Assembly (NCBI GenBank): GCA_011523055.1
Contig: WTHQ01000037.1
Span: 3,210-67,209, forward strand
Direction: 5' to 3'
Length of the DNA: 64,000 nt
Origin: Methanobacteriota archaeon
GTDB taxonomy: Archaea; Thermoplasmatota; Poseidoniia; Poseidoniales; Thalassarchaeaceae
Shown here: piece by piece, positions 1 through 64,000 of the stretch
Layout of the letters: each line of letters starts with the position of its first letter
Numbering within the stretch: position 1 is the stretch's first letter
Position numbers and translations under genes: made by a program
The notes under the pieces: model-generated
Seen by the model: only the letters and a program-made list of their open reading frames with translations
Database searches by the model: none
What the model was told of the DNA's origin: nothing

Positions 1-1597
1 ACCAACCAGGGTCCTCATCTGATCGATGGAATTGGGCACAAGGAACCTTATGTCTGTGAAGTAGACGTATGGCTTGCCATCTTCAGGTGCGAATATGTGC
101 TTGAACGGGGACTGTCCAGGCACCTCACCAAGGTCATCTAGCCTGTAGAGTGTCTTCAGAGCGTTGGTTCCAATTGATTGAATGCATCTTCTGATGATCC
201 TCTCCGGAGCCGCAGAGACGTCATTGAAGGTGTCCATGTACTCGCTCATGGTCATGATGTCGTAACCACGGGCCGCGAGAATGGTGTGGACGTTTGGTCC
301 CTGAACGTTTTCGCCATCAACGGTGGCGGAACTGATCCACTTCGCACCTCTGCTGCTTTCACTCCTTGCAACGAGGTCAGCGTAGGCCGTGAACCTCCGG
401 GAAACCCTGTTCATGAAGTCGGCTTGGTCAAGTTTCGTGAAGAGCGATGCTGTGAAGTTTGTCTTCAATGCGTGGTCTGCGACTTGACTTGCATTTACGC
501 ATGTCAGCAGGTTACCTTGGTCATCAGGATAGACAACGAGTCTCCTACGCTTGCCTCCCCCTCCTAGGGTCCCGGTCTCATTGCTGGTAAGATAGTATCC
601 CAATGCGGCTGTTACTTCGAACAACCTAGCATACTTGTCTTCGTCGCTGGCTCCCCTGATCCACTCGTCGATACCAGGTTCGACCAAGTGGAACTCGAGT
701 GGGACTAGCTCCGACCCGCCTCCGAACATCTGTCTGACGGTTGCGGACCTCATCATTCCCATCATTGTGTAGAGGGAGGTCTTTCCGGTTGTGATGTACA
801 CATCTGTTATTCCGTCCTCTCCGAACGATGTCCTCCTGTCTGGCATGTTGACAAGCAGGTTGAATGCTGTTGCATTCTCCCTGTTGCCATCGACTGCGGG
901 CCAGATCCATGAGTAGGGTCTGGTCATGATGTAGCCACTGGCGTCCTTGCCGAAGCCTGCGGGTGAGTACCTTGTCCAACCTAGTCGGTTGTTGAAGGTG
1001 ACTCCTCTGTGCATCAGAGAGGGGTAGTAGACCTTGTCCTGGGGGTCTGATCCAGGTACGACTCCTCTATGACCAAGGCCCCACAAGACCGGTTCCCACT
1101 CTGCGAAGTCCGCATCCCCTTTACCGAGGAATGGGTGATCGTCCGAGATATTCGCCTTCGGTTTTCCATTGCTGGCAAGCACTGAACCTCCTAGCCTGTC
1201 TTCGTCTCCAGTTGAGCAAAAGAAAAGCGTCTGAGTAGTGGCCACTTGCTTTGGGGTCCACATATTGGCATTGACAACTGTCTTTTGGCGGATGAAGTCT
1301 GCGGGAGTGTCAATCCTCCTTTCGAATTTAAATCTCTGAGTGTCAATCCAAGAAGAACCAAGGAACAGGTTGGTGTTCATGAGTCGTGCTTTACCTGGTC
1401 CGACATAGCGCTCGATCGGGTTGTCTTTTGCCTCATCGTTGCCGTCTAGCCTCTCCCATGGACCTTCCTCTGGGATGTGTTTCAGGAATCTTTGGTAGTC
1501 GAGCTCCTTGCTCTCAGCGTCCTTGATACTGTCCTGAATCGCATCCATCAGCCGGACGTAGGTCTCTGAGGGTGCAATTGTCTTGGTTTTTCTCATT
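1..1597 (-). CDS. Conserved hypothetical soluble protein, C-terminus cut by the window edge (at least 532 aa); family not recognised
   Basis: Uninterrupted minus-strand frame from an ATG (reverse complement of cat at 1595-1597) to position 1. It is absent from the ORF track only because no stop falls in the window. N-terminus MRKTKTIAPSETYVRLMDAIQ. Globular with no TM segment. Contains GKTSLYTMMGMMRSATVRQMFGGG but no motif I can assign. Confidence 0.55.
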
Positions 1598-1639
1598 TCA
1601 GTGTTCGATATGCTTCTATGCTCCCACATTTTTTTCACC

Positions 1640-1879
1640 TCAGAATTTTTGTTCAGGCTCTGGCTCAGGCTCTTCCTTCCTTCTCGATGGCATGGAAGGC
1701 ATGGATAGACCCCCTGAGAAGAGGAGGGATGCTGAAACGGCTATTGAGCCGAAGCCGGCACCTACCTTGACGAGGTCACCAGTGTCACCAGTGAGTACGA
1801 ACGCATCAAGGAGTGTGATCGCTCCTATTGCTCCAGAGAGGATGATGGGCATCATTGGTTTTGCGTCGGCTTCACTCAT
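1640..1879 (-). CDS. Small Gly/Ala-rich hydrophobic protein (79 aa) with an EPEPEPEQ tail, immediately upstream of the 1..1597 gene
   Basis: ORF-track ORF. Glycine-zipper-like hydrophobic core (ILSGAIGAITLL, GAGFGSIAVSASLLFSGG). It sits 43 nt from the downstream gene, suggesting co-transcription. Confidence 0.4.
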   Translation of the reverse strand: MSEADAKPMMPIILSGAIGAITLLDAFVLTGDTGDLVKVGAGFGSIAVSASLLFSGGLSMPSMPSRRKEEPEPEPEQKF

Positions 1880-2006
1880 TGAATCGGGCTTAGATCGTCA
1901 ATGTATATATTTACTCTCACTGAGTATACTTCATGGCGGTGGTAATCATCGATCCAGAGTGGTAATGCGACGACTCGACTTAATTGGAAGGAACATCTAG
2001 AACCTA

Positions 2007-2309
2007 GTGCTACTGCGGTGCCACATGAGTGGGAGATCCAAGATGATCAGGAAGATGGGTTTCACGCTTCGGTCCTCGTTATCTTGGATTCGTCCCGCTG
2101 CAGCAGCCGTCATTGCTTATGCAGTGCTCGATTTAGTTGAATTGTGGCAATGGGGAGGGGTCTTTCTTCTCATTTATCTCATGGAGATTGTCTCCGTTTA
2201 CCTCGCGGTTCCCAGCTCAGACGGGGATGACTACGACAACGAAGGTGGACTCTCGGGGGAAGTGTCCAAAGGAAAGAAGAAGCTCCCCAAGCTAAAGAAG
2301 AAGTTCTAG
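2007..2309 (+). CDS. Small putative two-TM protein with an acidic segment and a Lys-rich C-terminal tail (KGKKKLPKLKKKF)
   Basis: ORF-track ORF. Two hydrophobic helices. No known motif, and the start is uncertain (several in-frame Met). Confidence 0.3.
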   Translation: MLLRCHMSGRSKMIRKMGFTLRSSLSWIRPAAAAVIAYAVLDLVELWQWGGVFLLIYLMEIVSVYLAVPSSDGDDYDNEGGLSGEVSKGKKKLPKLKKKF

Positions 2310-2310
2310 C

Positions 2311-3519
2311 TCAAATTTCACCCAGTGTGATTATGACAGTCTGTTTCCGCGTCCTCCTGACGTTGAATCCTCCATCCACGAGCATTTCCTCGACCAGATC
2401 CAGCACGCGCTGTGTAACGTCCAACTGGACACCCCAGTATGCAACCTCGCCCTCTGAGTTGCCTGAGAACAGATGATCTCCATCTTCGCTGAACCTGACG
2501 TCATTTATGGAGCCCCTGTTCCCCCTCAGAGTCTTTCGCTCCACACATGTCTCGAGATCCCATAGCCTGATTGTGTTGTCCTTGGAGGCGCTAGCCATTA
2601 ACCTGTGATCGGGTGAAATTGAGATAGCGTGGACATCTCCTGAGTGACCGGTGAAGGTGCCAGTCATTTCCCGTTGGTGGGAATTCCATTTCTGAATCTG
2701 CTTGGCACTCCCAGCGATTATCACCGTTCTCTCGTCATCCAGCATTTTCACGGCCTTGATGGGGTTTGAGAATTCACTTGTTCCGGAGAGATGGGTGTGG
2801 TCTTGTGGCCTCCAGACGTTGACCGACCCGTCGTCACTACCACTTACTAGGGTCATACCGCTCGGTGAGAAGGCTAGCGAGGTGACCGTTCCATCGTGAG
2901 CTCGGAATTCGCTCCTTGTCTCGAGTGTGTCCAAATCCGATATCCTCACGTTCCCGTTGTAGAGGCCAGTGGCAATGGTACGTGTGTTGGAATCTACTGC
3001 CAAGCTGAGTACGCCAAAGCCCCCAAGATCGAGGGTGCTTTGATGCACACAATCAGGTAGTGACCAGAAATGGACTGTTTTGTCCAATGACCCACATGCC
3101 AGAATATCACGTTGTTCGGTTGTTTCTAGACGGGCGTTGTAGGCTGTCTTCTCCAGGGTCCTGACCTCGTCCTTCGATAGAGGGTTCCAAAGGTGAATCC
3201 TTTGGTCCATCCCCGCAGAAGCACAAGTAGAGTTTGCCACGAAGGATACCGATGTCACAGGGTCCTTATGCAAGATCCGAGAGTATAGAGGTCCGCCCAA
3301 CATAATCTCAACACTGTCCCTAGGCCCGCTGAGTGAGGAGATTTTCTCTTTGATCCTGAATATCCTGATGAAGTCGAGGGCAGTCTGCCGCTCGCCCTCC
3401 TCAGTGGCGATCCTGTCTTCCTCGATCTTCTCTCTGATGTTTCCACTGAGCCCTGAGAATGGATTCTCGGGCTTGTCTCGATTGGCCTCAGGATCTGTCT
3501 TTTCCACCATTCCAAGCAA
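2311..3519 (-). CDS. WD40-repeat beta-propeller protein
   Basis: Repeated WD-type motifs (HLWNP, VHFWSLPD, VNVWRPQ, IRLWDLET, VAYWGV) with GH..D spacing. No signal peptide. Sits 14 nt downstream of the giant surface-protein gene. Confidence 0.8.
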   Translation of the reverse strand: MLGMVEKTDPEANRDKPENPFSGLSGNIREKIEEDRIATEEGERQTALDFIRIFRIKEKISSLSGPRDSVEIMLGGPLYSRILHKDPVTSVSFVANSTCASAGMDQRIHLWNPLSKDEVRTLEKTAYNARLETTEQRDILACGSLDKTVHFWSLPDCVHQSTLDLGGFGVLSLAVDSNTRTIATGLYNGNVRISDLDTLETRSEFRAHDGTVTSLAFSPSGMTLVSGSDDGSVNVWRPQDHTHLSGTSEFSNPIKAVKMLDDERTVIIAGSAKQIQKWNSHQREMTGTFTGHSGDVHAISISPDHRLMASASKDNTIRLWDLETCVERKTLRGNRGSINDVRFSEDGDHLFSGNSEGEVAYWGVQLDVTQRVLDLVEEMLVDGGFNVRRTRKQTVIITLGEI

Positions 3520-3532
3520 CCCCTAGGACAGG

Positions 3533-6500
3533 TCATTCCTGCTTAGATTCCTCCATCGACCTGATCCGCTTCTTTAGTCGATCTCGAATCAATGGGGCCA
3601 TAAACAGGGCTGCAACAAGCACCAATGCGATAAAAGCTCCGAAAACTGCGAATGTTTCGCTCACTCTGGCGGCGACTGCTTCGCATTCCTTGTTGTTGTC
3701 GACATCGCTGGGGATGCTATTGAAGTCCAGTGGGTCCGATCTGCACCTTATCTCATCAAGGTCTGTCCACCCATCTCCATCATCATCGAGATCGATAATT
3801 AGTGTAGATGGGATGCCTTCAACCAAAAAGTCGGTGAGCCCGTCCCCGTCTGTATCCAGGTAGGCTGCGGGGTCGAGTGGGAAGGCGTCTGGACCCGCCT
3901 CACAAATGCCGTTAGTGGCTAGGCTGCCATCGCAAATCCCGTCATTGTCTGCGTCTGGATCGGCATTGTCTCCCATGCCGTCCCCGTCGACATCAGAATT
4001 CTCAGTTGGGTCTGCAGGGAATGGGTCTTCTAGGTCCGACGTACCATCGAGGTCACAATCTAGCTTGAGTGTGCAGCCCTCATGTTCGTCAACATTGAGC
4101 AGCCCGTCTCCATCTGAGTCTGTGTCCGCATTGTCACCAATTCCGTCGTTATCGAAATCACTCCAATCATTGGGGTCCTCTGGGTATTTGTCCTGGTCGT
4201 TGAAGACTCCGTCCCCATCCATGTCTGGATCCTCATCGTCGCAAATGTAGTCTCCATCGATATCGTCGGGCACGTCATTGGGATTCAGTGATGAGGAGTC
4301 GCATTTGTATTCCATGCTGTCAGAATACCCATCCCCGTCATCATCCGCATCCTCATCTCCGTAGAACGCAATCCATGTTGGATCGACCTGGTCTGCCAAC
4401 TGATCATTGTCTCTGTCCATCGGTACGTCTGGGTCGAAGGGCGCGGGATCCTCCCCCCTTGAGCAGACGTTGGGGACCTCGTTGCTACCATCGCAAAACC
4501 CGTCGCCATCCGAATCAGGGTTGAGGGGGTCGGTGCCGCGGTCCGAGGCCGAGATGTAGACCCCGGTGCCGGTCTCTACCGAGTCGTCCAACCCATCTCC
4601 GTCATCGTCTTGGTCTTCGATGAATATTACTGCGGCGTCTTCGGGCAGGTCGTCCCATAGCCCGTCGCCATCAGAATCTCTCGGTAGAGAAGGGTCAGTC
4701 GGATATGGATCTGGCCCGGCTGTACAGGCTTCTCTCTGATAGGGCCCATCACAGATTCCGTCGCCATCTGAGTCCACAACTGTTGGGTCTGTGCCTGTGG
4801 CTAACTCATCCGAATCAAGCACTCCGTCGTTGTCATCATCAGTATCTGATAGGTCCCCCACCGTATCTCCGTCAGTATCAAGCCAGTCAGACGGGTCTAG
4901 TGGGAAGTCGTCCTCGGTGTCCAGGAAGCCGTCATTGTCATCATCCTCATCAGCGACAGCGGGGCCTTCACCATCAAAGTCATCATCTGCCAACATGTCT
5001 CCATCTGTGTCAACAGGGACCTCTGGGTCCAAGGGGTCAGGATCTGGCCCATGGGAACAGGTCCCCGGCACCGAATTGACGCCGTCGCAGAATCCATCAT
5101 CATCAGTGTCTTCATCCAGAGATGACGAGCCCAAGGTTGCCTCTTGGAGATCGCTCATCCCATCGTTGTCGTCATCCAGATCGGAGGTCATTTCCGTGAA
5201 GGCGGAGATGCTCTCTGGAACCCAGTCTGGAATCCCATCCAAGTCATAGTCAGATAGAACTGCCAACTCGATTTCAATAGTCGCGATGGTTCCGCTTGAG
5301 TTGACCGCTGACACAGTGTACGTACTCAATGGGGTCACCTGTAGGGGAGTGCCAGAGATGGTGCCAGTAACTGGTGAAATCTCCAAGCCAAACGGCAGTT
5401 GTGGGCTTATAGACCATGAGACGGCCGAGTTGTTGGTTGCGTTCTTGATAACCCAGAGATCGCTGCCAGTCCCATCATTCGCGTCAAAGTAGAGGTTCCT
5501 TTCGAGGAAGACATATCCAGTATTTCGCCCTGATTCGCTTGATTGTGACCCTGCCCTAACATCGCTGATCATACTCACCGTAAAATCGGAAAGGTCGAGG
5601 GAATGAGGCTCATACCCATTTCCGTCTGTTGACGCAGTGAAGTAAACTATCCCATCGTCACTAGTTGTAAACCCACTATGTTGACCTGGATATGAGGATA
5701 TTGAGCCGGCTTTTAGGTCAGAGGTTAGCCATGCAGTGGCATTGTCTGGCGAGTATAGCCACAGCTCATTTCCCGATTGGCCGTCGTTCGCTGAGAACCC
5801 AACGACTTGCCCTAGCCTGTGGATGCCAGAGGAAGTGGATCCAGGGTTGCTACCACTGGACCCGGGCCTCAAATCTGTATGACGTTGACAGGAGTTGGAT
5901 GATGAGTCATAGGACCAGAGCTCTGCCCCATGACCCTCGTCTCTTGCCGAGAAGTATGCCTTCGTTCCGAATATCGCGATTTCACCGGAGCTGACACTCG
6001 GTTGGCCACTAGAGCTGCCGGGCCATATGTCACACAGAAGGGTGGCTCCCGATTCGAGGCTGTCTATGTCAATTCCCCAGAGTTCAGTGCCGGAATTACC
6101 GTCATTCGCGTCGAAAATTACAATGCTGCCCACCTGTTGGAAACCCAGTTGGAATCCTGGTAGACTCGGAGAATTACCCCCGTTTAGATCGCCGAGTGAC
6201 GAGAACGAGCCAGTGGTGGCATCTACAACCCACGGCTCGTATCCTGAGGTGCCGTCCTGGGCATCGAACAAGAGCCAGCGATCATTGATTGCATGCAGCC
6301 CTGAGAAGGTTCCCGGGTCAGAGCCTTGCTGGCCGGGATTAAGGTCTGCCACCATTTGAGATATCCCTGTCGCTGGATCGTGGCTCCAGAGCTCATTTCC
6401 GTTAACCCCGTCATCAGCGTTGAACCAAATCTTCCCAGCCAGTGGCACCAGACCTGTGGTGCTGCCTGGATTGCTCCCTGAAATGCCCTGTCGGATGTCC

Positions 6501-7129
6501 ACGACCATCCAGTGGCTGTTGTTGGAGGGGTCATAGGCCCAAACCTCTGGCCCTGAGGATTGATCTGTTGCGTCGAAGTAGAGTACGTGATTGAGGGGGG
6601 CTATCCCCCCGAATTTTCCAATCTGTCCGCCCTGTGATGTTGATTGGGCGATTGATGTCAATTGATTGAGTGAACCCGTTGATGGGTCATACTGTTGGAG
6701 CTGTGAGACTGGATTGTTGGCGTCGAAATACAGCATTCCATCCATCGCAACCATGCCATGATTGGGTCCGAGGATGGATGATCCTCCTTGCAGACTGTAT
6801 TCCTTCGAGGGGGCCTCGGCCTCTGGGCAAACTATCGGCGGGCTGCAATCTCCATTTGCCTCGGCTCCGAAGGCTTGGAAGGCGTCGAAGTGAAGCTGGT
6901 CTATCTCACTTCCAAAAACCATAATGCTGGGGTGGTCGAAATTTGCCTCCAACCCGGAATCGACGTGTGTATCCATTCTCTGTGGGTGGCTGGTATATTC
7001 CGCGGTTTGCCCGTGGGAGAAGAACAATGCAATGATGATCATGATCGCGCCGGATCTTGATCGGCCATGCGAGAAGGTCATCGTTTCCCCCAACCCTCCA
7101 TTATTCAAAAATTCGATCCATTGAAGCAC
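3533..7129 (-). CDS. Giant (about 1200 aa) cell-surface protein: signal peptide, ELW-repeat beta-propeller region, Ig-like (He_PIG-type) domain, long Asp-rich thrombospondin-type-3-like calcium-binding repeat region, C-terminal TM anchor with basic tail
   Basis: Single 1198-codon ORF. N-terminal hydrophobic signal (the more likely start is M17, MTFSHGRSRSGAIMIIIALFF, at 7081). At least six repeats carry G[NT]ELW..D (GNELWSHDP, GTELWGIDID, GAELWSYDS, GNELWLYSP, GSDLWVIK). He_PIG-like stretch ISPVTGTISGTPLQVTPLSTYTVSAVNSSG. About 350 aa of DxDxDG.xDxxD units (DTDGDGLTD, DADNDGICDG, DSDGDGLLNVDE). C-terminus FAVFGAFIALVLVAALFMAPLIRDRLKKRIR. The many alternative-frame ORFs in the track are codon-bias artefacts of the Asp/Ser-rich DNA. 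Confidence 0.85.
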   Translation of the reverse strand: MLQWIEFLNNGGLGETMTFSHGRSRSGAIMIIIALFFSHGQTAEYTSHPQRMDTHVDSGLEANFDHPSIMVFGSEIDQLHFDAFQAFGAEANGDCSPPIVCPEAEAPSKEYSLQGGSSILGPNHGMVAMDGMLYFDANNPVSQLQQYDPSTGSLNQLTSIAQSTSQGGQIGKFGGIAPLNHVLYFDATDQSSGPEVWAYDPSNNSHWMVVDIRQGISGSNPGSTTGLVPLAGKIWFNADDGVNGNELWSHDPATGISQMVADLNPGQQGSDPGTFSGLHAINDRWLLFDAQDGTSGYEPWVVDATTGSFSSLGDLNGGNSPSLPGFQLGFQQVGSIVIFDANDGNSGTELWGIDIDSLESGATLLCDIWPGSSSGQPSVSSGEIAIFGTKAYFSARDEGHGAELWSYDSSSNSCQRHTDLRPGSSGSNPGSTSSGIHRLGQVVGFSANDGQSGNELWLYSPDNATAWLTSDLKAGSISSYPGQHSGFTTSDDGIVYFTASTDGNGYEPHSLDLSDFTVSMISDVRAGSQSSESGRNTGYVFLERNLYFDANDGTGSDLWVIKNATNNSAVSWSISPQLPFGLEISPVTGTISGTPLQVTPLSTYTVSAVNSSGTIATIEIELAVLSDYDLDGIPDWVPESISAFTEMTSDLDDDNDGMSDLQEATLGSSSLDEDTDDDGFCDGVNSVPGTCSHGPDPDPLDPEVPVDTDGDMLADDDFDGEGPAVADEDDDNDGFLDTEDDFPLDPSDWLDTDGDTVGDLSDTDDDNDGVLDSDELATGTDPTVVDSDGDGICDGPYQREACTAGPDPYPTDPSLPRDSDGDGLWDDLPEDAAVIFIEDQDDDGDGLDDSVETGTGVYISASDRGTDPLNPDSDGDGFCDGSNEVPNVCSRGEDPAPFDPDVPMDRDNDQLADQVDPTWIAFYGDEDADDDGDGYSDSMEYKCDSSSLNPNDVPDDIDGDYICDDEDPDMDGDGVFNDQDKYPEDPNDWSDFDNDGIGDNADTDSDGDGLLNVDEHEGCTLKLDCDLDGTSDLEDPFPADPTENSDVDGDGMGDNADPDADNDGICDGSLATNGICEAGPDAFPLDPAAYLDTDGDGLTDFLVEGIPSTLIIDLDDDGDGWTDLDEIRCRSDPLDFNSIPSDVDNNKECEAVAARVSETFAVFGAFIALVLVAALFMAPLIRDRLKKRIRSMEESKQE

Positions 7130-7229
7130 TGATGATTCTCAGTTTTCTTACATTCAAATTGAGGGATATAACACCCATAGGAGCCTGCTCATTACCTGTT
7201 GATGACTATTGAGGGGGTCTTCGCGGGTG

Positions 7230-8315
7230 TCAGATTCCTGGCGCTCTTCCAGACATGATCCGACGCCAAACTGGCGGTATCAGGCAGGGCCACCAGCAGG
7301 CATAGTATCCAGATGGGAGCGTTGGGGCGTCTTGATGCGGTCTCAGCCTCCAAAACGGAACTGCGGCGTGCAGGTGGTGGTCGCTGTGCCTGGTTAATTC
7401 TAGTAGGCTCCATCTAGACCACCTCGCTTCGGTGTTCCAAGCATGTTCGGATTGGAATCTCTTGTCAGAGTCCCCTCTCCTTAGTCCCCAATGCCTGATG
7501 TAATTTACGTATTCGAGGGTAAGTATCGCAATTCCAGAGAGTATGGCCCAACCCAATGCAAAAGATGCAGCCCATTGGTAACCAAGTTGATTGAGTGCCA
7601 GTAGTGCCATGAATGCTGTTGCCTGAAGTATTAGGCCCTGGTACGATGGGTTTGAAAGTCCCTTCCTACCTTTTTTGTTGTGTATCTTCACAGATGATGA
7701 GAACTGCCCCGGTATCGTCCTGAACCAGAACGACCAGATGCCCTCATCGACCCTGGCGCTGGCAGGATCCTCGTCCGTGGCGACGTTTTTGTGGTGGTTG
7801 TGATTGTGTTCCGTTGTGAAGTGAGGGTAATTTATGCTGAACAGTAGCATCCTAGCAAGCCTCCATCCCGGGCTTCTCGGCCTTTGGTGGCCTAGCTCAT
7901 GGGCAGTGACGATGGCAGAGGCTGCGGCAGCCAGACCAGTCGAGAGAGATGCTGCCAATAGCCATGGTGAGAGTCCCTCGGTGAATGCGAAGGCGAAGAA
8001 AGATGCTAGCATAATAAAATGCACAATCCCATGGGCCCAAAGAAGTGCGACGAAGGGTGTCCCGGAAGCACGAGGTGGCCTAGCAACCTTGGATTGCCCC
8101 ATTGCTACGTCGAGGATCGGACCTATGACCCAGATGAAGACGACTCCAAGCAATGTGTAGGCCCCGCCCAAGACGTTACCGGCAATAACCAATGAAGGAC
8201 TGATTAACCCCAGAAGGTGGTATGCCCATGGCTCAGGCGAGAGGGACTCCCCCGTTTCGGTCATGTGTTGTTGTCCCCCCTGACAGACAAAAAGGTGTGC
8301 TTGGGGTTTAGTCAC
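7230..8315 (-). CDS. alkB: AlkB-type integral-membrane non-heme di-iron monooxygenase (alkane 1-monooxygenase / fatty-acid desaturase superfamily)
   Basis: All four AlkB histidine signatures are present in order: HELGHQ (box 1 HELxHK), EHNHNHHK (box 2 EHNxGHH), NYIRHWGL (the NYIEHYGL motif) and LTRHSDHHLHA (box 3 LQRHSDHH). Multiple TM segments. Start overlaps the msrA stop (ATGA, 8312-8315). Confidence 0.8.
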   Translation of the reverse strand: MTKPQAHLFVCQGGQQHMTETGESLSPEPWAYHLLGLISPSLVIAGNVLGGAYTLLGVVFIWVIGPILDVAMGQSKVARPPRASGTPFVALLWAHGIVHFIMLASFFAFAFTEGLSPWLLAASLSTGLAAAASAIVTAHELGHQRPRSPGWRLARMLLFSINYPHFTTEHNHNHHKNVATDEDPASARVDEGIWSFWFRTIPGQFSSSVKIHNKKGRKGLSNPSYQGLILQATAFMALLALNQLGYQWAASFALGWAILSGIAILTLEYVNYIRHWGLRRGDSDKRFQSEHAWNTEARWSRWSLLELTRHSDHHLHAAVPFWRLRPHQDAPTLPSGYYACWWPCLIPPVWRRIMSGRAPGI

Positions 8316-8833
8316 TCATAGAGGTCGCCGAAGAGCTTCACTGCTTTGGAAATTTTCGGTGCCACTACGAGGGAGCAGTATGGCTGATTCGGATTTCTCT
8401 CGAAGTAGTCATGATGATAATCCTCTGCGGGCCAGAATGCTTTGGCAGGCTCGACTTCAGTGGCAATTGGTGAACCATAGGTAGGTTGAATCTGTGAAAT
8501 TACCTGATTTATCGTTGTTTTTTGGCTTTCATCCGAGTAGAAAATACACGTTCTATATTGGGGCCCGACATCATTTCCCTGCCTGTTCACTTGAGTTGGA
8601 TCGTGAAGAGCAAAAAACACACGGAGGATTTTGGTCAGATCAATTACAGAGGGATCGAAAACCACCTTTACAACTTCGGCGTGCCCGGTCCTTTTTCCAC
8701 AGACTTGCTCGTATGTTGGATTTGCAACATCCCCCCCCGAATAGCCAGGAGTCGCTCTTGTAACCCCCCTGAGACCAGACATTCCGCCCTCGATGCACCA
8801 GAAGCAACCGCCCCCCAGAATAATTTCATTCAT
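8312..8833 (-). CDS. msrA: Peptide methionine sulfoxide reductase MsrA
   Basis: GGGCFWCIEG active-site motif and PTYEQVC..TGHAEVV. The ORF-track start at 8911 adds 26 atypical residues and overlaps guaB. The internal Met (MNEIILGGGCFWC) at 8833 gives a canonical N-terminus. Confidence 0.85.
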   Translation of the reverse strand: MNEIILGGGCFWCIEGGMSGLRGVTRATPGYSGGDVANPTYEQVCGKRTGHAEVVKVVFDPSVIDLTKILRVFFALHDPTQVNRQGNDVGPQYRTCIFYSDESQKTTINQVISQIQPTYGSPIATEVEPAKAFWPAEDYHHDYFERNPNQPYCSLVVAPKISKAVKLFGDLYE

Positions 8834-8885
8834 TGACCAGGCCAATTGATGGTGTGGTTTGAATCTACGGACCTGTCTTTGATCA

Positions 8886-10343
8886 CTATCTTCTGTAGTT
8901 CGGAGCTTCACGGGTGATCTCGACGTCGTGTACGTGAGACTCTGATAGACCCGCGTTGGTGATCTTCACAAATGAGCAATTTTCCCTCATGGAGCTGATC
9001 GTCGAGTTCCCTGTGTAGCCCATTGCGGACCTCAATCCTCCTAGAAGCTGGTAGAGAACATCGTCCACAGGCCCCCTTGCTGGAACTCTTCCTTCGATAC
9101 CCTCCGGGACGTACTTTTGGGTGTCCCCCTGCTCGGATTGGAAATATCTGTCATGGGCGCCGTCTGACATGGCACCAACTGACCCCATTCCACGGTAGAC
9201 CTTGTACGACCTGCCTTGGTAGAGAATGGTCTGACCCGGTGCCTCATTTGTCCCTGCAAGAAGCGACCCAATCATGACGCAGTTGGCACCCGCTGCTATT
9301 GCTTTGGCAATGTCCCCACTAAATTTGATCCCACCATCAGCAATGACGGGTATGTCCCGCTCTCTGCATTCCTCAACTGCGTTGATTACCGCAGTCATCT
9401 GAGGGACCCCGACGCCTGACACGATGCGTGTTGTACAGATCGAGCCCGGGCCTATGCCCACCTTTATGCCATCTGCACCAGCGTCAATCAGAGCCTTTGC
9501 AGCGGCTCCTGTCGCCACATTTCCAGCAATGATATCGACATTATTACCCAGTAATTTCTTGATTTTCGCAACGGTTTGTATTACCCCGGACGAGTGCCCG
9601 TGAGCAGTATCGACGACAATGGCATCGGCCCCAGCTTCATGGAGGGACAAGGCTCTTTCTACCCCCTTGGAGCCAGTGCCAGTAGCAGCTGCGACTCGAA
9701 GCCTCCCCCTGTCGTCCTTGCAAGAATCTGGGTGATCGAGATTCCTCTCAATGTCTCTAACGGTCATCAAGCCGACGCATTTCTCACCATCCACAACGAG
9801 GAGTTTCTCTATTCGGTGCTTGTGCATCAGCCTCATGGCCTCATCTGGGTCGACGTCTAATGGCACAGTGACCAGATCCCTTGTCATGAGAGAGCCGACT
9901 TTCTCGGAGTGGTCTTGGACGAATCTGATGTCCCGATTTGTGATAATTCCAACTAACTTATTTTTCTCGAGGACTGGTAAGCCAGAGAATCCATACTCAT
10001 TCTTTAGGTTCAACAGATCTCCGATCGAGGTTTCTGGAGTAGTTGTAACCGGGTCGATTACCATGCCGGCCTCGAACCTCTTCACTCTGGAGACATTCTC
10101 GCATTGCCTTTCAACCGGCATGTTTCGATGAATTACCCCTATTCCACCGGCTTGGGCCAGGGCTATCGCCATCTCTGATTCTGTGACAGTGTCCATCGCT
10201 GCGGAGATGATGGGAATATTCAATCCGATATTCTTGCTGAGGCGTGACGATAATTGGACTTCGGCAGGCAATACTGAGCTACTTGCAGGCAATAGTAGGA
10301 CGTCGTCGAAGGTCAGGGCCTCGGTAATCGTGGGAGCTGCCAT
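8886..10343 (-). CDS. guaB: Inosine-5'-monophosphate dehydrogenase
   Basis: TIM-barrel IMPDH with an inserted CBS pair. Catalytic loop [20 protein letters not shown] and [13 protein letters not shown] motifs. 485 aa. Confidence 0.95.
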
Positions 10344-10450
10344 TGCGGATCTCCAATGCCGGACCTAAATCAACCATTCGTGTAGTTGACATCGATAACT
10401 CACACCACGATAGGCATTCATTAACTTTGAATTCAAGAAACTGGCTGGTT

Positions 10451-11095
10451 ATGACCGTCCAGCCAGCATCGCCCAACTTGTTTTGGCTTAGGGGCACCTC
10501 TATATTCATGTCGTTGATGTTCCTTTTTTCCCTTGCTACAATTGCAAGCTCAGTCGTTACGCCCGTGATCGTGGAAACCTATTGGCCGGGGGAGTGGAGC
10601 GAAATAGCTGGGGATTACCCTGAGAACGGAACTACAAACGAACAGGATGAGTGGGTTGAGGGCAAGCGGTTCTGGAATGAGTCAGTGGATTATTGGGAAG
10701 CCTTGGTTGATTCGGGGCTATTCGAGATCTCTGCAGGATTTGGGTTCATCATGGCCTTGATTTCAGCTGCGTCTGTACCGGTTCTCTGGTCTGGTGATCG
10801 GAATCTCGGGCTCAGATTATGCCTCTCTTGGGTCGTTGTCCTCATGATCAGCCAGATACTGACAACGATGCTCTACTATGAAGTGGGATTCATCCCGGAA
10901 TATTCAGAGTTTGAGCTCAATGGGGAGCTCAAATGGATGAACTATGTTGAGAAGGTTGGGTTGACTTTCTCTATGGCCCAGATATTGATTTGCAATTCTT
11001 GTCTGTTTGCTTGTATTTTTGTTGTTGCAGCGCGCTCAAAGCCCCCGAAGAATGGTTTTGACTTGGAATCGGGATTCCACCGTTCAGAGGGATAA
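10451..11095 (+). CDS. Hypothetical polytopic membrane protein
   Basis: The ORF-track ORF 10343..11095 starts on the same nucleotide as divergent guaB, which leaves no promoter space. An internal Met at 10451 (MTVQPASPNLFW) or 10508 is more plausible. Four or five hydrophobic helices and no known motif. Confidence 0.45.
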   Translation: MTVQPASPNLFWLRGTSIFMSLMFLFSLATIASSVVTPVIVETYWPGEWSEIAGDYPENGTTNEQDEWVEGKRFWNESVDYWEALVDSGLFEISAGFGFIMALISAASVPVLWSGDRNLGLRLCLSWVVVLMISQILTTMLYYEVGFIPEYSEFELNGELKWMNYVEKVGLTFSMAQILICNSCLFACIFVVAARSKPPKNGFDLESGFHRSEG

Positions 11096-11121
11096 AAAGC
11101 CTCCAGTATCTGGTAATCTAC

Positions 11122-11457
11122 ATGCCCTCACTAGTAGATGGAATGCACGTGGTGAACACAGAGACCATTCCTGGATTCGTAATCAAGGACCAATTGGGTG
11201 TTGTGTCAGGATCCACAGTACGAGCAAAAAACGTAGTTCGAGACATCTCCCAGATGCTGAAGAACATAGTTGGCGGGGAACTGCATCAATACACGAATTT
11301 GTTGAATGAGTCTCGTAATGAGGCTTTTTCGAGAATGTTGGAGGATGCGAAGGCACGTGGAGCAAATGGGGTTGTGAATCTCAGGTTTGCCACCTCTGCT
11401 GTATCCCCCGGAGCAGCGGAGCTTTTCTGCTATGGAACAGCAGTCCTCGTAGAGTAG
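11122..11457 (+). CDS. YbjQ/UPF0145 (DUF74) family protein
   Basis: 111 aa. Family pattern ...GFVIKDQLGVVSGSTVRAKNVVRDI....IVGGE...Y..LL.ESR.EA...LEDAKARGANGVVNLRF.T....GAAELFCYGTAV matches the YbjQ fold. Confidence 0.75.
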   Translation: MPSLVDGMHVVNTETIPGFVIKDQLGVVSGSTVRAKNVVRDISQMLKNIVGGELHQYTNLLNESRNEAFSRMLEDAKARGANGVVNLRFATSAVSPGAAELFCYGTAVLVE

Positions 11458-11470
11458 TTGGAGTGTTGGA

Positions 11471-12019
11471 TTGATGGAAGTCAGCCCCTATCTCCTGCTT
11501 CTCATACCCTTGATTCCACTAATCCTATGGGTGGCGTTTTGGACTATTGCCTATCCAGTGATGTTTCTTTATGGTGCGATAACTTCATCCAGCAGCAAGA
11601 GGCGATGGCGAAAAGACGTCCTAAGAAGGGAAAGAGGCACTATGGAGAAGGTAGGGCGGGATACATTGTCAATGGACAAGATCAGGATTCCCTTGGGTGC
11701 TACCGAATCAGAGGTGATCTGGGCTAGCATTGTCATCGGACCAAGCCACTGGCAACAACTAATCGGCTCATTGTACAACATAATAGGAGGCTCAGTCGAC
11801 GTATACAGGGACATCATCGCAATCGGCAGGTCAGAGGTTCTCCAGAGACTGAGGGAAATCGCCGAGGAGAAGGGATTTGACAATGTCGTGGCTGTTAGGC
11901 TGGACACCAGCATGATTGGTACCTTTCGATCTCAGGGCAAGGGATCGAAGGGGATTGAGATCTTTGCCTATGGAACTGGCGTGAAAACTGAGGTTCCAAG
12001 CTCGTTTATTGTACAATAG
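11471..12019 (+). CDS. Membrane-anchored YbjQ/UPF0145 paralog (N-terminal TM helix plus DUF74 domain)
   Basis: N-terminus LLLLIPLIPLILWVAFWTIAYPVMFLYGAI is a TM helix. The C-terminal half repeats YbjQ hallmarks (IIGGSVDVY, GFDNVVAVRLDTS, FAYGTGVK). Starts 13 nt after the first paralog. Confidence 0.7.
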   Translation: MMEVSPYLLLLIPLIPLILWVAFWTIAYPVMFLYGAITSSSSKRRWRKDVLRRERGTMEKVGRDTLSMDKIRIPLGATESEVIWASIVIGPSHWQQLIGSLYNIIGGSVDVYRDIIAIGRSEVLQRLREIAEEKGFDNVVAVRLDTSMIGTFRSQGKGSKGIEIFAYGTGVKTEVPSSFIVQ

Positions 12020-12085
12020 CCGCATTAATGTCCGACTAGGATTAAGGAATGATTCAAGTCAAATGGATTTGAGGGGGCTCCAGAG

Positions 12086-13111
12086 ATGGATACAGGGCCA
12101 GTGACAAAAATTGAGCCAGAGATCGCTGCTAGACTTGCAAAGCAGCGCTATCATCTGGTTGGGGATCATGGTGGTGTGAAGGTGTGCCATTGGACCAAGC
12201 AATCACTGATTGCAGATAGGTCCTGTTACAAGGGTACCTTCTATGGCATCGAGAGTCATGGTTGCATGCAGATGGCGCCCAATGTGGATACCTGCAACCT
12301 AGGTTGCACATACTGCTGGAGAGAGCCCCACTCTGACACACTGAACAAGATAGATGACGACCCCTACGACCTTTACCTTCAAAGCGTCAAAGCACACAGA
12401 AGGTTGTTAACGGGTTATGGGGGAAATCCCAAGGCAGACAGGGAAAAGTGGCTGGAAGCGCAGAATCCGAAGCACGTTGCGATCTCCTTGAACGGAGAGC
12501 CGACCTTGTACTCAAGGCTAGGCGAGTTTCTGGATATTTGTCATCAGCATGGCACTAGCACCTTCTTAGTGACAAATGGCAGCCTCCCGAAGGTCATTGA
12601 AAATCTAGATCCGCTTCCGACCCAGCTGTACGTAAGTGTTGATGCTCCCAACAAGGATGTTTTTGACAGGCTCTGCAAGCCGAAGTTTGACCAAGCTGCA
12701 TTCCACAAACTGGAGGAGACTCTGGAAATTCTTCCGTCATTAGATACGAGGACTGTTTGCAGACATACCCTCATCAAAGGTGAGTCCCTAGGTTATCATC
12801 GTGAATATGCCAGATTGGACAATCTAGCAGATCCTGACTTCATCGAGGCCAAGGGGTATGTCTTCGTTGGGAACAGTAGGAACAACCTCAGTATCGAAAA
12901 CATGCCCAGCCATGAAGATGTGATGAGGTTCTCCGAGGACCTAGCTCCACTCGTGGGGAGGAAAGTCCTCTCCGAACGAAGGGAAAGTAGGGTGGCTCTG
13001 ATCGGAAGAGAGATGATGCCGGTCGAACTGCCTGAGAAAACCCGTGATCTGCCGACTGATCTCGGCATAGCCAAGCCCCAGAGGTTCAATCTTCCAGTGA
13101 CGCTCGATTAG
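12086..13111 (+). CDS. taw1: tRNA 4-demethylwyosine synthase Taw1/TYW1 (radical SAM)
   Basis: N-terminal pattern QRYHLVGDHGGVKVCHW..CYKGTFYGIESHGCMQMAPNVDTCNLGCTYCWR is the Taw1 signature, with the CxxxCxxC radical-SAM cluster and an upstream second Cys cluster. 341 aa. Confidence 0.8.
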   Translation: MDTGPVTKIEPEIAARLAKQRYHLVGDHGGVKVCHWTKQSLIADRSCYKGTFYGIESHGCMQMAPNVDTCNLGCTYCWREPHSDTLNKIDDDPYDLYLQSVKAHRRLLTGYGGNPKADREKWLEAQNPKHVAISLNGEPTLYSRLGEFLDICHQHGTSTFLVTNGSLPKVIENLDPLPTQLYVSVDAPNKDVFDRLCKPKFDQAAFHKLEETLEILPSLDTRTVCRHTLIKGESLGYHREYARLDNLADPDFIEAKGYVFVGNSRNNLSIENMPSHEDVMRFSEDLAPLVGRKVLSERRESRVALIGREMMPVELPEKTRDLPTDLGIAKPQRFNLPVTLD

Positions 13112-14118
13112 GGTTCAGAGTTGATTACCATGGGCCTTGATGAGCCACAAGATGGGCACTCTTGCGAATTATCATCATAGATGTGCTTGCAGGCTGGGCA
13201 CACGCCTGCGAGCACGAGGGACCCCCTCTCCCCGTAATCCTCAAGTTCCCCTCTGTCCGATCTGGTAAGGTTCAGTATCTGCTCCTCGTCATCAACTTCC
13301 ATCTCAAATTTTCCAGGTCCACCTAGCTGAGTTAGGACCTCAGGGGGGAGAGTCATGGTTCCTGTCTCGTCAATTATTAGTTCTCGGGTGCTACTCAGGT
13401 CGGAGATGTCGACATCATTCCCATGTTGCGCAATGAACCTCCCCTCCCTCAACTCAAGTGATCGGTCCGCAAATGATGCTACCTCCCTGCTGTGGGTAAC
13501 AAGGAGGAATGCTACCTCTTCCTCCTGGTGTAACTTGGCGAACAAAGACAGTACCTCGCGGCTTGTTATGGGGTCCAGGGCCCCAGTCGGCTCGTCTGCG
13601 AGTATGAGCTTCGGATTCGTTATCAGTGCCCTTGCTATGGCGACCCTCTGTTGTTCTCCGCCGGATAGTTGAGCAGGCATTCCCCTGGACCTGCCGGCCA
13701 TGCCAAGCCTTTCCAAGAGAGCTTCGGCCTTCTTCCTGGCGTTGGCGGCACTGGTTCCCTGGTGCCTCAATGGCTGGGCTACATTGTCCAGGGCGTTCAT
13801 GTCCGGGAGTAAGTTGGCGTCTTGAAAGATGAATGATACAGTATCCTGACGCAGTTCAACGAGCTCGGCGCCTGTTAGCCTGTTTATCTGCCTACCCTGA
13901 AATGCCACGTTTCCAGCGCTGGGCTTCATTAGGCCACCAAGGCACTTGAGCAACGTGGATTTCCCCGACCCTGATGGGCCAACGACCGCAACGGCCTCGC
14001 CTGGCCGGACTTTCACATGCAGCCCTCGCAGCGCCACAACGTTCCCATCCAATGCGGATGATTCGTATACGTGGTACAACCCCTCTGCTTCGAGAATAAG
14101 ATTCTGGTTCATTTTCAC
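13108..14118 (-). CDS. ABC transporter ATP-binding protein (MacB/LolD-like) with a C-terminal about 100 aa extension ending in a CxxC...CxxC zinc ribbon
   Basis: Walker A GPSGSGKST. ABC signature LSGGEQQRVAIARAL. Walker B LILADEPTGALD. C-terminus CPACKHIYDDNSQECPSCGS. Start ATGA overlaps the permease stop. Confidence 0.9.
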   Translation of the reverse strand: MKMNQNLILEAEGLYHVYESSALDGNVVALRGLHVKVRPGEAVAVVGPSGSGKSTLLKCLGGLMKPSAGNVAFQGRQINRLTGAELVELRQDTVSFIFQDANLLPDMNALDNVAQPLRHQGTSAANARKKAEALLERLGMAGRSRGMPAQLSGGEQQRVAIARALITNPKLILADEPTGALDPITSREVLSLFAKLHQEEEVAFLLVTHSREVASFADRSLELREGRFIAQHGNDVDISDLSSTRELIIDETGTMTLPPEVLTQLGGPGKFEMEVDDEEQILNLTRSDRGELEDYGERGSLVLAGVCPACKHIYDDNSQECPSCGSSRPMVINSEP

Positions 14119-17100
14119 TCACCCTTCAACACTACTGCAAGATCCGAATTTAAAGCACGCCTGGTGACGAGTAGCAGCGCCGCAATCACGCTTACCAAGA
14201 CGATGGCATTCACGACAGCCAGCTCCATCCATGGCCAGACCAATGTCCGATCGACGACAGCCTGGGACCCCAGGAAGATCTGGAAGAGGAAGCCGAAGAT
14301 AGCGAAGAAACCATTGAACGACTGGGCGATTCCGAGGCCCAACAGAATCCCCAGACCCATGCTCATTCCGACGATGGCTAGAATCTCGAAGAGGACCAAC
14401 CTGATTATCTGCGAGGGGCTCGCGCCGATGGCCTGGAGAATTGCTAGCTCTTTCTTTCTCTGGGTCAACACGAGGGAAAGAAATACGAATGCAGAAGCTA
14501 CGGACGCCATCGAGGCTACTACGAACTGGAGGCTGAGTAGGCCTTGGGTGCCGAAGATCAGGCCACCATTCCTCTCGACGTCGGAGTGTGCGGTGTTCCA
14601 ATCCAGTGCGAGGCTCACACCCTCTACGTTCAGGAGCTCAGCACTCAGCCTTTCTAAGCCTAGTTTACAATCGTCGTCGGTTTGATCGCACACCTCAAAG
14701 AACCATCTTGGAGACGTGTATGCGTCCACGGTCGAATTGCCCGCGAGCTCCCTGTATGTCGACTCCCCGATCAATACAGCTTGGGTGGACTCAGATCCGG
14801 TCATCCCCGGGATCCACTCGTGCCTGCCTTCGTAGTCGAGGTTCGTCGAGGTGTACGTCGTGGATATCTCAAAGCCCGTCTCTGTGATGATCGGAGTGAA
14901 GGTTGGTAGGAAAATTTCTACAGTGCCATCCTCGATGTTGAAGAAGTCTGCAGCATTCTCGCCGATAGTGACCTTGGATGTCTGGAAATCTCTGATTGGA
15001 GAGGCTTGGTTATCCCAGATTAGCGTGTCTTCATGGCCCTTGAACAGGACCAGAGCAGGCACGAGCCCCCCGCCTTCTTGGGCCGTGACGAATGTCGACC
15101 CCACAGATGTCATCGAGCGTATCGCATCTACTGCGCTGTTGTCCAGCGAGGTCATGGCCGAATTTACCCTCTGTCGCGCGACATCCTCCGAGACAGGGGC
15201 CTCGAATTGGACCTGCAAATCGGCCCCGACCTGCGCTGAGGCTGTTCTCTCATCGACCAGGGTGCCTGTGTACCCTTGGACAGCGGCCAGCGTTACGATT
15301 GAGAGTGTCAAAAGCAGGATGACTGCCAGTCTGTTGACTGATTCGTTGGATCCGGATGACCTCAATCCTCTCCTGATGTCCGACATGGCTGGTGTCCACC
15401 CGACGATTTTCAGAACTATGCGCGGAGCAGCGCCTCCTATTCTACCCAAAACCAAAGCCCCACCGATCCACAGGGCAAAGGGCCCGAATAATGCAAGAAG
15501 TGAGTCCACGAAGAATCCAGAAATTATCCCTGAGGCGCCCCATGGCCCCCAACCTCCAGCAGTTTCTATGTAGCTTTCAATCGCCGCGAGGAGCCCTACT
15601 CCGAATGCGAGGAGTTGGAGCCATGTCCTTGGCTTCCTCGAGGTTCTGACCTTCCTTACGCCTTCGTCGATTTCCATTTCTAGGAAATCCTTCGTTCTAC
15701 CTCTTGCGACTAGGTATGCAATTCCGACGGTAAGGAAGAAGACGGATATGGTGTATCCAAGGCCCAAGGTTGGATCTACGTCCAGATCCCCTTTCTCAAA
15801 TGACATGAATCCAACTGCATCAAGAATCAGTGGGACTGAAAGTAGTGCTGCGACGTATCCAAGTATCCAACCTGCTATGGAGATAGCAGCTAGTTCCCTT
15901 AGCACCATGCCTCGCAAGCCTCGCTCCGTTCCGCCTATCACTCTGTGAATGGAAATCTCGCGCTTCCTCTGCTCGAGTGATAATATCAGACCATAAATGA
16001 GTACTGCGAACGATAGTATTACGATTGGAATCATGAGTATGTAGTCGAAGACTTGCACTAGGCCAAGGAATATCCTCAGAAAGACGATGGTGCCGGAAAT
16101 CAGGTCATTGTACTCGATTTTAATCTCGTTGTCTGGACCATAGCCCTCTGCCTCCAACGACTTCCTGTTTGCGTCAAGCCAATCGGCTGCGTCGTCTGTT
16201 GATGAAGTGGGAAGGAGGTTCCTGTCAATGGCGATTCCCAAGTATGCATGGTCGTTGACCACGAGGGTCGTTTTGTTTGATTCAGACAGGGCTGAATCCC
16301 CAACAATGACGGGATTGAACAGAAGGGTAGGGTTAGTGAAAGGCCACTCCTCGTAAACTGCTACGATTGTCAGGTCCCTCAGAGTCATAGTCACCGTGCA
16401 AAATTGGTAAACTCCAGCATCGAGGTCCCTCGTGATAATTTGCCCATCACACTCCTTGATTTCGCTACCAATTACCTGTGCGTCTGTGACATAGGTGAAG
16501 TTCAGTGAGTCTATGGTATCATTGACCCTTACCCCCGCCTGACTTGCAATCTTGCTGGGGAGTATTACCGGATTGATACCAGGCTGGTCGCTACTTGGCC
16601 AGGATCCGTAGACAACGCGTTTGGAATATCTCTCTGCCAGTTCGCCATCGTAGTGCGATGGGTCGACGATCCTCATGATTCTGTCACCATTGATGGACGG
16701 ACCGTTTTCCAGTGCCTCAGGATAGTCCCAAGAAACATTGTCCCAGTTTCCGGTCGGTCCGGAGACCTCAACCACATTGAGCGGTTGTGGTAGGGCAAAA
16801 CCCTCGTCGAAGAACCCCGAGAGTCGAAGGCCTTGTCTTCCGTAGACAAGCCCGCAATCGATTATCTCGGCACGGTCAAGGAGTTCATCACATACTGATC
16901 CCCATGTGACTGAGTCGTTCGTCCGAGTCGTCCAGTCTGTTTGGCTCGAGAAATCGACCTTCGCATCGTAGACCTCATCATTCAGAGAGTCTTGGAGCGC
17001 CCCTTGCGACAACCCAACGCCATATGCGAACACTGTGGTTATGACGAGCGAGGCAAGGAATACTCCAGCGAATATCGCCAGCCCCCTCTCCCTTCCCAAC

Positions 17101-17183
17101 CAAGCGCTCCTTACGGCGGAAGTGAAGTTAGGAGGTATGTCTGAAATCTGATCAGTTAGAGACCTCTTGCCTTTTGATTTCAT
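14115..17183 (-). CDS. Large ABC permease with two FtsX/MacB-type four-helix modules and two large extracytoplasmic domains (1022 aa)
   Basis: N-terminal TM helix, an about 330 aa external domain, FtsX-like TM bundle 1 (residues about 380-500), a second about 250 aa external domain, and a C-terminal FtsX-like bundle (LAILQAIGASPSQIIRLVLFE...). Overlaps both ATPase genes by 4 nt. Confidence 0.85.
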   Translation of the reverse strand: MKSKGKRSLTDQISDIPPNFTSAVRSAWLGRERGLAIFAGVFLASLVITTVFAYGVGLSQGALQDSLNDEVYDAKVDFSSQTDWTTRTNDSVTWGSVCDELLDRAEIIDCGLVYGRQGLRLSGFFDEGFALPQPLNVVEVSGPTGNWDNVSWDYPEALENGPSINGDRIMRIVDPSHYDGELAERYSKRVVYGSWPSSDQPGINPVILPSKIASQAGVRVNDTIDSLNFTYVTDAQVIGSEIKECDGQIITRDLDAGVYQFCTVTMTLRDLTIVAVYEEWPFTNPTLLFNPVIVGDSALSESNKTTLVVNDHAYLGIAIDRNLLPTSSTDDAADWLDANRKSLEAEGYGPDNEIKIEYNDLISGTIVFLRIFLGLVQVFDYILMIPIVILSFAVLIYGLILSLEQRKREISIHRVIGGTERGLRGMVLRELAAISIAGWILGYVAALLSVPLILDAVGFMSFEKGDLDVDPTLGLGYTISVFFLTVGIAYLVARGRTKDFLEMEIDEGVRKVRTSRKPRTWLQLLAFGVGLLAAIESYIETAGGWGPWGASGIISGFFVDSLLALFGPFALWIGGALVLGRIGGAAPRIVLKIVGWTPAMSDIRRGLRSSGSNESVNRLAVILLLTLSIVTLAAVQGYTGTLVDERTASAQVGADLQVQFEAPVSEDVARQRVNSAMTSLDNSAVDAIRSMTSVGSTFVTAQEGGGLVPALVLFKGHEDTLIWDNQASPIRDFQTSKVTIGENAADFFNIEDGTVEIFLPTFTPIITETGFEISTTYTSTNLDYEGRHEWIPGMTGSESTQAVLIGESTYRELAGNSTVDAYTSPRWFFEVCDQTDDDCKLGLERLSAELLNVEGVSLALDWNTAHSDVERNGGLIFGTQGLLSLQFVVASMASVASAFVFLSLVLTQRKKELAILQAIGASPSQIIRLVLFEILAIVGMSMGLGILLGLGIAQSFNGFFAIFGFLFQIFLGSQAVVDRTLVWPWMELAVVNAIVLVSVIAALLLVTRRALNSDLAVVLKGE

Positions 17184-17911
17184 TCCGCATCCCCCGTAGT
17201 TTCTCCCCAGGCTGATCGAATATCCGAAGCTGCAGTCTTTCCGTCCCTCATCAAGAGCATTCGGTCAGCCTTCGATGCCAAAATTGGATCATGAGTAACC
17301 ATCAGTACGGAAATTGGATCGTTTGGATCTGCGCAGAGTTCCTTGAATAGCGAGATTATTGATTCACCCGCCTTGACGTCGAGATTGCCAGTTGGCTCAT
17401 CTGCCAGCAGGAGTGGCCTTGATCCAGCAATGGCTCTGGCGACTGCGACCCTTTGCTGCTGGCCGCCCGATAGCTCATTGGGCATGAAATTCATCCTATC
17501 GGCAAGTTCGACTCTCTCCATTGCGGACTTGGCTCTTGTTTCTGCCTCCCGTGCTTCGACTCCTGCCAGTTCGAGGGATAGAATCACATTCTCTACGGAT
17601 GAAATGTGATTCAATAGGTGGAAATCCTGGAATATCCATCCGACTCCTTTTCTCCTGACGTCAATCACTTGGTTAGGGGCCTTTGTCCCATACGCCATAG
17701 GTGGCTTTGATTCAATTTTTATGGATCCTTGGTCCGCTCTCAATAGGCCTCCAATGATGTTGAGCAGCGTTGATTTCCCACAACCTGAGGGGCCCATTAG
17801 TGCGACAAGTTCCCCTTTCCTTAACGAAAGATCCACTCCCTTTAGGACCTCGAGCCTGTTTGACCCGGAACCAAAGCCCTTCTTCAGACCAGATACCTCA
17901 AGCATAGACAA
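17180..17911 (-). CDS. ABC transporter ATP-binding protein (MacB/LolD-like), the second ATPase of the operon
   Basis: GPSGCGKSTLL Walker A. LSGGQQQRVAVARAI signature. LLLADEPTGNLD Walker B. 243 aa. Confidence 0.9.
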   Translation of the reverse strand: MSMLEVSGLKKGFGSGSNRLEVLKGVDLSLRKGELVALMGPSGCGKSTLLNIIGGLLRADQGSIKIESKPPMAYGTKAPNQVIDVRRKGVGWIFQDFHLLNHISSVENVILSLELAGVEAREAETRAKSAMERVELADRMNFMPNELSGGQQQRVAVARAIAGSRPLLLADEPTGNLDVKAGESIISLFKELCADPNDPISVLMVTHDPILASKADRMLLMRDGKTAASDIRSAWGETTGDAE

Positions 17912-18043
17912 CCGGTCATTCCATTATCTTATCATGTTTCGTTTGGGGGGGGTGTTCATTCCCATTTGTGACGCTGAAGGTGAGTACGAAACTAGAGATT
18001 CTTGAAGTCCTGACCCCTCCTCCGCATACTCGGAGAGGGTTGA

Positions 18044-19174
18044 TTGAAAGTCCTACTGGTTCATGTTTGGTTTTGGCCTCATATAGGGGGTGGTGACCGA
18101 CACGTGGAGTTGTTGGGCAGGGAGTTAGTTTCGAAAGGACATGAAGTGACGGTGTGGTGCGCGGATGTCCCTGAACATCCTGAAAAGTCATTCAGCAGGT
18201 TTGGGATTAACGTCGTTAGGATCCCACCCAGTTTCATTATTTCCGGAGTGGACCCAGTAGTCAGCCTGAGAGGCCTCGACCCCGGGGAGTTCGATGTTAT
18301 CCACCTCCACGACACATTGCCCGTTTTGATTAGGAAGGTGGTGAAGAAGGCCACTAAATTGGGAGTTCCTATTGTGACCACTTATCACAACGATTACGTC
18401 AAAGCTACCTATGCTGGGAGGGCCCTCAAATGGATTAGGTGGAGGCTGCAGGGAAAAAACACACTTGATCTATCAACAACGACGATTGCTCTCAGGCCCT
18501 ACTTCAAGCAATTACTTAGGGAAAAGGGGGCTAATGGACGGATTGAGGTCGTTCCCACGGGGTTTGAGCCACCTGTTGAGGTTGAGGTATCCCCAAGAGG
18601 AGTACCGAATGGCCCTTTCGTGTTGTATCTTTCTAGGCTTACAAAGCAGAAGGGCCTGGACATCCTTCTAGAAGCTTGGACCCTAATGGATGATACTAGG
18701 AAGTTGGGGCATCAACTTGTGATTGCGGGGGATGGGCCTCTTAGGACAGAGGTTCTGAAAACCATACAATCAGGCACCACAGACCTACACTACGTTGGCC
18801 TGGTGGAAGATGAGGAGAAATCATGGCTCCTCAGGAACGCCTCCGCGCTTGTTCTGCCATCGAGGTTTGAGGGGTTGCCCGCCGTACTACTGGAAGCCGC
18901 ATGGGAAGGGTTGCCAGTGGCGATGTCAGATGTGAATGGACTTGGTAAGTTCACTGCGAATGGGGGCTTTGGACTCTCCATGCAGCCGAACGATGTCAAG
19001 TCGTGCATTGATGCTATATCCCAACTTACCGGTGCGGACGAATCAACGAGGGAATCTTGGTCTGACGCTGGTAGAGCACTCGCGAGAGACTATCTATGGC
19101 CCAACGTCGCAAACGAGATATTGGGGGTATACGAGAACGCGATTAAGCAAAAATTTCATTCTGGGGTAAGGTGA
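18044..19174 (+). CDS. Glycosyltransferase family 4 (GT-B fold)
   Basis: N-terminal MKVLLVHVWFWPHIGGGDRHV (GT4 N-domain). C-terminal EGLPAVLLEAAWEGLPVAMSDVNG (the E-x7-E-type motif). Confidence 0.85.
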   Translation: MKVLLVHVWFWPHIGGGDRHVELLGRELVSKGHEVTVWCADVPEHPEKSFSRFGINVVRIPPSFIISGVDPVVSLRGLDPGEFDVIHLHDTLPVLIRKVVKKATKLGVPIVTTYHNDYVKATYAGRALKWIRWRLQGKNTLDLSTTTIALRPYFKQLLREKGANGRIEVVPTGFEPPVEVEVSPRGVPNGPFVLYLSRLTKQKGLDILLEAWTLMDDTRKLGHQLVIAGDGPLRTEVLKTIQSGTTDLHYVGLVEDEEKSWLLRNASALVLPSRFEGLPAVLLEAAWEGLPVAMSDVNGLGKFTANGGFGLSMQPNDVKSCIDAISQLTGADESTRESWSDAGRALARDYLWPNVANEILGVYENAIKQKFHSGVR

Positions 19175-19218
19175 TTTGATTCGGAAGCCACAAAAAGTCC
19201 GCACTATCGCCAAGCGAC

Positions 19219-20490
19219 ATGCAGGCTCGCCTGAAGGTCGGGTCTGATAGCAAGCCCAGGCTACTCGTGGCAAAGGGCTGTTTTGATCCGATGGGAGGTG
19301 CCGAGAGAGACATAATCAGGGTGATTCCTTCCTTGATGGAGCGCTTTGAAGTGTCCGTTGCGACACTAAGGCCATCAAAGGAGGTTCAGAGCCTATGCTC
19401 CGACCTGGGATTGAGGCTTCTTTCCCCAGCTGAGCCGTGGGCATTGCCCACAGGGATCATCAACGAAGTTCTTCATAACAAACAAAGAAGATCCTTCCAA
19501 GCTTGGGCGTCCGTTCAGGGGATAATGGAAGAAATATCCTCCGTAGACGGTATCCACTTGGTGAGCGGGGATGGCTCAATTGGAATTCTGCAATTGGTTG
19601 ATCCGGGCACCAGAGTACATGTGCATTACCTCGAGCCGGACAGGGGCTTGCATGAGGTGGTTTTGCACCTAGACGTACAGGGGAGGCCCAAAAGACCGTT
19701 ATTCGTTACTCGCCTTGCATTGTCATTCGCAAGGTTCTCGGATCGTCGCCTGGTTAGAAAGTACATCAATAGGGATAATGTCAGGGTTTCAGCAAACTCA
19801 TCTTACAGCTCTTCCATGTTCAGGTCAGTCTACGGATTCGAAGCTGGTATAATCAGGCCTACGGTGTCTTCATCGGAGTTCACGGAAAGACAGACTGATG
19901 AGGAAGAGGGTGCATGGAAGGACGTAGAGGATCTGCCAGAGCCCCCTTGGGTTGTCACAGTAGGTGGATTCAATTGGGTAAAGGGCATCTGGGAGTGTAT
20001 CTCAATGCTAGAGGGTTCTGGTGTCGGGCTGGTCGTCATAGGCAGGGGGTCTGACGAAGACCTACACTCCCTCAGGGAGCATGCAAAGGCCTCGGATGTA
20101 GATATGTGGGTATACAGTGACTTAGACCTGAGTCAACTCATTGCAACGATGAGGAGATCCAGGGCAGTAATTTCCATGGCTCATGGAGAGCCATTTGGCC
20201 TCACAGCCATAGAGGCTTTGTCAGTGGGGGTCCCGGCCCTATTCGTCGATGATGGAGGGTTCAGAGACTCGATCATCGATGGAATCTGTGGGCGCCTACT
20301 TCCCCGAGATGATTACGCCGCATGGCACAGAGCGATTGAGGTAGCGGGAGATCCGGAAGTTATCGACAAGTGGGAAACTACTGGGAGAAACAGGATAAGG
20401 GAACTTAGTCTAGACCCAAAATCCCAGTCAGATTTCATCTATGATGCCCTTTTCCCAGACCACTCTCCGATCGAAATTGAGGAAGAGTGA
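19219..20490 (+). CDS. Glycosyltransferase family 4 (second of two, GT-B fold)
   Basis: GEPFGLTAIEALSVGVPALFVDDGGFRDSI C-terminal nucleotide-sugar binding motif. 423 aa. Immediately follows the first GT. Confidence 0.8.
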   Translation: MQARLKVGSDSKPRLLVAKGCFDPMGGAERDIIRVIPSLMERFEVSVATLRPSKEVQSLCSDLGLRLLSPAEPWALPTGIINEVLHNKQRRSFQAWASVQGIMEEISSVDGIHLVSGDGSIGILQLVDPGTRVHVHYLEPDRGLHEVVLHLDVQGRPKRPLFVTRLALSFARFSDRRLVRKYINRDNVRVSANSSYSSSMFRSVYGFEAGIIRPTVSSSEFTERQTDEEEGAWKDVEDLPEPPWVVTVGGFNWVKGIWECISMLEGSGVGLVVIGRGSDEDLHSLREHAKASDVDMWVYSDLDLSQLIATMRRSRAVISMAHGEPFGLTAIEALSVGVPALFVDDGGFRDSIIDGICGRLLPRDDYAAWHRAIEVAGDPEVIDKWETTGRNRIRELSLDPKSQSDFIYDALFPDHSPIEIEEE

Positions 20491-20497
20491 GACATTG

Positions 20498-20971
20498 TCA
20501 GGACAAAACCTGAAGCAAGCGAAGGAATCCTAGGAAAACGATCATCACCAGAAGCCACATCATCGCCCCCCCAAACTTCGAGTGAGTGTTTTTTTGTTGC
20601 TTTGTTGATGTGTGTTCTTCATACCCGTTTACGATCTTTCTTCCAGTTCTTCTCATCACCATCGCACCACAGAATAGCAATATCCCAAGCCACCCATGCA
20701 GGCTAATCAAGCCGGAGAGAGGTACCCCCAGAACCCATCCCCTGTAGCCTTCAACGATGATTGCAAGGAGGATCGTAACACCCAACAGGAGCCCGATTCT
20801 CTCCCCCTGTTCTTGGTGATTGAGTTTGATCTCGGTCATCCCTTCACTGATACGACTTGTATTCTTCAACGATCTGAGTGAAGTCCATTGCCTGTAGAGC
20901 ACATATGCAGCAAAGGTTCCTACAACAGGATGGGACAGCAATACGATGACATCGACTGGACCTAATCCCAT
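20498..20971 (-). CDS. Hypothetical four-TM membrane protein
   Basis: ORF-track ORF 20498..21139. Its 5' 170 nt overlap the start of the convergent-promoter gene at 21067, so the internal Met (MGLGPVDVIVLL) at 20971 is the likelier start. Four hydrophobic helices. Confidence 0.45.
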   Translation of the reverse strand: MGLGPVDVIVLLSHPVVGTFAAYVLYRQWTSLRSLKNTSRISEGMTEIKLNHQEQGERIGLLLGVTILLAIIVEGYRGWVLGVPLSGLISLHGWLGILLFCGAMVMRRTGRKIVNGYEEHTSTKQQKNTHSKFGGAMMWLLVMIVFLGFLRLLQVLS

Positions 20972-21066
20972 GACACCCGGGGTGGAGGGAGTAGTGTAAG
21001 ACTTATCCAGATTGAAGCAAACAGAAACTCCGACTATTTCATGAGCCGAATGCAGGACCGGATGGC

Positions 21067-23127
21067 ATGGAGCCGATAAGGCGCGTTGCGATAGTTGGGG
21101 CTGGAAATATGGGATCTGGGATCGCCCAGAAATCCGCACAAGAAGGTTTCTCGGTGCAAATGATCGATAGAGAAGAGGGCTACGTCGAGCGAGGAATTAA
21201 TACAATCAAGGAATTCCTGCAAGAGGCCATACAGAGGAGGATTTTCTCTGAAAGCCAAGTTGAGGCGATCATGGCAAACATCACTGGAGTAGTAGGTGCG
21301 GATTCCATACATTTAGACACGGACCTGGTGATTGAAGCTGTATTCGAGGATATTGAAGTGAAATCTAGTGTACTGAATGTTCTCTCATCCTCCTGCGACG
21401 AAAAGACGATCATTGCGACTAACACCTCTTCCTTGTCGGTTCAAGAGTTGTCATCTCTGTCAGACCGTCCCGACCGATTTATTGGGTTGCATTTCTTCTA
21501 CCATCCCGCGAAAAACAGACTTGTCGAAATAATTCCTTCGTCTTCGACATCGGAAGAGACCATTCAGTCAGTCACCCAATATTGCCGGGCAATGGGCAAG
21601 GTTGTCATCCTCTGCAAAGATAGGCCTGGTTTTGTCGTTAATCGTTTCTTCGTTCCATGGCTCAATGAGGCATGCAGATTACTTGACGAGGGGCTTGGGA
21701 CACCTGCCCAGATCGACTCCACGGCCAGGGAATGTTTCGGTATTGGGATGGGTCCCTTCGAATTGATGAATCTAACAGGGCCCTCGATCGCTCTTCACTC
21801 GTCCGATTACCTCTCCTCGCAGCTGGAGACGGATCGGTTTAGAGGTGCAGACTGCTTAAGGAAACTCGTCGAGGATGGAGGTCAATGGGACCTCTCGGAA
21901 GCAAGTGATACGACCACCTCTGAGTGTTATGAGAAGATCAAGAATCGGTTGCTCGGCGTTATCTTCTGTGTATCCTCCCAAATCGTTGAGGAGGAGATTT
22001 GTAGCTTGGAAGATGTGGATAGGGGTGCTAAAGTGGGTTTGAGATGGCCAATCGGCCCATTTGAAATAGCAAACAGGATGGGAGTTGGAACCGCGTCTAG
22101 AATTGCTTCTGAATATGCAACCACAGCGGGATTGGAAGTCCCTCGAATTCTATCAGATAGAGGGTCCAAGCCGTTCGATTTCAACCTGATAGACATAGAG
22201 GTCGAAAACGGCGTGGCGGACATAACGTTCAATCGGCCAGAGGCGATGAATGCTCTGAATGAGCAAGTGGTTTCTCAGCTTCGAGACATCTGGGATGGAC
22301 TAGAAGCGGACCAAAACGTCCACTCTGCCATCTTCAGGGGAGCAGGTAAAGCATTTGTCGCAGGTGCTGACATCAAGTTCTTTGTCGACAAGATTGAGGG
22401 TGGCAGGATTGATCAGATCAGGGACTTTACCGAGATGGGGCACGCCATACTGAATAGGATCGAGTCATCGAGGATCAACACGATTGCGGTAGTCTCTGGG
22501 CTTGCATTGGGAGGAGGCCTAGAACTGGCCATGTGCTGCAAACATAGAATCGGCGTTAGGGGGAAGACAATGCTAAGATTCCCTGAAACTGGAATCGGGA
22601 TCTACCCTGGGCTTGGGGGCACACAAAGATCCGTTATGATTGCAGGGGTCGAATGCGCCAGATACAGCATAATCGGAGGGAACTGGATGGATTCGACCCT
22701 ATCACACTCCATCGGATACCTCACAAATATCGTGGAATTTGGAGAATTGGAAGAAGAAATAGAAAAGATCGTGAAGGGGGAGGTTGGAGCCCCTGGATAC
22801 TGTTATGAGCCAAGAGACCCAGATAATCCGCTTGTGAGCCAGATCCTGGAAACCTATGGAGAAGGGTGGCATGACGACCTAGTGGTATCGCCTTCATCTA
22901 CTGGCCCATTCCAGGAAAGACAAGTGAAGTTAATTTCGAGGAACGCGCCCATTTCGATAGAGATGGCCTCTGAACTGATCGAAATCGCCAGTAATTCCCG
23001 CGACGAACCGACAGTAGGATTGAAATCAGAATTGGATGGCTTGGAGAGAATTTTCTCCACCAAAGATGCCCTGATCGGACTCAAGGGTGTCCTAAATGGT
23101 GATAGGGTTCGATTCTTTGGCGAATGA
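21067..23127 (+). CDS. Fused 3-hydroxyacyl-CoA dehydrogenase (N-terminal) / enoyl-CoA hydratase (crotonase, C-terminal) beta-oxidation enzyme
   Basis: N-terminal Rossmann VAIVGAGNMGSGIA and 3HCDH middle region. C-terminal crotonase-fold motifs (AFVAGADIKFF, ALGGGLELAMCC). 686 aa. Confidence 0.9.
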   Translation: MEPIRRVAIVGAGNMGSGIAQKSAQEGFSVQMIDREEGYVERGINTIKEFLQEAIQRRIFSESQVEAIMANITGVVGADSIHLDTDLVIEAVFEDIEVKSSVLNVLSSSCDEKTIIATNTSSLSVQELSSLSDRPDRFIGLHFFYHPAKNRLVEIIPSSSTSEETIQSVTQYCRAMGKVVILCKDRPGFVVNRFFVPWLNEACRLLDEGLGTPAQIDSTARECFGIGMGPFELMNLTGPSIALHSSDYLSSQLETDRFRGADCLRKLVEDGGQWDLSEASDTTTSECYEKIKNRLLGVIFCVSSQIVEEEICSLEDVDRGAKVGLRWPIGPFEIANRMGVGTASRIASEYATTAGLEVPRILSDRGSKPFDFNLIDIEVENGVADITFNRPEAMNALNEQVVSQLRDIWDGLEADQNVHSAIFRGAGKAFVAGADIKFFVDKIEGGRIDQIRDFTEMGHAILNRIESSRINTIAVVSGLALGGGLELAMCCKHRIGVRGKTMLRFPETGIGIYPGLGGTQRSVMIAGVECARYSIIGGNWMDSTLSHSIGYLTNIVEFGELEEEIEKIVKGEVGAPGYCYEPRDPDNPLVSQILETYGEGWHDDLVVSPSSTGPFQERQVKLISRNAPISIEMASELIEIASNSRDEPTVGLKSELDGLERIFSTKDALIGLKGVLNGDRVRFFGE

Positions 23128-23176
23128 CCCTATTTCCTTGGACTTTGTATCCATGCTGGTGCACGATACTCAGCTA

Positions 23177-23197
23177 TTGACCTGACGATCAGGTCAA
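23177..23197 (+). terminator. Hairpin (9 bp stem TTGACCTGA / TCAGGTCAA, 3 nt loop) followed by an A/T-rich tract, 50 nt after the fusion-enzyme stop
   Basis: Perfect inverted repeat read directly from the sequence, followed by AAAAGTTCACTTTT. A second 8 bp inverted repeat CCTTGCCA/TGGCAAGG lies at 23227..23251. Confidence 0.4.
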
Positions 23198-23406
23198 AAA
23201 GTTCACTTTTGGACAATTCAACCCCTCCTTGCCAATATGGATGTGGCAAGGAAAAGTAAAGGAGACTTAGCTTTCTTTTCCTCTTCCAGTTCAATTGCCT
23301 CTTGTGCCCATTCTTCCAACCATCTGTCCATTCTTAGTTCCTCCATGCTACTTGGTTTACTTTCAACACCTCCTATATTCACCAATATATGAATATCTAA
23401 GGTTCC

Positions 23407-23436
23407 GTGTCCACACCGAGGTGTATTTTATACACC
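23407..23436 (+). promoter_or_regulatory. Candidate promoter/operator: TTTTATA box about 27 nt upstream of the HxlR ATG, embedded in a perfect 17 bp palindrome GGTGTATTTTATACACC, with an upstream GTGTCCACAC repeat of the same half-site
   Basis: Palindrome at 23420..23436 is read directly. Half-site GGTGT/ACACC occurs four times within 30 nt. TATA-to-ATG spacing is typical of an archaeal leaderless transcript. Confidence 0.45.
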
Positions 23437-23455
23437 AAATGCTATCTGACGCACC

Positions 23456-23914
23456 ATGGAAAAGAGCCATTCATCGGTCAACATACCAAAAAGTGACATC
23501 ATGAAAGTGCAATCTGCTATTGAGGAAGTAAAGACAAATGGGAGTCTGATCCGAAGCATCTTCGAGAGTCATGCGGACCCGATAAACGCCGTGGAGTGGG
23601 AGGTGGATGCGGCAGTGGAATGTTTCCAGATCTTTAGTTCAAGGTGGACGATTGAGATATTGGCAGCACTTTACATTGCAGGTGACAGGAGGTTCAACGA
23701 GATGAGGACGTTGCTGAGAGGGATAAGCAGCAGAACTCTGTCGGATAAGCTAAGTGCGTGTCAGAGGAATGGGCTGGTTGAAAGAGTAGTTGAGGATGGT
23801 CCGCCTGTTAGGGTCTCATACAAGCTTACTGATCATGGAAAATCTTGCGGTAGGCTTCTAGGCCCGCTAATCGGTTACATGAAAATCGAGAAAGGCCTGG
23901 TCAAAGGGATTTGA
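23456..23914 (+). CDS. HxlR-family winged-helix transcriptional regulator
   Basis: CFQIFSSRWTIEILAALYIAGDRRFNEMRTLLRGISSRTLSDKLSACQRNGLVERVV..PPVRVSYKLTDHG matches the HxlR (DUF24) wHTH. The alternative start M16 (23501) would give 137 aa. Confidence 0.75.
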   Translation: MEKSHSSVNIPKSDIMKVQSAIEEVKTNGSLIRSIFESHADPINAVEWEVDAAVECFQIFSSRWTIEILAALYIAGDRRFNEMRTLLRGISSRTLSDKLSACQRNGLVERVVEDGPPVRVSYKLTDHGKSCGRLLGPLIGYMKIEKGLVKGI

Positions 23915-23966
23915 GCCAGATGCATCAGCCCGATTTATTCATACACTCAATTTAGAACGGGTACCC

Positions 23967-24599
23967 GTGGCGTTAGTGCACAGACTGGTATCACCGGATC
24001 TTAAGGTGGGTTTCTATCAATCGATTCTGGGATTCCTCGGTATTCCTTTGATTGGAATTCAAGGGATTATCAAAGGAATGAACAAAGATGCATGGGCTCC
24101 CTCCCTTGCTGAACGAATAATTTCGATACTGTCATTATCTCCCGGACTTCATTTTAGAGAACTACAAAGGAGATTGGGTGCAGCGAACGGCACACTCAGA
24201 CATAGATTAAGGAAAATGGAAAGAAGCGGGGAGGTGTTCGTTGAAAGGACGAACGGCCGTGTCTGCTATTTCTCGGGGCCTCCGACCCAGCTAGAGATTC
24301 TTGAGGGGGTCGAAGTCATAGACAACGCACGTGCATCATCCTTGTTGCCAGTTGGGCTCTCAAAACTTCAGAGGAAGATCGTATGTGAGCTAGTAGATGG
24401 CCAGATCCACTCAACACAAGCAGATTTGGCGAGATCACTCGGCCGCTCCAGGTCTGCAGTAAACAGTGCTGTCATGGTACTCCGGGAGCGGGGAATTCTG
24501 CAGATTGATGAGCTGAAACTTGAGAGTCACCTTTCATGCCTCTCTAATACCATGCCCACATATGACTGGGTGGAATACAGATCGAATGTATCAGTTTGA
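23967..24599 (+). CDS. Putative membrane-associated transcription regulator with two winged-helix (ArsR/MarR-like) domains
   Basis: N-terminal hydrophobic stretch VGFYQSILGFLGIPLIGIQGII. wHTH 1 is ERIISILSLSPGLHFRELQRRLGAANGTLRHRLRKMERSGEV. wHTH 2 is LSKLQRKIVCELVDGQIHSTQADLARSLGRSRSAVNSAVMVLRERGIL. Confidence 0.6.
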   Translation: MALVHRLVSPDLKVGFYQSILGFLGIPLIGIQGIIKGMNKDAWAPSLAERIISILSLSPGLHFRELQRRLGAANGTLRHRLRKMERSGEVFVERTNGRVCYFSGPPTQLEILEGVEVIDNARASSLLPVGLSKLQRKIVCELVDGQIHSTQADLARSLGRSRSAVNSAVMVLRERGILQIDELKLESHLSCLSNTMPTYDWVEYRSNVSV

Positions 24600-24629
24600 C
24601 TTTGCCATGGCTTTCTTTCGGCAATACTG

Positions 24630-25745
24630 ATGAGCCCTCAAGTTAACCACCATCCAGTGCTTCGAGTCAGATTAGTTGAGATTCCCCTTCCCGCGGGCAG
24701 CAGGGACCCAGAGGTCTTGATTGATTGGATGTTGAACAGCCTGGGGCTGATCAGGTCGAAGGGAGCCAACAAATCGACTCTTGATAGAATGGGGGGAATA
24801 AACAAAATCATGTCCCAATGTTTCCTAAAGTCTACAAGTTCTGGATGGACAGCAGCCGAGATCTCTGATTTGACGGGGATTTCCTCAACTGGCGTGCACA
24901 ATCAACTCGTGAAATTGACTGAATCTGGGTTGCTGTCAGGGATAAACGTAGATGGGAAAAGGACCTACATGGTAAATGGAGGTAGCTTCCAAAATTCTGC
25001 AGAACTTATCGGAATTAACACCCTAACCATAGCAAAACAAAGGCTTAGGATCCTCAGTGGGCACATCGCTGAAAGCCAAGATCGTATGGAGGTTCCAGCT
25101 GAGAATGAGGCCGTCCCATTTAGGATGAATGTCGTGAGTTTAATGCCAACCTCGAAAGAGATTGGTATCGCTCAGTTGTCCAGGGATCTAGGCTTCGATG
25201 GTGATCGAATAAGATTTGATGATGATCTGCACATTGATCTGATGAACATATTGGCCTCAGCCCACAAACCACTGGGAATAACTCGCTTGATGGAAGAAAC
25301 CGGTGGGACTCGGGCTAGAATTGGTCGTATCCTGGGCCGAATGAGAAGTGCAGGATTTTTGGAAAGGGCCGTCGTCGCCTCGAGGTTGGACGTAGATATC
25401 TTTACTGGGCTCCTCAGACAGTACAATGCTAGGGGATCAGATTGGATAATGAGCAGAGGTGGACTCTCCAGATTTCCTAAGGATGTTCAAAAATCGCTGA
25501 CTGACAGCTTGGAGAGTGGGGAACATTCCTTGGAAGGGGTGGAAGAGTCCTTGGAAAAACTCACTATTGATGAGAAGGGCCTTTTCCTGAATATGCTCGG
25601 AGGGCGAGTTCCGCTAGGCTATCGAGTGAAAGGCGCAACAGGGGATGAGGTTTTGAGATCCATTTTGTCTGGCTTAGAAAGAGTCGTCTCAAGGATCTCG
25701 ACTATCTCCGGTCGATTGGATGAAGTGATTCTGAAGTCAGATTAG
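24630..25745 (+). CDS. Multi-winged-helix (at least 3 wHTH) putative transcription regulator
   Basis: Repeated HTH-like segments (TAAEISDLTGISSTGVHNQLVKLTESGLL, IGIAQLSRDLGFDGDRIRFD, LGITRLMEETGGTRARIGRILGRMRSAGFLER). 371 aa. Follows 23967..24599 by 30 nt. Confidence 0.6.
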   Translation: MSPQVNHHPVLRVRLVEIPLPAGSRDPEVLIDWMLNSLGLIRSKGANKSTLDRMGGINKIMSQCFLKSTSSGWTAAEISDLTGISSTGVHNQLVKLTESGLLSGINVDGKRTYMVNGGSFQNSAELIGINTLTIAKQRLRILSGHIAESQDRMEVPAENEAVPFRMNVVSLMPTSKEIGIAQLSRDLGFDGDRIRFDDDLHIDLMNILASAHKPLGITRLMEETGGTRARIGRILGRMRSAGFLERAVVASRLDVDIFTGLLRQYNARGSDWIMSRGGLSRFPKDVQKSLTDSLESGEHSLEGVEESLEKLTIDEKGLFLNMLGGRVPLGYRVKGATGDEVLRSILSGLERVVSRISTISGRLDEVILKSD

Positions 25746-26716
25746 TGGATCATTGCTTTACTCTCGAGGCTACTCAGGTAGGAGGAGACCATTCGACCTA
25801 GCTCTTCGTGGCTCTGAGCCCTGTGGAGGGAAACCCGCATCGAGGATGCTCCTGGTAGGCCCTTTGTAAAAGAGATGGCGTGCCTCTTAGAATTCTTGCT
25901 GCCTGCCGTTCCATATACCTCCTCGCACAAAGCCAGGTATCGCTCCCAACACCATTTCCTCGCGATGATGGGGTCGTCGACCCTCCAAGGTGGCTCCTCC
26001 ATTGTCCAACCTAGGTCTTTCTTTATGTCGTGAAAGATCATAGGTCTGCCGATCGCAGCCCTCCCGATCATCAAACCATCCGCATCAGTGGCAGCCAGGC
26101 AGGAGTCAGCTGATTTTGCGTCGATCACGTCTCCATTTGCGATTACAGGTATCGATACGGCTTTGACGATCTGATGTATCGACTCCCAGTCTGCAACACC
26201 GGAGTATCGCTGCCTAAGCGTTCTCCCATGCACACAAACGCGAATGACCCCTTCTGACTCTAATCTCTTGGTTATCTCAAGTGCAGTATCAGGCATCCCA
26301 CCGGTGCCCAATCTCATCTTTACTGAGATTGGAACCCCAGAGGCTTCGACACAGGAACGGACCAAACTGACGACTTGATCTGGATCCCTCAACAGCGCGG
26401 CCCCAGCATTGTTCCTACATACCTTTGGTGCTGGGCATCCGAAGTTGATGTCGATTATGTCTGCTTTGCCTTGCAGCATCCTCACAGTAGTTACCATCTC
26501 TTCCTTGTCCCCCCCGAAGATTTGTGGGATGAATGTCTTCTCCCTTGGGTGACTTTCCAGCTTGAGCCAGGATTTCTTTTCCTTCCTGGATAACCCCGAG
26601 GCCGCAGTAAACTCTGTGAGGGTGAAATCAGCCCCGCATTCACTGGCAAGTAAGCGGTAAGCAAGGTCCGTCACACCCGCCATCGGGGCGAGGAACAACG
26701 GAACCTGTGTAGGCAT
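25742..26716 (-). CDS. dus: tRNA-dihydrouridine synthase (Dus family)
   Basis: LAPMAGVTDLAYRLL N-terminal FMN-barrel motif. DINFGCP and catalytic-Cys region. 324 aa. Confidence 0.85.
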   Translation of the reverse strand: MPTQVPLFLAPMAGVTDLAYRLLASECGADFTLTEFTAASGLSRKEKKSWLKLESHPREKTFIPQIFGGDKEEMVTTVRMLQGKADIIDINFGCPAPKVCRNNAGAALLRDPDQVVSLVRSCVEASGVPISVKMRLGTGGMPDTALEITKRLESEGVIRVCVHGRTLRQRYSGVADWESIHQIVKAVSIPVIANGDVIDAKSADSCLAATDADGLMIGRAAIGRPMIFHDIKKDLGWTMEEPPWRVDDPIIARKWCWERYLALCEEVYGTAGSKNSKRHAISFTKGLPGASSMRVSLHRAQSHEELGRMVSSYLSSLESKAMIH

Positions 26717-26760
26717 GGTTTTTCTGAAATTTGGCTATTATTTGACGGTGACTGGGGCTT

Positions 26761-27120
26761 TTACTCTAGCCTGCTTGAAATCAGGGAAAATAGACCATCG
26801 ACAGATCCTTGGCATTTCTGAAGTTCTTTGTCAGTTGCAAGGGTGATGAAACCAGCCTCGGTCTTGCCAACGACGATCGGAGTAATGCCCTTTGTGTAAT
26901 CCCGTAGTTCACTGGGTTGTTCATTTAGGTGGACCAGGTTGAATGGGATGCTAAAACTCTCTCTCTTTGACTTCATTTCTTTCTTCTCCCACGCCAAACT
27001 GTGCGTGATGTCGCACAAAGAACAGTGGTTGCCGCGGAACAGGACGCCTGCTACGTACCTTAATTCACCGACTATGCCACCATCTGCGTGGTAAACCCCC
27101 CATACGGATTCAATGGTCAT
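26761..27120 (-). CDS. Hypothetical protein (119 aa), downstream of rps2
   Basis: ORF-track ORF. Has a GNHCSLCDITH Cys/His cluster. No family recognised. Confidence 0.5.
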   Translation of the reverse strand: MTIESVWGVYHADGGIVGELRYVAGVLFRGNHCSLCDITHSLAWEKKEMKSKRESFSIPFNLVHLNEQPSELRDYTKGITPIVVGKTEAGFITLATDKELQKCQGSVDGLFSLISSRLE

Positions 27121-27169
27121 CGGGGGAGGACGGGTGTTTGTCCCTTATGGATCGGTGTTTCGATCTTGG

Positions 27170-27784
27170 TCAGAATGTGGATTCCCAGTCGTCGACATCC
27201 TGTGATCTTTCCCAGTCAGCATAGGTAGCCTCTCCACGTTGAACTAGCATTTCTCTTGCTAGTAGCCAGTAAACGAGGGAAAGGGATCTCCTCCCCTTAT
27301 TGTTCGCGGGGAGAGCAAGATCCACATTTCTCAATGTGTTGTTTGCATCACAAATACCAACCACAGGAATTCCGGAACTGATAGCCTCGTTCAGGGCCTG
27401 GGAGTCAGCTGATGGATCCGTGACCATGAGGACCTCTGGTTCGATGTAGGAGCTTAACCGGGGATTAGTCAGGGTACCTGGAATGAATCGGCCTACGATC
27501 CTCTTAGCCCCTATGGCCTGTGCAAATTTCCTCGCTGGGCGTTGCCCGTATTGTCGGGCGCTGACGACGAGTACTCTCGTTGGGTCGTATCTGTTGAGGA
27601 ACGCAGCGACTGTTCTGATTCTATCATCTGTCTTTTCGATGTCGATCAGGTGTAGGCCACTACCGTCCCTTGCTCCGGTGTCTAGGAAGCGTTGCATATC
27701 AGCTGATTTTTGGTTCGTACCTATGTGTACCGCATGGGTCCTGTACATGTCATAGGGTACTAGCGGGGTCGCTTGTTCACTCAT
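27170..27784 (-). CDS. rps2: 30S ribosomal protein S2 (uS2)
   Basis: LVPYDMYRTHAVHIGTNQKSADMQRF and LHLIDIEKTDDRIRTVAAFLNRY..VLVVSARQY match archaeal uS2. The start is taken at the internal Met (MSEQATPLVP), which fits archaeal S2 N-termini. The ORF-track start is 27820. Confidence 0.9.
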   Translation of the reverse strand: MSEQATPLVPYDMYRTHAVHIGTNQKSADMQRFLDTGARDGSGLHLIDIEKTDDRIRTVAAFLNRYDPTRVLVVSARQYGQRPARKFAQAIGAKRIVGRFIPGTLTNPRLSSYIEPEVLMVTDPSADSQALNEAISSGIPVVGICDANNTLRNVDLALPANNKGRRSLSLVYWLLAREMLVQRGEATYADWERSQDVDDWESTF

Positions 27785-27862
27785 CGCAATGCCTCGGCAA
27801 CGCGGCCACCTAACGGGCATTGATAAGCGCTGCGCAACAATGAAGTGACCATTCTTGTCAAT

Positions 27863-28471
27863 TTAATCCAACTCAGATTGGAAAACACAGTCATCCGAGT
27901 CGTGTATCTCTGCGAACCTGATACACGGCTTTGTGATTGTAACGAAAACGTCAAAATGGTCCTTGGCGGTTAGCTGCTCGATACCAGGTTCCCAACCGTA
28001 GCCTCTAGCATCAACCTCCAAAACCCAAATTCCCTCTTGGAAATTCATCCCTGTGTAGTCCCACCTCTCCAGTGAGTGGTCTTGAGTTACGCGTATTTCC
28101 CAGTAAGGCTCGCTACCCGCTGATTTTGATCCGGGGGACCACAACTTCGCATCTACATACCTAATGAGGTTGGTCTCATTGCCAATCAGGCTCTCAAAGG
28201 TCTCGGAAAGGGGCATCTGAGCTCGAAACGATATGGACATGCTTTGCACGCTCGAGTCTATCTGTATGCTACTCTCGTTGTAATAATCGGTGGAGTCTAG
28301 ACCTGTGGATGTAAACGTATGGTCGAAGCCAATCGATTGTTCCCTGAGAATGGTTTCCGGCGGTTCTCTGATGTCCTCCATAATTTCCCGCTGAAGTACG
28401 AGACCAAGGCAGCCGGAAGACAGGATGGCCACGGAGATCAACACGCCCAAGGACGTTGCCATGGATCTCAT
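27863..28471 (-). CDS. Secreted protein / putative lipoprotein (signal peptide with an LSSGC lipobox-like motif)
   Basis: N-terminus MRSMATSLGVLISVAILSSGCLGLV. The remainder is hydrophilic and beta-rich with no known motif. Confidence 0.55.
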   Translation of the reverse strand: MRSMATSLGVLISVAILSSGCLGLVLQREIMEDIREPPETILREQSIGFDHTFTSTGLDSTDYYNESSIQIDSSVQSMSISFRAQMPLSETFESLIGNETNLIRYVDAKLWSPGSKSAGSEPYWEIRVTQDHSLERWDYTGMNFQEGIWVLEVDARGYGWEPGIEQLTAKDHFDVFVTITKPCIRFAEIHDSDDCVFQSELD

Positions 28472-28639
28472 GGGATGCCCGTTTGCATCGCTTCATTTCA
28501 AGAAGTCGGTCTCAGGATTGCATGGACCTTATTCCAAGCGTTGATTTGTAATGACCATCTGGGTCTCATGCCTCGATGACGACAAGAGGGTCAACTGAGC
28601 CAAGGCTTTGACGTGCCCTGTGAGTACCGAGAGGCATCA

Positions 28640-29203
28640 CTACTCATCACTTTCGCCCTTGACGAACAGTGGGGTGCCACGTTCCCTGGCCTTCCCAATC
28701 TGGTAGACCAAAAACGCGATGAAGGACAGGATGATCAATTCCAAACCGAAGAAGGTCAGGCGAAACCTTTCATCATCCGATGCAGAGGCTTGCGTATTGG
28801 GTGGCTCTGCATCTGGTAGGACCTCTTCGCCTGGTAGAACAGTTATTGTCCCGACCATTCCAAGTTGTTCATGGGGTTCGCAGACGAAATCGTAGGTCCC
28901 ATTGGTCCCCAATTCGAAGACGAATCGGTAGTCGACATCTCGAGATGGTTCCCCACTGTCAAAGATCCCATCGAGGGCCACTGCATTGTGCGCTAATAGC
29001 TCACCTGACCAGAAAAATCTGACTGCCTGACCCTCTTTTATGGTCACGTCAGAGGGGCTGAACTGGAGATTTGTGCTATCCACGCCAATGATAACATCGT
29101 CATCCTCTTGTGCGGCAGCGGGCCCCGATGAGAGTAGGACCATGACGATGAAACACAAACCCGCGGAGTGAACTCTCACATCAAACCCTCGTGGGCTTGA
29201 CAC
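28640..29203 (-). CDS. Blue (type 1) copper protein, halocyanin/plastocyanin-like, with signal peptide and C-terminal TM anchor
   Basis: Cu ligand set H...C-x2-H-x4-M in YDFVCEPHEQLGMVGTITV, with the upstream His in ELLAHNAVAL. N-terminal signal. C-terminal helix FFGLELIILSFIAFLVYQI. Confidence 0.8.
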   Translation of the reverse strand: MSSPRGFDVRVHSAGLCFIVMVLLSSGPAAAQEDDDVIIGVDSTNLQFSPSDVTIKEGQAVRFFWSGELLAHNAVALDGIFDSGEPSRDVDYRFVFELGTNGTYDFVCEPHEQLGMVGTITVLPGEEVLPDAEPPNTQASASDDERFRLTFFGLELIILSFIAFLVYQIGKARERGTPLFVKGESDE

Positions 29204-29214
29204 TTAGAATGGTG

Positions 29215-29910
29215 TCATTCTTCCTCTTCGACCTTTCGTGGCTCATGAACCTCTCTGAATACCACAGTAGCGACATCAAGGTGCTCTCTGAGTGTTCTCA
29301 CGAGGCTGAATTTTGCATAGGGCCAGTTCTGGTCATATGCAATCGATTCAGGCAGGGTTATGGTGACGTCGTCCTTTTCGAATTTAACTTCGAAGTCATC
29401 TCTTCCAGTGTTCATCTCAAGTAGGGTTTGGACTCTAGCCTTCTTTTGCTTCACGACCTTGACTATTGTGTAGGTGTATCGTAGTCTTACTCCTGCCAAG
29501 GGGTGGTTGTAGTCTATCCTGGCCCTTCCGGCCCTAGCCATCTGAAGTGTCCCTGTGCGACCATTAATTTCCACCTGAGACCCTATGGCAAGTGTGTCAG
29601 GATCTCTAACGCTCCTCATCAACACATTCATGCCCACAGTCTCGACGAGGTTTCCATCTCGATCGCCGTAGGCATCTTCTGGATCGATGTCGAATGTGTA
29701 TTCCTCGTTCTCCTTCGCCCCATCGAGGTGTTCTTCGAAGCCTTTGATTAGCCGGCCATCGCCGATCACCGTGATCATGGGCTTGTAAGTTCGCCTCTCG
29801 TCGTGAATGTCATGTTCCTTGGCGACCTCCTCGCGAGTGGTTTCAAGCAGCAAATCCGTGTCTGCATTGTATAAGTCATAGTCGATGTGGACGATCGTTC
29901 CCTTCTTCAT
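29215..29910 (-). CDS. FKBP-type peptidyl-prolyl cis-trans isomerase (long archaeal SlyD-like type with IF insertion)
   Basis: Start taken at the internal Met MKKGTIVHIDYDLYNADTDLL. GFEEHLDGAKENEEYTFDIDPEDAYGDRD and a C-terminal chaperone domain. The ORF-track start 29955 adds 15 atypical residues. Confidence 0.85.
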   Translation of the reverse strand: MKKGTIVHIDYDLYNADTDLLLETTREEVAKEHDIHDERRTYKPMITVIGDGRLIKGFEEHLDGAKENEEYTFDIDPEDAYGDRDGNLVETVGMNVLMRSVRDPDTLAIGSQVEINGRTGTLQMARAGRARIDYNHPLAGVRLRYTYTIVKVVKQKKARVQTLLEMNTGRDDFEVKFEKDDVTITLPESIAYDQNWPYAKFSLVRTLREHLDVATVVFREVHEPRKVEEEE

Positions 29911-29955
29911 GTTGGAGCCTCCAGTAGGCCGGGCGACCTGCTTGCCCTTTTTCAT

Positions 29956-32343
29956 TCAGTCGGTTGGTCCAATAAACAATTTACGCTTGCTGAGCATCGG
30001 GAGCGAACCCCCGATCAGGAGTAGAATCCAACCGAACCAGACCATATGGCTTCCCTTGAGGTCGTAAACGGTTACTCCAACTCTATCCACTTCGTCAATT
30101 TCACCCATCATCATGTTGGTGATGACCCTGTTGGCTTGCTGAATGTCCAAGATGAACATCAAGTCGCCGTCCAACTGAGTAACTCTGTCTACCTCTGACC
30201 TAGGAATTATGGCTCCAGAAGGAGTATCAAACCGAAGTATGGAGGGACTGACTTCATTGATGAATTCCCCCTCCAAATCAGCTACATCTATGTGGAATCT
30301 CACAAGGCCGTCGGCTATCGAGTACCCATAGCCCGGGTCGCTGGAATCTAGGATCTCCAACCCAGTGAAAGTCAGGATGTAGCCTTCGTGTTCCACCGGC
30401 TGGTCCTTGACCAAGGTCACCAAGTGGGAGGGATCCGTCCGATCGACCAATGTAGTAGTCAATACGTGTCCAAAAAGAAGGAGCAGGATGCCGACATGTG
30501 CGATGCTAGAGCCCACCGATCTTAGACCCCGATTCGACCGATTGAATTGAGGGGCGCTGGCACTAGCTGTTTTCGATTTCCTTAGCGCTCTAATCATCTC
30601 GCCGATGGACGAGGGTATTGAGAAGATAACCAGGGTTAGCAGGAATGCACTAACCTGTCCCCTAGTCAGTTCCTCTGTAAGATACCTGTCAGCATCCCCG
30701 GGCAAGGCTATTTTGTCCGACATGAGTCCTGATGTTATTGACAGCAAGAGGATTCCGAGGACAACGAAGAGCCCGGTTTTACCGTTTGATCTGATCCCCC
30801 ATGAATGAAAAATCAGACCGATGGCGAGTGCTGCGACGAAGGGAGCGCCGAAGACCTCATGAGCCTCTAGACTGGTTCCGTCTATCTCCGCCGTCAAGAG
30901 CATCCATGTCAATGCTAGATACCCCATGGCTCCAAACCATGGGGTGGATCTCGCGAAGGCATTCTGGCTCCTGGCGTTCACTAGCCTCTCGATGGGGATT
31001 CCTTCAGCATCCTTTGGCGACGAAAGCACCCATGGCAAGAGGAACACTGCCATCCCCATGATAGATAGGGAAAGGGGCGCCATCCAAGACCAGCTGGCAA
31101 AAAGGTACAGTGCGACACCTGAAAAAATCCAAACAGGGTCAGCATCATCTCCATCGCCCTCTATGACCAGAACCATCAAGCCCATGCTCAGCGACAACAA
31201 GAGAACGGAGCCGCTGAGTACACCGATGATTATCACGGCAGTCACAAGGAAAATGGAAAGTGTTGGAGTGGTTTTTCTCATTGAAGACCTACCCTGAATA
31301 CTGAGTGCAGCAGATTGATTTTTCATCAGGTTCCTCAAGATTGCTAGCCCGAAAAGGACTGTTATAATCAAGTAGGTCATTACCTCGACTCCAGCCGCAC
31401 CTTCGCCGAACAAGGAGACTATTCGCAGGTATGGATCTGATGACTCAGACCCAACACCGTCCGCCGCGAAGGAATGCACCGATGCCCACACGCCATTGGC
31501 CCTGGTCACCAATGTCGCATGCATGGCCAATGCACCCACTGCAATCACGATTGATGGGCTGGAGGCCAGGGCCCTCTTGTCAGACTGGCTTCTCGCATGC
31601 AGGACTGCCACTAAGCCGATCCATGGCAAGAATGAGGCTGTTTCAACCGGATCCCACGCCCAATACCCCCCCCAATCGAGTACGGTGTAAGCCCACAAAC
31701 CCCCTAGTCCAATCCCTGCGGTTCCAACCACAAATGCAGCTCTCGACCAAGGAAGGGTTCGCTGGTGGATCGTGGCCTGATCGAGCCCCAAAATCGACCC
31801 CGCCACAGATATCAGTGCAGGTATGATGCATAGTGAATAGAAAGCGAAAATCACGGGCGGGTGGATGACCATTAGGTCTGTTTGTAGGAGTGGATTCAGT
31901 TGGCCGCTGAAGCCAGAACTTGGTGCAAATGGGTCCAGTAGGATCGAAATGGACAGTAGCGTCCCCGTGAAACCAACACACAGCCTCAATGAGAGGTTCT
32001 GAGCGTCTTTCGTTTTTGTGAGTAAGAACGTACCGAGTGCCATCCAACCACACCACATCAGTAGTGGGCCTGCTCTACCACCCCATACTGCTGATATTCT
32101 GTAAAATAGGGGGAGATCCGAACCTCCAAGAGTCGCTACCATCTCCAGCGAATCCCAATCCAGAAGAAAAGCAAGGAGGAGCAGTGCGAATGGGCTGGAT
32201 TGGAGAATTAACAGATACCTGAGTTGCGATGTCTTTGAGGATTTTTTGTTAGAGGCCCAATACAGAGATACTGCTGCCGCAGTGAAGAGGACCAATCGGC
32301 CAGTGAGTGACAACAAGTGACTACCATCCGTAATATTTCGCAC
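29956..32343 (-). CDS. ccmF: Cytochrome c-type biogenesis heme lyase CcmF-like (WWD-domain polytopic membrane protein with C-terminal periplasmic domain)
   Basis: Tryptophan-rich WWD signature DWGGYWAWDPVETASFLPWI (compare the CcmF consensus [20 protein letters not shown]). At least 12 TM helices. An about 200 aa C-terminal soluble domain. 795 aa. Confidence 0.8.
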   Translation of the reverse strand: MRNITDGSHLLSLTGRLVLFTAAAVSLYWASNKKSSKTSQLRYLLILQSSPFALLLLAFLLDWDSLEMVATLGGSDLPLFYRISAVWGGRAGPLLMWCGWMALGTFLLTKTKDAQNLSLRLCVGFTGTLLSISILLDPFAPSSGFSGQLNPLLQTDLMVIHPPVIFAFYSLCIIPALISVAGSILGLDQATIHQRTLPWSRAAFVVGTAGIGLGGLWAYTVLDWGGYWAWDPVETASFLPWIGLVAVLHARSQSDKRALASSPSIVIAVGALAMHATLVTRANGVWASVHSFAADGVGSESSDPYLRIVSLFGEGAAGVEVMTYLIITVLFGLAILRNLMKNQSAALSIQGRSSMRKTTPTLSIFLVTAVIIIGVLSGSVLLLSLSMGLMVLVIEGDGDDADPVWIFSGVALYLFASWSWMAPLSLSIMGMAVFLLPWVLSSPKDAEGIPIERLVNARSQNAFARSTPWFGAMGYLALTWMLLTAEIDGTSLEAHEVFGAPFVAALAIGLIFHSWGIRSNGKTGLFVVLGILLLSITSGLMSDKIALPGDADRYLTEELTRGQVSAFLLTLVIFSIPSSIGEMIRALRKSKTASASAPQFNRSNRGLRSVGSSIAHVGILLLLFGHVLTTTLVDRTDPSHLVTLVKDQPVEHEGYILTFTGLEILDSSDPGYGYSIADGLVRFHIDVADLEGEFINEVSPSILRFDTPSGAIIPRSEVDRVTQLDGDLMFILDIQQANRVITNMMMGEIDEVDRVGVTVYDLKGSHMVWFGWILLLIGGSLPMLSKRKLFIGPTD

Positions 32344-33616
32344 GGCTGTAGCCGAAAGCCAGCATCGCAGGAACGATGTTCTTGAGGTAGAGGCTTGGGC
32401 GCCTGAATAGCAACCTGAGGCCTACCATTGCCTTCCCGGAGAGTCCCATTTCCCCCATCTCATTGGGGAAACAAGATCCCATCAGGGACATTTCTTGGTC
32501 TGAGAGGTCAAAGAGAGCGTTCTTCCCTCTCAGGATCTTCTCGTACGGGGGGAACTCAGCCTTCCAAAGATTCGTGTACTGCTCAAGGGACTTTGAGAGT
32601 ACGTCTCCGTTCGAGATGGCATTGGCGGCTGTCTCAGCGGCAAATACTGCTGATTTCAGAGCGAGGTGGGATCCTCCTTCGAACAATGGTGATGTGAAAC
32701 CCGCTGCATCACCGATTAGCATCAATCCGTCGTGGTGCGTGTTTTCGAATGGTCCGGAAATTGGGATTGTGCCTCCGAAGGCCGGATTGCCCTTGGCCTT
32801 CCAAGGTGGGAGTTGTTGGTTCAGGTCCTTGAAGTGAGTATCCTCGATAAATTGGTCAAGCGCCTTTTTCGCCCTAGGGCGGTCTTCGGTCACTAATCCG
32901 ACATTCGCTCTTCCGTCACACTTTGGAATCATCCAGAGGTAGCCCTTCTCCGCGTATTTTGGCCATATGTAGAAATCGAGATAGCCGTCTGTAGGAACCT
33001 CTGCTAGCTCGTACTGCATGCCAGCAACGACCTTGCCCTTCTCATTCAGGGGTTTCACTCCATCTGGGGTTACTAACTTCGAGCAGACTGCCGCAACTCC
33101 GGACGCATCAATCACTATCCTTGCTCTGATGGGGAACCTCTCGCCTTTCCCATGGCATTCCCATCCAACAAACGTGCCGTTTTCCTCTACCCTCTCCATG
33201 GAAGTGAGCTTGTGCTTCAGCGCCAACTCAGCCCCCTCTTTAATTGCTGAATCGGATATCCATTGCTCGAATAGGTGCTTCTCAAGGACATAACCAGTTT
33301 CTGTCAATTGCTTTGCTGTGCCATCTGGGAATATGACCCTGATACCATTAACCCTCTTGCTGATTACATCTTGTGGTAGATCCAGTTCCAGGTTAGCGAT
33401 TGCCTCGTCAGAGATGCACTCGCCACAATGAACAGGCGTCCCAATCTCATCGTGATCCTCGATAATCATAGTTCTAAGGCCCCTCCTAGCGCATTGGAGG
33501 GCTGCATTTCCACCTCCGGGACCAGCCCCGACGACCAGTACATCCGTGTCCCAAACCCCGTCCACGACCGTCGAGGTACACGATGTGAAAAGAATCCAAC
33601 GGTTGCCTCGGGGCAA
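32321..33616 (-). CDS. Geranylgeranyl reductase family flavoprotein (digeranylgeranylglycerophospholipid reductase-like)
   Basis: FAD-binding DVLVVGAGPGGGNAALQCARRGLRTMIIED. GGR-family C-terminal half. The true start is possibly a GTG near VVDGVWDTD, and the ATG at 33616 is the upper bound. Confidence 0.85.
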   Translation of the reverse strand: MPRGNRWILFTSCTSTVVDGVWDTDVLVVGAGPGGGNAALQCARRGLRTMIIEDHDEIGTPVHCGECISDEAIANLELDLPQDVISKRVNGIRVIFPDGTAKQLTETGYVLEKHLFEQWISDSAIKEGAELALKHKLTSMERVEENGTFVGWECHGKGERFPIRARIVIDASGVAAVCSKLVTPDGVKPLNEKGKVVAGMQYELAEVPTDGYLDFYIWPKYAEKGYLWMIPKCDGRANVGLVTEDRPRAKKALDQFIEDTHFKDLNQQLPPWKAKGNPAFGGTIPISGPFENTHHDGLMLIGDAAGFTSPLFEGGSHLALKSAVFAAETAANAISNGDVLSKSLEQYTNLWKAEFPPYEKILRGKNALFDLSDQEMSLMGSCFPNEMGEMGLSGKAMVGLRLLFRRPSLYLKNIVPAMLAFGYSRAKYYGW

Positions 33617-33654
33617 AAGCGAACCTTCTCAATGGGGGGGCGTGAGGAAGTGTT

Positions 33655-35616
33655 GTGGCCTGGACCAATCTAGAACGTTATCTCAACTCCTTGGAACGGG
33701 AGGGGGATCTTCTCAGGATTACCAGACCCGTGGACGTAGAACTAGAGGCAGGAGGCATTGCAGACCTTTTGGTCAAGACAGGAGGTCCCGCAGTTATCTT
33801 TGAGCAACCCAGACTACCTTGTGGAGAGATATCAGATGTCCCTCTGGCAATGAATATCTTCGGGAGCAAGAAGCGTACAATGAAGGCTCTTGGTGCCAAA
33901 GCAGAAACAGAAATCGGGGATCGTTTAGTGTCGCTGATGAAGCCAGACATAGGTGCCTACATCAAAGCCCCCTGGAAGGGTATTCCCCTATTGAGGGATG
34001 CACTGGCACTTCCACCGAGGATTGTTCGAAGGGCACCCTGCCATCAGATCGTTGACCTTGATCCGGACGTCACAAAGCTGCCGATTCCCAAATGCTGGCC
34101 AAAGGACGGAGGTCGGTACATCACCCTTCCACTCGTTGTCACTCGTGATCCCGTCAGTCGAGAACACAACATGGGAATGTACAGGGGGCAAGTACACTCG
34201 GAGAAGGAGATTGGCCTTCATTGGCAGATACACAAACACGGAGCGGATCACGCCTCCATGCATCCCAATGGAATGATGCCCGTCGCGATTTGCATTGGTG
34301 GCCCCCCTGAGTTGATTTTCTCAGCAATATCCCCTCTACCGGACAACCTCGAGGAGTACATGTTTGCTGGATTCCTCGGTCGGAAGCGCCTGAAACTCAC
34401 GCGTGCGCGGACGCAAGACCTGTTGGTGCCTGCAGAGGCTGATATCGTGATAGAGGGGTGGACAGATCCAAACGAAACGAAGATAGAGGGGCCCTTCGGG
34501 GACCATTATGGATTCTATTCCCTTCCCGGGAACTATCCTGTACTCCATGTAACGGCAGTCACTCGTCGAAGAAACGCAGTCCTCCCTGCCACGATAGTCG
34601 GACTTCCTCCAATGGAAGACGGTTTTCTCGGTGAGGCCATCGGTTCTCAATTCACGCCAGTCCTGAGGTTCCAGCACAGAGATGTTCGTTCGGTCTTCCT
34701 CCCTTTAGAAACTGGCTTCCACAATCTGGCAATACTCTCATCTCGGCAAAGATACCCCAGACAGGCAAGAAAAACCGCATTAGGACTGCTGGGGGCAGGT
34801 CAGATGATGCTCCTGAAAACTGTAATGCTGATCGATGAGCGTGAGAACCCACACGATCTGGAGGTTTTTCTTGATGCGCTGAATGACAGAGTTGAGCCCT
34901 CGCAGGACATCATCGTGATTCATGGCCTCCCAGGTGACTCTCTCGATCCGGCAAATCCGTTTGAGAACGTCCAATCCAAATTGATAATCGATGCCACTTC
35001 GCTACCCGACAGTGATCCTCGGCATGGTGGAAACCTACCACTCGGAACGACTGAGATTGACGCCCCAGAATGGAGGAAGGGAGCGGATGCACCGCCCAGT
35101 GTACCCCCAGGTTTCGACCTGCGGGTATTGGAACTAGACGGCATATTGCAAGCGAGGCTGCTCAGGGGTTCCATGCTAGTCGTTACTGTCAAGATTGAGG
35201 GGGGGCCTTCGCCACGGAACGGGATGCAAGAGCCCAACGAGAAGTTAGCCGCGGAGCAGAGGGGTAAAATCCACAAAGTAACGGAGGCAATCTGGAAATT
35301 GGAGGGCTCGGAGAATCTACGATGGCTGTTCATAACTGATGATGATTTGGAGTTGAATTCGAAGGGAGCAAACAGACGATTACTCTGGCAGCTTTTTGCT
35401 CGATTCGACGTCGAAAGGGGGCTCAAGTGGGATGAGGGCAAGAAGAGAATTGCATGGGATGCGACTGCTCCAATTCCGACTAATGCGGGGGGATTGCCAG
35501 CTCGACGGTGGCCAGCTGTTACGCTCCATGATCAAAAAATTCTGAAAAAAATTCATCAGCACAGGGACGAGGATGGCCTCTCAGGAAGAGAATGGCCCCA
35601 GAATCTATTGATGTAG
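33655..35616 (+). CDS. UbiD-family (prFMN-dependent) decarboxylase with about 170 aa C-terminal extension
   Basis: N-terminal LRITRPVDVELEAGGIADLLVKTGGPAVIFEQP and core GPFGDHYGFYS are UbiD hallmarks. 653 aa against about 480 typical. Confidence 0.85.
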   Translation: MAWTNLERYLNSLEREGDLLRITRPVDVELEAGGIADLLVKTGGPAVIFEQPRLPCGEISDVPLAMNIFGSKKRTMKALGAKAETEIGDRLVSLMKPDIGAYIKAPWKGIPLLRDALALPPRIVRRAPCHQIVDLDPDVTKLPIPKCWPKDGGRYITLPLVVTRDPVSREHNMGMYRGQVHSEKEIGLHWQIHKHGADHASMHPNGMMPVAICIGGPPELIFSAISPLPDNLEEYMFAGFLGRKRLKLTRARTQDLLVPAEADIVIEGWTDPNETKIEGPFGDHYGFYSLPGNYPVLHVTAVTRRRNAVLPATIVGLPPMEDGFLGEAIGSQFTPVLRFQHRDVRSVFLPLETGFHNLAILSSRQRYPRQARKTALGLLGAGQMMLLKTVMLIDERENPHDLEVFLDALNDRVEPSQDIIVIHGLPGDSLDPANPFENVQSKLIIDATSLPDSDPRHGGNLPLGTTEIDAPEWRKGADAPPSVPPGFDLRVLELDGILQARLLRGSMLVVTVKIEGGPSPRNGMQEPNEKLAAEQRGKIHKVTEAIWKLEGSENLRWLFITDDDLELNSKGANRRLLWQLFARFDVERGLKWDEGKKRIAWDATAPIPTNAGGLPARRWPAVTLHDQKILKKIHQHRDEDGLSGREWPQNLLM

Positions 35617-35628
35617 GAGGCCTGTACA

Positions 35629-36603
35629 ATGAAAGGAAAAGATGTCCTTGATTTTGTTAAAGTTGAGCATACCTTGTTCTCATTGCCGTTTGTGCTGATA
35701 GGCTTCATTCTTGCCCGGAAGGAATTCGAAGAGGATGTTTTCCAGCTCAGCCCTTCGAACTTGGACCTTATTTGGATTATTATCGCAGCGATTGGGGCCC
35801 GAGGGCTGGCCATGGCATTGAACAGAATCATTGACAAGGACATAGACGCTTTGAATCCTCGAACGGCCTCAAGGCATCTTCCCTCTGGAAGGATGAATGA
35901 CCTTGAGGCTTGGTCCTTATCGCTTGTATTCCTCGCTGCGCTTCTGGGCGCTTCTTGGAGGTTGAACATGGTTGCTCTCCAGATGGCATGGTTGCCAGTC
36001 GTGGCATTCATTGTCTACCCGTACATGAAACGGATCTCCTGGATATGCCACTTTTGGATAGGTCTTTGCCTTGCTATGGCCCCAGCAGGAGCTTGGGTCG
36101 CAGTATCTGCTGACACGTTAGGATGGGGGTCAATCATGGGAGTTGGAGGTGGCAATTGGACAAATAGGGACTTCGAATGGTTTCCTGAGTTGCTCTTCAT
36201 TTCGATAGGTGTGGCGCTATGGATAACTGCGTTCGACGTGAACTATGCACGGATGGATGTCGAAGTCGACCGGAACCAGGGGATTCGATCGTTCCCGGCG
36301 AAATTTGGACTCAAGTCGACCATGATACTAAGCATCGCCCTGACGATTGGATGGCTTTTTTGCTTCTTAACTGCTGGATTGGGCCAATTTACAGACAATC
36401 GCGACTACAGGTTTCCATATTGGATTCCCTGTGTTATATTGATGTGCGTTGTCAATTTGTATGTAATGACTTTCTTGGCAGCGAAATCCGATTCCTCTGA
36501 GATGGAGATGGAACGGTTCCAGAAAATCCTGTTCAATGCCTCAATGCTGACCGGTTGGGTATTGCTAGCGAGTCTTTCATTCACCGAGGCCACAATTCGT
36601 TGA
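35629..36603 (+). CDS. UbiA-family aromatic prenyltransferase
   Basis: First Asp-rich motif NRIIDKDIDALNPRT (NxxxDxxxD). Second motif in DVNYARMDVEVDRNQG. Eight or nine TM helices. Starts 13 nt after the UbiD homolog. Confidence 0.85.
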   Translation: MKGKDVLDFVKVEHTLFSLPFVLIGFILARKEFEEDVFQLSPSNLDLIWIIIAAIGARGLAMALNRIIDKDIDALNPRTASRHLPSGRMNDLEAWSLSLVFLAALLGASWRLNMVALQMAWLPVVAFIVYPYMKRISWICHFWIGLCLAMAPAGAWVAVSADTLGWGSIMGVGGGNWTNRDFEWFPELLFISIGVALWITAFDVNYARMDVEVDRNQGIRSFPAKFGLKSTMILSIALTIGWLFCFLTAGLGQFTDNRDYRFPYWIPCVILMCVVNLYVMTFLAAKSDSSEMEMERFQKILFNASMLTGWVLLASLSFTEATIR

Positions 36604-36613
36604 GGAGTCATGC

Positions 36614-38893
36614 ATGTTTCGTTTGAGCTCAGAATATGGCACGGCTGGGGACCAGCAACAAGCCATCGACATTTTGGTGGACCAAATAAGATCGGGTCAA
36701 GAGAGGTGCGTGTTGTTGGGAGTTACTGGCTCAGGCAAGACTTTCGCCATGGCTAACATAATTCAAACCCTCCAGATGCCAACATTGATTCTCTCCCATA
36801 ACAAAACACTGGCAAGGCAACTTTGGCAAGAAATGAGCGAGTTGTTTCCTGAAAACGCCGTTGAGTACTTCGTGAGTTACTACGACTACTATCAGCCAGA
36901 GGCCTATCTGCCAAATCGCGACCTGTATATCGATAAAGAGCTGCAGATGAATGAGAGGATTGAGCAGGAAAGGTTCTCCACGGTGGCCTCTCTGGTGTCT
37001 AGGCCTGACGTCATCGCAGTTGGTACCGTCTCAACAATTTACGGCCTCAATCCTCCCGAGGTTTTCCAAGATAGGCACCTCCAACTGCACGTTGGCCAAA
37101 AAATGGAGCCTAGAGAGGTCGTAAGTGAGTTGGTTGCACTCCAATACAGGAGAGTGAGCGGGGATCTGTCTAGAGGGGACATCAGACTTCGTGGGGAGGT
37201 CTTGGACATCTGGATGCCCAGCAGGGATGACCCGATTCGGGTTAGATTTGGCTGGGACGGAGTTGAGCGCCTTCAAGTGTGCGATGCGGTGAGTTGGGAG
37301 CCATTGGATGACATCGAAGAGGCATGGATACATCCTAGAGAGTTCTACATGACGGATGAAGACAGATTCGCCATCGCGCTGGAAAACATAGAATCTGAAC
37401 TTGAAGAACGTGCAACTTGGTTCGAGTCAAAAGGGATGGACCTCGAGGCACATAGAATCGAACAGAGAACAAGATTCGACCTTGAGATGCTCAGAGAGCT
37501 TGGATCTTGCAAGGGTGTAGAAAACTATTCGAGGCACTTCGATGGGAGAGATGTAGGAGATCGACCATATTGTCTATTGGACTTTTTTTCAACGAATGCT
37601 GAAAGTTTCCAAGGTGACAAGAACCGATACTTGGTAATCATGGACGAGAGCCACGTCACACTACCTCAAGTTGGAGGGATGTACGCGGGGGACCTGGCCC
37701 GGAAAAGGAATCTTGTTGATCATGGCTTCAGACTGCCCTGTGCATACGACAACAGACCGCTGAGGATAGATGAGTTTCAGGATTTGATACCCCAAATGCT
37801 CTATGTTAGCGCAACTCCGGGCGAGAGAGAATTTCGACATCTGGCCGAGGTAACTGGACAGGAAGTGCCACGAGAACTGATGCATGTCGCTTCAAAGGGA
37901 GGTGCTGGTCCAAGTGACATAGAAAAAAGGGAAGGAGGCGGCTCAATCGAGAGGCTGATTCGATCGATCGACGGAATTGCGCAGATGGAGATAAGGCCCA
38001 CAGGACTATTGGACCCGAATATCGAAGTCAGGCCAACCGAGGGTCAAGTCCAGGATCTGCTCAGTGAAATTAACAAAAGGGTTGAGCGTGATGAAAGAGT
38101 TCTCGTGACAGTCCTTACCATAAAGTTCGCAGAGGAGGTTTCAGAATACCTACTGGGTATGGGTATCAAGGCCCATTACCTCCACTCCGAAATCGATACT
38201 TTGGAGAGATCTGAGATCATCAAGGCCCTCAGGCTAGGGCACATTGATGTCATTGTCGGAATCAATCTCCTCAGAGAGGGATTGGACATACCAGAGGTGT
38301 CTCTGGTCGCGATTTTTGATGCCGGGGCGCAAGGGTTCCTGAGGAACGAACGAAGCTTGCTTCAAACCATTGGGCGTGCGGCAAGGAACTCCAACGGGAT
38401 TGTAATTCTCTATTCTGACAATATTTCACCCGCCATGGAGGGCGCCATAACACAGACCTTGGAGAGGAGGAAAAGGCAGCAAAATTACAACCATAAACAT
38501 GGCATTACCCCAACCACAATACGGAAGTCATTGCCAACTCTTGGAGAGGAATCCTCTGACCTGATAGCCGGAGTTGCTGGTCGCGGTGTGAATGGGGGAA
38601 AAAGGCTCGTTGCTAAGAAACAAGGCAGTAAGGACATCAGTTCTTTTGTCAGAAAATTCGATCTTGGGACGGGGTCTTGGTCCTCTTCTGATTCAGTGCT
38701 TGATCTGATCTCCCAACCAGAGTATGATGTGTTTGACTCGATGGATGACAGTCAGGACAGTGGTCATTCGGATAGCGACCGAATAATCAGTCGACTGGAG
38801 AGTGAGATGAGGGCTGCCGCCTCCAGGTTGGACTTTGAAAGGGCCGCTGTAATCAGGGACAGGATAACGGAGTTAAGAGAAGCGACCAATTGA
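36614..38893 (+). CDS. uvrB: Excinuclease ABC subunit B (UvrB)
   Basis: GVTGSGKTF Walker A. UvrB beta-hairpin region. Helicase motifs. C-terminal UVR domain (RLESEMRAAASRLDFERAAVIRDRITELRE) preceded by a Ser/Asp-rich low-complexity insert. 759 aa. Confidence 0.95.
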   Translation: MFRLSSEYGTAGDQQQAIDILVDQIRSGQERCVLLGVTGSGKTFAMANIIQTLQMPTLILSHNKTLARQLWQEMSELFPENAVEYFVSYYDYYQPEAYLPNRDLYIDKELQMNERIEQERFSTVASLVSRPDVIAVGTVSTIYGLNPPEVFQDRHLQLHVGQKMEPREVVSELVALQYRRVSGDLSRGDIRLRGEVLDIWMPSRDDPIRVRFGWDGVERLQVCDAVSWEPLDDIEEAWIHPREFYMTDEDRFAIALENIESELEERATWFESKGMDLEAHRIEQRTRFDLEMLRELGSCKGVENYSRHFDGRDVGDRPYCLLDFFSTNAESFQGDKNRYLVIMDESHVTLPQVGGMYAGDLARKRNLVDHGFRLPCAYDNRPLRIDEFQDLIPQMLYVSATPGEREFRHLAEVTGQEVPRELMHVASKGGAGPSDIEKREGGGSIERLIRSIDGIAQMEIRPTGLLDPNIEVRPTEGQVQDLLSEINKRVERDERVLVTVLTIKFAEEVSEYLLGMGIKAHYLHSEIDTLERSEIIKALRLGHIDVIVGINLLREGLDIPEVSLVAIFDAGAQGFLRNERSLLQTIGRAARNSNGIVILYSDNISPAMEGAITQTLERRKRQQNYNHKHGITPTTIRKSLPTLGEESSDLIAGVAGRGVNGGKRLVAKKQGSKDISSFVRKFDLGTGSWSSSDSVLDLISQPEYDVFDSMDDSQDSGHSDSDRIISRLESEMRAAASRLDFERAAVIRDRITELREATN

Positions 38894-38917
38894 AATCTTG
38901 ACCTTCGATCGAATGCC

Positions 38918-39895
38918 ATGGTGAAGTATGACCCTGAATCGTTCAACCGCCCGGTTCGTGACTATTCCTTCCAAGACATTCGGAGTCCTGACCAACTGTT
39001 CGAACAGATGTCCGAGGCAGGAGGATTCACTGCAACAAAACTGGCGAAGGCGAGGGATATCCTAGCCAAAATGTTTGAGGATTCAGAAACAGAGGGTTGT
39101 GTAAATTGGCTATCTTTTCCCGCGGCCCTTTGTGCCACAGGCACACGGGGTTTCTTCTTAGAGCTGGTTAAGAGGAAGTTGGTCCATGTTGTCATCACGA
39201 CTTGTGGGACACTGGACCATGATCTTGCGAGAACTTTCAAGGAATATTATCACGGGGACTTCAACCTCAACGACATTGCATTGGGCGAAGTCGGATTGAA
39301 TCGATTAGGAAATGTAGTGATACCAAACGAGTGTTATGGCGAAATTCTCGAACATAAGGTGCTGCCATGGTTGGAGGAAATCAGTCAAGAGCGCTCATCC
39401 AGAGGAGACTCGGCCTGGAATGGATTTGGAACTGTGGAGCTCTGTTGGGCGATCGGTGACCGTATCGAAGATGACAGTAGCATACTTCATTGGGCTGCGA
39501 AAAATAGGATACCTGTCGTTATCCCTGGAATTACAGACGGATCAATTGGTGCTCAGCTGTTCATCCACAGACAAAGGAACCCATCTTTCATGATTGATGT
39601 CCTCGCGGACGAGCAGATTTGCTCAGACATGTCTTGGACCGCATCCAAGTCTAATGGGCTGATGGTTGGTGGAGGAATCAGCAAGCATCACGTGATATGG
39701 TGGAACCAGTATAGAGGAGGATTGGATTCTGCAGTAGGGATCTCTACCGCTCCAGAATACGATGGGTCCCTTTCTGGCGCAAGACTTCGGGAAGCGATAT
39801 CTTGGGGAAAGATTCGACCTGAGGCGCCCCATGTTCTCGTCGAGGGGGAGGCTAGCCTCCTCCTGCCCCTTCTGGGATCGGCTTTGTTTCAGTGA
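38918..39895 (+). CDS. dys: Deoxyhypusine synthase
   Basis: DHS-family pattern throughout (GGFTATKLAKARDIL, VVITTCGTLDHD, MVGGGISKHHVIWWN containing the catalytic Lys region). 325 aa. Confidence 0.85.
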   Translation: MVKYDPESFNRPVRDYSFQDIRSPDQLFEQMSEAGGFTATKLAKARDILAKMFEDSETEGCVNWLSFPAALCATGTRGFFLELVKRKLVHVVITTCGTLDHDLARTFKEYYHGDFNLNDIALGEVGLNRLGNVVIPNECYGEILEHKVLPWLEEISQERSSRGDSAWNGFGTVELCWAIGDRIEDDSSILHWAAKNRIPVVIPGITDGSIGAQLFIHRQRNPSFMIDVLADEQICSDMSWTASKSNGLMVGGGISKHHVIWWNQYRGGLDSAVGISTAPEYDGSLSGARLREAISWGKIRPEAPHVLVEGEASLLLPLLGSALFQ

Positions 39896-39940
39896 GCGCC
39901 AGAGAGAACGTTCAAAGGGTGATCTACACTCCGGTGTGAT

Positions 39941-40120
39941 ATGTCTATTGCAGATATGGTACAGAAGATGATTGACGATTTGAACGAGACCATGGCAGAT
40001 GCTGTGAAGTCAGACAAGGGCAACAACGCAGCAATGACTCGCGTCAGAAAGGCTATGCAGGCCGCAAAGGGCGCAGCCCAAGATGTGCGAATGCAAATCA
40101 GCAGCATCAGAAATGGATGA
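39941..40120 (+). CDS. Possible small (59 aa) alpha-helical Lys/Ala-rich protein
   Basis: Intergenic ATG..TGA ORF below the ORF-track length cut-off. MSIADMVQKMIDDLNETMADAVKSDKGNNAAMTRVRKAMQAAKGAAQDVRMQISSIRNG. No homology claim possible. Confidence 0.25.
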   Translation: MSIADMVQKMIDDLNETMADAVKSDKGNNAAMTRVRKAMQAAKGAAQDVRMQISSIRNG

Positions 40121-40128
40121 TCAAACCA

Positions 40129-40794
40129 TCACGTAAGTGTCGCTAGGACTCTCATTATTGACAGTCTGAGTGATCCTGACGGTCTCCAGCCGTTAGGCTC
40201 CTCGCAGGCAATCATGAGATCGTTCAATCCAGATAAATCAGGTCGCTCCGTCACCGCTGGCTGAGTTGAGATGTGAATCGGAGGCTCGGAAAGGGTCTCT
40301 GGGGTATGGATTCCCATGGTAGAGGCTCTGAACCTCTTCCAGAGGTGCAGTGCCTCAGAATGCAATGCTCCGTTTTCCCATGGCCTTCTACCAGCCATCT
40401 GGATAGGATCATCGGAGCAGGGGAACAAATTACGAACAACCATGGCCCTGATAGCGTTGGCTACGTCCTGAACAGGTAGCCAGTACCTAGGTTCTGGGGG
40501 ATATACTGGAATTGGTTTGCCTGATATTGCATCTCTGATGATAGAGTGAAATAGCCCATCGCTCCAAAACACATCTTCGATATCTGTAACTACATCCCTT
40601 ACGAAAATACAGGGGCTTGAGGTTCTTTGCTGTTGGCCGTTCCTCAAAATTGAAAGGTCCCGTGCCTCGACACCGATGCCGATCTCAAGCGGATTATTGC
40701 TGCCCTCTTCTATTCTTGAGATTGAAGTCAACCTGTCTTGAATAGCTTTTTTCATCGGCCCATTTGGGCCTTTGACAATTACAGAGTATTCCAC
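40129..40794 (-). CDS. Hypothetical protein (221 aa)
   Basis: ORF-track ORF, 10 nt downstream of the aminotransferase gene. No motif recognised. Confidence 0.5.
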   Translation of the reverse strand: MEYSVIVKGPNGPMKKAIQDRLTSISRIEEGSNNPLEIGIGVEARDLSILRNGQQQRTSSPCIFVRDVVTDIEDVFWSDGLFHSIIRDAISGKPIPVYPPEPRYWLPVQDVANAIRAMVVRNLFPCSDDPIQMAGRRPWENGALHSEALHLWKRFRASTMGIHTPETLSEPPIHISTQPAVTERPDLSGLNDLMIACEEPNGWRPSGSLRLSIMRVLATLT

Positions 40795-40804
40795 CGGACC
40801 CTCC

Positions 40805-42355
40805 TCATATGTTTGCTGCTAGGATCTCCGGCTCTGATGATTCTGCCCCGAAGGACGTCAAGCATGATTCCACTATCGATACGATCATGTCAATTTCTTT
40901 GGATGTCAAGTAGAAGTGTGGGGTGAATCTTAATGCATTGCTTCCTCCATGTATGACTCCTAAACCGTGTTTTCGACACCACTGTTCTACGCCATGGGTC
41001 CCGATTACTGGAAATCGCATGGGATCTAGTTCTGCTGAGACGAGCAGGCCTGTTCCTTGTACTTGAGTTATGCAACCAGGCAGTCTACCAGAGAGGGCAA
41101 CGAGTTTGTCAACGAACTCCTTGCCACGGTTTCTGATATTCGATCTGAGGTTTGAGTCCATTCGATTCAGTACTGATATGGCTGTCTCGAGTGCCCGGGG
41201 GTTGGTTGTCATAGTATTGCCATAAACCCCAACAGCGTAGAGTTCTGATGCTCTAGCACTCATCCCGAGCACAGAGAGTGGATACTGGCCGGCATTGAGT
41301 GCCTTCGACCATGTCTCGAAGTCTGGGACCTGGCAGTCCTCAAACCCAGGATAGTCTACTATGCTCAAGCAACCCTGGCCACGGATGCCTGCTTGTATTG
41401 AATCGATGAGGATTAGCGATCCGTGTTTGTTGGCAAGAGTAATGGCATGGTCATAGAAATCCCTATCGAGCATGAGGCCGGGATTGCCCTCCCCCATCAC
41501 AGGCTCCATAGCGATTAGCTCTATGAAAGCACCTTCATTATCGGCATCTGAAAAAACATCTTTCAGGGCTTCAATATCATTTGGTGGGACGAACCTGACA
41601 TTTGATTTTCCTCTGAAAGAGGCGAGTTTCTTTTGGTATTTCGGGAGACAGGAGCTTGATATGGAAGCAGGGCGATCAGTTCGGCCGTGGAATCCGCTAT
41701 CCAACGCAACAGTCCAGATCTCCTTTCCTTCGTGCCGTCCTGATTTGTCGGTCATCAATCTGGCGTTTATGTCGGCGATCCGCATAGCAACAGTGACAGA
41801 TTCGGATCCGCTGTTCATGCAGATGAACCGATCGAATGGGCAGTCGCCTCTTGTGTGTCCAACTTCGCGCTTCAATGAGTCTGCAAATCGCTTGTGGGTC
41901 AATGATGGGGTCATGACGTTGGCCATGACATGTGATCCGGACATTGACTCCATCACCTCAGTTGGATCGTGGCCCATTCCAAGCATACCATAACCCCCAT
42001 TGTCATGAATTACAGCACCGTGGGTTGTGACTATCCATGGGCCTTTGGCCGCCAATGGGATGTATGGATTGACTGTGGATGGCTCGTAGAAATTAACGAA
42101 GTCTTTTTGCAATTCCATTGAAAATTGGGCTTCATCAAGCTCTAGCAGGAGTGTCTCCAAATCGTTGGACATTGCGTCCCTGGCGACAATTGCTTGATTC
42201 AACGCGATGTCGAGGTTGGGGTCAGAATGCAAAAAAGATTCGATCAACTCAGCGCTCAAACCACGCGTGTTTGCCATTCCTGAAGAGTTTCTCAACCGTG
42301 CGATCCTGGGGTCCATCGGACTTGGCTTAAGGGAGCGCCAAATGAAGATTCGCAA
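40805..42355 (-). CDS. PLP-dependent aminotransferase, class III (omega-aminotransferase fold) with about 95 aa N-terminal extension
   Basis: AAKGPWIVTTHGAVIHDNGGYGMLGMGHDP (glycine-rich substrate loop). SGFHGRT. DSIQAGIRGQG (the DEVQTG equivalent). WSKALNAGQYP (the PLP-Lys region). Confidence 0.8.
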   Translation of the reverse strand: MRIFIWRSLKPSPMDPRIARLRNSSGMANTRGLSAELIESFLHSDPNLDIALNQAIVARDAMSNDLETLLLELDEAQFSMELQKDFVNFYEPSTVNPYIPLAAKGPWIVTTHGAVIHDNGGYGMLGMGHDPTEVMESMSGSHVMANVMTPSLTHKRFADSLKREVGHTRGDCPFDRFICMNSGSESVTVAMRIADINARLMTDKSGRHEGKEIWTVALDSGFHGRTDRPASISSSCLPKYQKKLASFRGKSNVRFVPPNDIEALKDVFSDADNEGAFIELIAMEPVMGEGNPGLMLDRDFYDHAITLANKHGSLILIDSIQAGIRGQGCLSIVDYPGFEDCQVPDFETWSKALNAGQYPLSVLGMSARASELYAVGVYGNTMTTNPRALETAISVLNRMDSNLRSNIRNRGKEFVDKLVALSGRLPGCITQVQGTGLLVSAELDPMRFPVIGTHGVEQWCRKHGLGVIHGGSNALRFTPHFYLTSKEIDMIVSIVESCLTSFGAESSEPEILAANI

Positions 42356-42379
42356 TTCACGTTCGGAATAGTGAACATT

Positions 42380-42516
42380 TTGGAAATAAATTCAATTATA
42401 CATGTATTGAGCATTTTCCATATATTTATTTTCTTTTTTTCAATTGTAAAATTAATACAGAATACAAATTTACAATTGAAAAATTGAAATTACTTTGGAA
42501 TTGATTATATGCCGGT
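42380..42516. promoter_or_regulatory. Very AT-rich (about 20% GC) divergent intergenic region carrying a 10 bp inverted repeat CAATTGTAAA-N18-TTTACAATTG (42441..42478) and a TACATGTA palindrome. Presumed bidirectional promoter/operator for the aminotransferase and PRC-barrel genes
   Basis: Base composition and the repeats are read directly from the sequence. Genes diverge from here on both strands. Confidence 0.4.
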
Positions 42517-42573
42517 TTGTTACTCCCCAACTGTAGATCGAGGCAAGTGGGGTGTATGATCGGAGGCGAGGAC

Positions 42574-43143
42574 ATGAGCGAAAAATTGGAAATTCAAGAA
42601 TTACTGCAGAAAGAAGTTTACGTTGGAGAGACCCTTGTAGGTGTGATTGTTGGGGAAAGATTCCATCCAAGAGATGAATTCGTCAAATCAATGAGAATAC
42701 AGGTACTCGACGGGGTAGCGGAAGAATACATGCGCAAACCCGCTGACCAAGCGCCTTTACACAAGGAACTGGTTCACAGCATCAGACCAGACGGGTCCGT
42801 TAAGCTGTCAAAATCGATGAGAGAGTTGCAGAGAAGATGGAGGAACACGGTGAGGATCAACGAGCAACTCTGGGCTCCAGATGAGCTAATGGACAGGGCA
42901 GTTATGGACAATGATGGAGTCGACATAGGAAATGTGACCGACCTGATCAAGGTCAAAAGGACTTACAGAGGGGTCGTTGTAAACGTACACGGCGCATTGC
43001 AAAGGAGGATGAATTTACCTGATCAGATTGTAATTCCCGTTTCGCAATTGGGCAGAACAACTGCTTACCTTGATGAAATAATTCTCAGATGTTCAGTGAG
43101 TCGTCTGGTGACTCTCCCTAGCTACCTTCAAATGAATGACTAG
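42574..43143 (+). CDS. PRC-barrel domain protein
   Basis: ELMDRAVMDNDGVDIGNVTDLI fits the PRC-barrel core. The start is chosen at MSEKLEIQELL. The ORF-track ORF begins at 42517. Confidence 0.6.
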   Translation: MSEKLEIQELLQKEVYVGETLVGVIVGERFHPRDEFVKSMRIQVLDGVAEEYMRKPADQAPLHKELVHSIRPDGSVKLSKSMRELQRRWRNTVRINEQLWAPDELMDRAVMDNDGVDIGNVTDLIKVKRTYRGVVVNVHGALQRRMNLPDQIVIPVSQLGRTTAYLDEIILRCSVSRLVTLPSYLQMND

Positions 43144-43144
43144 A

Positions 43145-43222
43145 TGGTGGGCATGGCAGGATTTGAACCTGCGGCCTCCCGGTTATCAGCCGGGTGCTCC
43201 AGCCAAGCTAAGCTACACGCCC
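43145..43222 (-). tRNA. tRNA-Ile (anticodon GAU), CCA encoded
   Basis: Minus-strand sequence GGGCGTGTAGCTTAGCTTGGCTGGAGCACCCGGCTGATAACCGGGAGGCCGCAGGTTCAAATCCTGCCATGCCCACCA folds as a cloverleaf. 7 bp acceptor stem, D-stem GCTT/GAGC, anticodon stem CCCGG/CCGGG with loop CUGAUAA, T-arm GCAGG-TTCAAAT-CCTGC. Confidence 0.9.
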
Positions 43223-43327
43223 TGAGCGGGTGTGCGTCTGGAGGGCCTGATTTGAAGGTGCCCATCGGAGAGAGCCTCACAAGGCATCCGGCAAGGTCTT
43301 GAGTGATGGGTTGCTGGAGCGATTCAG

Positions 43328-44263
43328 ATGCCAGTCATCAGCGGCTCTTCTTGCCGCAATATCGCACTTTCTCTAGCAACGGAGCTAGGGATGCATTTCA
43401 TTCCAGCCGAGACTCGTCGCTTCCCCGACGGGGAAGGTTACCTGAAAACCCCTATCGGTGAATTTGAATCGATAAGATCTGAGCCAGTTGTGGTTGTGTC
43501 CTCAACCTTTCCAGACAATGGAATAGTTCAGACAATTATGATGCTAGCAAATGTTGGGGACATACAGCGGGGGGACTTGACCAATCTCAAAAGAGAAGGC
43601 ATTCAGAATTTGGAGGATGTTGGTAGAAGGGTGATTTTAGCAATCCCATATTACGGATATGCACGCCAAGACAAGAGGTTCTCCGCAGGCGAGGTTATCG
43701 CAGCCGGAGTGATAGCATCACACCTTTCTAATTCCTGTGACGGCATTGTTATCCTAGACATTCACGAGCCCAGAGTTCTCGAAAGTCAAGAACATCCCAT
43801 AAAGTGCGTCACAGCGGTTCCTGAAATCGCAAGCTGGCTAAAAAAAGAGGTTAATCCTGACTTCATCCTCTCTCCCGACAAAGGCGCCGTGGAACGTGCC
43901 AGCAGAGTGGCGGGATTGATCAATGTCCCTTTCAGCTATCTCGAGAAAAGGAGGATAGATGCTCACACGATAGAACACACTCCCAAGGACCTGGATGTGT
44001 CTGGAAAGGTCGTTGCAATCGTGGATGACATGATCAGCACCGGAGGCACAATCTGTAGGGCAAGTGATGCATTGAGGAGGCAAGGGGCTCGGGAAGTCCA
44101 TGCTGCATGTACTCATGGCCTGTTCACCTCGGGGGCTCTGACAAGATTGGCACAGCATGTTGATGGTGTCCACAGCACTGATTCTCTGGCGAATCCAAGA
44201 GCAGTTATCTCCGGTGCTCCAGCATTGGCCCGAGGAGTCAGGGACCTCCTGGCCATTCTGTGA
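43328..44263 (+). CDS. prs: Ribose-phosphate pyrophosphokinase (PRPP synthetase)
   Basis: PRPP-binding loop VAIVDDMISTGGTICRA. N-terminal and flexible-loop regions typical of Prs. 311 aa. Confidence 0.9.
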   Translation: MPVISGSSCRNIALSLATELGMHFIPAETRRFPDGEGYLKTPIGEFESIRSEPVVVVSSTFPDNGIVQTIMMLANVGDIQRGDLTNLKREGIQNLEDVGRRVILAIPYYGYARQDKRFSAGEVIAAGVIASHLSNSCDGIVILDIHEPRVLESQEHPIKCVTAVPEIASWLKKEVNPDFILSPDKGAVERASRVAGLINVPFSYLEKRRIDAHTIEHTPKDLDVSGKVVAIVDDMISTGGTICRASDALRRQGAREVHAACTHGLFTSGALTRLAQHVDGVHSTDSLANPRAVISGAPALARGVRDLLAIL

Positions 44264-44335
44264 AATTGTACATAGCCTGCGGTGTATTTATACAGGCCCT
44301 GTTCGGCGCAAGGCCATCGCAAGAGGAATGATCCG

Positions 44336-44716
44336 ATGACTGTACACGTAGCCTTTGAGACCCCACAAGACGTTCATGAGATAGTTTACGAAATGGTGAA
44401 AGCCCTAGGTAAGGACGGACGAGGATCGCTGAAGAAGGGTGCAAATGAAGTCACAAAAGCCGCAGAAAGGGGGACTGCAGTAATGGTCGTAATGGCTGAG
44501 GATGTAAATCCCAGTGAACTACTTGCCCACATACCCATGATATGCAGAGAGAAGTCAATCCCGTTCATGTACGTACCAGACCAAGGATACCTTGCAGAGG
44601 CGGCAGGCATGTCAGAGGGAACGAAGACTGCGGCCATCGCAGTTGTAGATGTAAAGAAGGACGGTGAAGACCGTTTCAACGAAGTCAAGGGCCACTACGA
44701 GACTCTTTCAGCGTGA
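44336..44716 (+). CDS. rpl7ae: 50S ribosomal protein L7Ae (eL8 / K-turn binding protein)
   Basis: KKGANEVTKAAERGTAVMVVMAEDVNPSELLAHIPMICREKSIPFMYV matches L7Ae. The start is set at MTVHVAFETPQD. The ORF-track start is 44282. Confidence 0.9.
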   Translation: MTVHVAFETPQDVHEIVYEMVKALGKDGRGSLKKGANEVTKAAERGTAVMVVMAEDVNPSELLAHIPMICREKSIPFMYVPDQGYLAEAAGMSEGTKTAAIAVVDVKKDGEDRFNEVKGHYETLSA

Positions 44717-44726
44717 GGTGTGAGAC

Positions 44727-44945
44727 ATGTCACAAGAATCATGGCCGGCTGAGGTTGTCGAGGTTGTTGGTAGAACTGGAATGACCGGAGAAGCAACTCA
44801 AGTTAAGGTACGAGTTAACGATGCCCCCAACCCTAGAGACATTGGAAGAATCATCACTAGGAATGTCGTTGGTCCGGTTAGGATAGGTGACGTACTAATG
44901 TTGAAGGACACAGGTCGAGAAGCCCGAAAGTTGGGCGCACGGTAA
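44727..44945 (+). CDS. rps28e: 30S ribosomal protein S28e
   Basis: [23 protein letters not shown]...[30 protein letters not shown] is the S28e signature. 72 aa. Confidence 0.9.
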
Positions 44946-44961
44946 CGAGAAGGTGTGTGCT

Positions 44962-45153
44962 ATGCCGGAAACGAGAATTTGCAGTTTCACGAAAGAAGAA
45001 ATTGAGCCGGGGACAGGGATCATGTTTGTTCGAAAAGATGGAACAGTGCTATGGTTCAGAGACTCAAAGGCAAGAAAGAATCACATCAATCTCGGACGAA
45101 ATCCTAGAAGGCTCAAGTGGACCCGAAGATACGAGAAGGGTGGAATAAAGTAA
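44962..45153 (+). CDS. rpl24e: 50S ribosomal protein L24e (zinc-ribbon cysteines largely replaced)
   Basis: [29 protein letters not shown]...[17 protein letters not shown] matches the L24e scaffold. Of the usual CxxC...CxxxC only the first Cys remains. Confidence 0.8.
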
Positions 45154-45241
45154 GGCCGTCCGATTTGATCTTGCTTAATTCATAATTTGGCATGGTCCTT
45201 TGATCGATGTCATCAAATACCGTGTTTTCTGATACCAGCCA

Positions 45242-47251
45242 ATGAATAGCCTGTTGGGAATTCCCGGGGTTGGAGAGACTCTTGGAAGAAAACTAGCTGA
45301 TGGTCTCGGTGGAGAGGCGGGGGCACTGAAAGCGATCCAAGAAAGGGATATTGCTTCCATCTCGTCGATAGAGGGCATCTCGGTTGATAGGGCGATCAAG
45401 ATAGTCTCGGTTTTCTCAGGCGAAGGTGAAAGTGCCGCAAAAAATCAGTATGCCCAGCACCTTCACAATTCTACATTACAGGACATTGCAACCCATATCT
45501 CATCGTCTGCTGCGAGAAAGAAGCTTGGTATCCTTCAACCATTATCAGTGAATTCCCAAGAGGATATACTTGATAGAAGGAGAAGGGTCGAAGAGGCGAT
45601 ATCCTTCGTGGCAAGTTATCCTAGTGCAACAAGAGATTGGGTCAGGATCGCGAAGTCGGTAAAACCCTTGAGTAGATCAAAGAAAAAGGTGGACAGACTA
45701 ATTGTGGTGCAGAACCCTGAGGAGTTAGAAAATCTCGGTTCCGCTGAGGATTTCGCCAGAATAGTGGTAAGGGGATCTGGAGAGACATGGAAGGACTACG
45801 AGGGCCTCCCCAGAGTTACGTGGATTGGGTCTAATCAACCAACAGAACTTCCCCCGGGTTGGAGAATATGTGACGTAGACGACAATCTATGGGAATTAAT
45901 ACCCGAGTTAGCATTGAGATTCGTTGATGAGAATGTCAATACAATAAACGCACTGATTGAAATTAGTAATTTAGACATTGGGAGAGACGTACTTAGTGAG
46001 AAAATAAGGGACGCACTCGATGGGCTAGAGGCTCTGGGAACTGTGCTTATCCAGGGCAATGAAGTCGACAAACTAGAGGAAATAAAAGATGGCCTTTGGA
46101 ATGAAACTAGTAGGATTCAAGATAGTGTAGATGACATGATAGTAGCAGCTACCCAAGGAAGCAAATTATCACTCGATGGATCCGAGATGCTATCATATTA
46201 TTCAGATAGTTCTGGCTTGCAAAATCGATTGAAATATGAGGTTTCTGAATCTATAGAATATGCCCTTGAAGAAGGGAAAAACAAACTTAGGGAGTACCTT
46301 GACTCAGTGGATATCAAAATACCAAGTGATTGTTTCCAGAGCGACTATCCGTGTTTGTTCAACAAGGAAACCATAGCGAGGATAGAAGAGGGGATTGATT
46401 TCCTGATATCCAAGGGTGAAGACGAATCAGTCAAAAAGAGGGTTTTGTTGATACTAAGTCATTCAGAAAGGATATCCAAGGCAGTCTCAGAGGTTATAGA
46501 TTTAGATCTCTGGATTGGTATCGCCAGGTGGTGCGAATACCGGAGATGCACTCTCCCAGTTCTGGCAACTAGTTCTCGACCAAGTTGCAAAGTGAAAGGG
46601 CTACGCCACCCCCTATTAGGTGTTGATCCTGTGCCAATCGACTATGGATTTGGTAGTATGCCAGGTGATTCGTTTGATGGATCGATTGTTCTGCTGACTG
46701 GGGCCAACTCTGGAGGAAAGACCTCCTTGATCGAGGGGATTGGTATTGTTGTACTACTCGCGCATGCTGGATTGCCGGTCCCCTGTGATGAGGCTGTAAT
46801 TTCACTGGCAGAAGAGATTCACATTATGTCAAAGGTCACCGGGACACAAAGTGCCGGCGCCCTAGAGAGGACGTTGATAAAACTCGCAACAATAGTCGGC
46901 TCCAGTTCAAGTAAATTCGTTCTTGCAGACGAGTTGGAAGCGATCACTGAGCCAGAAGCTGCTTCAGCGATCCTCGCTGGACTTCTTGATGTAGCAGCCA
47001 AAGATGCTGTGAATTCTATATTGATGGTGACTCACATAGGATCCTCAATCTGCGGGAAAATGGATTCAGATGCCAGAGTCGATGGCATCGAGGCAAAGGG
47101 TTTGGACGAAGAATTAGAATTGGTTGTCGATAGAGTACCACGAATAGGGATTCCCGCAAGGTCAACTCCCGAGTTAATTCTGAAAAGGTTGGAAGCCAGA
47201 TCAAACGGATCCAAATCAGACATTTTCAAGTCCATACTTCAAAAAATCTGA
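45242..47251 (+). CDS. mutS2: MutS2-family ATPase (MutS domain V; N-terminal helix-hairpin-helix)
   Basis: Walker A LLTGANSGGKTSLIEGIG. MutS signature context (LADELEAITEPEAASAIL, MVTHIG). N-terminal HhH LGIPGVGETLGRKLADGLG. 669 aa. Confidence 0.8.
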   Translation: MNSLLGIPGVGETLGRKLADGLGGEAGALKAIQERDIASISSIEGISVDRAIKIVSVFSGEGESAAKNQYAQHLHNSTLQDIATHISSSAARKKLGILQPLSVNSQEDILDRRRRVEEAISFVASYPSATRDWVRIAKSVKPLSRSKKKVDRLIVVQNPEELENLGSAEDFARIVVRGSGETWKDYEGLPRVTWIGSNQPTELPPGWRICDVDDNLWELIPELALRFVDENVNTINALIEISNLDIGRDVLSEKIRDALDGLEALGTVLIQGNEVDKLEEIKDGLWNETSRIQDSVDDMIVAATQGSKLSLDGSEMLSYYSDSSGLQNRLKYEVSESIEYALEEGKNKLREYLDSVDIKIPSDCFQSDYPCLFNKETIARIEEGIDFLISKGEDESVKKRVLLILSHSERISKAVSEVIDLDLWIGIARWCEYRRCTLPVLATSSRPSCKVKGLRHPLLGVDPVPIDYGFGSMPGDSFDGSIVLLTGANSGGKTSLIEGIGIVVLLAHAGLPVPCDEAVISLAEEIHIMSKVTGTQSAGALERTLIKLATIVGSSSSKFVLADELEAITEPEAASAILAGLLDVAAKDAVNSILMVTHIGSSICGKMDSDARVDGIEAKGLDEELELVVDRVPRIGIPARSTPELILKRLEARSNGSKSDIFKSILQKI

Positions 47252-47269
47252 GAATATTTACCTTCAAAA

Positions 47270-48028
47270 TCATTTTTCTTTGAATAGCCTGTTCATTAAC
47301 TCTTGATCATGTTTAATCGCGGTGAGTGGTACTTCCTCAAGAGTTCCCCTTTTGTTTCCGAGAAAAAGAAGGACTGCCCTAACAAACCTTCCCTTCTTTA
47401 TCATGTTCACCATCTTCCATAATCGATCTTCTCCCTGGGTGCTGTGGGACTTAACGTCAAAGCAATCCCACCCTAGATGGTTCGATAACAACGTGTCGGA
47501 CTCCGGATGTCCTAATTCGATGCACAAATCAAATCTTTGTAACAATTCCACTGCCTTTTCAATTGATTCTTCGCTAGAAAAATTGTACTCTTCCCCATGG
47601 AGTATCGACTTCATAAATGGGTTCGAATATCCTCTATTCTCAATGTAAGTGGAAAGTTTCCTCTCGTGGGTCTCAGCTAGATAGAAATCATAATTGTAAT
47701 TTGATAGACAGGTTTCCGTAGGATCTCTAAGTGAACATATTGTCCTGACTTGTGGGTGGCTCAGAGCTGCCTCCAAGATGGAATAGCCCCCTGCTACCGA
47801 TACAAAGGATATTTCTGTAGCGATTGCATCCTCGAAGAATTGTAAAGATTCTTCTTTGGAAAAACTAGGTAGATCAATCGTTGATCCAAATGGCGTACAT
47901 GGCTTGCCATTGTCATGTTTTCTCCATAGCTTCTCGCCATTTTCGATGGCAAGATTGACCATCCTAGTGCCACCAGCTTTCCTAAAATGAAGAAAGACAT
48001 TCAGTTTTTTTTCTGGCACATCGATCAT
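47270..48028 (-). CDS. Sulfotransferase-family protein (PAPS-dependent, Sulfotransfer_2/3-like)
   Basis: 5'-PSB-like LHFRKAGGT (compare hIPKtGGT) and 3'-PB-like LRDPTETCLSNYNY (RDPxxRxxS). About 250 aa, the size of the family. Confidence 0.6.
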   Translation of the reverse strand: MIDVPEKKLNVFLHFRKAGGTRMVNLAIENGEKLWRKHDNGKPCTPFGSTIDLPSFSKEESLQFFEDAIATEISFVSVAGGYSILEAALSHPQVRTICSLRDPTETCLSNYNYDFYLAETHERKLSTYIENRGYSNPFMKSILHGEEYNFSSEESIEKAVELLQRFDLCIELGHPESDTLLSNHLGWDCFDVKSHSTQGEDRLWKMVNMIKKGRFVRAVLLFLGNKRGTLEEVPLTAIKHDQELMNRLFKEK

Positions 48029-48107
48029 CCAAAGTTTTTCGCGTGATGGTGGTTCATGTTACTCCGATCTATTTGATTGCAATATTTTTCGTCGACTACA
48101 ATTTCAT

Positions 48108-48566
48108 TTAGACTAACGATTCTACTATCTCGTCAACCGATTGGGACATCCCGCAATACGCGCATCGAATCTCTATGGGCTCGGATGAGATTACCTTGAG
48201 CCTGTGTGGAAGGGGTTCATTTCTGTTTTGAGTTATACAGTTGAAAAATGAGCACCTGGCTATGTCTATGAGCTCCGAGCCAAGCTCAATTTGACGTTTC
48301 TCTGCTACCCTGTAATTTCTGATGATTGCGATCGAGGCAGAGGGTGCAACGAGAGCCAATCTGTCAAGCTCTCCTTGGCTGAGTTCTCTGTCTTCGATCT
48401 TCAGGACGTCTTTTCGGCCTACCTTGCTGCTTGGAACGTTCATCACAAGGGAGATTGGGTTGGAATGAGTGCCATCGATGTGCAGCATCCGCATTACATG
48501 AACAGCACGTCCCTCTGGAATATGATCAATCACTGTTCCGTTGCAAATCGCAGAAACCCGCCTCAT
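48108..48566 (-). CDS. pyrI: Aspartate carbamoyltransferase regulatory subunit
   Basis: VSAICNGTVIDHIPEG N-terminal motif. C-terminal zinc domain ...CAYCG. The start is set at MRRVSAI, 6 nt after the pyrB stop. The ORF-track start 48614 would overlap pyrB by 43 nt. Confidence 0.9.
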   Translation of the reverse strand: MRRVSAICNGTVIDHIPEGRAVHVMRMLHIDGTHSNPISLVMNVPSSKVGRKDVLKIEDRELSQGELDRLALVAPSASIAIIRNYRVAEKRQIELGSELIDIARCSFFNCITQNRNEPLPHRLKVISSEPIEIRCAYCGMSQSVDEIVESLV

Positions 48567-48571
48567 TTCAC

Positions 48572-49516
48572 TCAATTTATCACCTCCGGGATTTGAACTC
48601 CAAGACTTCGGCACAGGAGGGCCATTCTCGTTGGTACGCCGTTGAATGCTTGTTTAAAGTACCAAGCATGACTAGTAGAATCTATGCTTGCGTGAATTTC
48701 ATTCACTCGTGGAAGGGGGTGCATGATCATCATGTTTGAGTGGGAACTCGTTAGATCCTGTGAATTTAGGGTGTATATGCCTGCAACTTTCTCATACTCT
48801 GCTTCGTCGGGGAATCTCTCCCTCTGAATCCTGGTCATGTAGACTACGTCTGCGCTTGGAAGGGTGGATATCAAGTCCGATGTTTCAGACACATCGCAAC
48901 CATCAGATTTCAGGTCCCTGACGATTTCCTGCGGCATCATGAGGCTTTCTGGGGAGACTAGAGTTAACGAGGCTCCAAACCGACTCAGCGCGCGGCTGAG
49001 GCTGTGGACGGTTCTTCCATATCTTAGATCCCCCACAAGTACTACCCGTAGGCCTTCAATGGTTCCATGCCCTTGTCTGATTGTGAATAAGTCGAGAAGG
49101 GTTTGAGTGGGATGGTTTCCAGCACCGTCTCCGGCATTTAGGATTGGTATCTCTACAGCATCTGCCGCATATTGCGCGGCTCCTTGTCTAGGGTGCCGGA
49201 TAACCGCTATGTCCGCATATCCTTCTATCATTTGCATGGTGTCATAGAGAGTCTCGCCCTTCTTGACAGAGGAGCCAACTTCGCTAAGGTTTAGTACCTC
49301 CCCACCAAGCCTCTTCATTGCGGTTTCAAATGATAGCCTTGTCCTAGTTGAGTTTTCGAAGAATAAGTTCCCAAGGACCTTTCCTTCCAAGAGGGGGAGG
49401 TGTGTCAAACCCCTCGCAACCGGCATTAGTTTCATGGCGTCCTCCAAGAGTGATATCGATTCATCATTGGTCAAATCATCCATTGTAATGAGGTCCATGT
49501 TGTATCCCGCTTGCAA
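48572..49516 (-). CDS. pyrB: Aspartate carbamoyltransferase catalytic subunit
   Basis: [11 protein letters not shown] (STRTR carbamoyl-phosphate motif), HPTQ and HPLP motifs. 314 aa. Confidence 0.95.
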
Positions 49517-49615
49517 TACGGGAGCGGTCCCTCCATATGCCTTGTGATAATTCTAGGTTCCAATGCCCTGTCATTTTTCAATAAAACTTGAGTATGGGCC
49601 TCTACTGGTCTTGTC

Positions 49616-50698
49616 ATGGCTGAGGACATGTATTATCGAATGATGGGAAGTACAGGGTTACAGGTTTCGGTGCTATCCTATGGATTCTGGGCTACCTATG
49701 GTGTAAAGGAGAGCCTCTCCGGAGAAGCTGGCGTGGAAAGAGCAAAGGAACTGCTTAGGATTGCTCGTGAAGCGGGTGTAAATTGTTTCGATCATGCCGA
49801 AGCATACGGGACTCCTACGGGGGAGGCAGAGCGGATCTTTGGAATAGCGCTGTCCGAATTAGTCGAGGAAGACCCCATCCTTTGGCGGCGTTCGGACCTG
49901 GTGATAACAACAAAAATTTTCTGGGGAGGGAGCGGTGTCAACGAACGGGGCCTCTCCAGGAAGCACATAATGGAGGGTATGGACTCCTCCTTGGAGCGTC
50001 TGGGGTTGGAATACGTCGACATGGTATTCTGTCACAGACCTGATCCTCACACTCCAACCGCCACCGTGGTCAGAGCCATGACGGACATTGTAAGGTCCGG
50101 AGCATCCACATCATGGGGAACAAGTGAGTGGTCCGCACAACAAATCACCGAGGCCTTCTGGATCGCTAGGACCGAGGGGCTGGAGCCGCCCTCTTACGAA
50201 CAACCACAATATAACATGCTTCACAGATTTCGTTTCGAATCTGAGTATTTTCCATTGTTTAGGCCGCCATATTCCATAGGCACTACAATTTGGTCCCCAC
50301 TCCGATCTGGGTTCCTGACAGGCAAATACAACAACGGTATTCCAGAGGGGTCCAGAGCAACTGTTGAAATCTACAGCTGGTTGAAGGATGAGCTGAAGGA
50401 TAGAGAAGAGAGGGGGGAGATAGATATCCTCAGAAAACTGGCTTCACTCGCCGAAAATGAGTTGGGATGCAGTATGGCTCAACTCGCTTTGGCATGGTGT
50501 TTGAAAAATAAGAACGTCTCAACCATCCTATTGGGCGCCACGAATGCTGATCAACTGAAGGAAAACTTAGGTTGCATAGATGTTGTTAAGAGGCTCGATG
50601 ACGACCATATGGAAACGATAGATAAGATTCTTGGAAACAGGCCTGACTCATGGATAGGACCTGGCGGGGATGGAAATAGGGAACTCAAGACAATTTGA
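49616..50698 (+). CDS. Aldo/keto reductase, Kv-beta-subunit-like (AKR6/Tas-like) oxidoreductase
   Basis: YRMMGSTGLQVSVLSYGFWATYG N-terminus. AKR catalytic tetrad context. C-terminal NADPH-binding region. 360 aa. Confidence 0.85.
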   Translation: MAEDMYYRMMGSTGLQVSVLSYGFWATYGVKESLSGEAGVERAKELLRIAREAGVNCFDHAEAYGTPTGEAERIFGIALSELVEEDPILWRRSDLVITTKIFWGGSGVNERGLSRKHIMEGMDSSLERLGLEYVDMVFCHRPDPHTPTATVVRAMTDIVRSGASTSWGTSEWSAQQITEAFWIARTEGLEPPSYEQPQYNMLHRFRFESEYFPLFRPPYSIGTTIWSPLRSGFLTGKYNNGIPEGSRATVEIYSWLKDELKDREERGEIDILRKLASLAENELGCSMAQLALAWCLKNKNVSTILLGATNADQLKENLGCIDVVKRLDDDHMETIDKILGNRPDSWIGPGGDGNRELKTI

Positions 50699-50719
50699 AG
50701 TCATTAGGTAAGAGTCCAA

Positions 50720-51046
50720 TCAGAGAGAGAGGACCACCAGTGCCAATGCACATACGACAACGCCGATTAAGACCATGCTCTGGAGTGTTATCTCTGATTC
50801 TTGATTCAAATCTCTTCCCTCTATCATGTGCGAGACGACGGATTCAATCTCTTCATGAGCTGTCTCTCGATTTTCCCCTCCATCAATCTCAGAAGAAGAC
50901 GGATCTTCTTCGACGATCTTTGGATCTTGGTTCTGGAGAATTCTATCGATAAGATCGGCTTTCTTTCCAGAGACTGGAAGCGCGAGATTCGAAAGTAAAA
51001 TCTTCAACTCAGCCACAGTCATGGCCTCAAGGTCTTCTCTTCGCAT
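50720..51046 (-). CDS. SAP-domain protein with C-terminal TM anchor
   Basis: MTVAELKILLSNLALPVSGKKADLIDRIL fits the SAP helix-extended-helix consensus (L..L.V.EL...L....L...G.K..LI.RL). An acidic linker follows, then the C-terminal helix LIGVVVCALALVVLSL. Confidence 0.6.
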   Translation of the reverse strand: MRREDLEAMTVAELKILLSNLALPVSGKKADLIDRILQNQDPKIVEEDPSSSEIDGGENRETAHEEIESVVSHMIEGRDLNQESEITLQSMVLIGVVVCALALVVLSL

Positions 51047-51063
51047 CAGAATTTAGTTGAAGA

Positions 51064-51082
51064 GGCGGTATATATACAAAAA
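51064..51082 (-). promoter_or_regulatory. Strong TATA box (TTTGTATATATACC on the minus strand), about 27 nt upstream of the SAP-protein ATG
   Basis: Read directly from the sequence. The spacing is typical of archaeal TATA-to-TSS distance with a leaderless start. Confidence 0.4.
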
Positions 51083-51095
51083 GGGACCAAATTAC

Positions 51096-52091
51096 TCAAA
51101 TTTGCTCATTTAACCAGGACCTCATCGTGCAGGACTGGCAAATGTCCCTGCTTGTAACTCCTCCACAAGTAGTGCATAATTTGACATCCTGGTTGGCCGT
51201 TCCATGTCTACTGTATATCTCTCGAATGCTCTCCAGGCTATGCAACAGACCGTGTCTTGCGCCAGGGGTATTGGTCTCTAGTGCCGCGACAATGTTTCTG
51301 CTGGTTTGGCGCTGGGCCCCCAAAGCATGTGGGCATTCTCCATGGAAGAATGGGAGTTCCAGAACCATAGCGAGTGCGTGAATTTCCTGCTCTGGAATCC
51401 ATCGGAGTGGTACGATCCTTGGCGGCAGTCCCTCAATTGGATTGTTTGTATGGGGAGCGAGCCTTACTGACCTCTCAACCTCTCCTTTCTGCAGGTTCAT
51501 CAAGATCGATTGTGCCATGTCGTCGAGATTATGCCCCAATGACATGACCTTTGCATTGGTTTTTTCAGCAAGAGCGTTCAAACTCTGCCTCCTGAATACG
51601 CCGCAAAATGAGCATGGCATCATTCCCTTTGCCTCTGGATTCTTGTCTGCGATTTCCGGCATCAAACGGACAACTTCATCCATTCGCTGGTATCCAATAT
51701 CCTCGTAACCTACTCTGACCAGTTCTATATCAAGATTTGAACACAGTTCCGTGACGCAGTCTATCGAGGGGGATCGATAGCCGTCTATTCCTTCGTCCAC
51801 GACCCCAGCAACTATCTCGATGTCTCTCCGCTTTCCGAGGATGTCATCCAGCATAAACAGCATGACTGCGGAGTCCTTGCCCCCGCTTACCGCAGCGAGT
51901 ATTCGGAAAGGTGTTCCGTCTGGGCCTCTCGCATCTCTAGGAAGGGACAATTGGTTTCTCAGGTCCTTCGACACTCTTTTTCTTATGGAAGCTCGAAGAT
52001 GTCTGCCACATAGCCTCTGACCACTATATGGTTGATGTATCACGCTGGGATTTTCACAACGGCTACAAGGCTCTACTTGCAGTCCGCACAT
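51096..52091 (-). CDS. ncsA: tRNA 2-thiolation PP-loop ATPase, NcsA/TtuA/Ctu1 family, with N- and C-terminal zinc fingers
   Basis: PP-loop AAVSGGKDSAVMLFML. N-terminal CGLQVEPCSRC...C and C-terminal CTTCGG..CQSC zinc fingers. The start is set at MCGLQVEPCSRC. The ORF-track start is 52160. Confidence 0.8.
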   Translation of the reverse strand: MCGLQVEPCSRCENPSVIHQPYSGQRLCGRHLRASIRKRVSKDLRNQLSLPRDARGPDGTPFRILAAVSGGKDSAVMLFMLDDILGKRRDIEIVAGVVDEGIDGYRSPSIDCVTELCSNLDIELVRVGYEDIGYQRMDEVVRLMPEIADKNPEAKGMMPCSFCGVFRRQSLNALAEKTNAKVMSLGHNLDDMAQSILMNLQKGEVERSVRLAPHTNNPIEGLPPRIVPLRWIPEQEIHALAMVLELPFFHGECPHALGAQRQTSRNIVAALETNTPGARHGLLHSLESIREIYSRHGTANQDVKLCTTCGGVTSRDICQSCTMRSWLNEQI

Positions 52092-52420
52092 GATTCTCCG
52101 CACCTGTAATTGTGTTTGAACGCAATGGAAGGAGGAGGGTTCTTGCACCCCACTCGCCAAGGATCGCCCATGAGTTCATCGCAGCCTCTACCAAAACCAA
52201 AATTGCGTGGTGGAAAGAGGTCGAGCCCCTGGTTGGAGAGGGTTGTGCTTTCCACGTACCTGGTTGGTTTCGTCATAATGGGCACCCGGCTACAGGAATG
52301 GCTTCCGTCAAATCTCGATAGTTACTCCTGTCTGATCTACCCTGTATTGGCGGTGATCTCCCTGTTCGCTGCGGAGTTTACGGTGCGTTGGGCTGAGAGG
52401 ATTTTAGGAATACGATAGCC

Positions 52421-53662
52421 CTAACCCTCATTGTCAGAGGCAATATTCTTCTGGACTCCTCTGAATAACGACTCGAACCAGCCCAATACGAATTGCCATG
52501 GCACTAGGTACCTGGCCATGCTGAAGAAGAGAAGAAACAGGCCGGCAGAAATCACTTTTCCATAGGTCATCTGTAATTCCAATGAGTCATTTACCTGCTG
52601 ACTCCATTGATTTGGTTGGAACTCGGAAATGACCGTAATCAAAATCTCATCGAAGTCCAATGCGACTGCAGTTAGTAAGGTTGCGAGTGAAACAACGCCG
52701 AATAGTTGGAACAGGTGAGTGTTCAATACTGTCTGAAACATCCTGATGTGTTCAGGGTCTGTGCGGGCGCTCTCCGGCAACATGGCCACATACTCAAACA
52801 AGCGTATGCACATGTGAGAGGATTCAAAGAATAGGAAAAGTACTACTGAGATTGTAATCAATTCAAATGCGAGGGGAGAAACCAGCCCCCCGAACATGGT
52901 GGATTCTCCGATTTGGGCTGGTAGTGGATTCAGCCCGATGCCTTGCACAGAGTCAAGAACAGCCTCGAATGTTAGAAGAGCATGGAATATTAGGAACATA
53001 ACGATGTAACTCATTGTTGCCACAATCGCCCTCATTGATAGGTTCCAAATTCCAATCAGGCCGAACAATACGGGGGCGAAAACAACTCCCATGACGATGA
53101 ATTCCGAAATCATCTGCATTGGAAGCAGGAGTCTGTCACCGTGGTTGAATATCTCTAGATCCTGGCCAAAGGGGACGTAGACTTGGCGGTAGGTGACCAT
53201 CCCAGTTATCCATTCAAACAAGAATGGCCCTAGACCAAAAATTAGGGCAGTAGAGTAAATTCCAATTCTCAACCTTCGACGGAGTTTTGAGTCCCGAGTG
53301 GAAGCGATAGCATGAGCCCCTGTCAAAAGCAAGCAGAATACAGAAGGGAAGAGCAAGGAGGTGCTTCCGACTTGGCCGACTCCGGTAATGACATCTGGCA
53401 GTATGGCGTCCCTTTGGAATGACTGTTCGACATACGCGATACCGCGTGTGTGCTCAAATGCTGGACACCAATAGCTCTCGCCGTCAGCCTCATCAATGAA
53501 GTCTTGGTCACACTCCCCATACTTCGAGGTCATGGTCAAAATCAACATGGCCAAGGAGGCAGTTGCAACGACTTGCAACGCTAGAATCTGCCATCGTGTC
53601 CTGAGGGACCTCAACCGAAGGGTTTTGCCGTTGTTGTGCCCCTCTTCGCTCATTTTCGACAC
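52421..53662 (-). CDS. Hypothetical polytopic membrane protein (about 10 TM), last gene of the cdc48/DUF58 operon
   Basis: ORF-track ORF directly abutting the DUF58 stop (53662/53663). Multiple hydrophobic helices. No motif recognised. Confidence 0.6.
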   Translation of the reverse strand: MSKMSEEGHNNGKTLRLRSLRTRWQILALQVVATASLAMLILTMTSKYGECDQDFIDEADGESYWCPAFEHTRGIAYVEQSFQRDAILPDVITGVGQVGSTSLLFPSVFCLLLTGAHAIASTRDSKLRRRLRIGIYSTALIFGLGPFLFEWITGMVTYRQVYVPFGQDLEIFNHGDRLLLPMQMISEFIVMGVVFAPVLFGLIGIWNLSMRAIVATMSYIVMFLIFHALLTFEAVLDSVQGIGLNPLPAQIGESTMFGGLVSPLAFELITISVVLFLFFESSHMCIRLFEYVAMLPESARTDPEHIRMFQTVLNTHLFQLFGVVSLATLLTAVALDFDEILITVISEFQPNQWSQQVNDSLELQMTYGKVISAGLFLLFFSMARYLVPWQFVLGWFESLFRGVQKNIASDNEG

Positions 53663-54925
53663 CTACCCCTTTTTGACCTGTAATAACGCCTGAGCAAGAT
53701 CAATGTCTGGAACCCAATCTATAACATTGGCACCATAGCCGTTCAACGACATGAGCCTATTTTGCCGCTCCATCTTGAGGACCTCGTAGGCCATCCTTGG
53801 GATTCGACTCACAAGTCTCTCCAAATCGACTGAATTCGGAGAGAGCACGTAAACCGTGTGGCCGTGGCTCGACAGCGCTCTTATCGCAGGCAATGCGGTA
53901 CCATCGCCTTCAAGGCTACTAACGACGAAAACAGGGGATCCTCTGTTCATCCTGGGTATGAGCGCATTAGTAACTGCCTGAATAGGCATCGAGCCCCCGG
54001 CTGACACGCCGGCTAGCAAACTGAGAATCTTGTATTGCTGTTTGTCACCGGCCTCTGCAGGGAGGTGGTCCATTCTCCTACCATAGGTTGTGAGAGAGAC
54101 CGCATCCCGCCTTCTGATGAAGTGATTGGAAATTGATGCCGTTGCAACAGCCCCCATCTCGAGAGGGTTCTTCAGCACGGTACCGATCCTTGATATGTCC
54201 CTCGTGTCGAATAGGATGTGCACGTCTGTGACTGCATCCCTGACCTTCTCATTGACCATCAGATCTCCTGTTCTCGCAAATGCTTTCCAATTTATTGACC
54301 TGAATGAGTCTCCGGGCATGTACTCTCTCAATGAGTAAAACTCTGTTCCTTGGCCGGGGGTCCTCAGTGTAGTTGCTCCTGTGTACATCTTTGGGACATT
54401 GGAGCGGAGCAAAGCATCCTCGATGTCCCTGACTTGGGGGAATACAATTACGTCACTTCTCTTGTCCTCTACCCCTTCGTCGGTGAAGAGCCCGAAAACG
54501 TCCCTGTATCTCAGCGAAGTGGGTCCGATAGAGAAATGGCCTCGCAATGGGCATCTCACGGTGTATCTCAACACAGTTGATTGTCCAGGGCCCAAGTTGG
54601 CCCTGATCATGTTTATCCCTCTTCGGATTTTCATTTCATGGGGTACGTTGTCATAAATGTCCAATGTCTGTGTTCTTCTCCTTGACCGGTTGCTTATCGT
54701 GAGAGTGACAGTTATGTCGTCGCCCTTGTAGACATTCTCTTCGGACAACTCCCTCTCAACTGCCAGATTTGGATAGCCGCTCACCCAACTTGCCATGACG
54801 AGCAAGGAAACCATCAGCATTCCGAGAATCATCAGGTGGAAATGACTTACCATCATTCCAATCAGGATAAGCGAGATGCCCCCGACAAGCGTCATTGTTG
54901 CCTTCCTTGTCCACATTGTATTCAC
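53663..54925 (-). CDS. DUF58-family protein (vWA-like module that normally partners MoxR AAA ATPases), N-terminal double TM
   Basis: Core EFYSLREYMPGDSFRSINWKAFARTGDLMVNEKVRD matches the DUF58 signature (Y.pGD..R.IdWk..AR). Two N-terminal TM helices. Overlaps the upstream gene by 4 nt. Confidence 0.75.
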   Translation of the reverse strand: MNTMWTRKATMTLVGGISLILIGMMVSHFHLMILGMLMVSLLVMASWVSGYPNLAVERELSEENVYKGDDITVTLTISNRSRRRTQTLDIYDNVPHEMKIRRGINMIRANLGPGQSTVLRYTVRCPLRGHFSIGPTSLRYRDVFGLFTDEGVEDKRSDVIVFPQVRDIEDALLRSNVPKMYTGATTLRTPGQGTEFYSLREYMPGDSFRSINWKAFARTGDLMVNEKVRDAVTDVHILFDTRDISRIGTVLKNPLEMGAVATASISNHFIRRRDAVSLTTYGRRMDHLPAEAGDKQQYKILSLLAGVSAGGSMPIQAVTNALIPRMNRGSPVFVVSSLEGDGTALPAIRALSSHGHTVYVLSPNSVDLERLVSRIPRMAYEVLKMERQNRLMSLNGYGANVIDWVPDIDLAQALLQVKKG

Positions 54926-56586
54926 AGGTCCATCAAATCTTCATCAGGCTCATCTTCGTCTGGGCCCCACTCTCGCATTCTTTTGACAACTCCAACCAAC
55001 TCTTGTGTTTTGTACCTTCTATTGTCGTATATGAAGCGAAGTAGAACTTGATCATCAACGAGGTCCTTGAGCTCCTCCGAGGACAGGGAGTCGAATTCCT
55101 CCCTAGTCATCGTGTTTTTGCTCCTTACCCTAGAAAGGAAGACCTGTCGAATTTTGTCTGGGTGTTGGTAGAACTCATACCTCTTTGCGTCACCAAAACC
55201 ATAGTAGATTATCCTGAAGACGTGTCGCCAATCCTCGGGATCCTCCTTTCTGATCAGTACCACCTCCAACATCATGAAGAGCGCCAGAAAGAGGATGAGC
55301 ATTGCCATCCAATCATTGGTGAAATACACTAGGAAGTAGTATGCTAGATTGTAGGTATCCGAAAGGGGATTGGTTTGTTGGTGTCGACTTTCATCAAAGA
55401 TGACTATTGCATTCTCGCTCGGATTCAATGAGTCATTACCAACCAACAGGGCATCGGCAATGATATCCAGTGCCCAAAACCTATTGTCATTCTCAGGAAC
55501 ATTAGATCCGTCGATCTTCGAGGATGAGTAAATGGCATTGATCAGGAGTGATCCATCTGATGCGATGTGCACTTGACCAGAGGATGGCTCAGCGCATAAT
55601 CTGGACGAGCATATTCTGGCATAGACGGCGAATGGCCCCTGCTCGTCTCCTTGGATCCCTGCCGCCTCGAATGCGGGCGTGAGGTCGCCATCGTCGTTTG
55701 AATCCAAGTAGGAGTCTAGTGTGGATGTAATGACAGGGTATCGATTTTCAGCGGGGGAAAACAAAGACTCCTTGTCGAAAGCAGATGGTTTGCTCGTGAG
55801 GAGGTCATAGCTTTCGGAGAAGTCATATGTTTTCTGCTCAGAGTCCCACCGATGTCCACACAAGCCAAATGAGTCATCAATTGGCGTGAAGCCTACGTTC
55901 TTTTGATCTGGGTCTGGGTCGATCAGATCGAGTATCAGATCACCGTCTCTATCTGCGAGGCATGGGTGGTAAATCGAGGTTGATCCTGAAGTTTGAGTTA
56001 GGTTGTAGGCATTGGTAACGTTCGTCCAGACATAGTTGTAATCCAGCTCCCTAGCCCACGCCTCCCCGTCATACAATTGATGATTGGAGAAGAGAATGTT
56101 GTATTCTTGGGCGAGGGCGGATGAGTATCCGAAGTCATCCATCAACAGCAGAGTACCTCCTGCTTGGACGTACTCAACGATTGCTTCAATCTCCGAGCCA
56201 GTGTATCCATCAGTGTCAGACAGTTCGACAATGGAGTCATCATCTGTAAATCGAGGCAATGAGATTGTATCACGTTCAACGCCAGATACCACAAATATTG
56301 TTTCCTCTGGGTTGTCGATCTCTGATAGGAGTAGCGGGCTCGATACCATTGCCGTGGTCTCAACCCCCATTGAGTTAATTTCCGATCTGAAATCGCCGAG
56401 GTCGTCCCAGTCGTCCCCATAGGCAGATTGTTGCGTTTTTCCATCGACTATGTATGTTGATGCAATGAAGGCAACCAAGAGGGTCAGAACAGACCAAAAA
56501 GAGAATTTGAGGAGTCTCTGTCGATTGGCTTGGTTGAAGATCTTTGATGTCCGTCTCGGCCCACTCATCATCGGTCCACCCCCCAC
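54922..56586 (-). CDS. Membrane protein with large extracytoplasmic domain flanked by N- and C-terminal TM helices plus an about 110 aa cytoplasmic tail (DUF4350-like architecture)
   Basis: N-terminal helix FSFWSVLTLLVAFIASTYIV. GTLLLMDDFG motif. C-terminal helix WMAMLILFLALFMMLEVVLI. This placement beside DUF58 is typical of DUF4350 proteins in Bat/MoxR-type operons. Confidence 0.55.
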   Translation of the reverse strand: MGGGPMMSGPRRTSKIFNQANRQRLLKFSFWSVLTLLVAFIASTYIVDGKTQQSAYGDDWDDLGDFRSEINSMGVETTAMVSSPLLLSEIDNPEETIFVVSGVERDTISLPRFTDDDSIVELSDTDGYTGSEIEAIVEYVQAGGTLLLMDDFGYSSALAQEYNILFSNHQLYDGEAWARELDYNYVWTNVTNAYNLTQTSGSTSIYHPCLADRDGDLILDLIDPDPDQKNVGFTPIDDSFGLCGHRWDSEQKTYDFSESYDLLTSKPSAFDKESLFSPAENRYPVITSTLDSYLDSNDDGDLTPAFEAAGIQGDEQGPFAVYARICSSRLCAEPSSGQVHIASDGSLLINAIYSSSKIDGSNVPENDNRFWALDIIADALLVGNDSLNPSENAIVIFDESRHQQTNPLSDTYNLAYYFLVYFTNDWMAMLILFLALFMMLEVVLIRKEDPEDWRHVFRIIYYGFGDAKRYEFYQHPDKIRQVFLSRVRSKNTMTREEFDSLSSEELKDLVDDQVLLRFIYDNRRYKTQELVGVVKRMREWGPDEDEPDEDLMDL

Positions 56587-56644
56587 GACAGGCGGAAGCT
56601 AAATCCGACTCTATAAGACGGTTATCCGACTTTGTTAGCCTGGT

Positions 56645-56893
56645 CTATCTCAAACGGATTACGTTTGAGAGTTCAAAAACCTCATTCTTTGGCACCTGCA
56701 AAAGTCCATCCACTGATGGCCAAGGAAGCAACGCGGGGTCGAGTTCCTCACTGATCATTACCAGTAGTGACTCCACCTCTCCCGTCCTTGTGTTGATCAG
56801 AAGGTCGGCAACGTGCCCTAGTGTGTCCCCTGCACTGTCCAGGATTGGCCGGTTTAGGATTTCGCGGCCAAAACCAGAAGCCATGATAATCAC
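56645..56893 (-). CDS. PRC-barrel domain protein (82 aa)
   Basis: [29 protein letters not shown] fits the PRC-barrel core. Overlaps the cdc48 stop by 4 nt. Confidence 0.6.
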
Positions 56894-59112
56894 ACTGACT
56901 CGATTCCCTGAAGGGAGTTGTTGCTCCTCTTGACTGATTCAAGGCCGCTGACGAGAGTCTCTTCCATCTTGGAGTAGTACTCTAGCATGTCTTTATTCAC
57001 TGTGGGCCTCACTCTGTTCACTGCTTCTTCGAAATGGCTCTTTGACACTGTCTTCTTCCCTGCCCTCATTGCGATCAATGCTGCTTCTCTGCAGATTGCC
57101 TCGATGTCTGCTCCGGTGTAATTCTCGAGATCATCTGCGATGTCATCAAGCTTGAAGCGTCCCAGCGGCATTTCTGAGGAGTGGATTTTCAGGATCTCCA
57201 ACCTAGACTGTCTGTCGGGGGGCGGAACATGAAGAACTCTCTCAAATCTCCCGCTCCTAAGCAGGGCTGGGTCGATCATCTCAGGCCTGTTTGTCGCTGC
57301 GACGACGATGACACCCTCCATGGACTCGACTCCATCCATGCTGGATAGGATTTGGTTGACCACCCTGTTCATAACGTCCGACCCTTCTCCAGTCATCGAT
57401 CTCCGAACCCCGGCAATCGACTCAAACTCATCAAGGAAAATAATCGATGGGGCTGCTTGCTTGGCCTTTTTGAAGACCTCTCGTACAGCCCTCTCTGACT
57501 CCCCCACCCACTTCGAAATCATCTCGGGCCCTTTAATCGATATGAAGTTCGCTTTGGCTTCATTGGCGATCGCCTTTGCGATCAGTGTTTTCCCAGTGCC
57601 CGGGGCCCCGAACAACACGATTCCACGTGGGGGTTTTATTCCGAAGTGATCGAAAGTCTCGGGTTGGTTCAGGGGCCACTCAATGCTCTCTTTCAGGCGC
57701 TCCTTGATTTCATTCAAGCCACCTACGTCATCCCAAGAGGCTGTTGGAACTTCGACATATATCTCTCTTAGAGCGCTTGGCTCGATCTCCTTTATGGCCT
57801 CTCGAAAATCTGCCATCTTGACCTCCATCTTCTCCAACACCTCGGCTGGTATCTCGTCCTGATCCAGATCAATCTCGGGCAGATATCTTCTGAGTGCCTT
57901 CATCGCCGATTCCCTCACTAGCGCTGAGATGTCAGCGCCCACGAATCCATATGAGTTTTCCAAAAGCCATTCCATCTCGAAATCATCGCTTATCGGCATA
58001 CCTCGGGTGTGTATGTCGATGATCTCCGATCGACCGTTCTTGTCAGGGACTCCTATCTCGAGCTCCCTGTCGAATCGGCCGGGCCTTCTCAGCGCTGGAT
58101 CGATGGCGTCCCTTCTGTTGGTTGCGCCGATCACCACGACATTGTCCCTGCCCTGCATCCCATCCAACAAGGTAAGAAGTTGGGCTACGACCCGTCTTTC
58201 GACTTCTCCGCTAACGTCTTCTCTCTTTGGAGCGATGGAGTCCAGCTCATCGATGAAGATTATCGCTGGGGCGTTGGATGTGGCCTCATCGAAGATCTCG
58301 CGGAGTTGCTTCTCACTCTCTCCATAGTACTTGGAGATGATCTCGGGGCCGTTTATTGACGTGAAGTGTGCCTGGGTCTCAGCGGCAACAGCCTTGGCAA
58401 TCAGGGTCTTCCCGGTTCCAGGTGGTCCGTGGAGAAGAACCCCTCTGGGTGGATCGATGCCCAGTCTTCGGAAGAGGATAGGGTGCTTGAGAGGGAGTTC
58501 GATCATCTCACGAACTTTCTGGAGTTGATCACCGAGTCCACCAATATCCTCATAGGAAATTGATTGAATGATACTCTCGTCCTCTTCATCAACGGGGTCC
58601 TCTTTGATCACGATCTCTGTTGAGGGCAATACCTGTACGATTCCCTTTGGCTTCGTGCTGACTATCTGGAATGGCAGTGCCTCGGCAAATAGAGTCATCC
58701 CGGGTATGAAGATTCTATCTCCTGACACCACTGGCCTCTTGTTGAGGCCTCTCCTAGCAAAGCCCTCGATTCCGGGGCCGAATCTAACCTTCTGTTGTTT
58801 TGCCATGACCGGTGATAGGACTAATTTCTCGCACTCCGTCACCTCGACCTTCCTGATGCTAACTCTGTCTCCTAACGATACTGATGCATTTTTCCTGATG
58901 ATCCCGTCGATTCGGATTACCCCTAAATTAGCGTCCTCCGGCCTGCATCGCCAAACAATCGCGGCTGTTGACTTCTCCCCGTTTATCTCGATCACATCGC
59001 CTGGCTTGAGATTGAGTTCATTATCGAACGGCACCCTCGCCCTGCCATGTCCGACGTCACTCGGTATGGCTTTGGCTACACGTAGTGTGAGTTCTCCTTC
59101 CCCGTCTGTCAT
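56890..59112 (-). CDS. cdc48: Cdc48/VCP-like AAA+ ATPase (N domain plus D1 and D2 AAA modules)
   Basis: Two AAA cassettes, [15 protein letters not shown]...IIFIDELD and [15 protein letters not shown]...IIFLDEFE. Cdc48 N-domain LTLRVAKA...GDVIEI. The start is set at MTDGEGELT. The ORF-track start is 59160. Confidence 0.95.
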
Positions 59113-59227
59113 GGCCGTTCCTCGGAGTATCTGTTGGACTCCGCCTCCCTTAAACCCCAATACATTAAGTTCGGGAATCCAACGTTATTGTGTGTGAAAT
59201 CTAATCTTCGATCTTAGCAGCATTCAT

Positions 59228-60880
59228 TTGAGGGTTCAATCTGGGACAGGCATGACACATGTCCTGGCCGCAGACTTTGAGCAGATTCAGAACACCAATC
59301 CAAACGGCTCGCCCATGATCCGTGGATACAACATTATCAATGGTAAATTGGAGAGTGCTTCTGACGGGTCCACTTTCTCTTCTGTAAATCCTGCACTGCT
59401 TTCTGATACCCTCGGCGAGTTCCCTCTGTCCACGCGAGATGACGTTCACAGCGCGTTGAAGGCCGCGAGGTCTGCATTCCCATCATGGGCTGGGACGCCT
59501 GCTCCGACTAGGGGCCAGATAATCGGAAATATGGGCCGCTTGCTCATGGACAGGAAGGACGCACTCGTGAGGTTGGAGACAAGAGAAATCGGAAAGACAC
59601 TGAAAGAAAGTGCGGGCGAGATTCAAGAGGCCATTGACACATGCCTGTTTTTCCAGTCAGAAGGGAGGAGGCTCTATGGCCAAACTGTGAACAGCGAGCT
59701 TCCTGACAAGGAGCTCTTCACCTACAGGAGGCCGCTTGGCGTCTGTGGAATAATTAACTCATGCAATTTTCCATCTGCTGTACCTTTCTGGAAGATGATT
59801 CCAGCTATCATGTGCGGCAACACTTGTGTTTGGAAGTCTCCACAAGACTCCCCTTTGCTCTCCTTCGCACTTGCAAGGATAATGCATGAGGCTGGGCTGC
59901 CTGACGGCGTGGTAAATCTCATCCATGGCAAAGGAAGCGGCGCGGGCCAAGATCTCGTTAACGCTGTGGACGAAGGGCTGGTCAACAAGATTTCATTCAC
60001 AGGGTCAACGGAAGTCGGAAAGATGATTGGGGAGATTTGCGGTCGGAACCTAGTCTCTTGCTCCCTTGAACTCGGAGGCAAGAATCCATTGGTTGTAATG
60101 CCCTCTGCCAACCTCGAAAATGCAGTCGAGGGGGCCTACTGGGCAGGCTTTGGGACCGCCGGTCAAAGATGCACGAGCCTTGGAAACCTGATACTCCACG
60201 AGGGCATCTACGATGAGTTCATGGCCTTGTTCATGGAGAAGGTGAAGCAAACAAAAATAGGCGATTCTATGAAGAATCAGGACGTATTGTACGGCCCGAT
60301 GCTCTCCCCGAAATACGCTGAGGAGTTTCTTCAAAGCCTGGAGGTGTGTGATTCAAGTGGTGCCGAACTCATCTTCGGTAAGGGTCGAATCACCAAAGAG
60401 TCAGCGCCAGTCGGCTTCGTCGCTGATGCCAATGAGGGCGTCTACATGTGGCCTCACGTCTACACTGGCGTCACGGAGGACATGGATTGCTTCCATGATG
60501 AGATATTTGGTCCTGCTGTCACAGTTGTCAAAGCTAGGGATTTCGATCACGCCCTACACCTGGCAAATGCGTCCCCTTATGGGCTGTCAAGCGCGATATA
60601 CACTAATGACAGGTTGGAGGCCTACAGGTTCAAATCTGGCATAAAGGCAGGTATGACCGGCATAAACAACTCCACCACTGGAGCAGAGGCCCATCTGCCG
60701 TTCGGTGGTGTCAAGGGGTCAGGAAACGGCACACGCGAATCTGGGATCTGGGTAATTGAGTCCTACTCCTATTGGCACGCGGTCAACGATGAGCTTTCAG
60801 GGAAGCTTCAACTTGCCCAGATGGACGTAGATGAGGTCCACATCGAGGAAGCAGAAGTGAACTACGATTCCCTGGCTTGA
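59228..60880 (+). CDS. NAD(P)-dependent aldehyde dehydrogenase
   Basis: ALDH motifs ELGGKNP and EIFGPAV. Catalytic Cys in GQRCTS. The alternative start M30 (59315) gives 521 aa. Confidence 0.9.
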   Translation: MRVQSGTGMTHVLAADFEQIQNTNPNGSPMIRGYNIINGKLESASDGSTFSSVNPALLSDTLGEFPLSTRDDVHSALKAARSAFPSWAGTPAPTRGQIIGNMGRLLMDRKDALVRLETREIGKTLKESAGEIQEAIDTCLFFQSEGRRLYGQTVNSELPDKELFTYRRPLGVCGIINSCNFPSAVPFWKMIPAIMCGNTCVWKSPQDSPLLSFALARIMHEAGLPDGVVNLIHGKGSGAGQDLVNAVDEGLVNKISFTGSTEVGKMIGEICGRNLVSCSLELGGKNPLVVMPSANLENAVEGAYWAGFGTAGQRCTSLGNLILHEGIYDEFMALFMEKVKQTKIGDSMKNQDVLYGPMLSPKYAEEFLQSLEVCDSSGAELIFGKGRITKESAPVGFVADANEGVYMWPHVYTGVTEDMDCFHDEIFGPAVTVVKARDFDHALHLANASPYGLSSAIYTNDRLEAYRFKSGIKAGMTGINNSTTGAEAHLPFGGVKGSGNGTRESGIWVIESYSYWHAVNDELSGKLQLAQMDVDEVHIEEAEVNYDSLA

Positions 60881-60949
60881 GTGGTTCAAAGAACATTTCC
60901 AATTGGAATAAGTGAAAAGTTCTATTTTCCTCCAGCCACAAAGCCCCCC

Positions 60950-63900
60950 ATGGTAAAGAGACTTGTGACGGCAGTTTTTCTAGGAGCGTTGATGATACTA
61001 CTGTCTACTAATTCGTTGTTGGTGGACCAGGGAACACAAACAGAAGTAGAGATCCTCTCTGATGAAATCCGCTTGGAATCCATCTCCAGCAACTCTCCGG
61101 GCCAAGTTCTGGGCCACATTGACACCCATGACACACTCTCGATCGGAAGGCAGTTCGCCTGCGCCGTCACTGAGAACTCCAGCGTGGTGTGCTGGGGCAG
61201 GACAGATTACGGTCAAACCGGAATCGGGACCTCGGGATCCCAAGCGTACCACAACATGACCTATGTGGATGCGCTGAATGGGATGGGGATCGTGGAGGTC
61301 TCGGCACACCTCGACCACGCATGCGGACTTACCTCCCAGGGGGTAGTCTATTGCTGGGGAAGCAACCAAAATGGCCAGATCGGCAACGGGCAAGTCGGAG
61401 GGAACGTACTCGTCCCAACTCAGGCCCTGTTGCCACAGGGCGTCGTCGCAAAGTCACTCTCGCAGGGACCGAGTGCCCACACCTGCATAATCAGCACCGA
61501 TGGCGACCTGTATTGCTGGGGCAATAACAACAGGGGGCAAGTTGGCAATGGTCAGATCTGCTTTGATTGGAATGGGGCTGTATTGTACACAAACCCATGC
61601 TACAATGGCCAATCTGGGATATTGACCCCTGAATTGATCGCCATGCCATCTGGTGTCGCTGTGACTTCTGTCAGCGTTGGAGGCGAGCACACGTGTGCCA
61701 CAGGCACTGATGGTGGGGTGTATTGCTGGGGATCAGACATGAATTGCAGGGTCACTGGCGGAGACACCGTTTCTGCTGACCCGATAACCGAAGCTCCTGG
61801 ATGCGGTTATTGGTGGTTATCAGATACACCACGCAAGCTTGCAATGTCAAACCCAGAAGTAACAATCCAGGATGTAGGGAACTTATCCTTCGTTCAGGCG
61901 GTCAACGGTTGGGTTTTCTCCTGTGCGATGACCGACACTGGTTCCGGGATTTGCTGGGGGGCAAACACCGAGAGCCAACAAGGGATCGGCAACAACAGCA
62001 ACGAGCCCTTTGCCGTGGTGCCGACGATGATTCAAGGCCCCCCGGGGGAAAGCATGACGAGCATGTCCGCCACTACGGCCCAAGCATGCGCCCTGTATGA
62101 CCAAACCGGAGCCCATTGCTGGGGTGACAACTGGGCTGGCAACACGGGGGACTACAATGGCTCGAACGACGTGATATGCAACTACCAATATGGAGCAGGG
62201 GGCGGTGGCAACATAAATTGTCAAGACCGTTCTGCACCCCATCAGGTCCACACAGGTGGGAATTACATGGCAGTGGTCATGGGTGCTGCGAACGCATGTG
62301 GCTTAGACTCATCAAACGACATCCACTGCTGGGGGGCCTATGCTTGGAACAATGTGAACCAGTCCTATCACCAGATCTGGTGGGGCACTCGTGTCCCGGA
62401 ACTCATGCAGCTCCCCGGTACCGCGAAGATTGCATTAGACGACCTCGATTCAGATGGCGACGGGCTGAACTCCCCATTCGACCTCTGGCCCGAGGGTTGC
62501 CCGTCCGGATGGTACCAAGACGCTCCAAACTCGTGTGCCGAGGCTCCTGCGGGATACTATGCCGAGGAGGGGCTGCCGTGGAACCTCGTCATTTGCCCGA
62601 GCGGAACCTTCCAACCTGATGGTGGACAGCCATCTTGCATCGATTCATCCCCTGGCTACCACGTTCCTGATGAGGGTGCATACTCTCAGACCATATGTCC
62701 CGCTGGATCATACCAACCCAACTCTGGATCCTCGAACTGCATCCTCGCTGACCCCGGTCATATGGTTGAGACTCCTGGCAAGACCTTCCAATCCCCATGT
62801 ACAATGGGCAGATACTCCTCAACGCCAGGGGCAACCTCATGCATGAGGGCGAGTCCTGGCTTCTACGTCGATAGCGCATCCGCTACCGAGCAAACACCCT
62901 GTCCACCAGGAAGCTACAGCTCCATGGAGGGCTCGGTCTCATGCTCCTCGACTTCGCCAGGGCAATACACCTCAGCCAATGCATCGACACAGCCTGAGTT
63001 ATGCTCACAGGGGTCCTACCAGCCAGACGCGGCCAGTTCGAGCTGCATTCTTGCTCCTGCGGGACACTACGTCTCCTCAGTCGGAGCCACATCGTTCCAG
63101 CCATGCCTGTCAGGTGAATATCAGCCCCTCGAAGGTTCAACGGACTGCGAGGTAACGTTGCCGGGGTACTACACATCCGGTGCTGGATCCGTCGAGTCTG
63201 TTCCGTGCCAACCAGGCTCGTACCAAGCCAATAGCCGGGCTGACATGTGTGTTTTTGCTATCCCTGGGTCATATGTCAGCACTGAGGCCGCTGTAGAATA
63301 CACGATCTGCTCTGTCGGAACCTTCCAGCCTAATCAGGGCTCATCTGGGTGTATGGTCGTAGAAGCAGGCCACTATGCTATCGGGGAGGGTGCTCAGAAC
63401 CAGATTGCTTGTCCCGTTACGACCTACCAACCCATGACCGGTCAGACTAGTTGTATCGACGTTGAAGCAGGCCACTACACGAATCAGATGGGGTCCTCAG
63501 AGCAAGTCCCTTGTGAGCCAGGCACATACCAGCCGATGGTGAAAACGACCAGTTGTCGTGATTCTCCAGCGGGGCATTTCGTCCCAGGAAGCGGTGCTAC
63601 TGAATTCATGGCATGCGTTGTCGGGACCTACCAACCAATCTCCGCCTCATCATCTTGCATCGAGGCAGATGAGGGTCACTTCGTGGATTCCACGTCCCAG
63701 CTAAGCCAGAAGCCATGTGAGAAAGGTGCCTATCAACCCAGTCAAGGCTCATCTGAGTGTCTTTCTGCAGACGAAGGGCACTTCGTCGATGCGATTGCTG
63801 CTACCGAGCAGACACCCTGTCCACCAGGAACTTACCAAGCTCTACAGGGACAGTCCTCGTGCACATTCACATCCACGAACTTCTTCACATCCGAGTCGGG

Positions 63901-64000
63901 ATCTGTAGATCAGACCCCCTGTCCACCAGGACAACATCAACCGTTGACATCCCAAACGGAATGCGTCGAGAAGCCCGATGAGGGCGGCCTGTTGCCAGCA
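60950..64000 (+). CDS. Giant secreted protein, 3'-truncated by the window (more than 1017 aa): signal peptide, RCC1-like beta-propeller repeats, then at least 25 tandem Cys-rich ephrin-receptor-like (GCC2/GCC3-type) repeats
   Basis: ATG at 60950, in frame without a stop to position 64000. N-terminus MVKRLVTAVFLGALMILLSTNS. About 7 repeats of ..C[WY]G.N..GQ.G.G (VVCWGRTDYGQTGIG, VYCWGSNQNGQIGNG, LYCWGNNNRGQVGNG, ICWGANTESQQGIG, AHCWGDNWAGNTGD). From about residue 510 the unit C.PG.YQP..G...C....PG.Y......... recurs every about 20 residues (CPSGTFQPDGGQPSCIDSSPGYHV, CPPGSYSSMEGSVSC, CQPGSYQANSRADMC). The minus-strand ORFs the track lists here are artefacts. Confidence 0.85.
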   Translation, partial: MVKRLVTAVFLGALMILLSTNSLLVDQGTQTEVEILSDEIRLESISSNSPGQVLGHIDTHDTLSIGRQFACAVTENSSVVCWGRTDYGQTGIGTSGSQAYHNMTYVDALNGMGIVEVSAHLDHACGLTSQGVVYCWGSNQNGQIGNGQVGGNVLVPTQALLPQGVVAKSLSQGPSAHTCIISTDGDLYCWGNNNRGQVGNGQICFDWNGAVLYTNPCYNGQSGILTPELIAMPSGVAVTSVSVGGEHTCATGTDGGVYCWGSDMNCRVTGGDTVSADPITEAPGCGYWWLSDTPRKLAMSNPEVTIQDVGNLSFVQAVNGWVFSCAMTDTGSGICWGANTESQQGIGNNSNEPFAVVPTMIQGPPGESMTSMSATTAQACALYDQTGAHCWGDNWAGNTGDYNGSNDVICNYQYGAGGGGNINCQDRSAPHQVHTGGNYMAVVMGAANACGLDSSNDIHCWGAYAWNNVNQSYHQIWWGTRVPELMQLPGTAKIALDDLDSDGDGLNSPFDLWPEGCPSGWYQDAPNSCAEAPAGYYAEEGLPWNLVICPSGTFQPDGGQPSCIDSSPGYHVPDEGAYSQTICPAGSYQPNSGSSNCILADPGHMVETPGKTFQSPCTMGRYSSTPGATSCMRASPGFYVDSASATEQTPCPPGSYSSMEGSVSCSSTSPGQYTSANASTQPELCSQGSYQPDAASSSCILAPAGHYVSSVGATSFQPCLSGEYQPLEGSTDCEVTLPGYYTSGAGSVESVPCQPGSYQANSRADMCVFAIPGSYVSTEAAVEYTICSVGTFQPNQGSSGCMVVEAGHYAIGEGAQNQIACPVTTYQPMTGQTSCIDVEAGHYTNQMGSSEQVPCEPGTYQPMVKTTSCRDSPAGHFVPGSGATEFMACVVGTYQPISASSSCIEADEGHFVDSTSQLSQKPCEKGAYQPSQGSSECLSADEGHFVDAIAATEQTPCPPGTYQALQGQSSCTFTSTNFFTSESGSVDQTPCPPGQHQPLTSQTECVEKPDEGGLLPA

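Follow-up and report, generated by a model that had tools for sequence, protein, structure and literature searches.

What does the long minus-strand reading frame at this locus encode, and is the WD40 gene that follows it part of the same system? The window (the whole 64,000-nt stretch of DNA analysed) comes from a Marine Group II (MGII, Poseidoniales) archaeon. Our preferred reading, to which we give a probability of about 0.7, is that the gene product is a type I membrane-anchored cell-surface adhesin. We infer all function from the domains, whose positions are collected in Table 1.

Table 1. Features of the surface-protein gene and its WD40 neighbour, in window coordinates.
Feature	Position	Strand	Details
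Surface-protein CDS	3533..7081	-	1182 aa + stop; longest ORF reaches GTG 7129
Predicted signal peptide, MTFSHGRSRSGAIMIIIALFFSHGQTA, cleavage before EY	7004..7081	-	aa 1-26; sequence reading and AF2 helix
N-terminal linker	6809..7003	-	aa 27-91; motif GDC(S/T)PPI(V/I)CP conserved
ELWxxDGT repeats, nine	5444..6808	-	aa 92-546, period 50-54 aa; modelled beta-propeller head
He_PIG Ig-like beta-sandwich	5258..5437	-	aa 549-608; PF05345
Asp-rich TSP3-type repeat stalk	3683..5251	-	aa 611-1133; 23 DxDxD(G) units, seven conserved Cys pairs
Predicted C-terminal TM helix, single, TFAVFGAFIALVLVAALFMAPLI	3587..3655	-	aa 1143-1165; hydropathy and AF2
Cytoplasmic tail, 17 aa, RDRLKKRIRSMEESKQE	3536..3586	-	basic juxtamembrane part conserved, end variable
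Intergenic spacer, 22 nt	3511..3532	-	surface-protein stop to WD40 ATG; AGGGG present, oligo-T run absent
WD40 beta-propeller protein, 399 aa	2311..3510	-	PF00400, 141 bits

The ORF at 3533..7129 exists as first described, with 1198 codons counted from the GTG at 7129, but its product is more likely to be the 1182-aa protein that starts at the ATG at 7081. We prefer this start because a GGAGG lies 13 nt upstream of it, and because the database protein P0001 (99% identical) and the orthologues P0002 and P0003 share both the length of 1182 aa and the initiating Met. Within the gene, six ORFs of at least 100 aa lie on the opposite strand and one more on the same strand, so the warning in the initial annotation that spurious ORFs occur in other frames was right.

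Signal-peptide and TM calls were based on hydropathy and AF2 models. The first 26 residues are probably a Sec signal peptide: read from the sequence, their n-region is basic, the h-region spans about 11 residues and the c-region consists of small residues, and AF2 places a helix across aa 9-21. Conservation of this leader is just 0.26 among orthologues, yet its basic and hydrophobic pattern is retained. The linker that follows is modelled with low AF2 confidence and contains a Cys pair (aa 79 and 85), each Cys of which is 100% conserved among 19 unique orthologues.

The ELW-repeat propeller proposed for the next region is borne out. For assignment to TIGR04534, we used a score of at least 65 bits over the whole protein together with tandem F.A.D...G.ELW repeats about 47-50 aa long. 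The surface protein scores 201.5 bits over seven HMM stretches, a motif search finds nine F.A.D...G.E.W repeats spaced 50-54 aa apart, and it is thus an ELWxxDGT protein. The AF2 model of the head has nine four-stranded blades (pTM 0.74, pLDDT mostly >85), and Foldseek matches to this model are all propellers, the best being the Vps10p domain of sortilin (TM-score 0.44-0.45). Hundreds of ELWxxDGT proteins from Planctomycetota, Bacteroidota, Myxococcota and cyanobacteria resemble the head (28-37% identity, repeat period about 51 aa), but the bacterial ones combine the repeats with T9SS, Calx-beta, cadherin, VCBS or RTX-type modules and lack this kind of TM anchor. We know of no ELWxxDGT protein whose function has been characterised, and the family name therefore says nothing about mechanism; a literature search for the term ELWxxDGT found no mention of it.

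The He_PIG domain is also confirmed. PF05345 matches the surface protein at 29.8-30.8 bits and its orthologues at 24-35 bits (24.1-35.4), against a gathering threshold of 24, and the AF2 model has strands across aa 555-608 with moderate pLDDT (61-74). At the other end of the protein, the predicted TM helix holds up: the Kyte-Doolittle maximum (19-residue window) is a strongly hydrophobic 2.74 at aa 1144, AF2 places a helix across aa 1142-1178, and the TM helix is retained among orthologues. RDRLKKRIR follows the hydrophobic stretch, and the order first given for the protein (propeller, Ig domain, acidic stalk, TM helix, basic tail) is upheld. Substrates of archaeosortase A (PGF-CTERM proteins) have a C-terminal PGF motif, a TM helix and a few terminal basic residues. 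We found no PGF motif and no match to PF18204 or TIGR04126 in the surface protein, and 17 residues follow its helix, so we rejected this class for it.

Between the Ig domain and the TM helix lies the acidic stalk. Its calcium-binding repeats had been put at about 350 aa and about 30 copies, but the region covers about 520 aa (aa 611-1133 of the 1182-aa form) and contains 19 strict, non-overlapping DxDxDG motifs spread over 23 Asp-motif units, which show three recurring sub-types and a fourfold super-repeat. Asp makes up 27.8% of the stalk, whose charged residues number 145 Asp and 28 Glu versus 12 Lys and Arg. Each Cys of the seven stalk pairs, for which disulfides are predicted, is at least 95% conserved among the 19 unique orthologues, as are 18 of 18 Cys overall, and the pattern DSDGDGxCDGx6-7C occurs in four copies. 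Conservation is higher here (0.75-0.91) than anywhere else in the protein, and orthologues are 74-85% identical in the stalk versus 57-73% in the head. AF2 models the stalk with a pLDDT of about 79-90, nearly without regular secondary structure.

We rejected generic low complexity as a description of this region. The overlapping DxDxDG motif occurs 24 times, versus 1.17 +/- 1.09 times (maximum 8) in 2000 composition-preserving shuffles, i.e., it is about 20 times commoner than these shuffles give, and DxDxDGxxD occurs 16 times versus 0.32. The stalk therefore has DxDxDGxxDxx(D/E) repeats beyond composition expectation, as well as conserved Cys pairs within the repeats, both of which we looked for as marks of the TSP3 type. 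Profile and Foldseek matches to COMP and thrombospondins also argue against low complexity.

The proposal that the stalk uses the TSP3 motif of COMP and thrombospondins is sustained, within limits. A profile of the family matches COMP (3fby, E 2.1e-25), TSP-2 (1yo8, E 3.6e-19) and TSP-1 (1ux6, E 4.2e-14), as well as OmpA (5wtl), BamM and EF-hand proteins, with a large compositional-bias term in these matches. Foldseek with the AF2 stalk model ranks 2rhp, 3fby and 1yo8 at the top (probability 0.90-0.95), followed by 1ux6 and 5wtl, with TM-scores of only about 0.11. However, PF02412 (TSP_3, threshold 25 bits) has no match in the surface protein up to E 10, and PF18884 (TSP3_bac) reaches 17.9 bits on the whole protein and 19.4 on its C-terminal half (four stretches), also below its cut-off of 25. 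Orthologues score at most 23.4 bits with PF18884, and the MGII paralogues P0018, P0125 and P0216 pass it (29-47 bits). A single-sequence search of PDB sequences gave nothing significant. In composition-adjusted BLASTP, the stalk matches a Bacteroidetes protein (P0229) with 35% identity over 491 aa (E 6e-29), and P0229 is itself a Pfam TSP_3 protein at 93.5 bits. Homology of the stalk to PF02412 repeats is therefore supported only indirectly, through P0229 and the COMP/TSP profile matches.

Since the protein scores below the TSP_3 and TSP3_bac cut-offs and Pfam scans find neither EGF nor TSP_C in it, we take the stalk, as judged from sequence and model, to be TSP3-type repeats of the prokaryotic kind, and the protein not to be a thrombospondin. 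Thrombospondins and COMP (1UX6, 1YO8/2RHP, 3FBY; PF02412) share with it the Asp motif D.DGDG.GD..D...D.DG and the Pro-containing linker D.FP.DP. They differ in global arrangement and in having EGF repeats, an L-lectin-like TSP_C domain and a coiled-coil oligomerisation domain, so it is the repeat to which the surface protein is related, and not the thrombospondin family; its C-terminal TM helix likewise rules out the family proper. Bacterial TSP3 repeats (PF18884; Capnocytophaga gingivalis OmpA, 5WTL, which both the profile and the fold search retrieve) are alike in having DxDxDGxxDxxE/D followed by GTDP and Cys pairs inside the repeats, but the archaeal run of 23 units is far longer, and in C. 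gingivalis OmpA the repeats form a periplasmic linker, not part of a type I membrane protein. TSP3-type Asp repeats also occur in Myxococcus MtsC and CglD (NF047638, NF033765), which are implicated in cell-cell cohesion and gliding adhesion. The surface protein scores only 29 and 13.7 bits against their equivalog cut-offs of 350 and 400, and they have a MYXO-CTERM or lipoprotein sorting signal and no ELW head.

A further comparison is within MGII, which has a large family of TSP3-stalk surface proteins with varied heads and anchors. These paralogues (e.g., P0125, P0216 and P0009) have an acidic stalk 33-48% identical to the present one, often have He_PIG and sometimes have an ELW propeller (L013, L019, P0009). 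Many end in PGF-CTERM, with ...TPGFG...RRRQ at the terminus (the PF18204 match in P0216 scores 22.4 bits), and others end in a TM helix with an acidic or Pro-rich tail, or in a TM helix with coiled-coil and HhH-like modules, whereas proteins of the present clade end in a TM helix and a short basic tail and are followed by the WD40 gene. Full-length orthologues occur in 9 MGII MAGs (65-79% identity). The view that the domain order is closer to eukaryotic matrix proteins than to archaeal surface proteins does not stand: TIGR04534, He_PIG and bacterial-type TSP3 repeats are standard prokaryotic surface modules, EGF and TSP_C are absent, and MGII TSP3-stalk proteins, many of them PGF-CTERM-ended, are numerous.

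As an adhesin, the protein would be exported by Sec and its leader cleaved. The propeller would form a distal ligand-binding head, with particle, algal or cell-surface polymers as likely ligands, and the faster evolution of the head than of the stalk would suit an exposed recognition surface. By analogy with thrombospondin/COMP and bacterial OmpA TSP3 repeats, each Asp motif may bind Ca2+ from seawater. Dai et al. (2017) are reported to have shown that bacterial TSP3 repeats bind Ca2+ in a disulfide-dependent manner. Ca2+ and disulfides together could stiffen an otherwise unstructured polyanion into a stalk that keeps the head off the membrane, where the TM helix and the positive-inside tail would anchor the protein without archaeosortase processing.

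The WD40 gene annotated downstream at 2311..3519 is present (141 bits with PF00400 against a cut-off of 27, four stretches), and its product also matches many WD40 propeller families. The gene probably starts at the ATG at 3510, leaving a spacer of 22 nt; a start at the TTG at 3519 would leave 13 nt, and the earlier figure of 14 nt fits neither start. The WD40 protein has neither a signal peptide nor a TM segment (Kyte-Doolittle maximum 1.12).

One way to extend the adhesin reading is to suppose that the surface and WD40 proteins form a split transmembrane adhesion receptor, in which the WD40 propeller docks on the basic tail and either couples outside binding inward or positions or assembles the adhesin. 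This is compatible with an adhesin and adds a mechanism to it, and several observations point this way. The WD40 gene lies directly 3' of the surface gene in 23 of 23 orthologous loci, always after a spacer of 22-23 nt, with no oligo-T run, and the pair is unbroken even where insertions interrupt upstream synteny. The two genes share one narrow distribution: identity among WD40 orthologues is 60-99% and falls to at most 34% in the next relatives, and when the WD40 alignment was used as the seed of a metagenome scan, every locus retrieved encoded the surface protein as well. The WD40 protein has its own conserved extensions at the N-terminus (about 80 aa, NPF[SA]GLSG...ALDFIRIFR) and the C-terminus (VQLDVTQRVLD...GGFNV[RK]RTRKQT). 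In related MGII TSP3-stalk proteins, the TM helix is followed by large cytoplasmic domains fused to the same chain, so the family includes cases of surface-to-cytoplasm coupling. However, both genes are limited to one clade, where synteny extends across the whole neighbourhood (IMPDH, MsrA, desaturase) and their adjacency may therefore simply reflect shared descent; there is no WD40 gene at about 65 non-orthologous TSP3-stalk loci or beside the closest paralogue; and the tail is short, with a conservation of 0.59 that is no higher than that of the remaining protein. We therefore consider the specific receptor mechanism unlikely.

The same anchored, acidic architecture could instead belong to the main S-layer-type envelope protein, an abundant glycoprotein with stalks that Ca2+ bridges link into a wall. 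Archaeal S-layer glycoproteins, including those of haloarchaea, form a 2-D lattice as the major envelope protein, and they combine a signal peptide with a large, very acidic ectodomain and a TM anchor at the C-terminus. The surface protein shares this general plan (its ectodomain has a net charge of about -210), is encoded by one copy within the window and is conserved in every genome found of its clade. The plan is all that it has in common with them, though: it has only five N-glycosylation sequons and no recognised lattice-forming domain, and its limitation to one MGII sub-clade, among other MGII stalk proteins so varied that they resemble an adhesin repertoire, makes a wall-forming role distinctly improbable. 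Least credible of all is that the acidic region serves mainly as a store or buffer of Ca2+ or other metals, or is an Asp-rich spacer of low complexity without defined structure. Its Asp content, the sub-threshold Pfam repeat models and the profile's contact with lanmodulin and EF-hand proteins (E 5e-4 to 4e-3) would fit this idea, but the non-random motif order, the repeat sub-types and super-repeat, the conserved Cys pairs in the best-conserved part of the protein and the AF2 pLDDT of about 80-90 speak strongly against it.

An adhesin thus remains our preferred reading, and it places the protein in a type already known from MGII: Rinke et al. 2019 (PMC6461757) count "thrombospondin genes" among the adhesion traits of Poseidoniales, the same proposed role in the same group of organisms. 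The sole unusual point of the surface protein is that the WD40 gene always follows it. The two genes are probably co-transcribed, and the WD40 product may be a cytoplasmic partner of the adhesin. As to the functional link suggested in the initial annotation, the adjacency is strictly conserved, but the evidence comes from one syntenic clade only, so we regard such a link as plausible and no more.

The surface protein encoded on the minus strand is a probable further member of a known group, the TSP3-stalk surface adhesins of prokaryotes that earlier work described in Poseidoniales, consisting of a head (ELWxxDGT propeller and He_PIG domain), an acidic stalk and a C-terminal transmembrane (TM) anchor. 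What the initial annotation observed is confirmed with corrected numbers, and its interpretation as a whole is partly supported.

An ORF scan of the window bore out the reading frame as real. The longest version of this frame begins with a GTG, and the ATG at 7081 is a better start: GGAGG is found 13 nt upstream of it, and its Met is the first residue of the 99% identical database protein P0001 (1182 aa) and of the orthologues P0002 (79%) and P0003 (72%), also 1182 aa each. Residues are numbered from this Met throughout. Horizontal transfer was considered on the basis of composition and rejected, as the GC content of the gene (0.51-0.57) is not distinctive against that of its flanks (0.48-0.54). 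The gene also contains six antisense ORFs (100-152 aa, spanning 3459..6359), probably a by-product of its Asp/Gly/Ser-rich codon usage, so the earlier warning that a gene caller might mis-call spurious ORFs in other frames was well founded.

Positions of the surface-protein gene, its product's segments and other features of the window
Feature	Position	Strand	Length	Remark
Surface-protein ORF	3533..7129	-
Propeller repeats	aa 115-546
Acidic region	aa 611-1133		about 520 aa
Hydrophobic stretch	aa 1143-1165
Modelled C-terminal helix	aa 1142-1178
WD40 gene	2311..3510	-	399 aa	counted from ATG
Antisense ORF	3459..3863	+		inside surface-protein gene
Antisense ORF	3906..4250	+		inside surface-protein gene
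Antisense ORF	4705..5079	+		inside surface-protein gene
Antisense ORF	4791..5249	+		inside surface-protein gene
Antisense ORF	5692..5994	+		inside surface-protein gene
Antisense ORF	6027..6359	+		inside surface-protein gene
Desaturase-family gene	7230..8315	-		PF00487, 97.6 bits
Small hydrophobic ORF	2007..2309	+	100 aa	convergent with WD40 gene, ends one base before its stop codon
Small hydrophobic ORF	1640..1879	-	79 aa
Long ORF	60881..64000	+	>1040 aa	continues past window end; one DxDxDG motif
FtsX-like ABC permease gene	14115..17264	-	1049 aa	PF02687, 71 bits; hydrophobic C-terminus; rejected as second surface protein

Both domains proposed for the head score above their cut-offs: TIGR04534 (NCBIfam, ELWxxDGT repeat) gives 201.5 bits against 65, and He_PIG (Pfam) gives 29.8 bits against 24. 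Searching for the motif F.A.D...G.E.W gave nine repeats, one every 50-54 aa, and in an AlphaFold2 (AF2) model built from a 57-sequence alignment this part folds into nine four-stranded blades and, after them, a small beta-sandwich (mean pLDDT 79, most of the propeller >85, pTM 0.74). Foldseek of this model against the PDB returned only beta-propellers, led by the ten-bladed Vps10p domain of sortilin, and because the best TM-scores are just 0.44-0.45, the head has no close solved relative. Single-sequence phmmer of the protein against PDB sequences yielded nothing significant for head or stalk (kelch-like matches at E >0.1 only), and relatives of the stalk in the PDB emerged with a family profile. 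ELW heads are widespread outside archaea (Planctomycetota, Bacteroidota, Myxococcota and cyanobacteria), and the combination of ELW head, He_PIG and TSP3 also occurs in other Marine Group II (MGII) proteins (loci L013 and L019, paralogue P0009).

The stalk is longer than the ~350 aa first estimated and has fewer repeats than the ~30 first counted, with 23 Asp-motif units that include 19 non-overlapping strict DxDxDG motifs. It holds 145 Asp and 28 Glu versus 12 Lys and Arg, and a low-complexity, Asp-rich composition does not account for its motifs: the region contains 24 overlapping DxDxDG and 16 DxDxDGxxD, whereas 2000 shuffles that preserved its composition averaged 1.17 +/- 1.09 (maximum 8) and 0.32, respectively. 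The repeats are of three types: DxDDDxDGxxDxxE...(G)TDPxxxD, as in bacterial TSP3 repeats; DSDGDGxCDGx6-7CxxGxDPxPxDPxxP, present in four copies with an internal Cys pair; and D.[FY]PxDPx[DE]WxDxDxDGxGDNxD, which closely resembles the type 3 motif of eukaryotes. The 18 Cys of the protein comprise one N-terminal linker pair, two propeller residues and seven stalk pairs, each Cys at least 95% conserved among 19 unique orthologues, a pattern compatible with a disulfide-bonded extracellular protein.

Judged from this protein alone, the repeats miss the Pfam thresholds; evidence at the family level is clear. Pfam TSP_3 (PF02412), which the initial annotation had put forward as a check, does not match the whole protein or either half even with E allowed to reach 10, and TSP3_bac (Pfam) reaches 17.9-19.4 bits, below its threshold of 25. 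A stalk-family profile built from 61 homologous C-terminal regions, however, matches COMP (3fby, E 2.1e-25), thrombospondin-2 (1yo8, E 3.6e-19) and thrombospondin-1 (1ux6, E 4.2e-14), as well as F. johnsoniae BamM, C. gingivalis OmpA (5wtl) and EF-hand proteins; in these PDB matches the motifs are aligned in register, but the bias terms are large. In composition-adjusted BLASTP, the stalk aligns with P0229, a T9SS protein from Bacteroidetes with a Pfam TSP_3 score of 93.5 bits, at E 6e-29 and 35% identity across 491 aa. The AF2 model of the C-terminal half (pLDDT 79.3) is almost devoid of regular secondary structure, as are real type 3 repeats, and its best Foldseek matches in the PDB are TSP-2, COMP and TSP-1, then OmpA 5wtl (probabilities 0.90-0.95), with TM-scores of just about 0.11 because the overall chain path differs from that of TSP/COMP. 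Family profile, BLASTP and Foldseek thus agree on TSP3-type repeats, as first proposed, over generic low-complexity sequence. The protein has no EGF or TSP_C domain, so it bears the repeat without being a thrombospondin.

At the C-terminus, the proposed TM helix is borne out by the only strongly hydrophobic stretch of the protein (Kyte-Doolittle 19-residue maximum 2.74) and by the AF2 helix modelled across it; RDRLKKRIRSMEESKQE comes after this stretch. Neither a PGF motif nor a PGF-CTERM match turned up in Pfam and NCBIfam scans, and we rejected this and other sorting signals. At the N-terminus, a basic n-region is combined with a hydrophobic core of 11 residues, a pattern preserved among orthologues despite divergent sequence. 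From sequence and model, we infer a type I topology, i.e., ectodomain outside and a 17-aa tail inside.

Full-length orthologues (65-79% identity) were found in nine species-level MAGs labelled Euryarchaeota/Methanobacteriota archaeon (UBA487, UBA552, UBA182, UBA171, UBA52, UBA558, UBA250, TMED192 and SAT1510), with more distant stalk-bearing relatives in MAGs of Candidatus Poseidoniaceae, Thalassarchaeaceae and Poseidoniales. The conserved neighbourhood includes an archaeal-type wyosine-synthesis (Wyosine_form) gene, and on these grounds we assign the window to an MGII archaeon. Stalk relatives are numerous (of 8000 candidates, 3595 match at E of 1e-5 or below) and are spread over MGII, Flavobacteriia, Gammaproteobacteria and CPR bacteria, many annotated as TSP3_bac or TSP_3. 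We therefore find no support for placing the protein closer to eukaryotic than to archaeal proteins: TSP3-stalk proteins are common in MGII and other prokaryotes, thrombospondin genes have been described as a widespread adhesion trait of Poseidoniales (Rinke et al. 2019, PMC6461757), and TSP3-like repeat proteins are also known from a published report on marine ammonia-oxidising archaea.

MGII stalk proteins have at least four kinds of C-terminal end: PGF-CTERM (...NNTPGFGLVLATLAMLCAAMIVGRRRQ; paralogue P0216 matches PF18204), a TM helix with acidic or Pro-rich tails, a TM helix with a long Lys/Ala/Glu repeat and two HhH-like modules, and the plain TM helix with short basic tail found here. 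In giant TSP3-stalk proteins (1361-3871 aa; L014-L017, L027, P0009), the TM helix is followed by a large cytoplasmic part (P0009 aa 1245-1897; the ORF ends of L014-L017 and L027) with long KAEAKAQADADAK-type repeats and a conserved module present once or twice, IKGIGPFIEEKLNALGIYTF...FPGRVKRDEW, which weakly matches Cdd1 (30.5 bits), HHH_5 and DUF4332. Such matches suggest that the cytoplasmic domains of these surface proteins resemble nucleic-acid-binding ones.

The desaturase-family gene, immediately upstream of the gene for the surface protein, is kept in all orthologous loci. The fatty-acid-desaturase family also takes in alkane hydroxylases and carotenoid ketolases. An alkane 1-monooxygenase trait has been reported for Poseidoniales (Rinke et al., PMC6461757). 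The two small hydrophobic ORFs have no family match, and genes matching both in size and position are called at orthologous loci L001 and L002.

The downstream gene encodes a WD40 propeller (PF00400, 141 bits) with no hydrophobic segment (Kyte-Doolittle maximum 1.12). Alignment reveals conserved extensions at both ends, the N-terminal one with an invariant NPF[SA]GLSG motif followed by ALDFIRIFR and the C-terminal one with an invariant GGFNV[RK]RTRKQT outside the propeller; neither end matches a known family. This neighbour is fully conserved: it lies directly 3' of the surface-protein gene, after a 22-23 nt spacer, in 23 of 23 orthologous loci (obtained by exact-protein look-ups, a surface-protein genome scan and a WD40-alignment metagenome scan). 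The upstream genes (IMPDH, MsrA, desaturase) are likewise syntenic, although some loci have insertions among them; the surface-protein/WD40 pair is never separated. L001 has a 940-aa helicase-like gene (3371-6193) between IMPDH and MsrA, and L002 has a Glycos_transf_3/PYNP_C gene (6588-7856) between desaturase and surface-protein gene.

Of the proposed functional link between the two proteins, the invariant adjacency stands. Against it, all evidence for the pair comes from one lineage, so the adjacency may simply be inherited; tblastn (E <1e-2) found no WD40 gene near ~65 non-orthologous stalk loci, nor is there one beside P0009 or P0018, the closest paralogues; and the surface-protein tail shows no special conservation (0.59). 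WD40 orthologues share 60-99% identity; the matches after them are generic bacterial WD40 proteins (at most 34%). Giant multi-WD40 proteins dominate an exhaustive search, with one full-length single-stretch representative (P0243) in the best 150, which is consistent with, though no proof of, a narrow distribution. The metagenome scan returned the same clade only, plus one generic WD40 at 24% identity, with no intermediate relatives for an independent test of the pair. Taking linkage, identity, non-orthologous loci and tail conservation together, we consider co-transcription likely and a functional link possible.

In the reading that we find best supported, the surface protein would be exported via the Sec pathway and hold out its nine-bladed propeller as a distal binding head, with the Ig-like domain and a Ca2+-loaded, disulfide-locked TSP3 wire forming a stiff acidic stalk in seawater and the plain TM helix serving as anchor. 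Each domain and motif in this scheme is observed in the protein itself. Ca2+ binding, surface exposure and adhesion would follow by analogy with TSP3 repeats in thrombospondin/COMP and bacterial OmpA, the latter reportedly described by Dai et al. in 2017. Among orthologues, per-column conservation is 0.75-0.91 in the stalk versus 0.61-0.74 in the head, and identity is 74-85% versus 57-73%. Such a difference is compatible with an exposed recognition surface that evolves faster than the constrained scaffold carrying it, and it is the reverse of what is expected of a mere spacer; we rank that role, or one as a cation sponge, below adhesion, and likewise an S-layer-type structural role. A WD40-coupled receptor also ranks lower. 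Paralogous MGII stalk proteins have large cytoplasmic domains in cis, whereas this one has a short basic tail, on which a cytoplasmic WD40 propeller might sit and replace those domains in trans. We think it improbable that the Ca2+-stiffened adhesin and its neighbour form such an archaeal two-gene adhesion receptor; if they did, attachment outside would be coupled to a cytoplasmic process.

MGII archaea rank among the most abundant planktonic archaea. To our knowledge, none has been cultured, and ideas of how they attach to particles and algae draw on genes alone. The locus overturns no current view, and the invariant WD40 partner is its one modest curiosity, a small testable lead on archaeal surface-to-cytoplasm coupling. 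The locus does provide a clean, full-length, well-conserved MGII TSP3-stalk protein with defined head, stalk and plain TM anchor. Such a protein is well suited to expression and to Ca2+- or ligand-binding tests, and it shows that the label 'thrombospondin-like' stands for a calcium-wire module of prokaryotes rather than for a matrix protein of eukaryotic kind.

Follow-up and report, generated by a model that had tools for sequence, protein, structure and literature searches.

Does the alkB-like gene of Marine Group II (MGII; Poseidoniales) archaea encode an alkane monooxygenase, as its annotation says, or an enzyme of the same family acting on another substrate? MGII are among the most abundant surface-ocean archaea, and a recent study, on the basis of annotation alone, now enters their 'alkB' in the cyanobacterial hydrocarbon cycle as alkane consumption by archaea (PMC13488336). 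The DNA analysed here, a 64-kb stretch referred to as the window, belongs to an archaeon of this group, which agrees with the archaeal host proposed in a first-pass annotation. That annotation had also described a guaB-msrA-alkB string, and three real, consecutive minus-strand genes were found there:

8886..10343, minus strand: guaB, IMP dehydrogenase with a CBS pair (485 aa; TIGR01302, PF00478, PF00571)
8312..8833, minus strand: msrA, peptide-methionine (S)-S-oxide reductase (173 aa from the ATG at 8833; PF01625, TIGR00401)
7230..8264, minus strand: AlkB-family integral-membrane di-iron oxygenase, Arg-type (344 aa; ATG at 8264, stop at 7230-7232)

The two upstream genes were assigned readily. 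GuaB scored 629 bits against the equivalog model TIGR01302 (cut-off 481.5) and matched PF00478 at 6e-160, and PF00571 marked two CBS domains. MsrA matched the PMSR domain above its curated cut-off (PF01625, 2e-62), scored 180 bits against TIGR00401 (cut-off 108) and kept the GCFWC motif with the catalytic Cys. After the ATG at 8833 comes MNEIILGGGCFWC, and relatives could be aligned over all 173 aa in about 55 loci.

Family assignment of the AlkB-like protein

The third protein had been given 361 aa, which is the length of a mechanical GTG-to-stop ORF; homologues and gene callers all begin at the ATG at 8264, and the real length is 344 aa, over which the homologue P0001 is 99.7% identical. The histidine boxes HELGHQ, EHNHNHHK, NYIRHWG and RHSDHHLHA are all present in the order first described, corresponding to the AlkB pattern HExxH, EHxxxHH, NYxxH and RHSDHH, and all four are kept in 102 of 105 full-length clade homologues. 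They supply the nine iron-binding His of AlkB (H122, 126, 153, 157, 158, 258, 293, 296 and 297; in FtAlkBG H137, 141, 167, 171, 172, 272, 311, 314 and 315), which are invariant in a 19-sequence alignment of MGII-clade homologues with bacterial AlkB and XylM references.

A phmmer search of the PDB with the protein returned AlkB only (8f6t, 4e-40; 8sbb, 4e-38). The clade profile matched AlkB at 4e-47 and no other relevant chain up to an E-value of 10; the one further match was a chance ribosomal protein (E = 1.4). The AF2 model (pLDDT 82.5, pTM 0.85) has the six-TM fold of FtAlkB, with six long TM helices in three pairs, and in Foldseek 8f6t and 8sbb alone fell below E 1e-3 (TMq 0.76). In a neighbour-joining (NJ) tree rooted on XylM, the MGII clade lies inside the AlkB radiation. 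These matches bear out the earlier assignment to the AlkB-type di-iron integral-membrane enzymes.

The sole Pfam match is the umbrella family PF00487 (FA_desaturase, 1.3e-27), and NCBI labels some members 'fatty acid desaturase', as might be expected if the protein were a mis-assigned desaturase, CrtW/CrtR or sphingolipid hydroxylase of the three-box, eight-His FADS-like kind. However, the fourth, AlkB/XylM-specific box (NYxxH) is present, and neither the clade profile nor the fold search found any relevant structure besides AlkB. Placement among carotenoid ketolases/hydroxylases or desaturases, the outcome that the first-pass annotation had named as fatal to its label, was looked at, and the protein does not fall there. 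We regard such a mis-assignment as extremely improbable; fatty-acid desaturase, carotenoid ketolase-hydroxylase (CrtW/CrtR) and sphingolipid hydroxylase are refuted by the AlkB-only sequence and fold matches. We are highly confident that the protein belongs among the AlkB-family di-iron oxygenases and that it works on an aliphatic chain; within this family of histidine-ligated membrane monooxygenases it is a divergent member.

Conservation of the gene string

The order Poseidoniales as a whole keeps the guaB-msrA-alkB string, and the neighbours of the AlkB-family gene form a housekeeping string (guaB, msrA, Taw1, YbjQ). Across 43 loci, AlkB identity tracks GuaB identity (r = 0.85), with means of 72.4% and 74.7%, respectively. 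This co-divergence indicates strong purifying selection and vertical descent. In Poseidoniales the AlkB-family gene is near-core and passed on by vertical inheritance, and its degree of conservation is about that of guaB.

Adjacency of msrA and alkB is kept in about 55 loci, which span MGIIa and MGIIb; at about 42 of these the reading frames overlap. In the MGIII and bacterial members of the Arg-type clade, msrA does not adjoin the alkB-like gene, and the neighbours are a sulfotransferase with a peptidase C1, a nitrile hydratase, or TauD.

The msrA-alkB junction

The ATGA overlaps and translational coupling described in the first-pass annotation are absent in the window, where the guaB TAG (8886-8888) is separated from the msrA ATG (8833) by 52 nt and the msrA TGA (8312-8314) from the alkB ATG (8264) by 47 nt; the GTGA at the msrA stop is merely the start of the mechanical ORF. 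An 8-nt msrA/alkB overlap (ATGAGTGA) is nevertheless the rule in most other Poseidoniales; at 23 related loci the alkB ATG is embedded in CTG TAT GAG TGA, overlapping msrA by 8 nt. Two features of the junction in the window bear on this difference:

8308..8319 (read 8319..8308), minus strand: vestigial overlapping start, ATG AGT GAC TAA, from reading of the sequence
8265..8311, minus strand: msrA-alkB spacer of 47 nt, holding the motif GCACACCTTTTTG at 8288..8300

The vestigial start is left over from the ATGAGTGA overlap of most other Poseidoniales. The motif GCACACCTTTTTG ends 23 nt ahead of the alkB ATG and is invariant in nine species of the sub-clade, in which the surrounding spacer bases vary and the distance to the ATG is fixed at 23-24 nt. 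We infer that it may be an archaeal TATA-like promoter of a leaderless alkB mRNA, an oligo-T terminator of msrA, or both. In the genus of the window alkB probably has its own promoter; most relatives couple it translationally to msrA.

Conserved coupling of this kind might reflect a shared substrate class, with the AlkB-like enzyme oxidising a methyl thioether to the sulfoxide and MsrA acting on methyl sulfoxides. Pseudomonas AlkB sulfoxidises thioethers, and the adjacency and overlap counts for MGIIa and MGIIb speak for such a pair. The two activities would, however, form a futile cycle; msrA is missing beside the gene in the MGIII and bacterial clade members, a probable promoter or terminator separates the two genes in the window, and among the papers searched none linked AlkB and MsrA. 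We consider a sulfur-oxidation pair very unlikely.

The active site

Arg257 occupies the Glu position of the NYxEHYG motif (here NYIRHWG) and aligns with FtAlkBG Glu271. Arg takes the place of the AlkB Glu in 119 of 120 clade members. Across the 143 aligned tree sequences, a set made up of the 127 nearest 50%-identity representatives, clade members and references, this position is E in 107, Q in 17 and R in 15. Both structure papers (PMC10113152, PMC10110569) describe the Glu (FtAlkBG Glu271, FtAlkB E281) as conserved and AlkB-specific, and in one of the two it ligates Fe2, lies 3.2 Å away from the methyl group of the substrate and is the proposed proton donor.

The AlkB tunnel is uniformly hydrophobic and entered from the membrane core, and its chain-length gate (Trp55 in GPo1, Ile54 in FtAlkBG, and Ala127) carries small residues in long-chain enzymes (PMC10113152). 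By alignment, the gate of the MGII protein consists of Ile44 (= FtAlkBG Ile54) and Ala112 (= Ala127), and position 44 is Ile in 69 and Val in 38 clade members, the small-residue, long-chain type. The rubredoxin-docking patch of FtAlkB is partly retained as basic residues (R128, R271, a K/R-rich stretch at 196-201, and R262/R263).

Arg257, if placed at the substrate terminus and Fe2, might instead bind an anionic head such as the carboxylate of a free fatty acid; the reaction would then be alpha/beta hydroxylation or oxidative decarboxylation, like that of Arg-anchored P450 peroxygenases or UndB, and not omega-hydroxylation of alkanes. Possible analogues would be P450BSbeta, OleT and UndB. Such anchoring would fit an invariant Arg so close to where the substrate methyl lies in FtAlkBG, and a change at the Glu position goes with another substrate class in the XylM-type enzymes (Gln). 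Yet a charged head group is not obviously able to pass a hydrophobic tunnel entered from the membrane (PMC10113152), and the gene context gives no support. This carboxylate-anchored oxidation seems improbable to us.

Redox partner and pathway context

The first-pass annotation had noted no rubredoxin nearby, and this holds on a wider scale. No rubredoxin-like or 4Fe-4S motif occurred in the six frames of the 64-kb window, and neither rubredoxin nor rubredoxin reductase was found among its approximately 50 Pfam-scanned ORFs. Nor was rubredoxin detected in 86 related loci, searched by phmmer with AlkF/AlkG references and by motif regex over flanks of up to 10 kb per side where the contig allowed. 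The AlkB-family protein itself, at 344 aa, is a single domain with no fused rubredoxin, and no linked rubredoxin, reductase, alcohol dehydrogenase or regulator was found in the window or in the 86 loci. The best plasmid-borne bacterial AlkB match (Persicobacter) also has no adjoining rubredoxin, and missing linkage alone is therefore not disqualifying for an AlkB.

Two genes of the window could act downstream of a hydroxylase:

21067..23127, plus strand: FadB-like fusion of 3-hydroxyacyl-CoA dehydrogenase and enoyl-CoA hydratase (PF02737 1e-54, PF00725, PF00378/PF16113)
59228..60880, plus strand: aldehyde dehydrogenase (PF00171, 9e-142)

The fusion is a possible beta-oxidation step, unlinked and 13 kb off, and the aldehyde dehydrogenase a possible downstream step, likewise unlinked and 51 kb off. 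Fatty-acid degradation is encoded in all MGII genera according to PMC6461757.

Relatives outside Poseidoniales

Proteobacteria hold homologues 64-66% identical to the MGII protein. Outside the clade, the nearest relatives are short bacterial AlkB-like proteins (clusters P0122-P0132; 39-46% identity, 323-349 aa). Among the Arg-type sisters, P0125 lies in a PKS cluster with a B12-radical-SAM enzyme, FA_hydroxylase, glycosyltransferases, FAAL and PKS, and P0129 (Bacteroidota) adjoins a PAP2 phosphatase, an epimerase and an SDR; the closest sister, P0270, adjoins a B12-radical-SAM enzyme and PhyH. The Arg/Gln-type sister proteins lie in lipid-biosynthesis-like contexts, three in number and all from distant bacteria. 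The E-type sister P0126, 40% identical and in an archaeal-looking context, adjoins an aldehyde dehydrogenase, an enoyl-CoA hydratase and a 3-hydroxyacyl-CoA dehydrogenase.

Previous reports of MGII alkB

The presence of alkB in MGII is not new and has been reported since 2018. AlkB-family enzymes had been called rare in archaea by the first-pass annotation, which is wrong for the MGII lineage: Rinke 2018 (PMC6461757) tabulates alkane 1-monooxygenase across MGII genera, and a 2026 study (PMC13488336) reports 365 alkB genes in 361 MGII/III MAGs. The published MGII/III 'alkB' (PMC6461757; Somee et al. 2021, PMC8166890; PMC13488336) concerns the gene family studied here, in these very organisms, and was called by KEGG/EC annotation and read mapping. 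Homologues at 61-100% identity likewise carry the names MGII, Poseidoniales or Thalassarchaeaceae, and JGI annotates some of them as 'alkane 1-monooxygenase'. PMC13488336 further reports MGII/III alkB transcripts from the deep chlorophyll maximum, the layer in which Prochlorococcus expresses genes for alkane synthesis; their expression is low (RPKM 1.5 or less), and in the passages searched by keyword rubredoxin expression is given for Bacteroidota only.

A keyword search of passages from the three papers returned no Glu-to-Arg change, msrA coupling or bacterial clade members, and no rubredoxin genes or transcripts in archaeal MAGs; among the papers retrieved, none gives an assay of a clade member. 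The conserved guaB-msrA-alkB string, the guaB-like conservation, Arg for Glu in 119 of 120 members, the lipid-biosynthesis contexts of the Arg/Gln-type sisters and the 64-66% identical proteobacterial homologues appear to be unreported so far.

Substrate and proposed mechanism

The best reading of the protein is a long-chain aliphatic hydroxylase. By homology, six TM helices carry the nine His, which bind two irons on the cytoplasmic side, and a hydrophobic tunnel open to the bilayer, gated by Ile44/Ala112, would admit a chain of C13 or longer and present its end to the irons. For the remaining steps, we infer that two electrons would be delivered singly by a small acidic carrier whose gene lies in another part of the genome, and which would dock on the retained basic cytoplasmic patch; this could be a rubredoxin, though for this archaeon a ferredoxin is likelier. 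Activation of O2 would then lead to terminal C-H hydroxylation. The likeliest substrate would be a long-chain alkane (C15-C17) of phytoplankton or cyanobacteria, and the alcohol could pass through unlinked alcohol and aldehyde dehydrogenases to the beta-oxidation enzymes of MGII.

This reading, with an alkane as substrate, is favoured by the AlkB-only PDB and fold matches, the invariant His, the Ile/Val and Ala gate, the position inside the AlkB radiation, the co-divergence with GuaB and the partly retained docking residues, together with the FadB-like enzyme and aldehyde dehydrogenase of the window, the context of P0126, the transcripts at the deep chlorophyll maximum and fatty-acid degradation in MGII. 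Against it stands the Arg in 119 of 120 members; the only characterised relatives without the Glu are XylM-type (Gln) and act on a different substrate class. The gene also lies in a housekeeping string with no linked redox partner, alcohol dehydrogenase or regulator in the window or the 86 loci, the Arg/Gln sisters have lipid-like contexts, reported expression is low, and the 'alkB' calls in the clade are KEGG/EC annotation only. Arg in place of Glu, the msrA neighbour and the lack of a nearby electron carrier leave the alkane label unproven. That free alkanes are the substrate, for catabolism, we judge to fall just short of an even chance.

The enzyme might alternatively serve housekeeping lipid modification, hydroxylating or desaturating the end of the cell's own membrane-lipid or quinone alkyl/isoprenoid chain, and conserved co-expression with MsrA would then mean that both help the cell to withstand light and O2 stress in surface seawater. 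A gene as conserved as guaB and co-diverging with it, placed in a conserved housekeeping string and no catabolic island and coupled translationally to msrA in most lineages, would suit such a role, as would the lack of a linked redox partner or alkane-pathway genes, the Glu-to-Arg change and the contexts of P0125, P0129 and P0270. On the other hand, hydroxylated MGII lipids are not known, because MGII lack cultures; the sister contexts are just three, all from distant bacteria; the neighbours in the MGIII and bacterial Arg-type clade are unrelated; and the tunnel gate has the residues usual in long-chain AlkBs. The first-pass annotation had suggested oxidative stress or lipid modification as the role, in preference to alkane catabolism; the Arg, the housekeeping context and the Arg/Gln sister contexts lend this some support. 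We hold housekeeping lipid modification to be a real, if rather doubtful, possibility.

Implications

Tentatively, and with somewhat less than even confidence, the Poseidoniales 'alkB' might be no alkane monooxygenase at all but the founding member of an Arg-type AlkB-like subfamily, common to some marine and freshwater Proteobacteria through horizontal transfer, in which Arg stands in for the catalytic Glu, expression goes with that of MsrA, and the enzyme acts on a lipid of the cell itself or on some anionic or polar aliphatic molecule. In that case the archaeal alkane consumption now entering models of the ocean's short-term hydrocarbon cycle would rest on a mis-annotation; a sizeable share of the inferred oceanic alkane sink would be mis-assigned, and a new lipid-oxidising enzyme would await description. 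If the enzyme does oxidise alkanes, the Glu would be dispensable, which would constrain proposals for the AlkB mechanism, and the next question would be which archaeal carrier feeds the enzyme.

Comparison with known systems

With AlkB (Pseudomonas putida GPo1 type; Fontimonas thermophila FtAlkB/FtAlkBG, PDB 8sbb, 8f6t), the MGII protein has in common the six-TM fold (TMq 0.76), all nine Fe-ligating His in the same four boxes, 30-35% local identity, a predicted hydrophobic tunnel with small gate residues (Ile44, Ala112) and a predicted basic cytoplasmic surface. Unlike AlkB, it has Arg257 for the conserved Glu (Glu271/E281), HWG for HYG, and a second box EHNHNHH that places a His at the Arg169 equivalent; it is also 50-60 aa shorter, lacks the C-terminal extension and has deletions in two loops. 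Whereas an OCT-type operon (locus L009) runs from alkB through two rubredoxin genes to an aldehyde dehydrogenase and a choline dehydrogenase-type oxidoreductase, the MGII gene is neither fused nor linked to a rubredoxin, reductase, AlkH/AlkJ or regulator and is chromosomal, vertically inherited and set in a housekeeping string. The short bacterial AlkB-like proteins are variable at the former Glu position (R, Q, G or E), and their context differs from that in MGII, comprising lipid/polyketide biosynthesis, B12-radical-SAM and PAP2 genes.

XylM of pWW0, which is the membrane subunit of a xylene/toluene monooxygenase, falls in the same branch of the superfamily, has an NYxxHYG box and forms the outgroup in the NJ tree. 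The gene after it encodes its 2Fe-2S reductase, XylA, and genes for benzyl-alcohol and benzaldehyde dehydrogenases flank it; nothing comparable lies near the MGII gene. An XylM-type aromatic methyl monooxygenase was rejected for the MGII protein, given Arg and not Gln at the Glu position, 26% identity to pWW0 XylM and no XylA-like gene. Like the MGII protein, XylM dispenses with the Glu, having Gln there, which indicates that the family can hydroxylate C-H bonds without that residue.

Gene structure of the guaB-msrA-alkB string

Three ORFs were found in succession on the minus strand at 7230..10343 of the window:

upstream ORF (−): guaB, IMP dehydrogenase (TIGR01302, 629 bits against a cut-off of 481.5; CBS pair)
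middle ORF (−): msrA (TIGR00401, 180 bits against a cut-off of 108; PF01625, 2e-62)
downstream ORF, 7230..8264 (−): alkB-family gene (Pfam FA_desaturase PF00487, 1.3e-27)

The alkB product carried the boxes HELGHQ, EHNHNHHK, NYIRHWG and RHSDHHLHA in this order from the N- to the C-terminus. The three-gene string and the four ordered histidine boxes described in the first-pass annotation were thus recovered, with Pfam or TIGRFAM matches for each gene. Its gene boundaries had to be revised. The length of 361 aa that it gave is only that of a mechanical ORF running from a GTG to the stop. All homologues and gene callers place the start at ATG 8264, so that the protein has 344 aa, and the homologue P0001 was 99.7% identical to the window protein across all 344 residues. 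The GTG start was discarded because its 17 additional codons are unconserved and the spacers of relatives differ. The ATGA overlaps were absent in the window, where 52 nt separate the guaB stop (TAG, 8886-8888) from the msrA ATG (8833) and 47 nt separate the msrA stop (TGA, 8312-8314) from the alkB ATG. The GTGA at the msrA stop is the start of the mechanical ORF and nothing more, and a dead ATG AGT GAC TAA is also present (8319..8308). For msrA, the 156-aa version of public gene calls (starting at Met44 of the mechanical ORF, window 8312..8911 (−); 9483..9953 in the related locus L001) was rejected because the catalytic Cys of GCFWC would be lost. A start at ATG 8833, giving 173 aa, was backed by alignment with about 55 relatives.

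Assignment to the AlkB family

A phmmer search against all PDB sequences matched the protein to 8f6t (4e-40) and 8sbb (4e-38), both AlkB of Fontimonas thermophila, and to no others. A profile built from 14 clade members (the MGII AlkB-like protein and its close homologues) found the same two entries at about 4e-47; up to E = 10 it returned no further relevant PDB chain, with one chance match to a ribosomal protein (E = 1.4). No NCBIfam model matched the protein. The AlphaFold2 model (pLDDT 82.5, pTM 0.85) contained six long membrane helices, and Foldseek against the PDB retrieved 8f6t and 8sbb alone (TMq 0.76). When the residue numbers of Chai et al. 2023 (PMC10113152) were carried over through the phmmer PDB alignment, all nine iron-ligating histidines were present (H122, 126, 153, 157, 158, 258, 293, 296 and 297). 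None of the nine varied when the protein was aligned with XylM of pWW0 and with annotated AlkBs of the Pseudomonas OCT-type operon, Marinobacter, Rhodococcus and Persicobacter. A rough neighbour-joining tree, star-like and without support values, was built from the nearest representatives at 50% identity, with XylM as its root. It was used solely to place the clade, which fell within the AlkB radiation and away from the characterised enzymes of Pseudomonas, Marinobacter and Rhodococcus. The sequence and fold matches to AlkB only, the nine histidines and the tree position therefore led us to reject a carotenoid ketolase or desaturase, the identity that the first-pass annotation had named as fatal to its own assignment. 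It is almost certain that the protein is a di-iron oxygenase of the AlkB family, which attacks a long aliphatic chain at its end after the chain has come in from the bilayer.

An AlkB homologue in MGII has been reported before. Rinke et al. 2018 listed 'alk, alkane 1-monooxygenase' in a heat-map of MGII genera (PMC6461757), and alkB/xylM was reported for Persian Gulf MGII MAGs (PMC8166890). A 2026 study described 365 alkB genes in 361 MGII/MGIII MAGs, 14 of which recruited transcripts, with rubredoxin expression reported there in Bacteroidota only (PMC13488336). Therefore, the homologue in this archaeon is neither new nor rare, contrary to the earlier claim of rarity in archaea. These published MGII alkB calls are all annotation-based. 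The features that appear to be new are the Arg-type active site, the order-wide coupling to msrA, the cross-domain distribution and the fact that a linked carrier is consistently lacking.

Active site and substrate tunnel

In the Fontimonas structure FtAlkBG (8f6t), Glu271 is an Fe2 ligand 3.2 Å from the substrate methyl and has been proposed as a proton donor (Chai et al., PMC10113152). Guo et al. (PMC10110569), who number the same residue E281, describe it as conserved and as setting AlkB apart from desaturases. In the window protein, this Glu of the NYxEHYG box is replaced by Arg257, which by alignment would be oriented as Glu271 is. Arg occupied the position in 119 of 120 clade homologues. 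Among 143 tree-aligned sequences (127 nearest representatives, clade members and references), the position was E in 107, Q, the XylM state, in 17 and R in 15. The tunnel gate was of unchanged type, with Ile44 (or Val) for Ile54 and Ala112 for Ala127, the small-residue state linked with long chains.

Gene order and spacer across relatives

The guaB-msrA-alkB order was kept in about 55 of 80 loci from both MGIIa and MGIIb, which likewise shared the Taw1, YbjQ and ABC-FtsX neighbours. In 23 loci, the alkB ATG lay within the final msrA codons CTG TAT GAG TGA, an 8-nt overlap, and about 19 further loci had other small msrA/alkB overlaps. A spacer of 47-53 nt was found only in the sub-clade of the window (loci L015-L024). 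Therefore, the translational coupling proposed earlier holds for the family, as the overlaps in relatives show, but not for the window with its 47-nt spacer. The spacer, which takes the place of the 8-nt overlap found elsewhere in the order, contained the motif GCACACCTTTTTG (window 8288..8300 (−), with the equivalent site in L015-L024), invariant in nine species save one locus pair with a single-base difference. Its distance to the alkB ATG downstream was constant at 23-24 nt, and the rest of the spacer was variable. The motif resembles a TATA-like archaeal promoter, from which alkB would be transcribed as a leaderless mRNA, and/or an oligo-T terminator.

Other neighbours were also retained. 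A tandem YbjQ_1 (PF01906) pair (11122..11457 (+) and 11471..12019 (+), the second with an N-terminal membrane-like extension) adjoined guaB throughout MGII, together with a 214-250-aa membrane protein without a Pfam match (10343..11095). Directly downstream of alkB, 3533..7129 (−) encoded a predicted surface protein of 1198 aa with repeated 'DGxxGxELW'-like propeller-type repeats, a He_PIG Ig domain, many thrombospondin-type-3 Asp-rich calcium-binding repeats and a C-terminal membrane anchor; next came a 402-aa WD40 protein (2311..3519 (−)). Both were kept downstream of alkB in the sub-clade of the window. A Poseidoniaceae MAG (GCA_016777125.1; L105/L106, 8001..8975) encoded a far more divergent AlkB-like protein (324 aa, about 40% identity, NYIQHHG) among Taw1, ABC-FtsX-ABC and FadB as in the window lineage, without guaB-msrA. 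It could be a fast-diverged orthologue or a replacement.

Host, inheritance and transfer

The best 120 homologues (61-100% identity) bore names including Marine Group II, Thalassarchaeaceae, Thermoplasmatota and Euryarchaeota. In GTDB species genomes, 74 of 80 loci were labelled archaeal, mostly Poseidoniales/MGII or MGIII, and 6 carried bacterial MAG labels. The window also contained archaeal housekeeping genes (Taw1 of wyosine synthesis, L7Ae, deoxyhypusine synthase, CDC48 and PyrBI). These genes and labels place the host among the Marine Group II archaea. Separately, 28640..36603 of the window held a respiratory and quinone-related gene cluster, with a plastocyanin/azurin-like copper protein, a 795-aa protein with a cytochrome-c-assembly (CcsA-like) domain, a geranylgeranyl-reductase-like flavoprotein and a UbiD-UbiA pair.

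Across 43 loci, AlkB and GuaB identities were correlated (r = 0.85), with means of 72.4% for AlkB, 74.7% for GuaB and 61.5% for MsrA. These values indicate vertical descent of the gene under strong constraint. In MGIII, the gene was flanked by a sulfotransferase and a C1 peptidase. Homologues of 64-66% identity, all Arg-type, occurred in six loci (L084, 10001..11017; L088, 10001..11011; L067, L069, L087 and L094) of MAGs labelled Proteobacteria, Gammaproteobacteria, Arenicellales, Acidiferrobacter or Rhodoferax, with a GC content of 52-59%. Of L084 and L088, one neighbourhood had an LIV-type ABC transporter, SoxA cytochrome c, TauD and glyoxalase, and the other had nitrile hydratase alpha/beta and a sulfatase. 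Mis-binned MGII DNA was discarded for these two on the bacterial neighbours and the GC content. The occurrence of such homologues in genuine bacterial contexts implies horizontal transfer between Poseidoniales and bacteria, here Proteobacteria.

Functional readings

In the published reading, long-chain alkanes, probably of cyanobacterial origin, are hydroxylated at the terminus and pass into beta-oxidation; this seems to us to fall a little short of an even chance. Fatty-acid degradation has been reported as encoded in MGII genomes (PMC6461757); in the window, a FadB-like gene (21067..23127) and an aldehyde dehydrogenase gene (59228..60880) were unlinked to alkB. A candidate for a genuine archaeal alkane-degradation cluster was the locus of P0126, a Glu-type homologue of about 40% identity on a 393-kb metagenomic contig (L095 1..9041). 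Its context was archaeal-looking (HTH_10 regulator, archaeal-type T2SSE/F); the gene directly followed an AAA-type kinase-like gene and an aldehyde dehydrogenase, and an enoyl-CoA hydratase, a 3-hydroxyacyl-CoA dehydrogenase and a PaaA/PaaC-like protein lay nearby.

Three observations speak for a housekeeping lipid-modifying role, namely the replacement of Glu by Arg, the operon context and the surroundings of the gene in sister clades; we hold it tentatively as a possible but rather doubtful reading. Outside the clade, the Arg-type P0125 lay in a cluster with a B12-radical-SAM enzyme, FA_hydroxylase, glycosyltransferases, FAAL and PKS, and the Arg-type P0129 of Bacteroidota adjoined a PAP2 phosphatase and an epimerase; the closest sister, the Gln-type P0270, adjoined a B12-radical-SAM enzyme and PhyH. 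Carboxylate-anchored oxidation and a thioether/sulfoxide link with MsrA were each given smaller weight. The first-pass annotation is partly confirmed as an observation and partly supported in its interpretation; the oxidative-stress or lipid-modification role that it favoured over alkane catabolism has gained some support. The true role of the enzyme bears on how archaeal 'alkane consumption' in the ocean is counted.

Electron supply and comparison with known AlkB systems

Six-frame regexes (CxxCG...CPxC and 4Fe-4S motifs) found no rubredoxin in the 64-kb window. Three annotated AlkF/AlkG rubredoxins, used as phmmer queries, likewise had no match among all stop-to-stop segments (at least 35 aa) of the window or of 86 related loci, where the search reached up to about 10 kb on either side of the gene. 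This agrees with the earlier statement that no rubredoxin lies nearby. The basic rubredoxin-docking patch was kept in part, and electrons would be supplied by an unlinked acidic carrier. In the control operons (OCT-type and Marinobacter), rubredoxins lay directly downstream of alkB, unlike in the window and the related loci, whereas the Persicobacter alkB, the best plasmid-borne bacterial match, likewise had no rubredoxin nearby. Bacterial alkB is patchy and plasmid-borne, and the MGII gene differs from it in its vertical, constrained inheritance.

Follow-up and report, generated by a model that had tools for sequence, protein, structure and literature searches.

The window, i.e. the whole stretch of 64,000 nucleotides analysed, belongs to a Marine Group II (Poseidoniales) archaeon and carries on its minus strand three ABC transporter genes: the ATPase (NBD) gene A1 (17180..17911, ORF of 243 aa from a TTG start), the fused tandem-FtsX permease gene P (14115..17183, ORF of 1022 aa) and A2 (13108..14118, ORF of 336 aa), which encodes an ATPase with a C-terminal tail. 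The original prediction of two ATPases around a 1022-aa tandem-FtsX permease is confirmed by the ORF map and by Pfam, with ABC_tran in A1 (E 1.2e-35) and in the NBD of A2 (residues 1-232, 13423..14118, minus strand; E 4.9e-36) and two FtsX stretches in P (E 8.8e-20). A divergent intergenic region (17912..18043) separates A1 from two plus-strand genes, GT4a (18044..19174) and GT4b (19219..20490). Pfam identifies both as GT4/GT1 glycosyltransferases, as had been read from the sequence.

An overlap of 4 nt had also been proposed on each side of P. It exists between A1 and P, which have ATGA in common. For P and A2 to have GTGA in common, A2 would have to start at its GTG; a 99%-identical database homologue of A2 is 334 aa long, which suggests a start two codons later, at ATG 14112, with a 2-nt spacer here in place of an overlap. 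Since homologue alignments of A1 start at residue 3, ATG 17905 (giving 241 aa) is a more likely start for A1 than the TTG. The junctions of A1-P-A2 are close-packed or overlapping in three clades, and the three genes are kept together in all 24 loci spanning both flanks (12 genome and 12 metagenome loci), these comparisons being all drawn from one archaeal order, the Poseidoniales, whose genomes are generally syntenic. The transporter appears to occupy a conserved core locus present in single copy and does not look like part of an accessory island. The system belongs to the Type VII ABC systems of the MacB/FtsX superfamily and is specific to one lineage, Marine Group II / Poseidoniales.

According to its hydropathy profile P has 10 TM helices with the N-terminus inside, and the AlphaFold model, of moderate confidence (pLDDT 68), contains 10 long helices. 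The order is TM1, ECD1, TM2-4, TM5-6 linker, TM7, ECD2, TM8-10. The predicted two FtsX units with two large outside domains are thus recovered by Pfam, hydropathy and model together. The first extracytoplasmic domain, ECD1 (residues ~57-358; 16110..17015, minus strand), has an alpha/beta fold in the model and four invariant cysteines (98, 110, 245 and 262); its Foldseek matches are the periplasmic domains of LolE, LolC and MacB. It is among the two most variable regions of P, with 43-55% identity vs 57-88% in the TM blocks. The second, ECD2 (residues ~653-878; 14550..15227, minus strand), delimited like ECD1 by hydropathy and model, takes in a sister clade (locus L023) a 185-aa pentapeptide-repeat insertion (Pfam Pentapeptide match).

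The best Foldseek match of P is E. coli YbbP (9ge6/9ge7, E 1e-14, ~1040 columns), followed by BceB and then by LolC/E and MacB. The Type VII system YbbAP(-TesA) (PDB 9GE6-9GE8), which aligns with P over its full length, is composed of 2 YbbA for 1 YbbP and has two periplasmic domains besides its 10 TM helices (PMC12646458). P shows this YbbP-type architecture, i.e. a single polypeptide in which two linker helices join two FtsX units, each bearing a large extracytoplasmic domain, and in both systems the NBDs are separate proteins of the MacB/LolD family. Sequence orthology between YbbP and P is nevertheless not detectable beyond the FtsX helices (hhalign probability 12%, ~13% identity). BceAB/PsdAB of Firmicutes, the second-best fold match, also have an ATPase apart from a fused FtsX-type permease of 10 TM helices, but only one large outside domain is present in BceB. 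As fused 10-TM tandem-FtsX permeases were already established in this way, the internal duplication of P, first taken for a departure from the usual arrangement, is not the novelty of the system.

Could an assembly or sequencing error have fused two neighbouring FtsX genes into P, or could the A2 tail be a read-through? The probability of such artefacts is negligible, and nothing was found in their favour. The 1022-aa ORF is full-length in 12/13 independent MGII assemblies (59-92% identity), the 13th contig ending within the gene, and full-length homologues of 1022-1205 aa form more than 100 protein clusters. This rules out a mis-joining, as does the conserved TM5-6 linker in an unbroken ORF: P is a single conserved gene. 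Read-through is ruled out by the conservation of the tail in 120 full-length homologues.

Each FtsX unit contains a putative coupling helix, assigned from invariant columns, the model and the analogy with MacB (PMC5985334). That of unit 1 (LEQRKREISIHRVIGGT; 15927..15977, minus strand; invariant columns E404-G418) lies between TM2 and TM3 in the model and deviates from the usual FtsX pattern, yet is largely invariant across the family. That of unit 2 (LTQRKKELAILQAIGAS; 14418..14468, minus strand; invariant columns Q908-A921) is of the canonical FtsX type. The two segments are thus unlike each other while each is largely invariant.

The best NCBIfam models are DevA, MacB, LolD and FtsE for A1 and LolD, FtsE and MacB for A2, every score being below the family cut-off; the PDB matches of the A2 NBD (pI 8.1) are LolD, MJ0796 and YbbA. 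Walker A, Q-loop, LSGGxQQR signature, Walker B-Glu and H-loop, read from the translations, are canonical in both proteins, which are by these motifs catalytically intact. After its NBD, A1 has an invariant motif, TA(A/S)SDIRSAWG, followed by a short acidic end (10 loci, three clades). A1 and A2 are 38% identical, below the 40-45% that either displays with E. coli YbbA and unrelated bacterial ATPases; judged by these values, the two NBDs are deeply diverged. The asymmetric heterodimer of the original prediction fits this divergence and the co-conservation of A1 and A2 in 24/24 loci. Two deeply diverged NBD genes for one fused permease are unusual: YbbAP and BceAB have one, and the BceAB ATPase is a homodimer. 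LolCDE shows the converse arrangement, one ATPase gene serving two permease genes, and there the asymmetry between the permease halves is functional.

The tail of A2 had been described as a zinc ribbon, and CPACKHIYDDNSQECPSCGS is indeed present. Its cysteines 307, 310, 321 and 324 (module 2, residues 307-324; 13147..13200, minus strand) are spaced as CPAC-x10-CPSC-G and form a Cys4 metal knuckle with a pLDDT of 95 in AlphaFold. The conservation of the CxxC pairs, proposed as a check, is complete in 23/23 tails (27-75% identity), and the four cysteines are at least 99% conserved among full-length homologues (n=120). Pfam DZR, Zn_Ribbon_1 and Zn_ribbon_3 score below cut-off (E 1e-3 to 8e-3), and in the PDB the sequence comes closest to the rubredoxin-like domain of rubrerythrin (E 1e-4), which has the same CPxC...CPxCG spacing. 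The site thus resembles a rubredoxin-type site as much as a zinc ribbon.

There is also more to the tail than this knuckle, which is preceded by a module with the alignment motif R-E-L-I-I-D-x-x-G-T-x-T-L-P-P-[DE]-x-L-x-x-x-G-G-P-G-[RK]-F (module 1, residues ~243-288; 13255..13392, minus strand). AlphaFold predicts a beta-beta-alpha-beta-beta half-barrel, and Foldseek retrieves AbrB (1yfb, prob 0.97, rmsd 2.3 A over 51 columns), then SpoVT, Sso7c4-like 5itm, MazE and C68, all with weak E-values (at least 0.09). Pfam MazE_antitoxin remains below threshold (E 0.05-0.23), and hhalign sets tail and AbrB in a common register with a probability of only 6%. In that register the tail has the topology and the G-x-[VLI]-x-[LI]-P-x-[DE]-[LIV] motif of AbrB/SpoVT/MazE. 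Module 1 is probably an AbrB/MazE-like hairpin, an assignment whose statistical support is weak. We found no report in the literature of an AbrB-like module fused to an ABC ATPase. Among 1.84 billion proteins the tail occurs in only 38 representative clusters, all but one belonging to this transporter family; the exception is a chance low-complexity match. From this phyletic distribution, the determination of which had been suggested, the tail is specific to the Marine Group II / Poseidoniales clade. What is unusual in A1-P-A2 is the two ATPase genes and this clade-specific tail, the permease type being already known from YbbP.

The tail had further been thought to bind nucleic acids possibly, and on this basis A2 could moonlight as a transcriptional autoregulator, membrane-sequestered or released according to the state of the transporter. 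AbrB, SpoVT, MazE and Sso7c4 do bind DNA, zinc ribbons often bind nucleic acids, and an arginine equivalent to AbrB R8 is invariant in the tail. But the tail is strongly acidic in 23/23 homologues (pI 4.1-5.2, 13-25 D+E vs 7-13 K+R), when AbrB-type domains are basic. Of the DNA-contact residues of AbrB, which we take to be R8, R15, R23 and R24, three of four are absent, Thr, Leu/Val and Thr/Leu/Lys standing at R15, R23 and R24 in the hhalign register. Both features make nucleic-acid binding unlikely and, with only one half-domain per heterodimeric complex, we consider the autoregulator very improbable.

A lone AbrB half-domain normally requires a partner strand set to complete its barrel. This bears on a possibility that dispenses with the heterodimer: homodimers of A1 and of A2 would take turns on P, e.g. 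by condition, and the A2 tails would pair under the NBD dimer into an AbrB-type swapped-hairpin barrel, like the paired C-terminal regulatory domain of MalK/MetN. In the solved structures matched by Foldseek, domains of the AbrB/MazE type occur as obligate dimers, no second AbrB-like copy was found as partner within the window, and YbbP and BceB run on homodimeric ATPases despite an asymmetric permease. We nevertheless hold this alternation to be quite unlikely, because both ATPase genes are kept and translationally coupled to P in 24/24 loci, the coupling helices of P have diverged mutually while each is conserved, and A1 has its own invariant C-terminal motif. Moreover, flanking genes within one operon are the usual sign of a 1:1:1 complex.

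We thus retain the heterodimer. P would be powered by one A1 and one A2, anciently diverged, and each of its two non-equivalent halves would offer its coupling helix as the docking site for one NBD. With both sites intact, the binding and hydrolysis of ATP would move the long stalk helices and outside domains by mechanotransmission as in MacB, and the substrate would be acted on in or on the outer leaflet and not pumped through the bilayer. This principle and hydrophobic outer-leaflet substrates are probably common to YbbAP and A1-P-A2. The tail may have a cytoplasmic role in regulation or in the docking of a partner, possibly with sensitivity to metal or redox state, but not in DNA binding. 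The NBD is also extended cytoplasmically in MalK/ModC (TOBE), MetN (NIL), OpuA (CBS), Wzt (C-terminal domain) and OppD (Fe-S region), and as in these ATPases the extension likely modulates activity or binds a partner or substrate. It differs from the TOBE/NIL/CBS/Wzt extensions by its AbrB/MazE-like hairpin and Cys4 knuckle: TOBE, NIL, CBS, Wzt_C and oligo_HPY give no Pfam match in the A2 tail, so it is, as first stated, not a standard ABC accessory domain. Carried by only one of two NBD subunits, i.e. once per complex, it could not form the symmetric tail dimer of MalK/MetN-type systems nor work like their paired regulatory domains.

The neighbouring genes suggest a substrate. GT4a (Pfam Glyco_transf_4 and Glycos_transf_1) has a weak full-length likeness to the archaeal glycosylation protein Agl16 (NCBIfam 72.6 bits vs a 575-bit cut-off), and GT4b a recognisable GT1-type C-terminal half. 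GT4b is the most persistent neighbour of the transporter, adjoining or within ~2 kb in five arrangements across clades. Loci L016-L031 do not retain the Taw1/IMPDH synteny of the window, yet every contig among them that extends upstream of A1 shows the arrangement GT4b<->GT4c-A1-P-A2; L013 has a third GT4 gene, which is co-directional with A1 and overlaps its start by 4 nt. A co-directional GT4 gene thus lies immediately upstream of A1 in two clades, and GT4b is still near the transporter in L032 and L096 despite further rearrangement. The association with glycosyltransferases, at first only hinted at, comes out strengthened, since it outlasts rearrangement; lipoprotein export, proposed along with surface glycoconjugates, has nothing specifically in its favour. 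Gene linkage alone names no substrate and GT4 enzymes are very common, but the recurrent GT4 linkage, with an HAE3/MMPL RND gene downstream of the transporter in one clade (L023), suggests a membrane-anchored glycoconjugate or glycolipid. This would be made by the neighbouring GT4 enzymes and extracted, presented or released at the cell surface by the transporter.

A generic MacB/BceAB-like resistance or efflux pump (antimicrobial peptides, toxins, hydrophobic xenobiotics) would make the glycosyltransferase neighbours coincidental. Database names such as "ABC-type antimicrobial peptide transport system permease" and "lipoprotein export ATPase" go in this direction, BceB and MacB are among the nearest characterised folds, and the outside domains, which evolve fastest and accept pentapeptide-repeat insertions, could reflect an arms race. 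We judge it unlikely all the same. The BceRS-type two-component system that partners BceAB has no adjoining counterpart at the locus, and no membrane-fusion adaptor gene adjoins it either; the GT4 linkage survives five arrangements, including the co-directional gene upstream of A1 in two clades; and the locus seems a conserved core. A heterodimer-powered Type VII mechanotransducer for a surface glycoconjugate or glycolipid is the function that, together with the role of the tail, we infer with moderate confidence.

Several differences separate A1-P-A2 from the known systems. YbbAP has one ATPase gene, YbbA is devoid of a tail, and the archaeal host of A1-P-A2 has a single membrane, unlike E. 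coli, and no TesA-like hydrolase gene adjacent to the locus. LolCDE and DevBCA/MacAB are related through their NBD models, LolD, DevA, MacB and FtsE, on which A1 and A2 score best (below family cut-offs), and the LolC/E and MacB periplasmic folds match the outside domains of P, but neither an adaptor nor an outer-membrane partner accompanies A1-P-A2. DevBCA, a presumed glycolipid exporter, offers a possible functional analogy.

A TATA-like GATAAGATAAT is found ~16-27 nt upstream of ATG 17905 on the minus strand, a position that would suit a leaderless archaeal transcript of A1.

The transporter is encoded by three consecutive genes on the minus strand, identified in the ORF listing: A1, an ABC ATPase of 243 aa (17180..17911), P, a permease of 1022 aa (14115..17183), and A2, an ABC ATPase of 336 aa including a C-terminal tail (13108..14118). 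Pfam assigns ABC_tran to both ATPases (E about 1e-35), and canonical Walker A, Q-loop, signature, Walker B-Glu and H-loop motifs can be read from both translations. The three-gene set of the original prediction, two ATPases around one permease, is thus confirmed. A 4-nt overlap had also been announced on each side of P: that of the A1/P junction (ATGA) holds, while that of the P/A2 junction (GTGA) is conditional on a GTG start for A2. Because a nearly identical database homologue of A2 measures 334 aa, a start at the ATG two codons further on, leaving a 2-nt spacer to P, seems at least as likely. A1 probably starts at the ATG at 17905, since alignments with its homologues begin at residue 3. 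Whichever starts are used, the three genes are tightly coupled.

P retrieves 13 Marine Group II (MGII; Poseidoniales, Thermoplasmatota) genome assemblies at 59–92% identity. Its ORF is uninterrupted in 12 of them, the contig of the remaining one stopping within the gene, and full-length homologues (1022–1205 aa) form more than 100 clusters in the protein database. These results exclude that P is two genes mis-joined by a sequencing error; it is a single-gene permease, as first described. Homologues of A2 (328–371 aa) are abundant and the tail is present in all of them. Scanning the operon for sigma-70 promoters and terminators gave counts equal to the shuffle expectation, and such signals do not apply to archaea anyway. 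Rfam and tRNA scans gave no matches in the region, and no second copy of the transporter was found within the window.

In P, Pfam detects FtsX (PF02687) over two stretches, with a whole-protein E of 8.8e-20 and 71.4 bits for a cut-off of 25.5 bits. Hydropathy and an AlphaFold model (pLDDT 68) place the positively charged N-terminus inside the cell, followed by TM1 and its long stalk, an outside domain of about 300 aa, TM2-4, linker helices TM5-6, TM7, a second outside domain of about 225 aa and TM8-10. Each FtsX unit therefore has its large extracytoplasmic domain between its first and second TM helices, with long stalk helices, and the model helices 33–69 and 361–416, then 614–652 and 879–919, bracket the alpha/beta domains. 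The anatomy first proposed, an internally duplicated permease with two FtsX units and two big outside domains, is borne out by Pfam, hydropathy and the model. The best Foldseek match of P in the PDB is E. coli YbbP (9ge6_A and 9ge7_A, E 1e-14), aligned full-length over about 1040 columns, followed by BceB, then LolC/E, MacB, YtrF and HrtB. For the outside domains, the same model matches 5udf, the N-domain of LolE (E about 4e-5), and 3ftj, the MacB periplasmic region (E 5e-3); these domains may be of the Porter/Sabre type known from MacB and LolC/E.

For YbbAP the published topology (PMC12646458) is 10 TM helices with two periplasmic domains, at a ratio of two YbbA to one YbbP, and fused permeases with either a single outside domain (BceB) or two (YbbP) figure in a review as known permutations. 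The internal duplication of P is thus an already known architecture: like P, YbbP has two FtsX units, two linker TM helices and two large outside domains per chain. The resemblance is architectural. We rejected P as a YbbP orthologue, sequence orthology being undetectable (hhalign probability 12%, the alignment covering 75 columns of a single FtsX unit) with only weak FtsX-level profile similarity. The setting differs too, as the TesA-type periplasmic lipid hydrolase that lies beside YbbAP in E. coli is missing at this locus, which is bordered by Taw1, YbjQ-like and GT4 genes; an SGNH or thioesterase match was obtained for none of these neighbours. A BceAB-type system was also rejected: BceAB has a single outside domain (TM7-TM8) and adjacent BceRS, whereas P has two, and no kinase or regulator genes were found adjacent to the transporter. 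LolCDE is excluded by NCBIfam scores of 216.6 bits for LolD (cut-off 307.75) and 17.6 bits for lolCE (cut-off 362). A1-P-A2 belongs to the Type VII ABC transporters (MacB/FtsX superfamily) and probably works like YbbAP, LolCDE or MacB.

The family of P appears narrow: of 862 matches, the best 120 look MGII or Thermoplasmatota. Within it the outside domains are the fastest-evolving regions (38–55% identity vs 57–88% in the TM blocks) and tolerate insertions. The P gene of L023, a locus of a sister clade (L023:4357-8004), has a pentapeptide-repeat insert of about 185 aa in the second outside domain, at residues about 830–930; a gene of this type is MG2_0480 in the first MGII genome (PMC9723583 supplement). 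Many MGIIb-type homologues carry a DUF805 (PF05656) membrane domain fused to the N-terminus of P (L013:5599-9111, P0167, P0173 and other clusters) and measure 1155–1205 aa.

Concerning the ATPases, the order is A1, P, A2 in all 24 loci where both flanks are covered, i.e. 12 genome loci and 12 metagenome loci, the latter forming a more distant clade. A1 and A2 are 38% identical to each other, and the identity of each with E. coli YbbA and with MacB-type ATPases of unrelated bacterial origin is 40–45%. Being closer to YbbA than to each other, they would be ancient specialised partners rather than products of a recent duplication. The best NCBIfam families for both are DevA, MacB, LolD and FtsE (181–217 bits, all under the equivalog cut-offs) and the PDB matches of the ATPase unit (NBD) are LolD, MJ0796 and YbbA; the NBDs fall in the MacB/LolD/FtsE subgroup. 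Past its NBD core, A1 has a C-terminal motif of its own, TA(A/S)SDIRSAWG (17183-17260), which is invariant across all three clades and is followed by a variable acidic end. Contact with A2 or with its tail might be made through this motif. The two FtsX units of P also differ in their putative coupling helices, EQRKREISIHRVIGGT vs TQRKKELAILQAIGAS, each of which is largely invariant in the family.

YbbAP has one ATPase gene and an NBD homodimer (2:1), in contrast to the two different ATPase genes of all 24 A1-P-A2 loci. Homodimers are conceivable here too: those of A1 and of A2 would alternate on P, and the A2 tails would dimerise. We hold this to be quite unlikely. The co-occurrence in 24 of 24 loci, the ancient divergence, the unlike coupling helices and the motif specific to A1 lead us to favour one A1 and one A2 per P. 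Tandem FtsX permeases of 834–858 aa in L033 and L042-L044, unrelated loci fetched by chance and hence anecdotal, have a single ATPase. Type VII systems as described in reviews use a single kind of NBD, and our literature check, which was non-systematic, found no report of one with two different NBD genes.

The tail of A2 (residues about 233–336) is conserved family-wide and comprises two parts. In its AlphaFold model (pLDDT 77, reaching 95 in the Cys4 part) a beta-beta-alpha-beta-beta unit is succeeded by two zinc knuckles. Among the best PDB matches of the first module by Foldseek is the AbrB N-domain (1yfb, 25% identity and an rmsd of 2.3 A over 51 columns, with a weak E-value); eleven of those listed, which dominate the top, are AbrB, SpoVT, Sso7c4-like, MazE or C68, with TM(target) of 0.6–0.7 and every E at least 0.09. 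All of these are swapped-hairpin domains, a type that homodimerises to complete its barrel, and weak E-values are expected for about 50 residues. PF04014 (MazE_antitoxin) remains sub-threshold in the tail (E 0.05–0.23, 12–14 bits vs a 24.7-bit cut-off), and an hhalign comparison with the AbrB N-domain agrees in register at a probability of 6%, so the assignment leans mainly on the model and the fold matches. With moderate confidence, the first module would be AbrB/MazE-like.

The second part contains the Cys motif CPACKHIYDDNSQECPSCGS, two CxxC pairs on two knuckles. In an alignment of 23 tails of 27–75% identity the four Cys are invariant, as are R19, G27, P32 and G43 of the motif RELIIDxxGTxTLPP[DE]xLxxxGGPG[RK]F, which lies upstream of the Cys. 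The CxxC pairs are therefore conserved in homologues, as the first reading required. Its designation of the tail as a zinc ribbon stands in part: the Cys4 knuckle is there, but Pfam zinc-ribbon scores are sub-threshold, in the PDB the knuckle comes closest in sequence to the rubredoxin-like domain of rubrerythrin (E 1e-4), and an AbrB-like module precedes it. The metal might be zinc or iron. No TOBE, NIL, CBS, Wzt_C or oligo_HPY domain was found after the NBD by Pfam, even at E up to 10, and an NCBIfam scan for ABC tails likewise gave none, in agreement with a non-standard accessory domain.

A nucleic-acid-binding role had been suggested for this tail. Its pI is acidic in every homologue (4.1–5.2) and, among the DNA-contact residues of AbrB, which we take to be R8, R15, R23 and R24, the equivalent of R8 alone is kept. 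The AbrB-like fold notwithstanding, this acidity and the loss of three of the four contact Arg make DNA binding unlikely, and we give it hardly any credence. HMMER, run exhaustively over 1.84 billion representatives, found the tail in only 38 clusters, and the 88 matches of a profile search added nothing from outside the A2 family; neither search returned a free-standing tail gene or another protein context. The sampled matches are A2-family members or fragments, many from frameshifted gene calls, apart from P0143, a chance low-complexity match. An HMM of the AbrB-like part, run against the six frames of the window, found A2 itself and no second AbrB-like copy. Judging from this distribution, the tail, confined to the A2 family, appears to be a clade-specific invention. 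We found no description in the literature of AbrB-tailed ABC ATPases or of the A1-P-A2 system; MGII papers mention homologues under generic annotations only. The novelty lies in the putative NBD heterodimer and in the tail, in a hitherto undescribed archaeal setting.

The two genes beside the transporter, GT4a (18044..19174) and GT4b (19219..20490), both on the opposite strand, are indeed GT4 glycosyltransferases according to Pfam, and GT4a weakly resembles Agl16, an archaeal glycosylation protein, over its full length. In the clade of the window the order FadB, membrane protein, GT4b, GT4a, transporter, Taw1, two YbjQ-like genes and IMPDH is conserved; as the whole region is syntenic there, GT4 adjacency proves little. 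Loci further removed from the window tell more. In L013, a third GT4 gene lies upstream of A1, co-directional and overlapping its start by 4 nt. In the clade L016-L031, the arrangement is GT4b<->GT4c-A1-P-A2 (GT4c being the co-directional GT4 gene) wherever the contig extends upstream of A1, and the Taw1/IMPDH context is gone. In L032 and L096, GT4b is now downstream, still within about 2 kb. Since the GT4 linkage recurs through rearrangement, it supports a functional tie of the transporter to a glycosylated, probably lipid-anchored, product. The surface-glycoconjugate link proposed at the outset is strengthened to that extent, although linkage names no product. The system could also be a generic peptide or toxin resistance pump, BceB and MacB figuring among the fold matches of P; with the GT4 genes on the other side of the balance, we consider such a pump unlikely. 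In L023, the one locus of its clade examined downstream of A2, an HAE3/MMPL-type RND gene directly follows A2 and is co-directional (L023:9077-11962); there is none within the window.

A model can be proposed on the following basis: P is a Type VII permease resembling YbbP, the two NBD genes are distinct and both intact, A2 has a conserved AbrB-like/Cys4 tail, and the GT4 linkage persists. An A1:A2 heterodimer would dock onto the two non-equivalent halves of P, and ATP-driven mechanotransmission would shift the stalks and outside domains, by which a glycoconjugate or glycolipid would be extracted, presented or released from the outer leaflet. As for the tail, single and acidic, it would act as a regulatory or partner-docking module, perhaps metal- or redox-sensitive, forming no symmetric dimer and binding no DNA. 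In its full form, this would make A1-P-A2 the first Type VII machine with an obligate NBD heterodimer and the tail a new ABC accessory domain linking a cytoplasmic signal or partner (metal/redox state, GT4 enzymes) to mechanotransmission, thereby gating glycolipid or glycoconjugate extraction or display in MGII; we advance it tentatively, as possible rather than probable.

Type VII systems (MacB, LolCDE, FtsEX, BceAB, YbbAP) have been studied almost wholly in bacteria. If the model is true, two specialised NBDs would render the ATP sites and the halves of P separately mutable, helping to dissect the coordination of mechanotransmission, and the AbrB-like/Cys4 tail would be an additional type of accessory domain for ABC ATPases. 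This would be an elaboration of a known machine and no new principle. MGII are uncultivated, no other planktonic archaea are as abundant in the surface ocean, and next to nothing is known of their envelope biology; as a core locus tied to glycosyltransferases, A1-P-A2 offers a concrete entry to their cell-surface chemistry. An FtsX-like permease, not established as P, is among the highly transcribed MGIIa genes (PMC9723583).

Other features were noted around the transporter. The Taw1/TYW1-like radical-SAM gene lies on the plus strand at 12086..13111 and converges on A2, which is on the minus strand; their 3' ends share 4 nt (13108-13111), a stop-codon overlap of the kind typical of very compact genomes. 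A1 in L032 (L032:3513-4152) and A2 in L096 (L096:3126-4134) are split on metagenome contigs by apparent frameshifts, probably assembly errors and less likely gene decay. Between GT4b and the FadB-like beta-oxidation fusion protein (686 aa, 21067..23127), a 213-aa multi-pass membrane protein (20498-21139) has no NCBIfam match and keeps its position in the window's clade at 43–58% identity. A tandem YbjQ_1 pair (11122-12019; putative heavy-metal-binding) is present in all MGII loci examined, its second gene (11471..12019) having an N-terminal hydrophobic extension. At 7230-8315, beside IMPDH, this archaeon has a gene of the fatty-acid desaturase family. In the region 2311-7129, on the minus strand, a 1198-aa protein whose sole match is He_PIG (Ig-like; 3533..7129) is followed by a WD40 beta-propeller protein of 402 aa (2311..3519); this pair may be large surface or secreted proteins.
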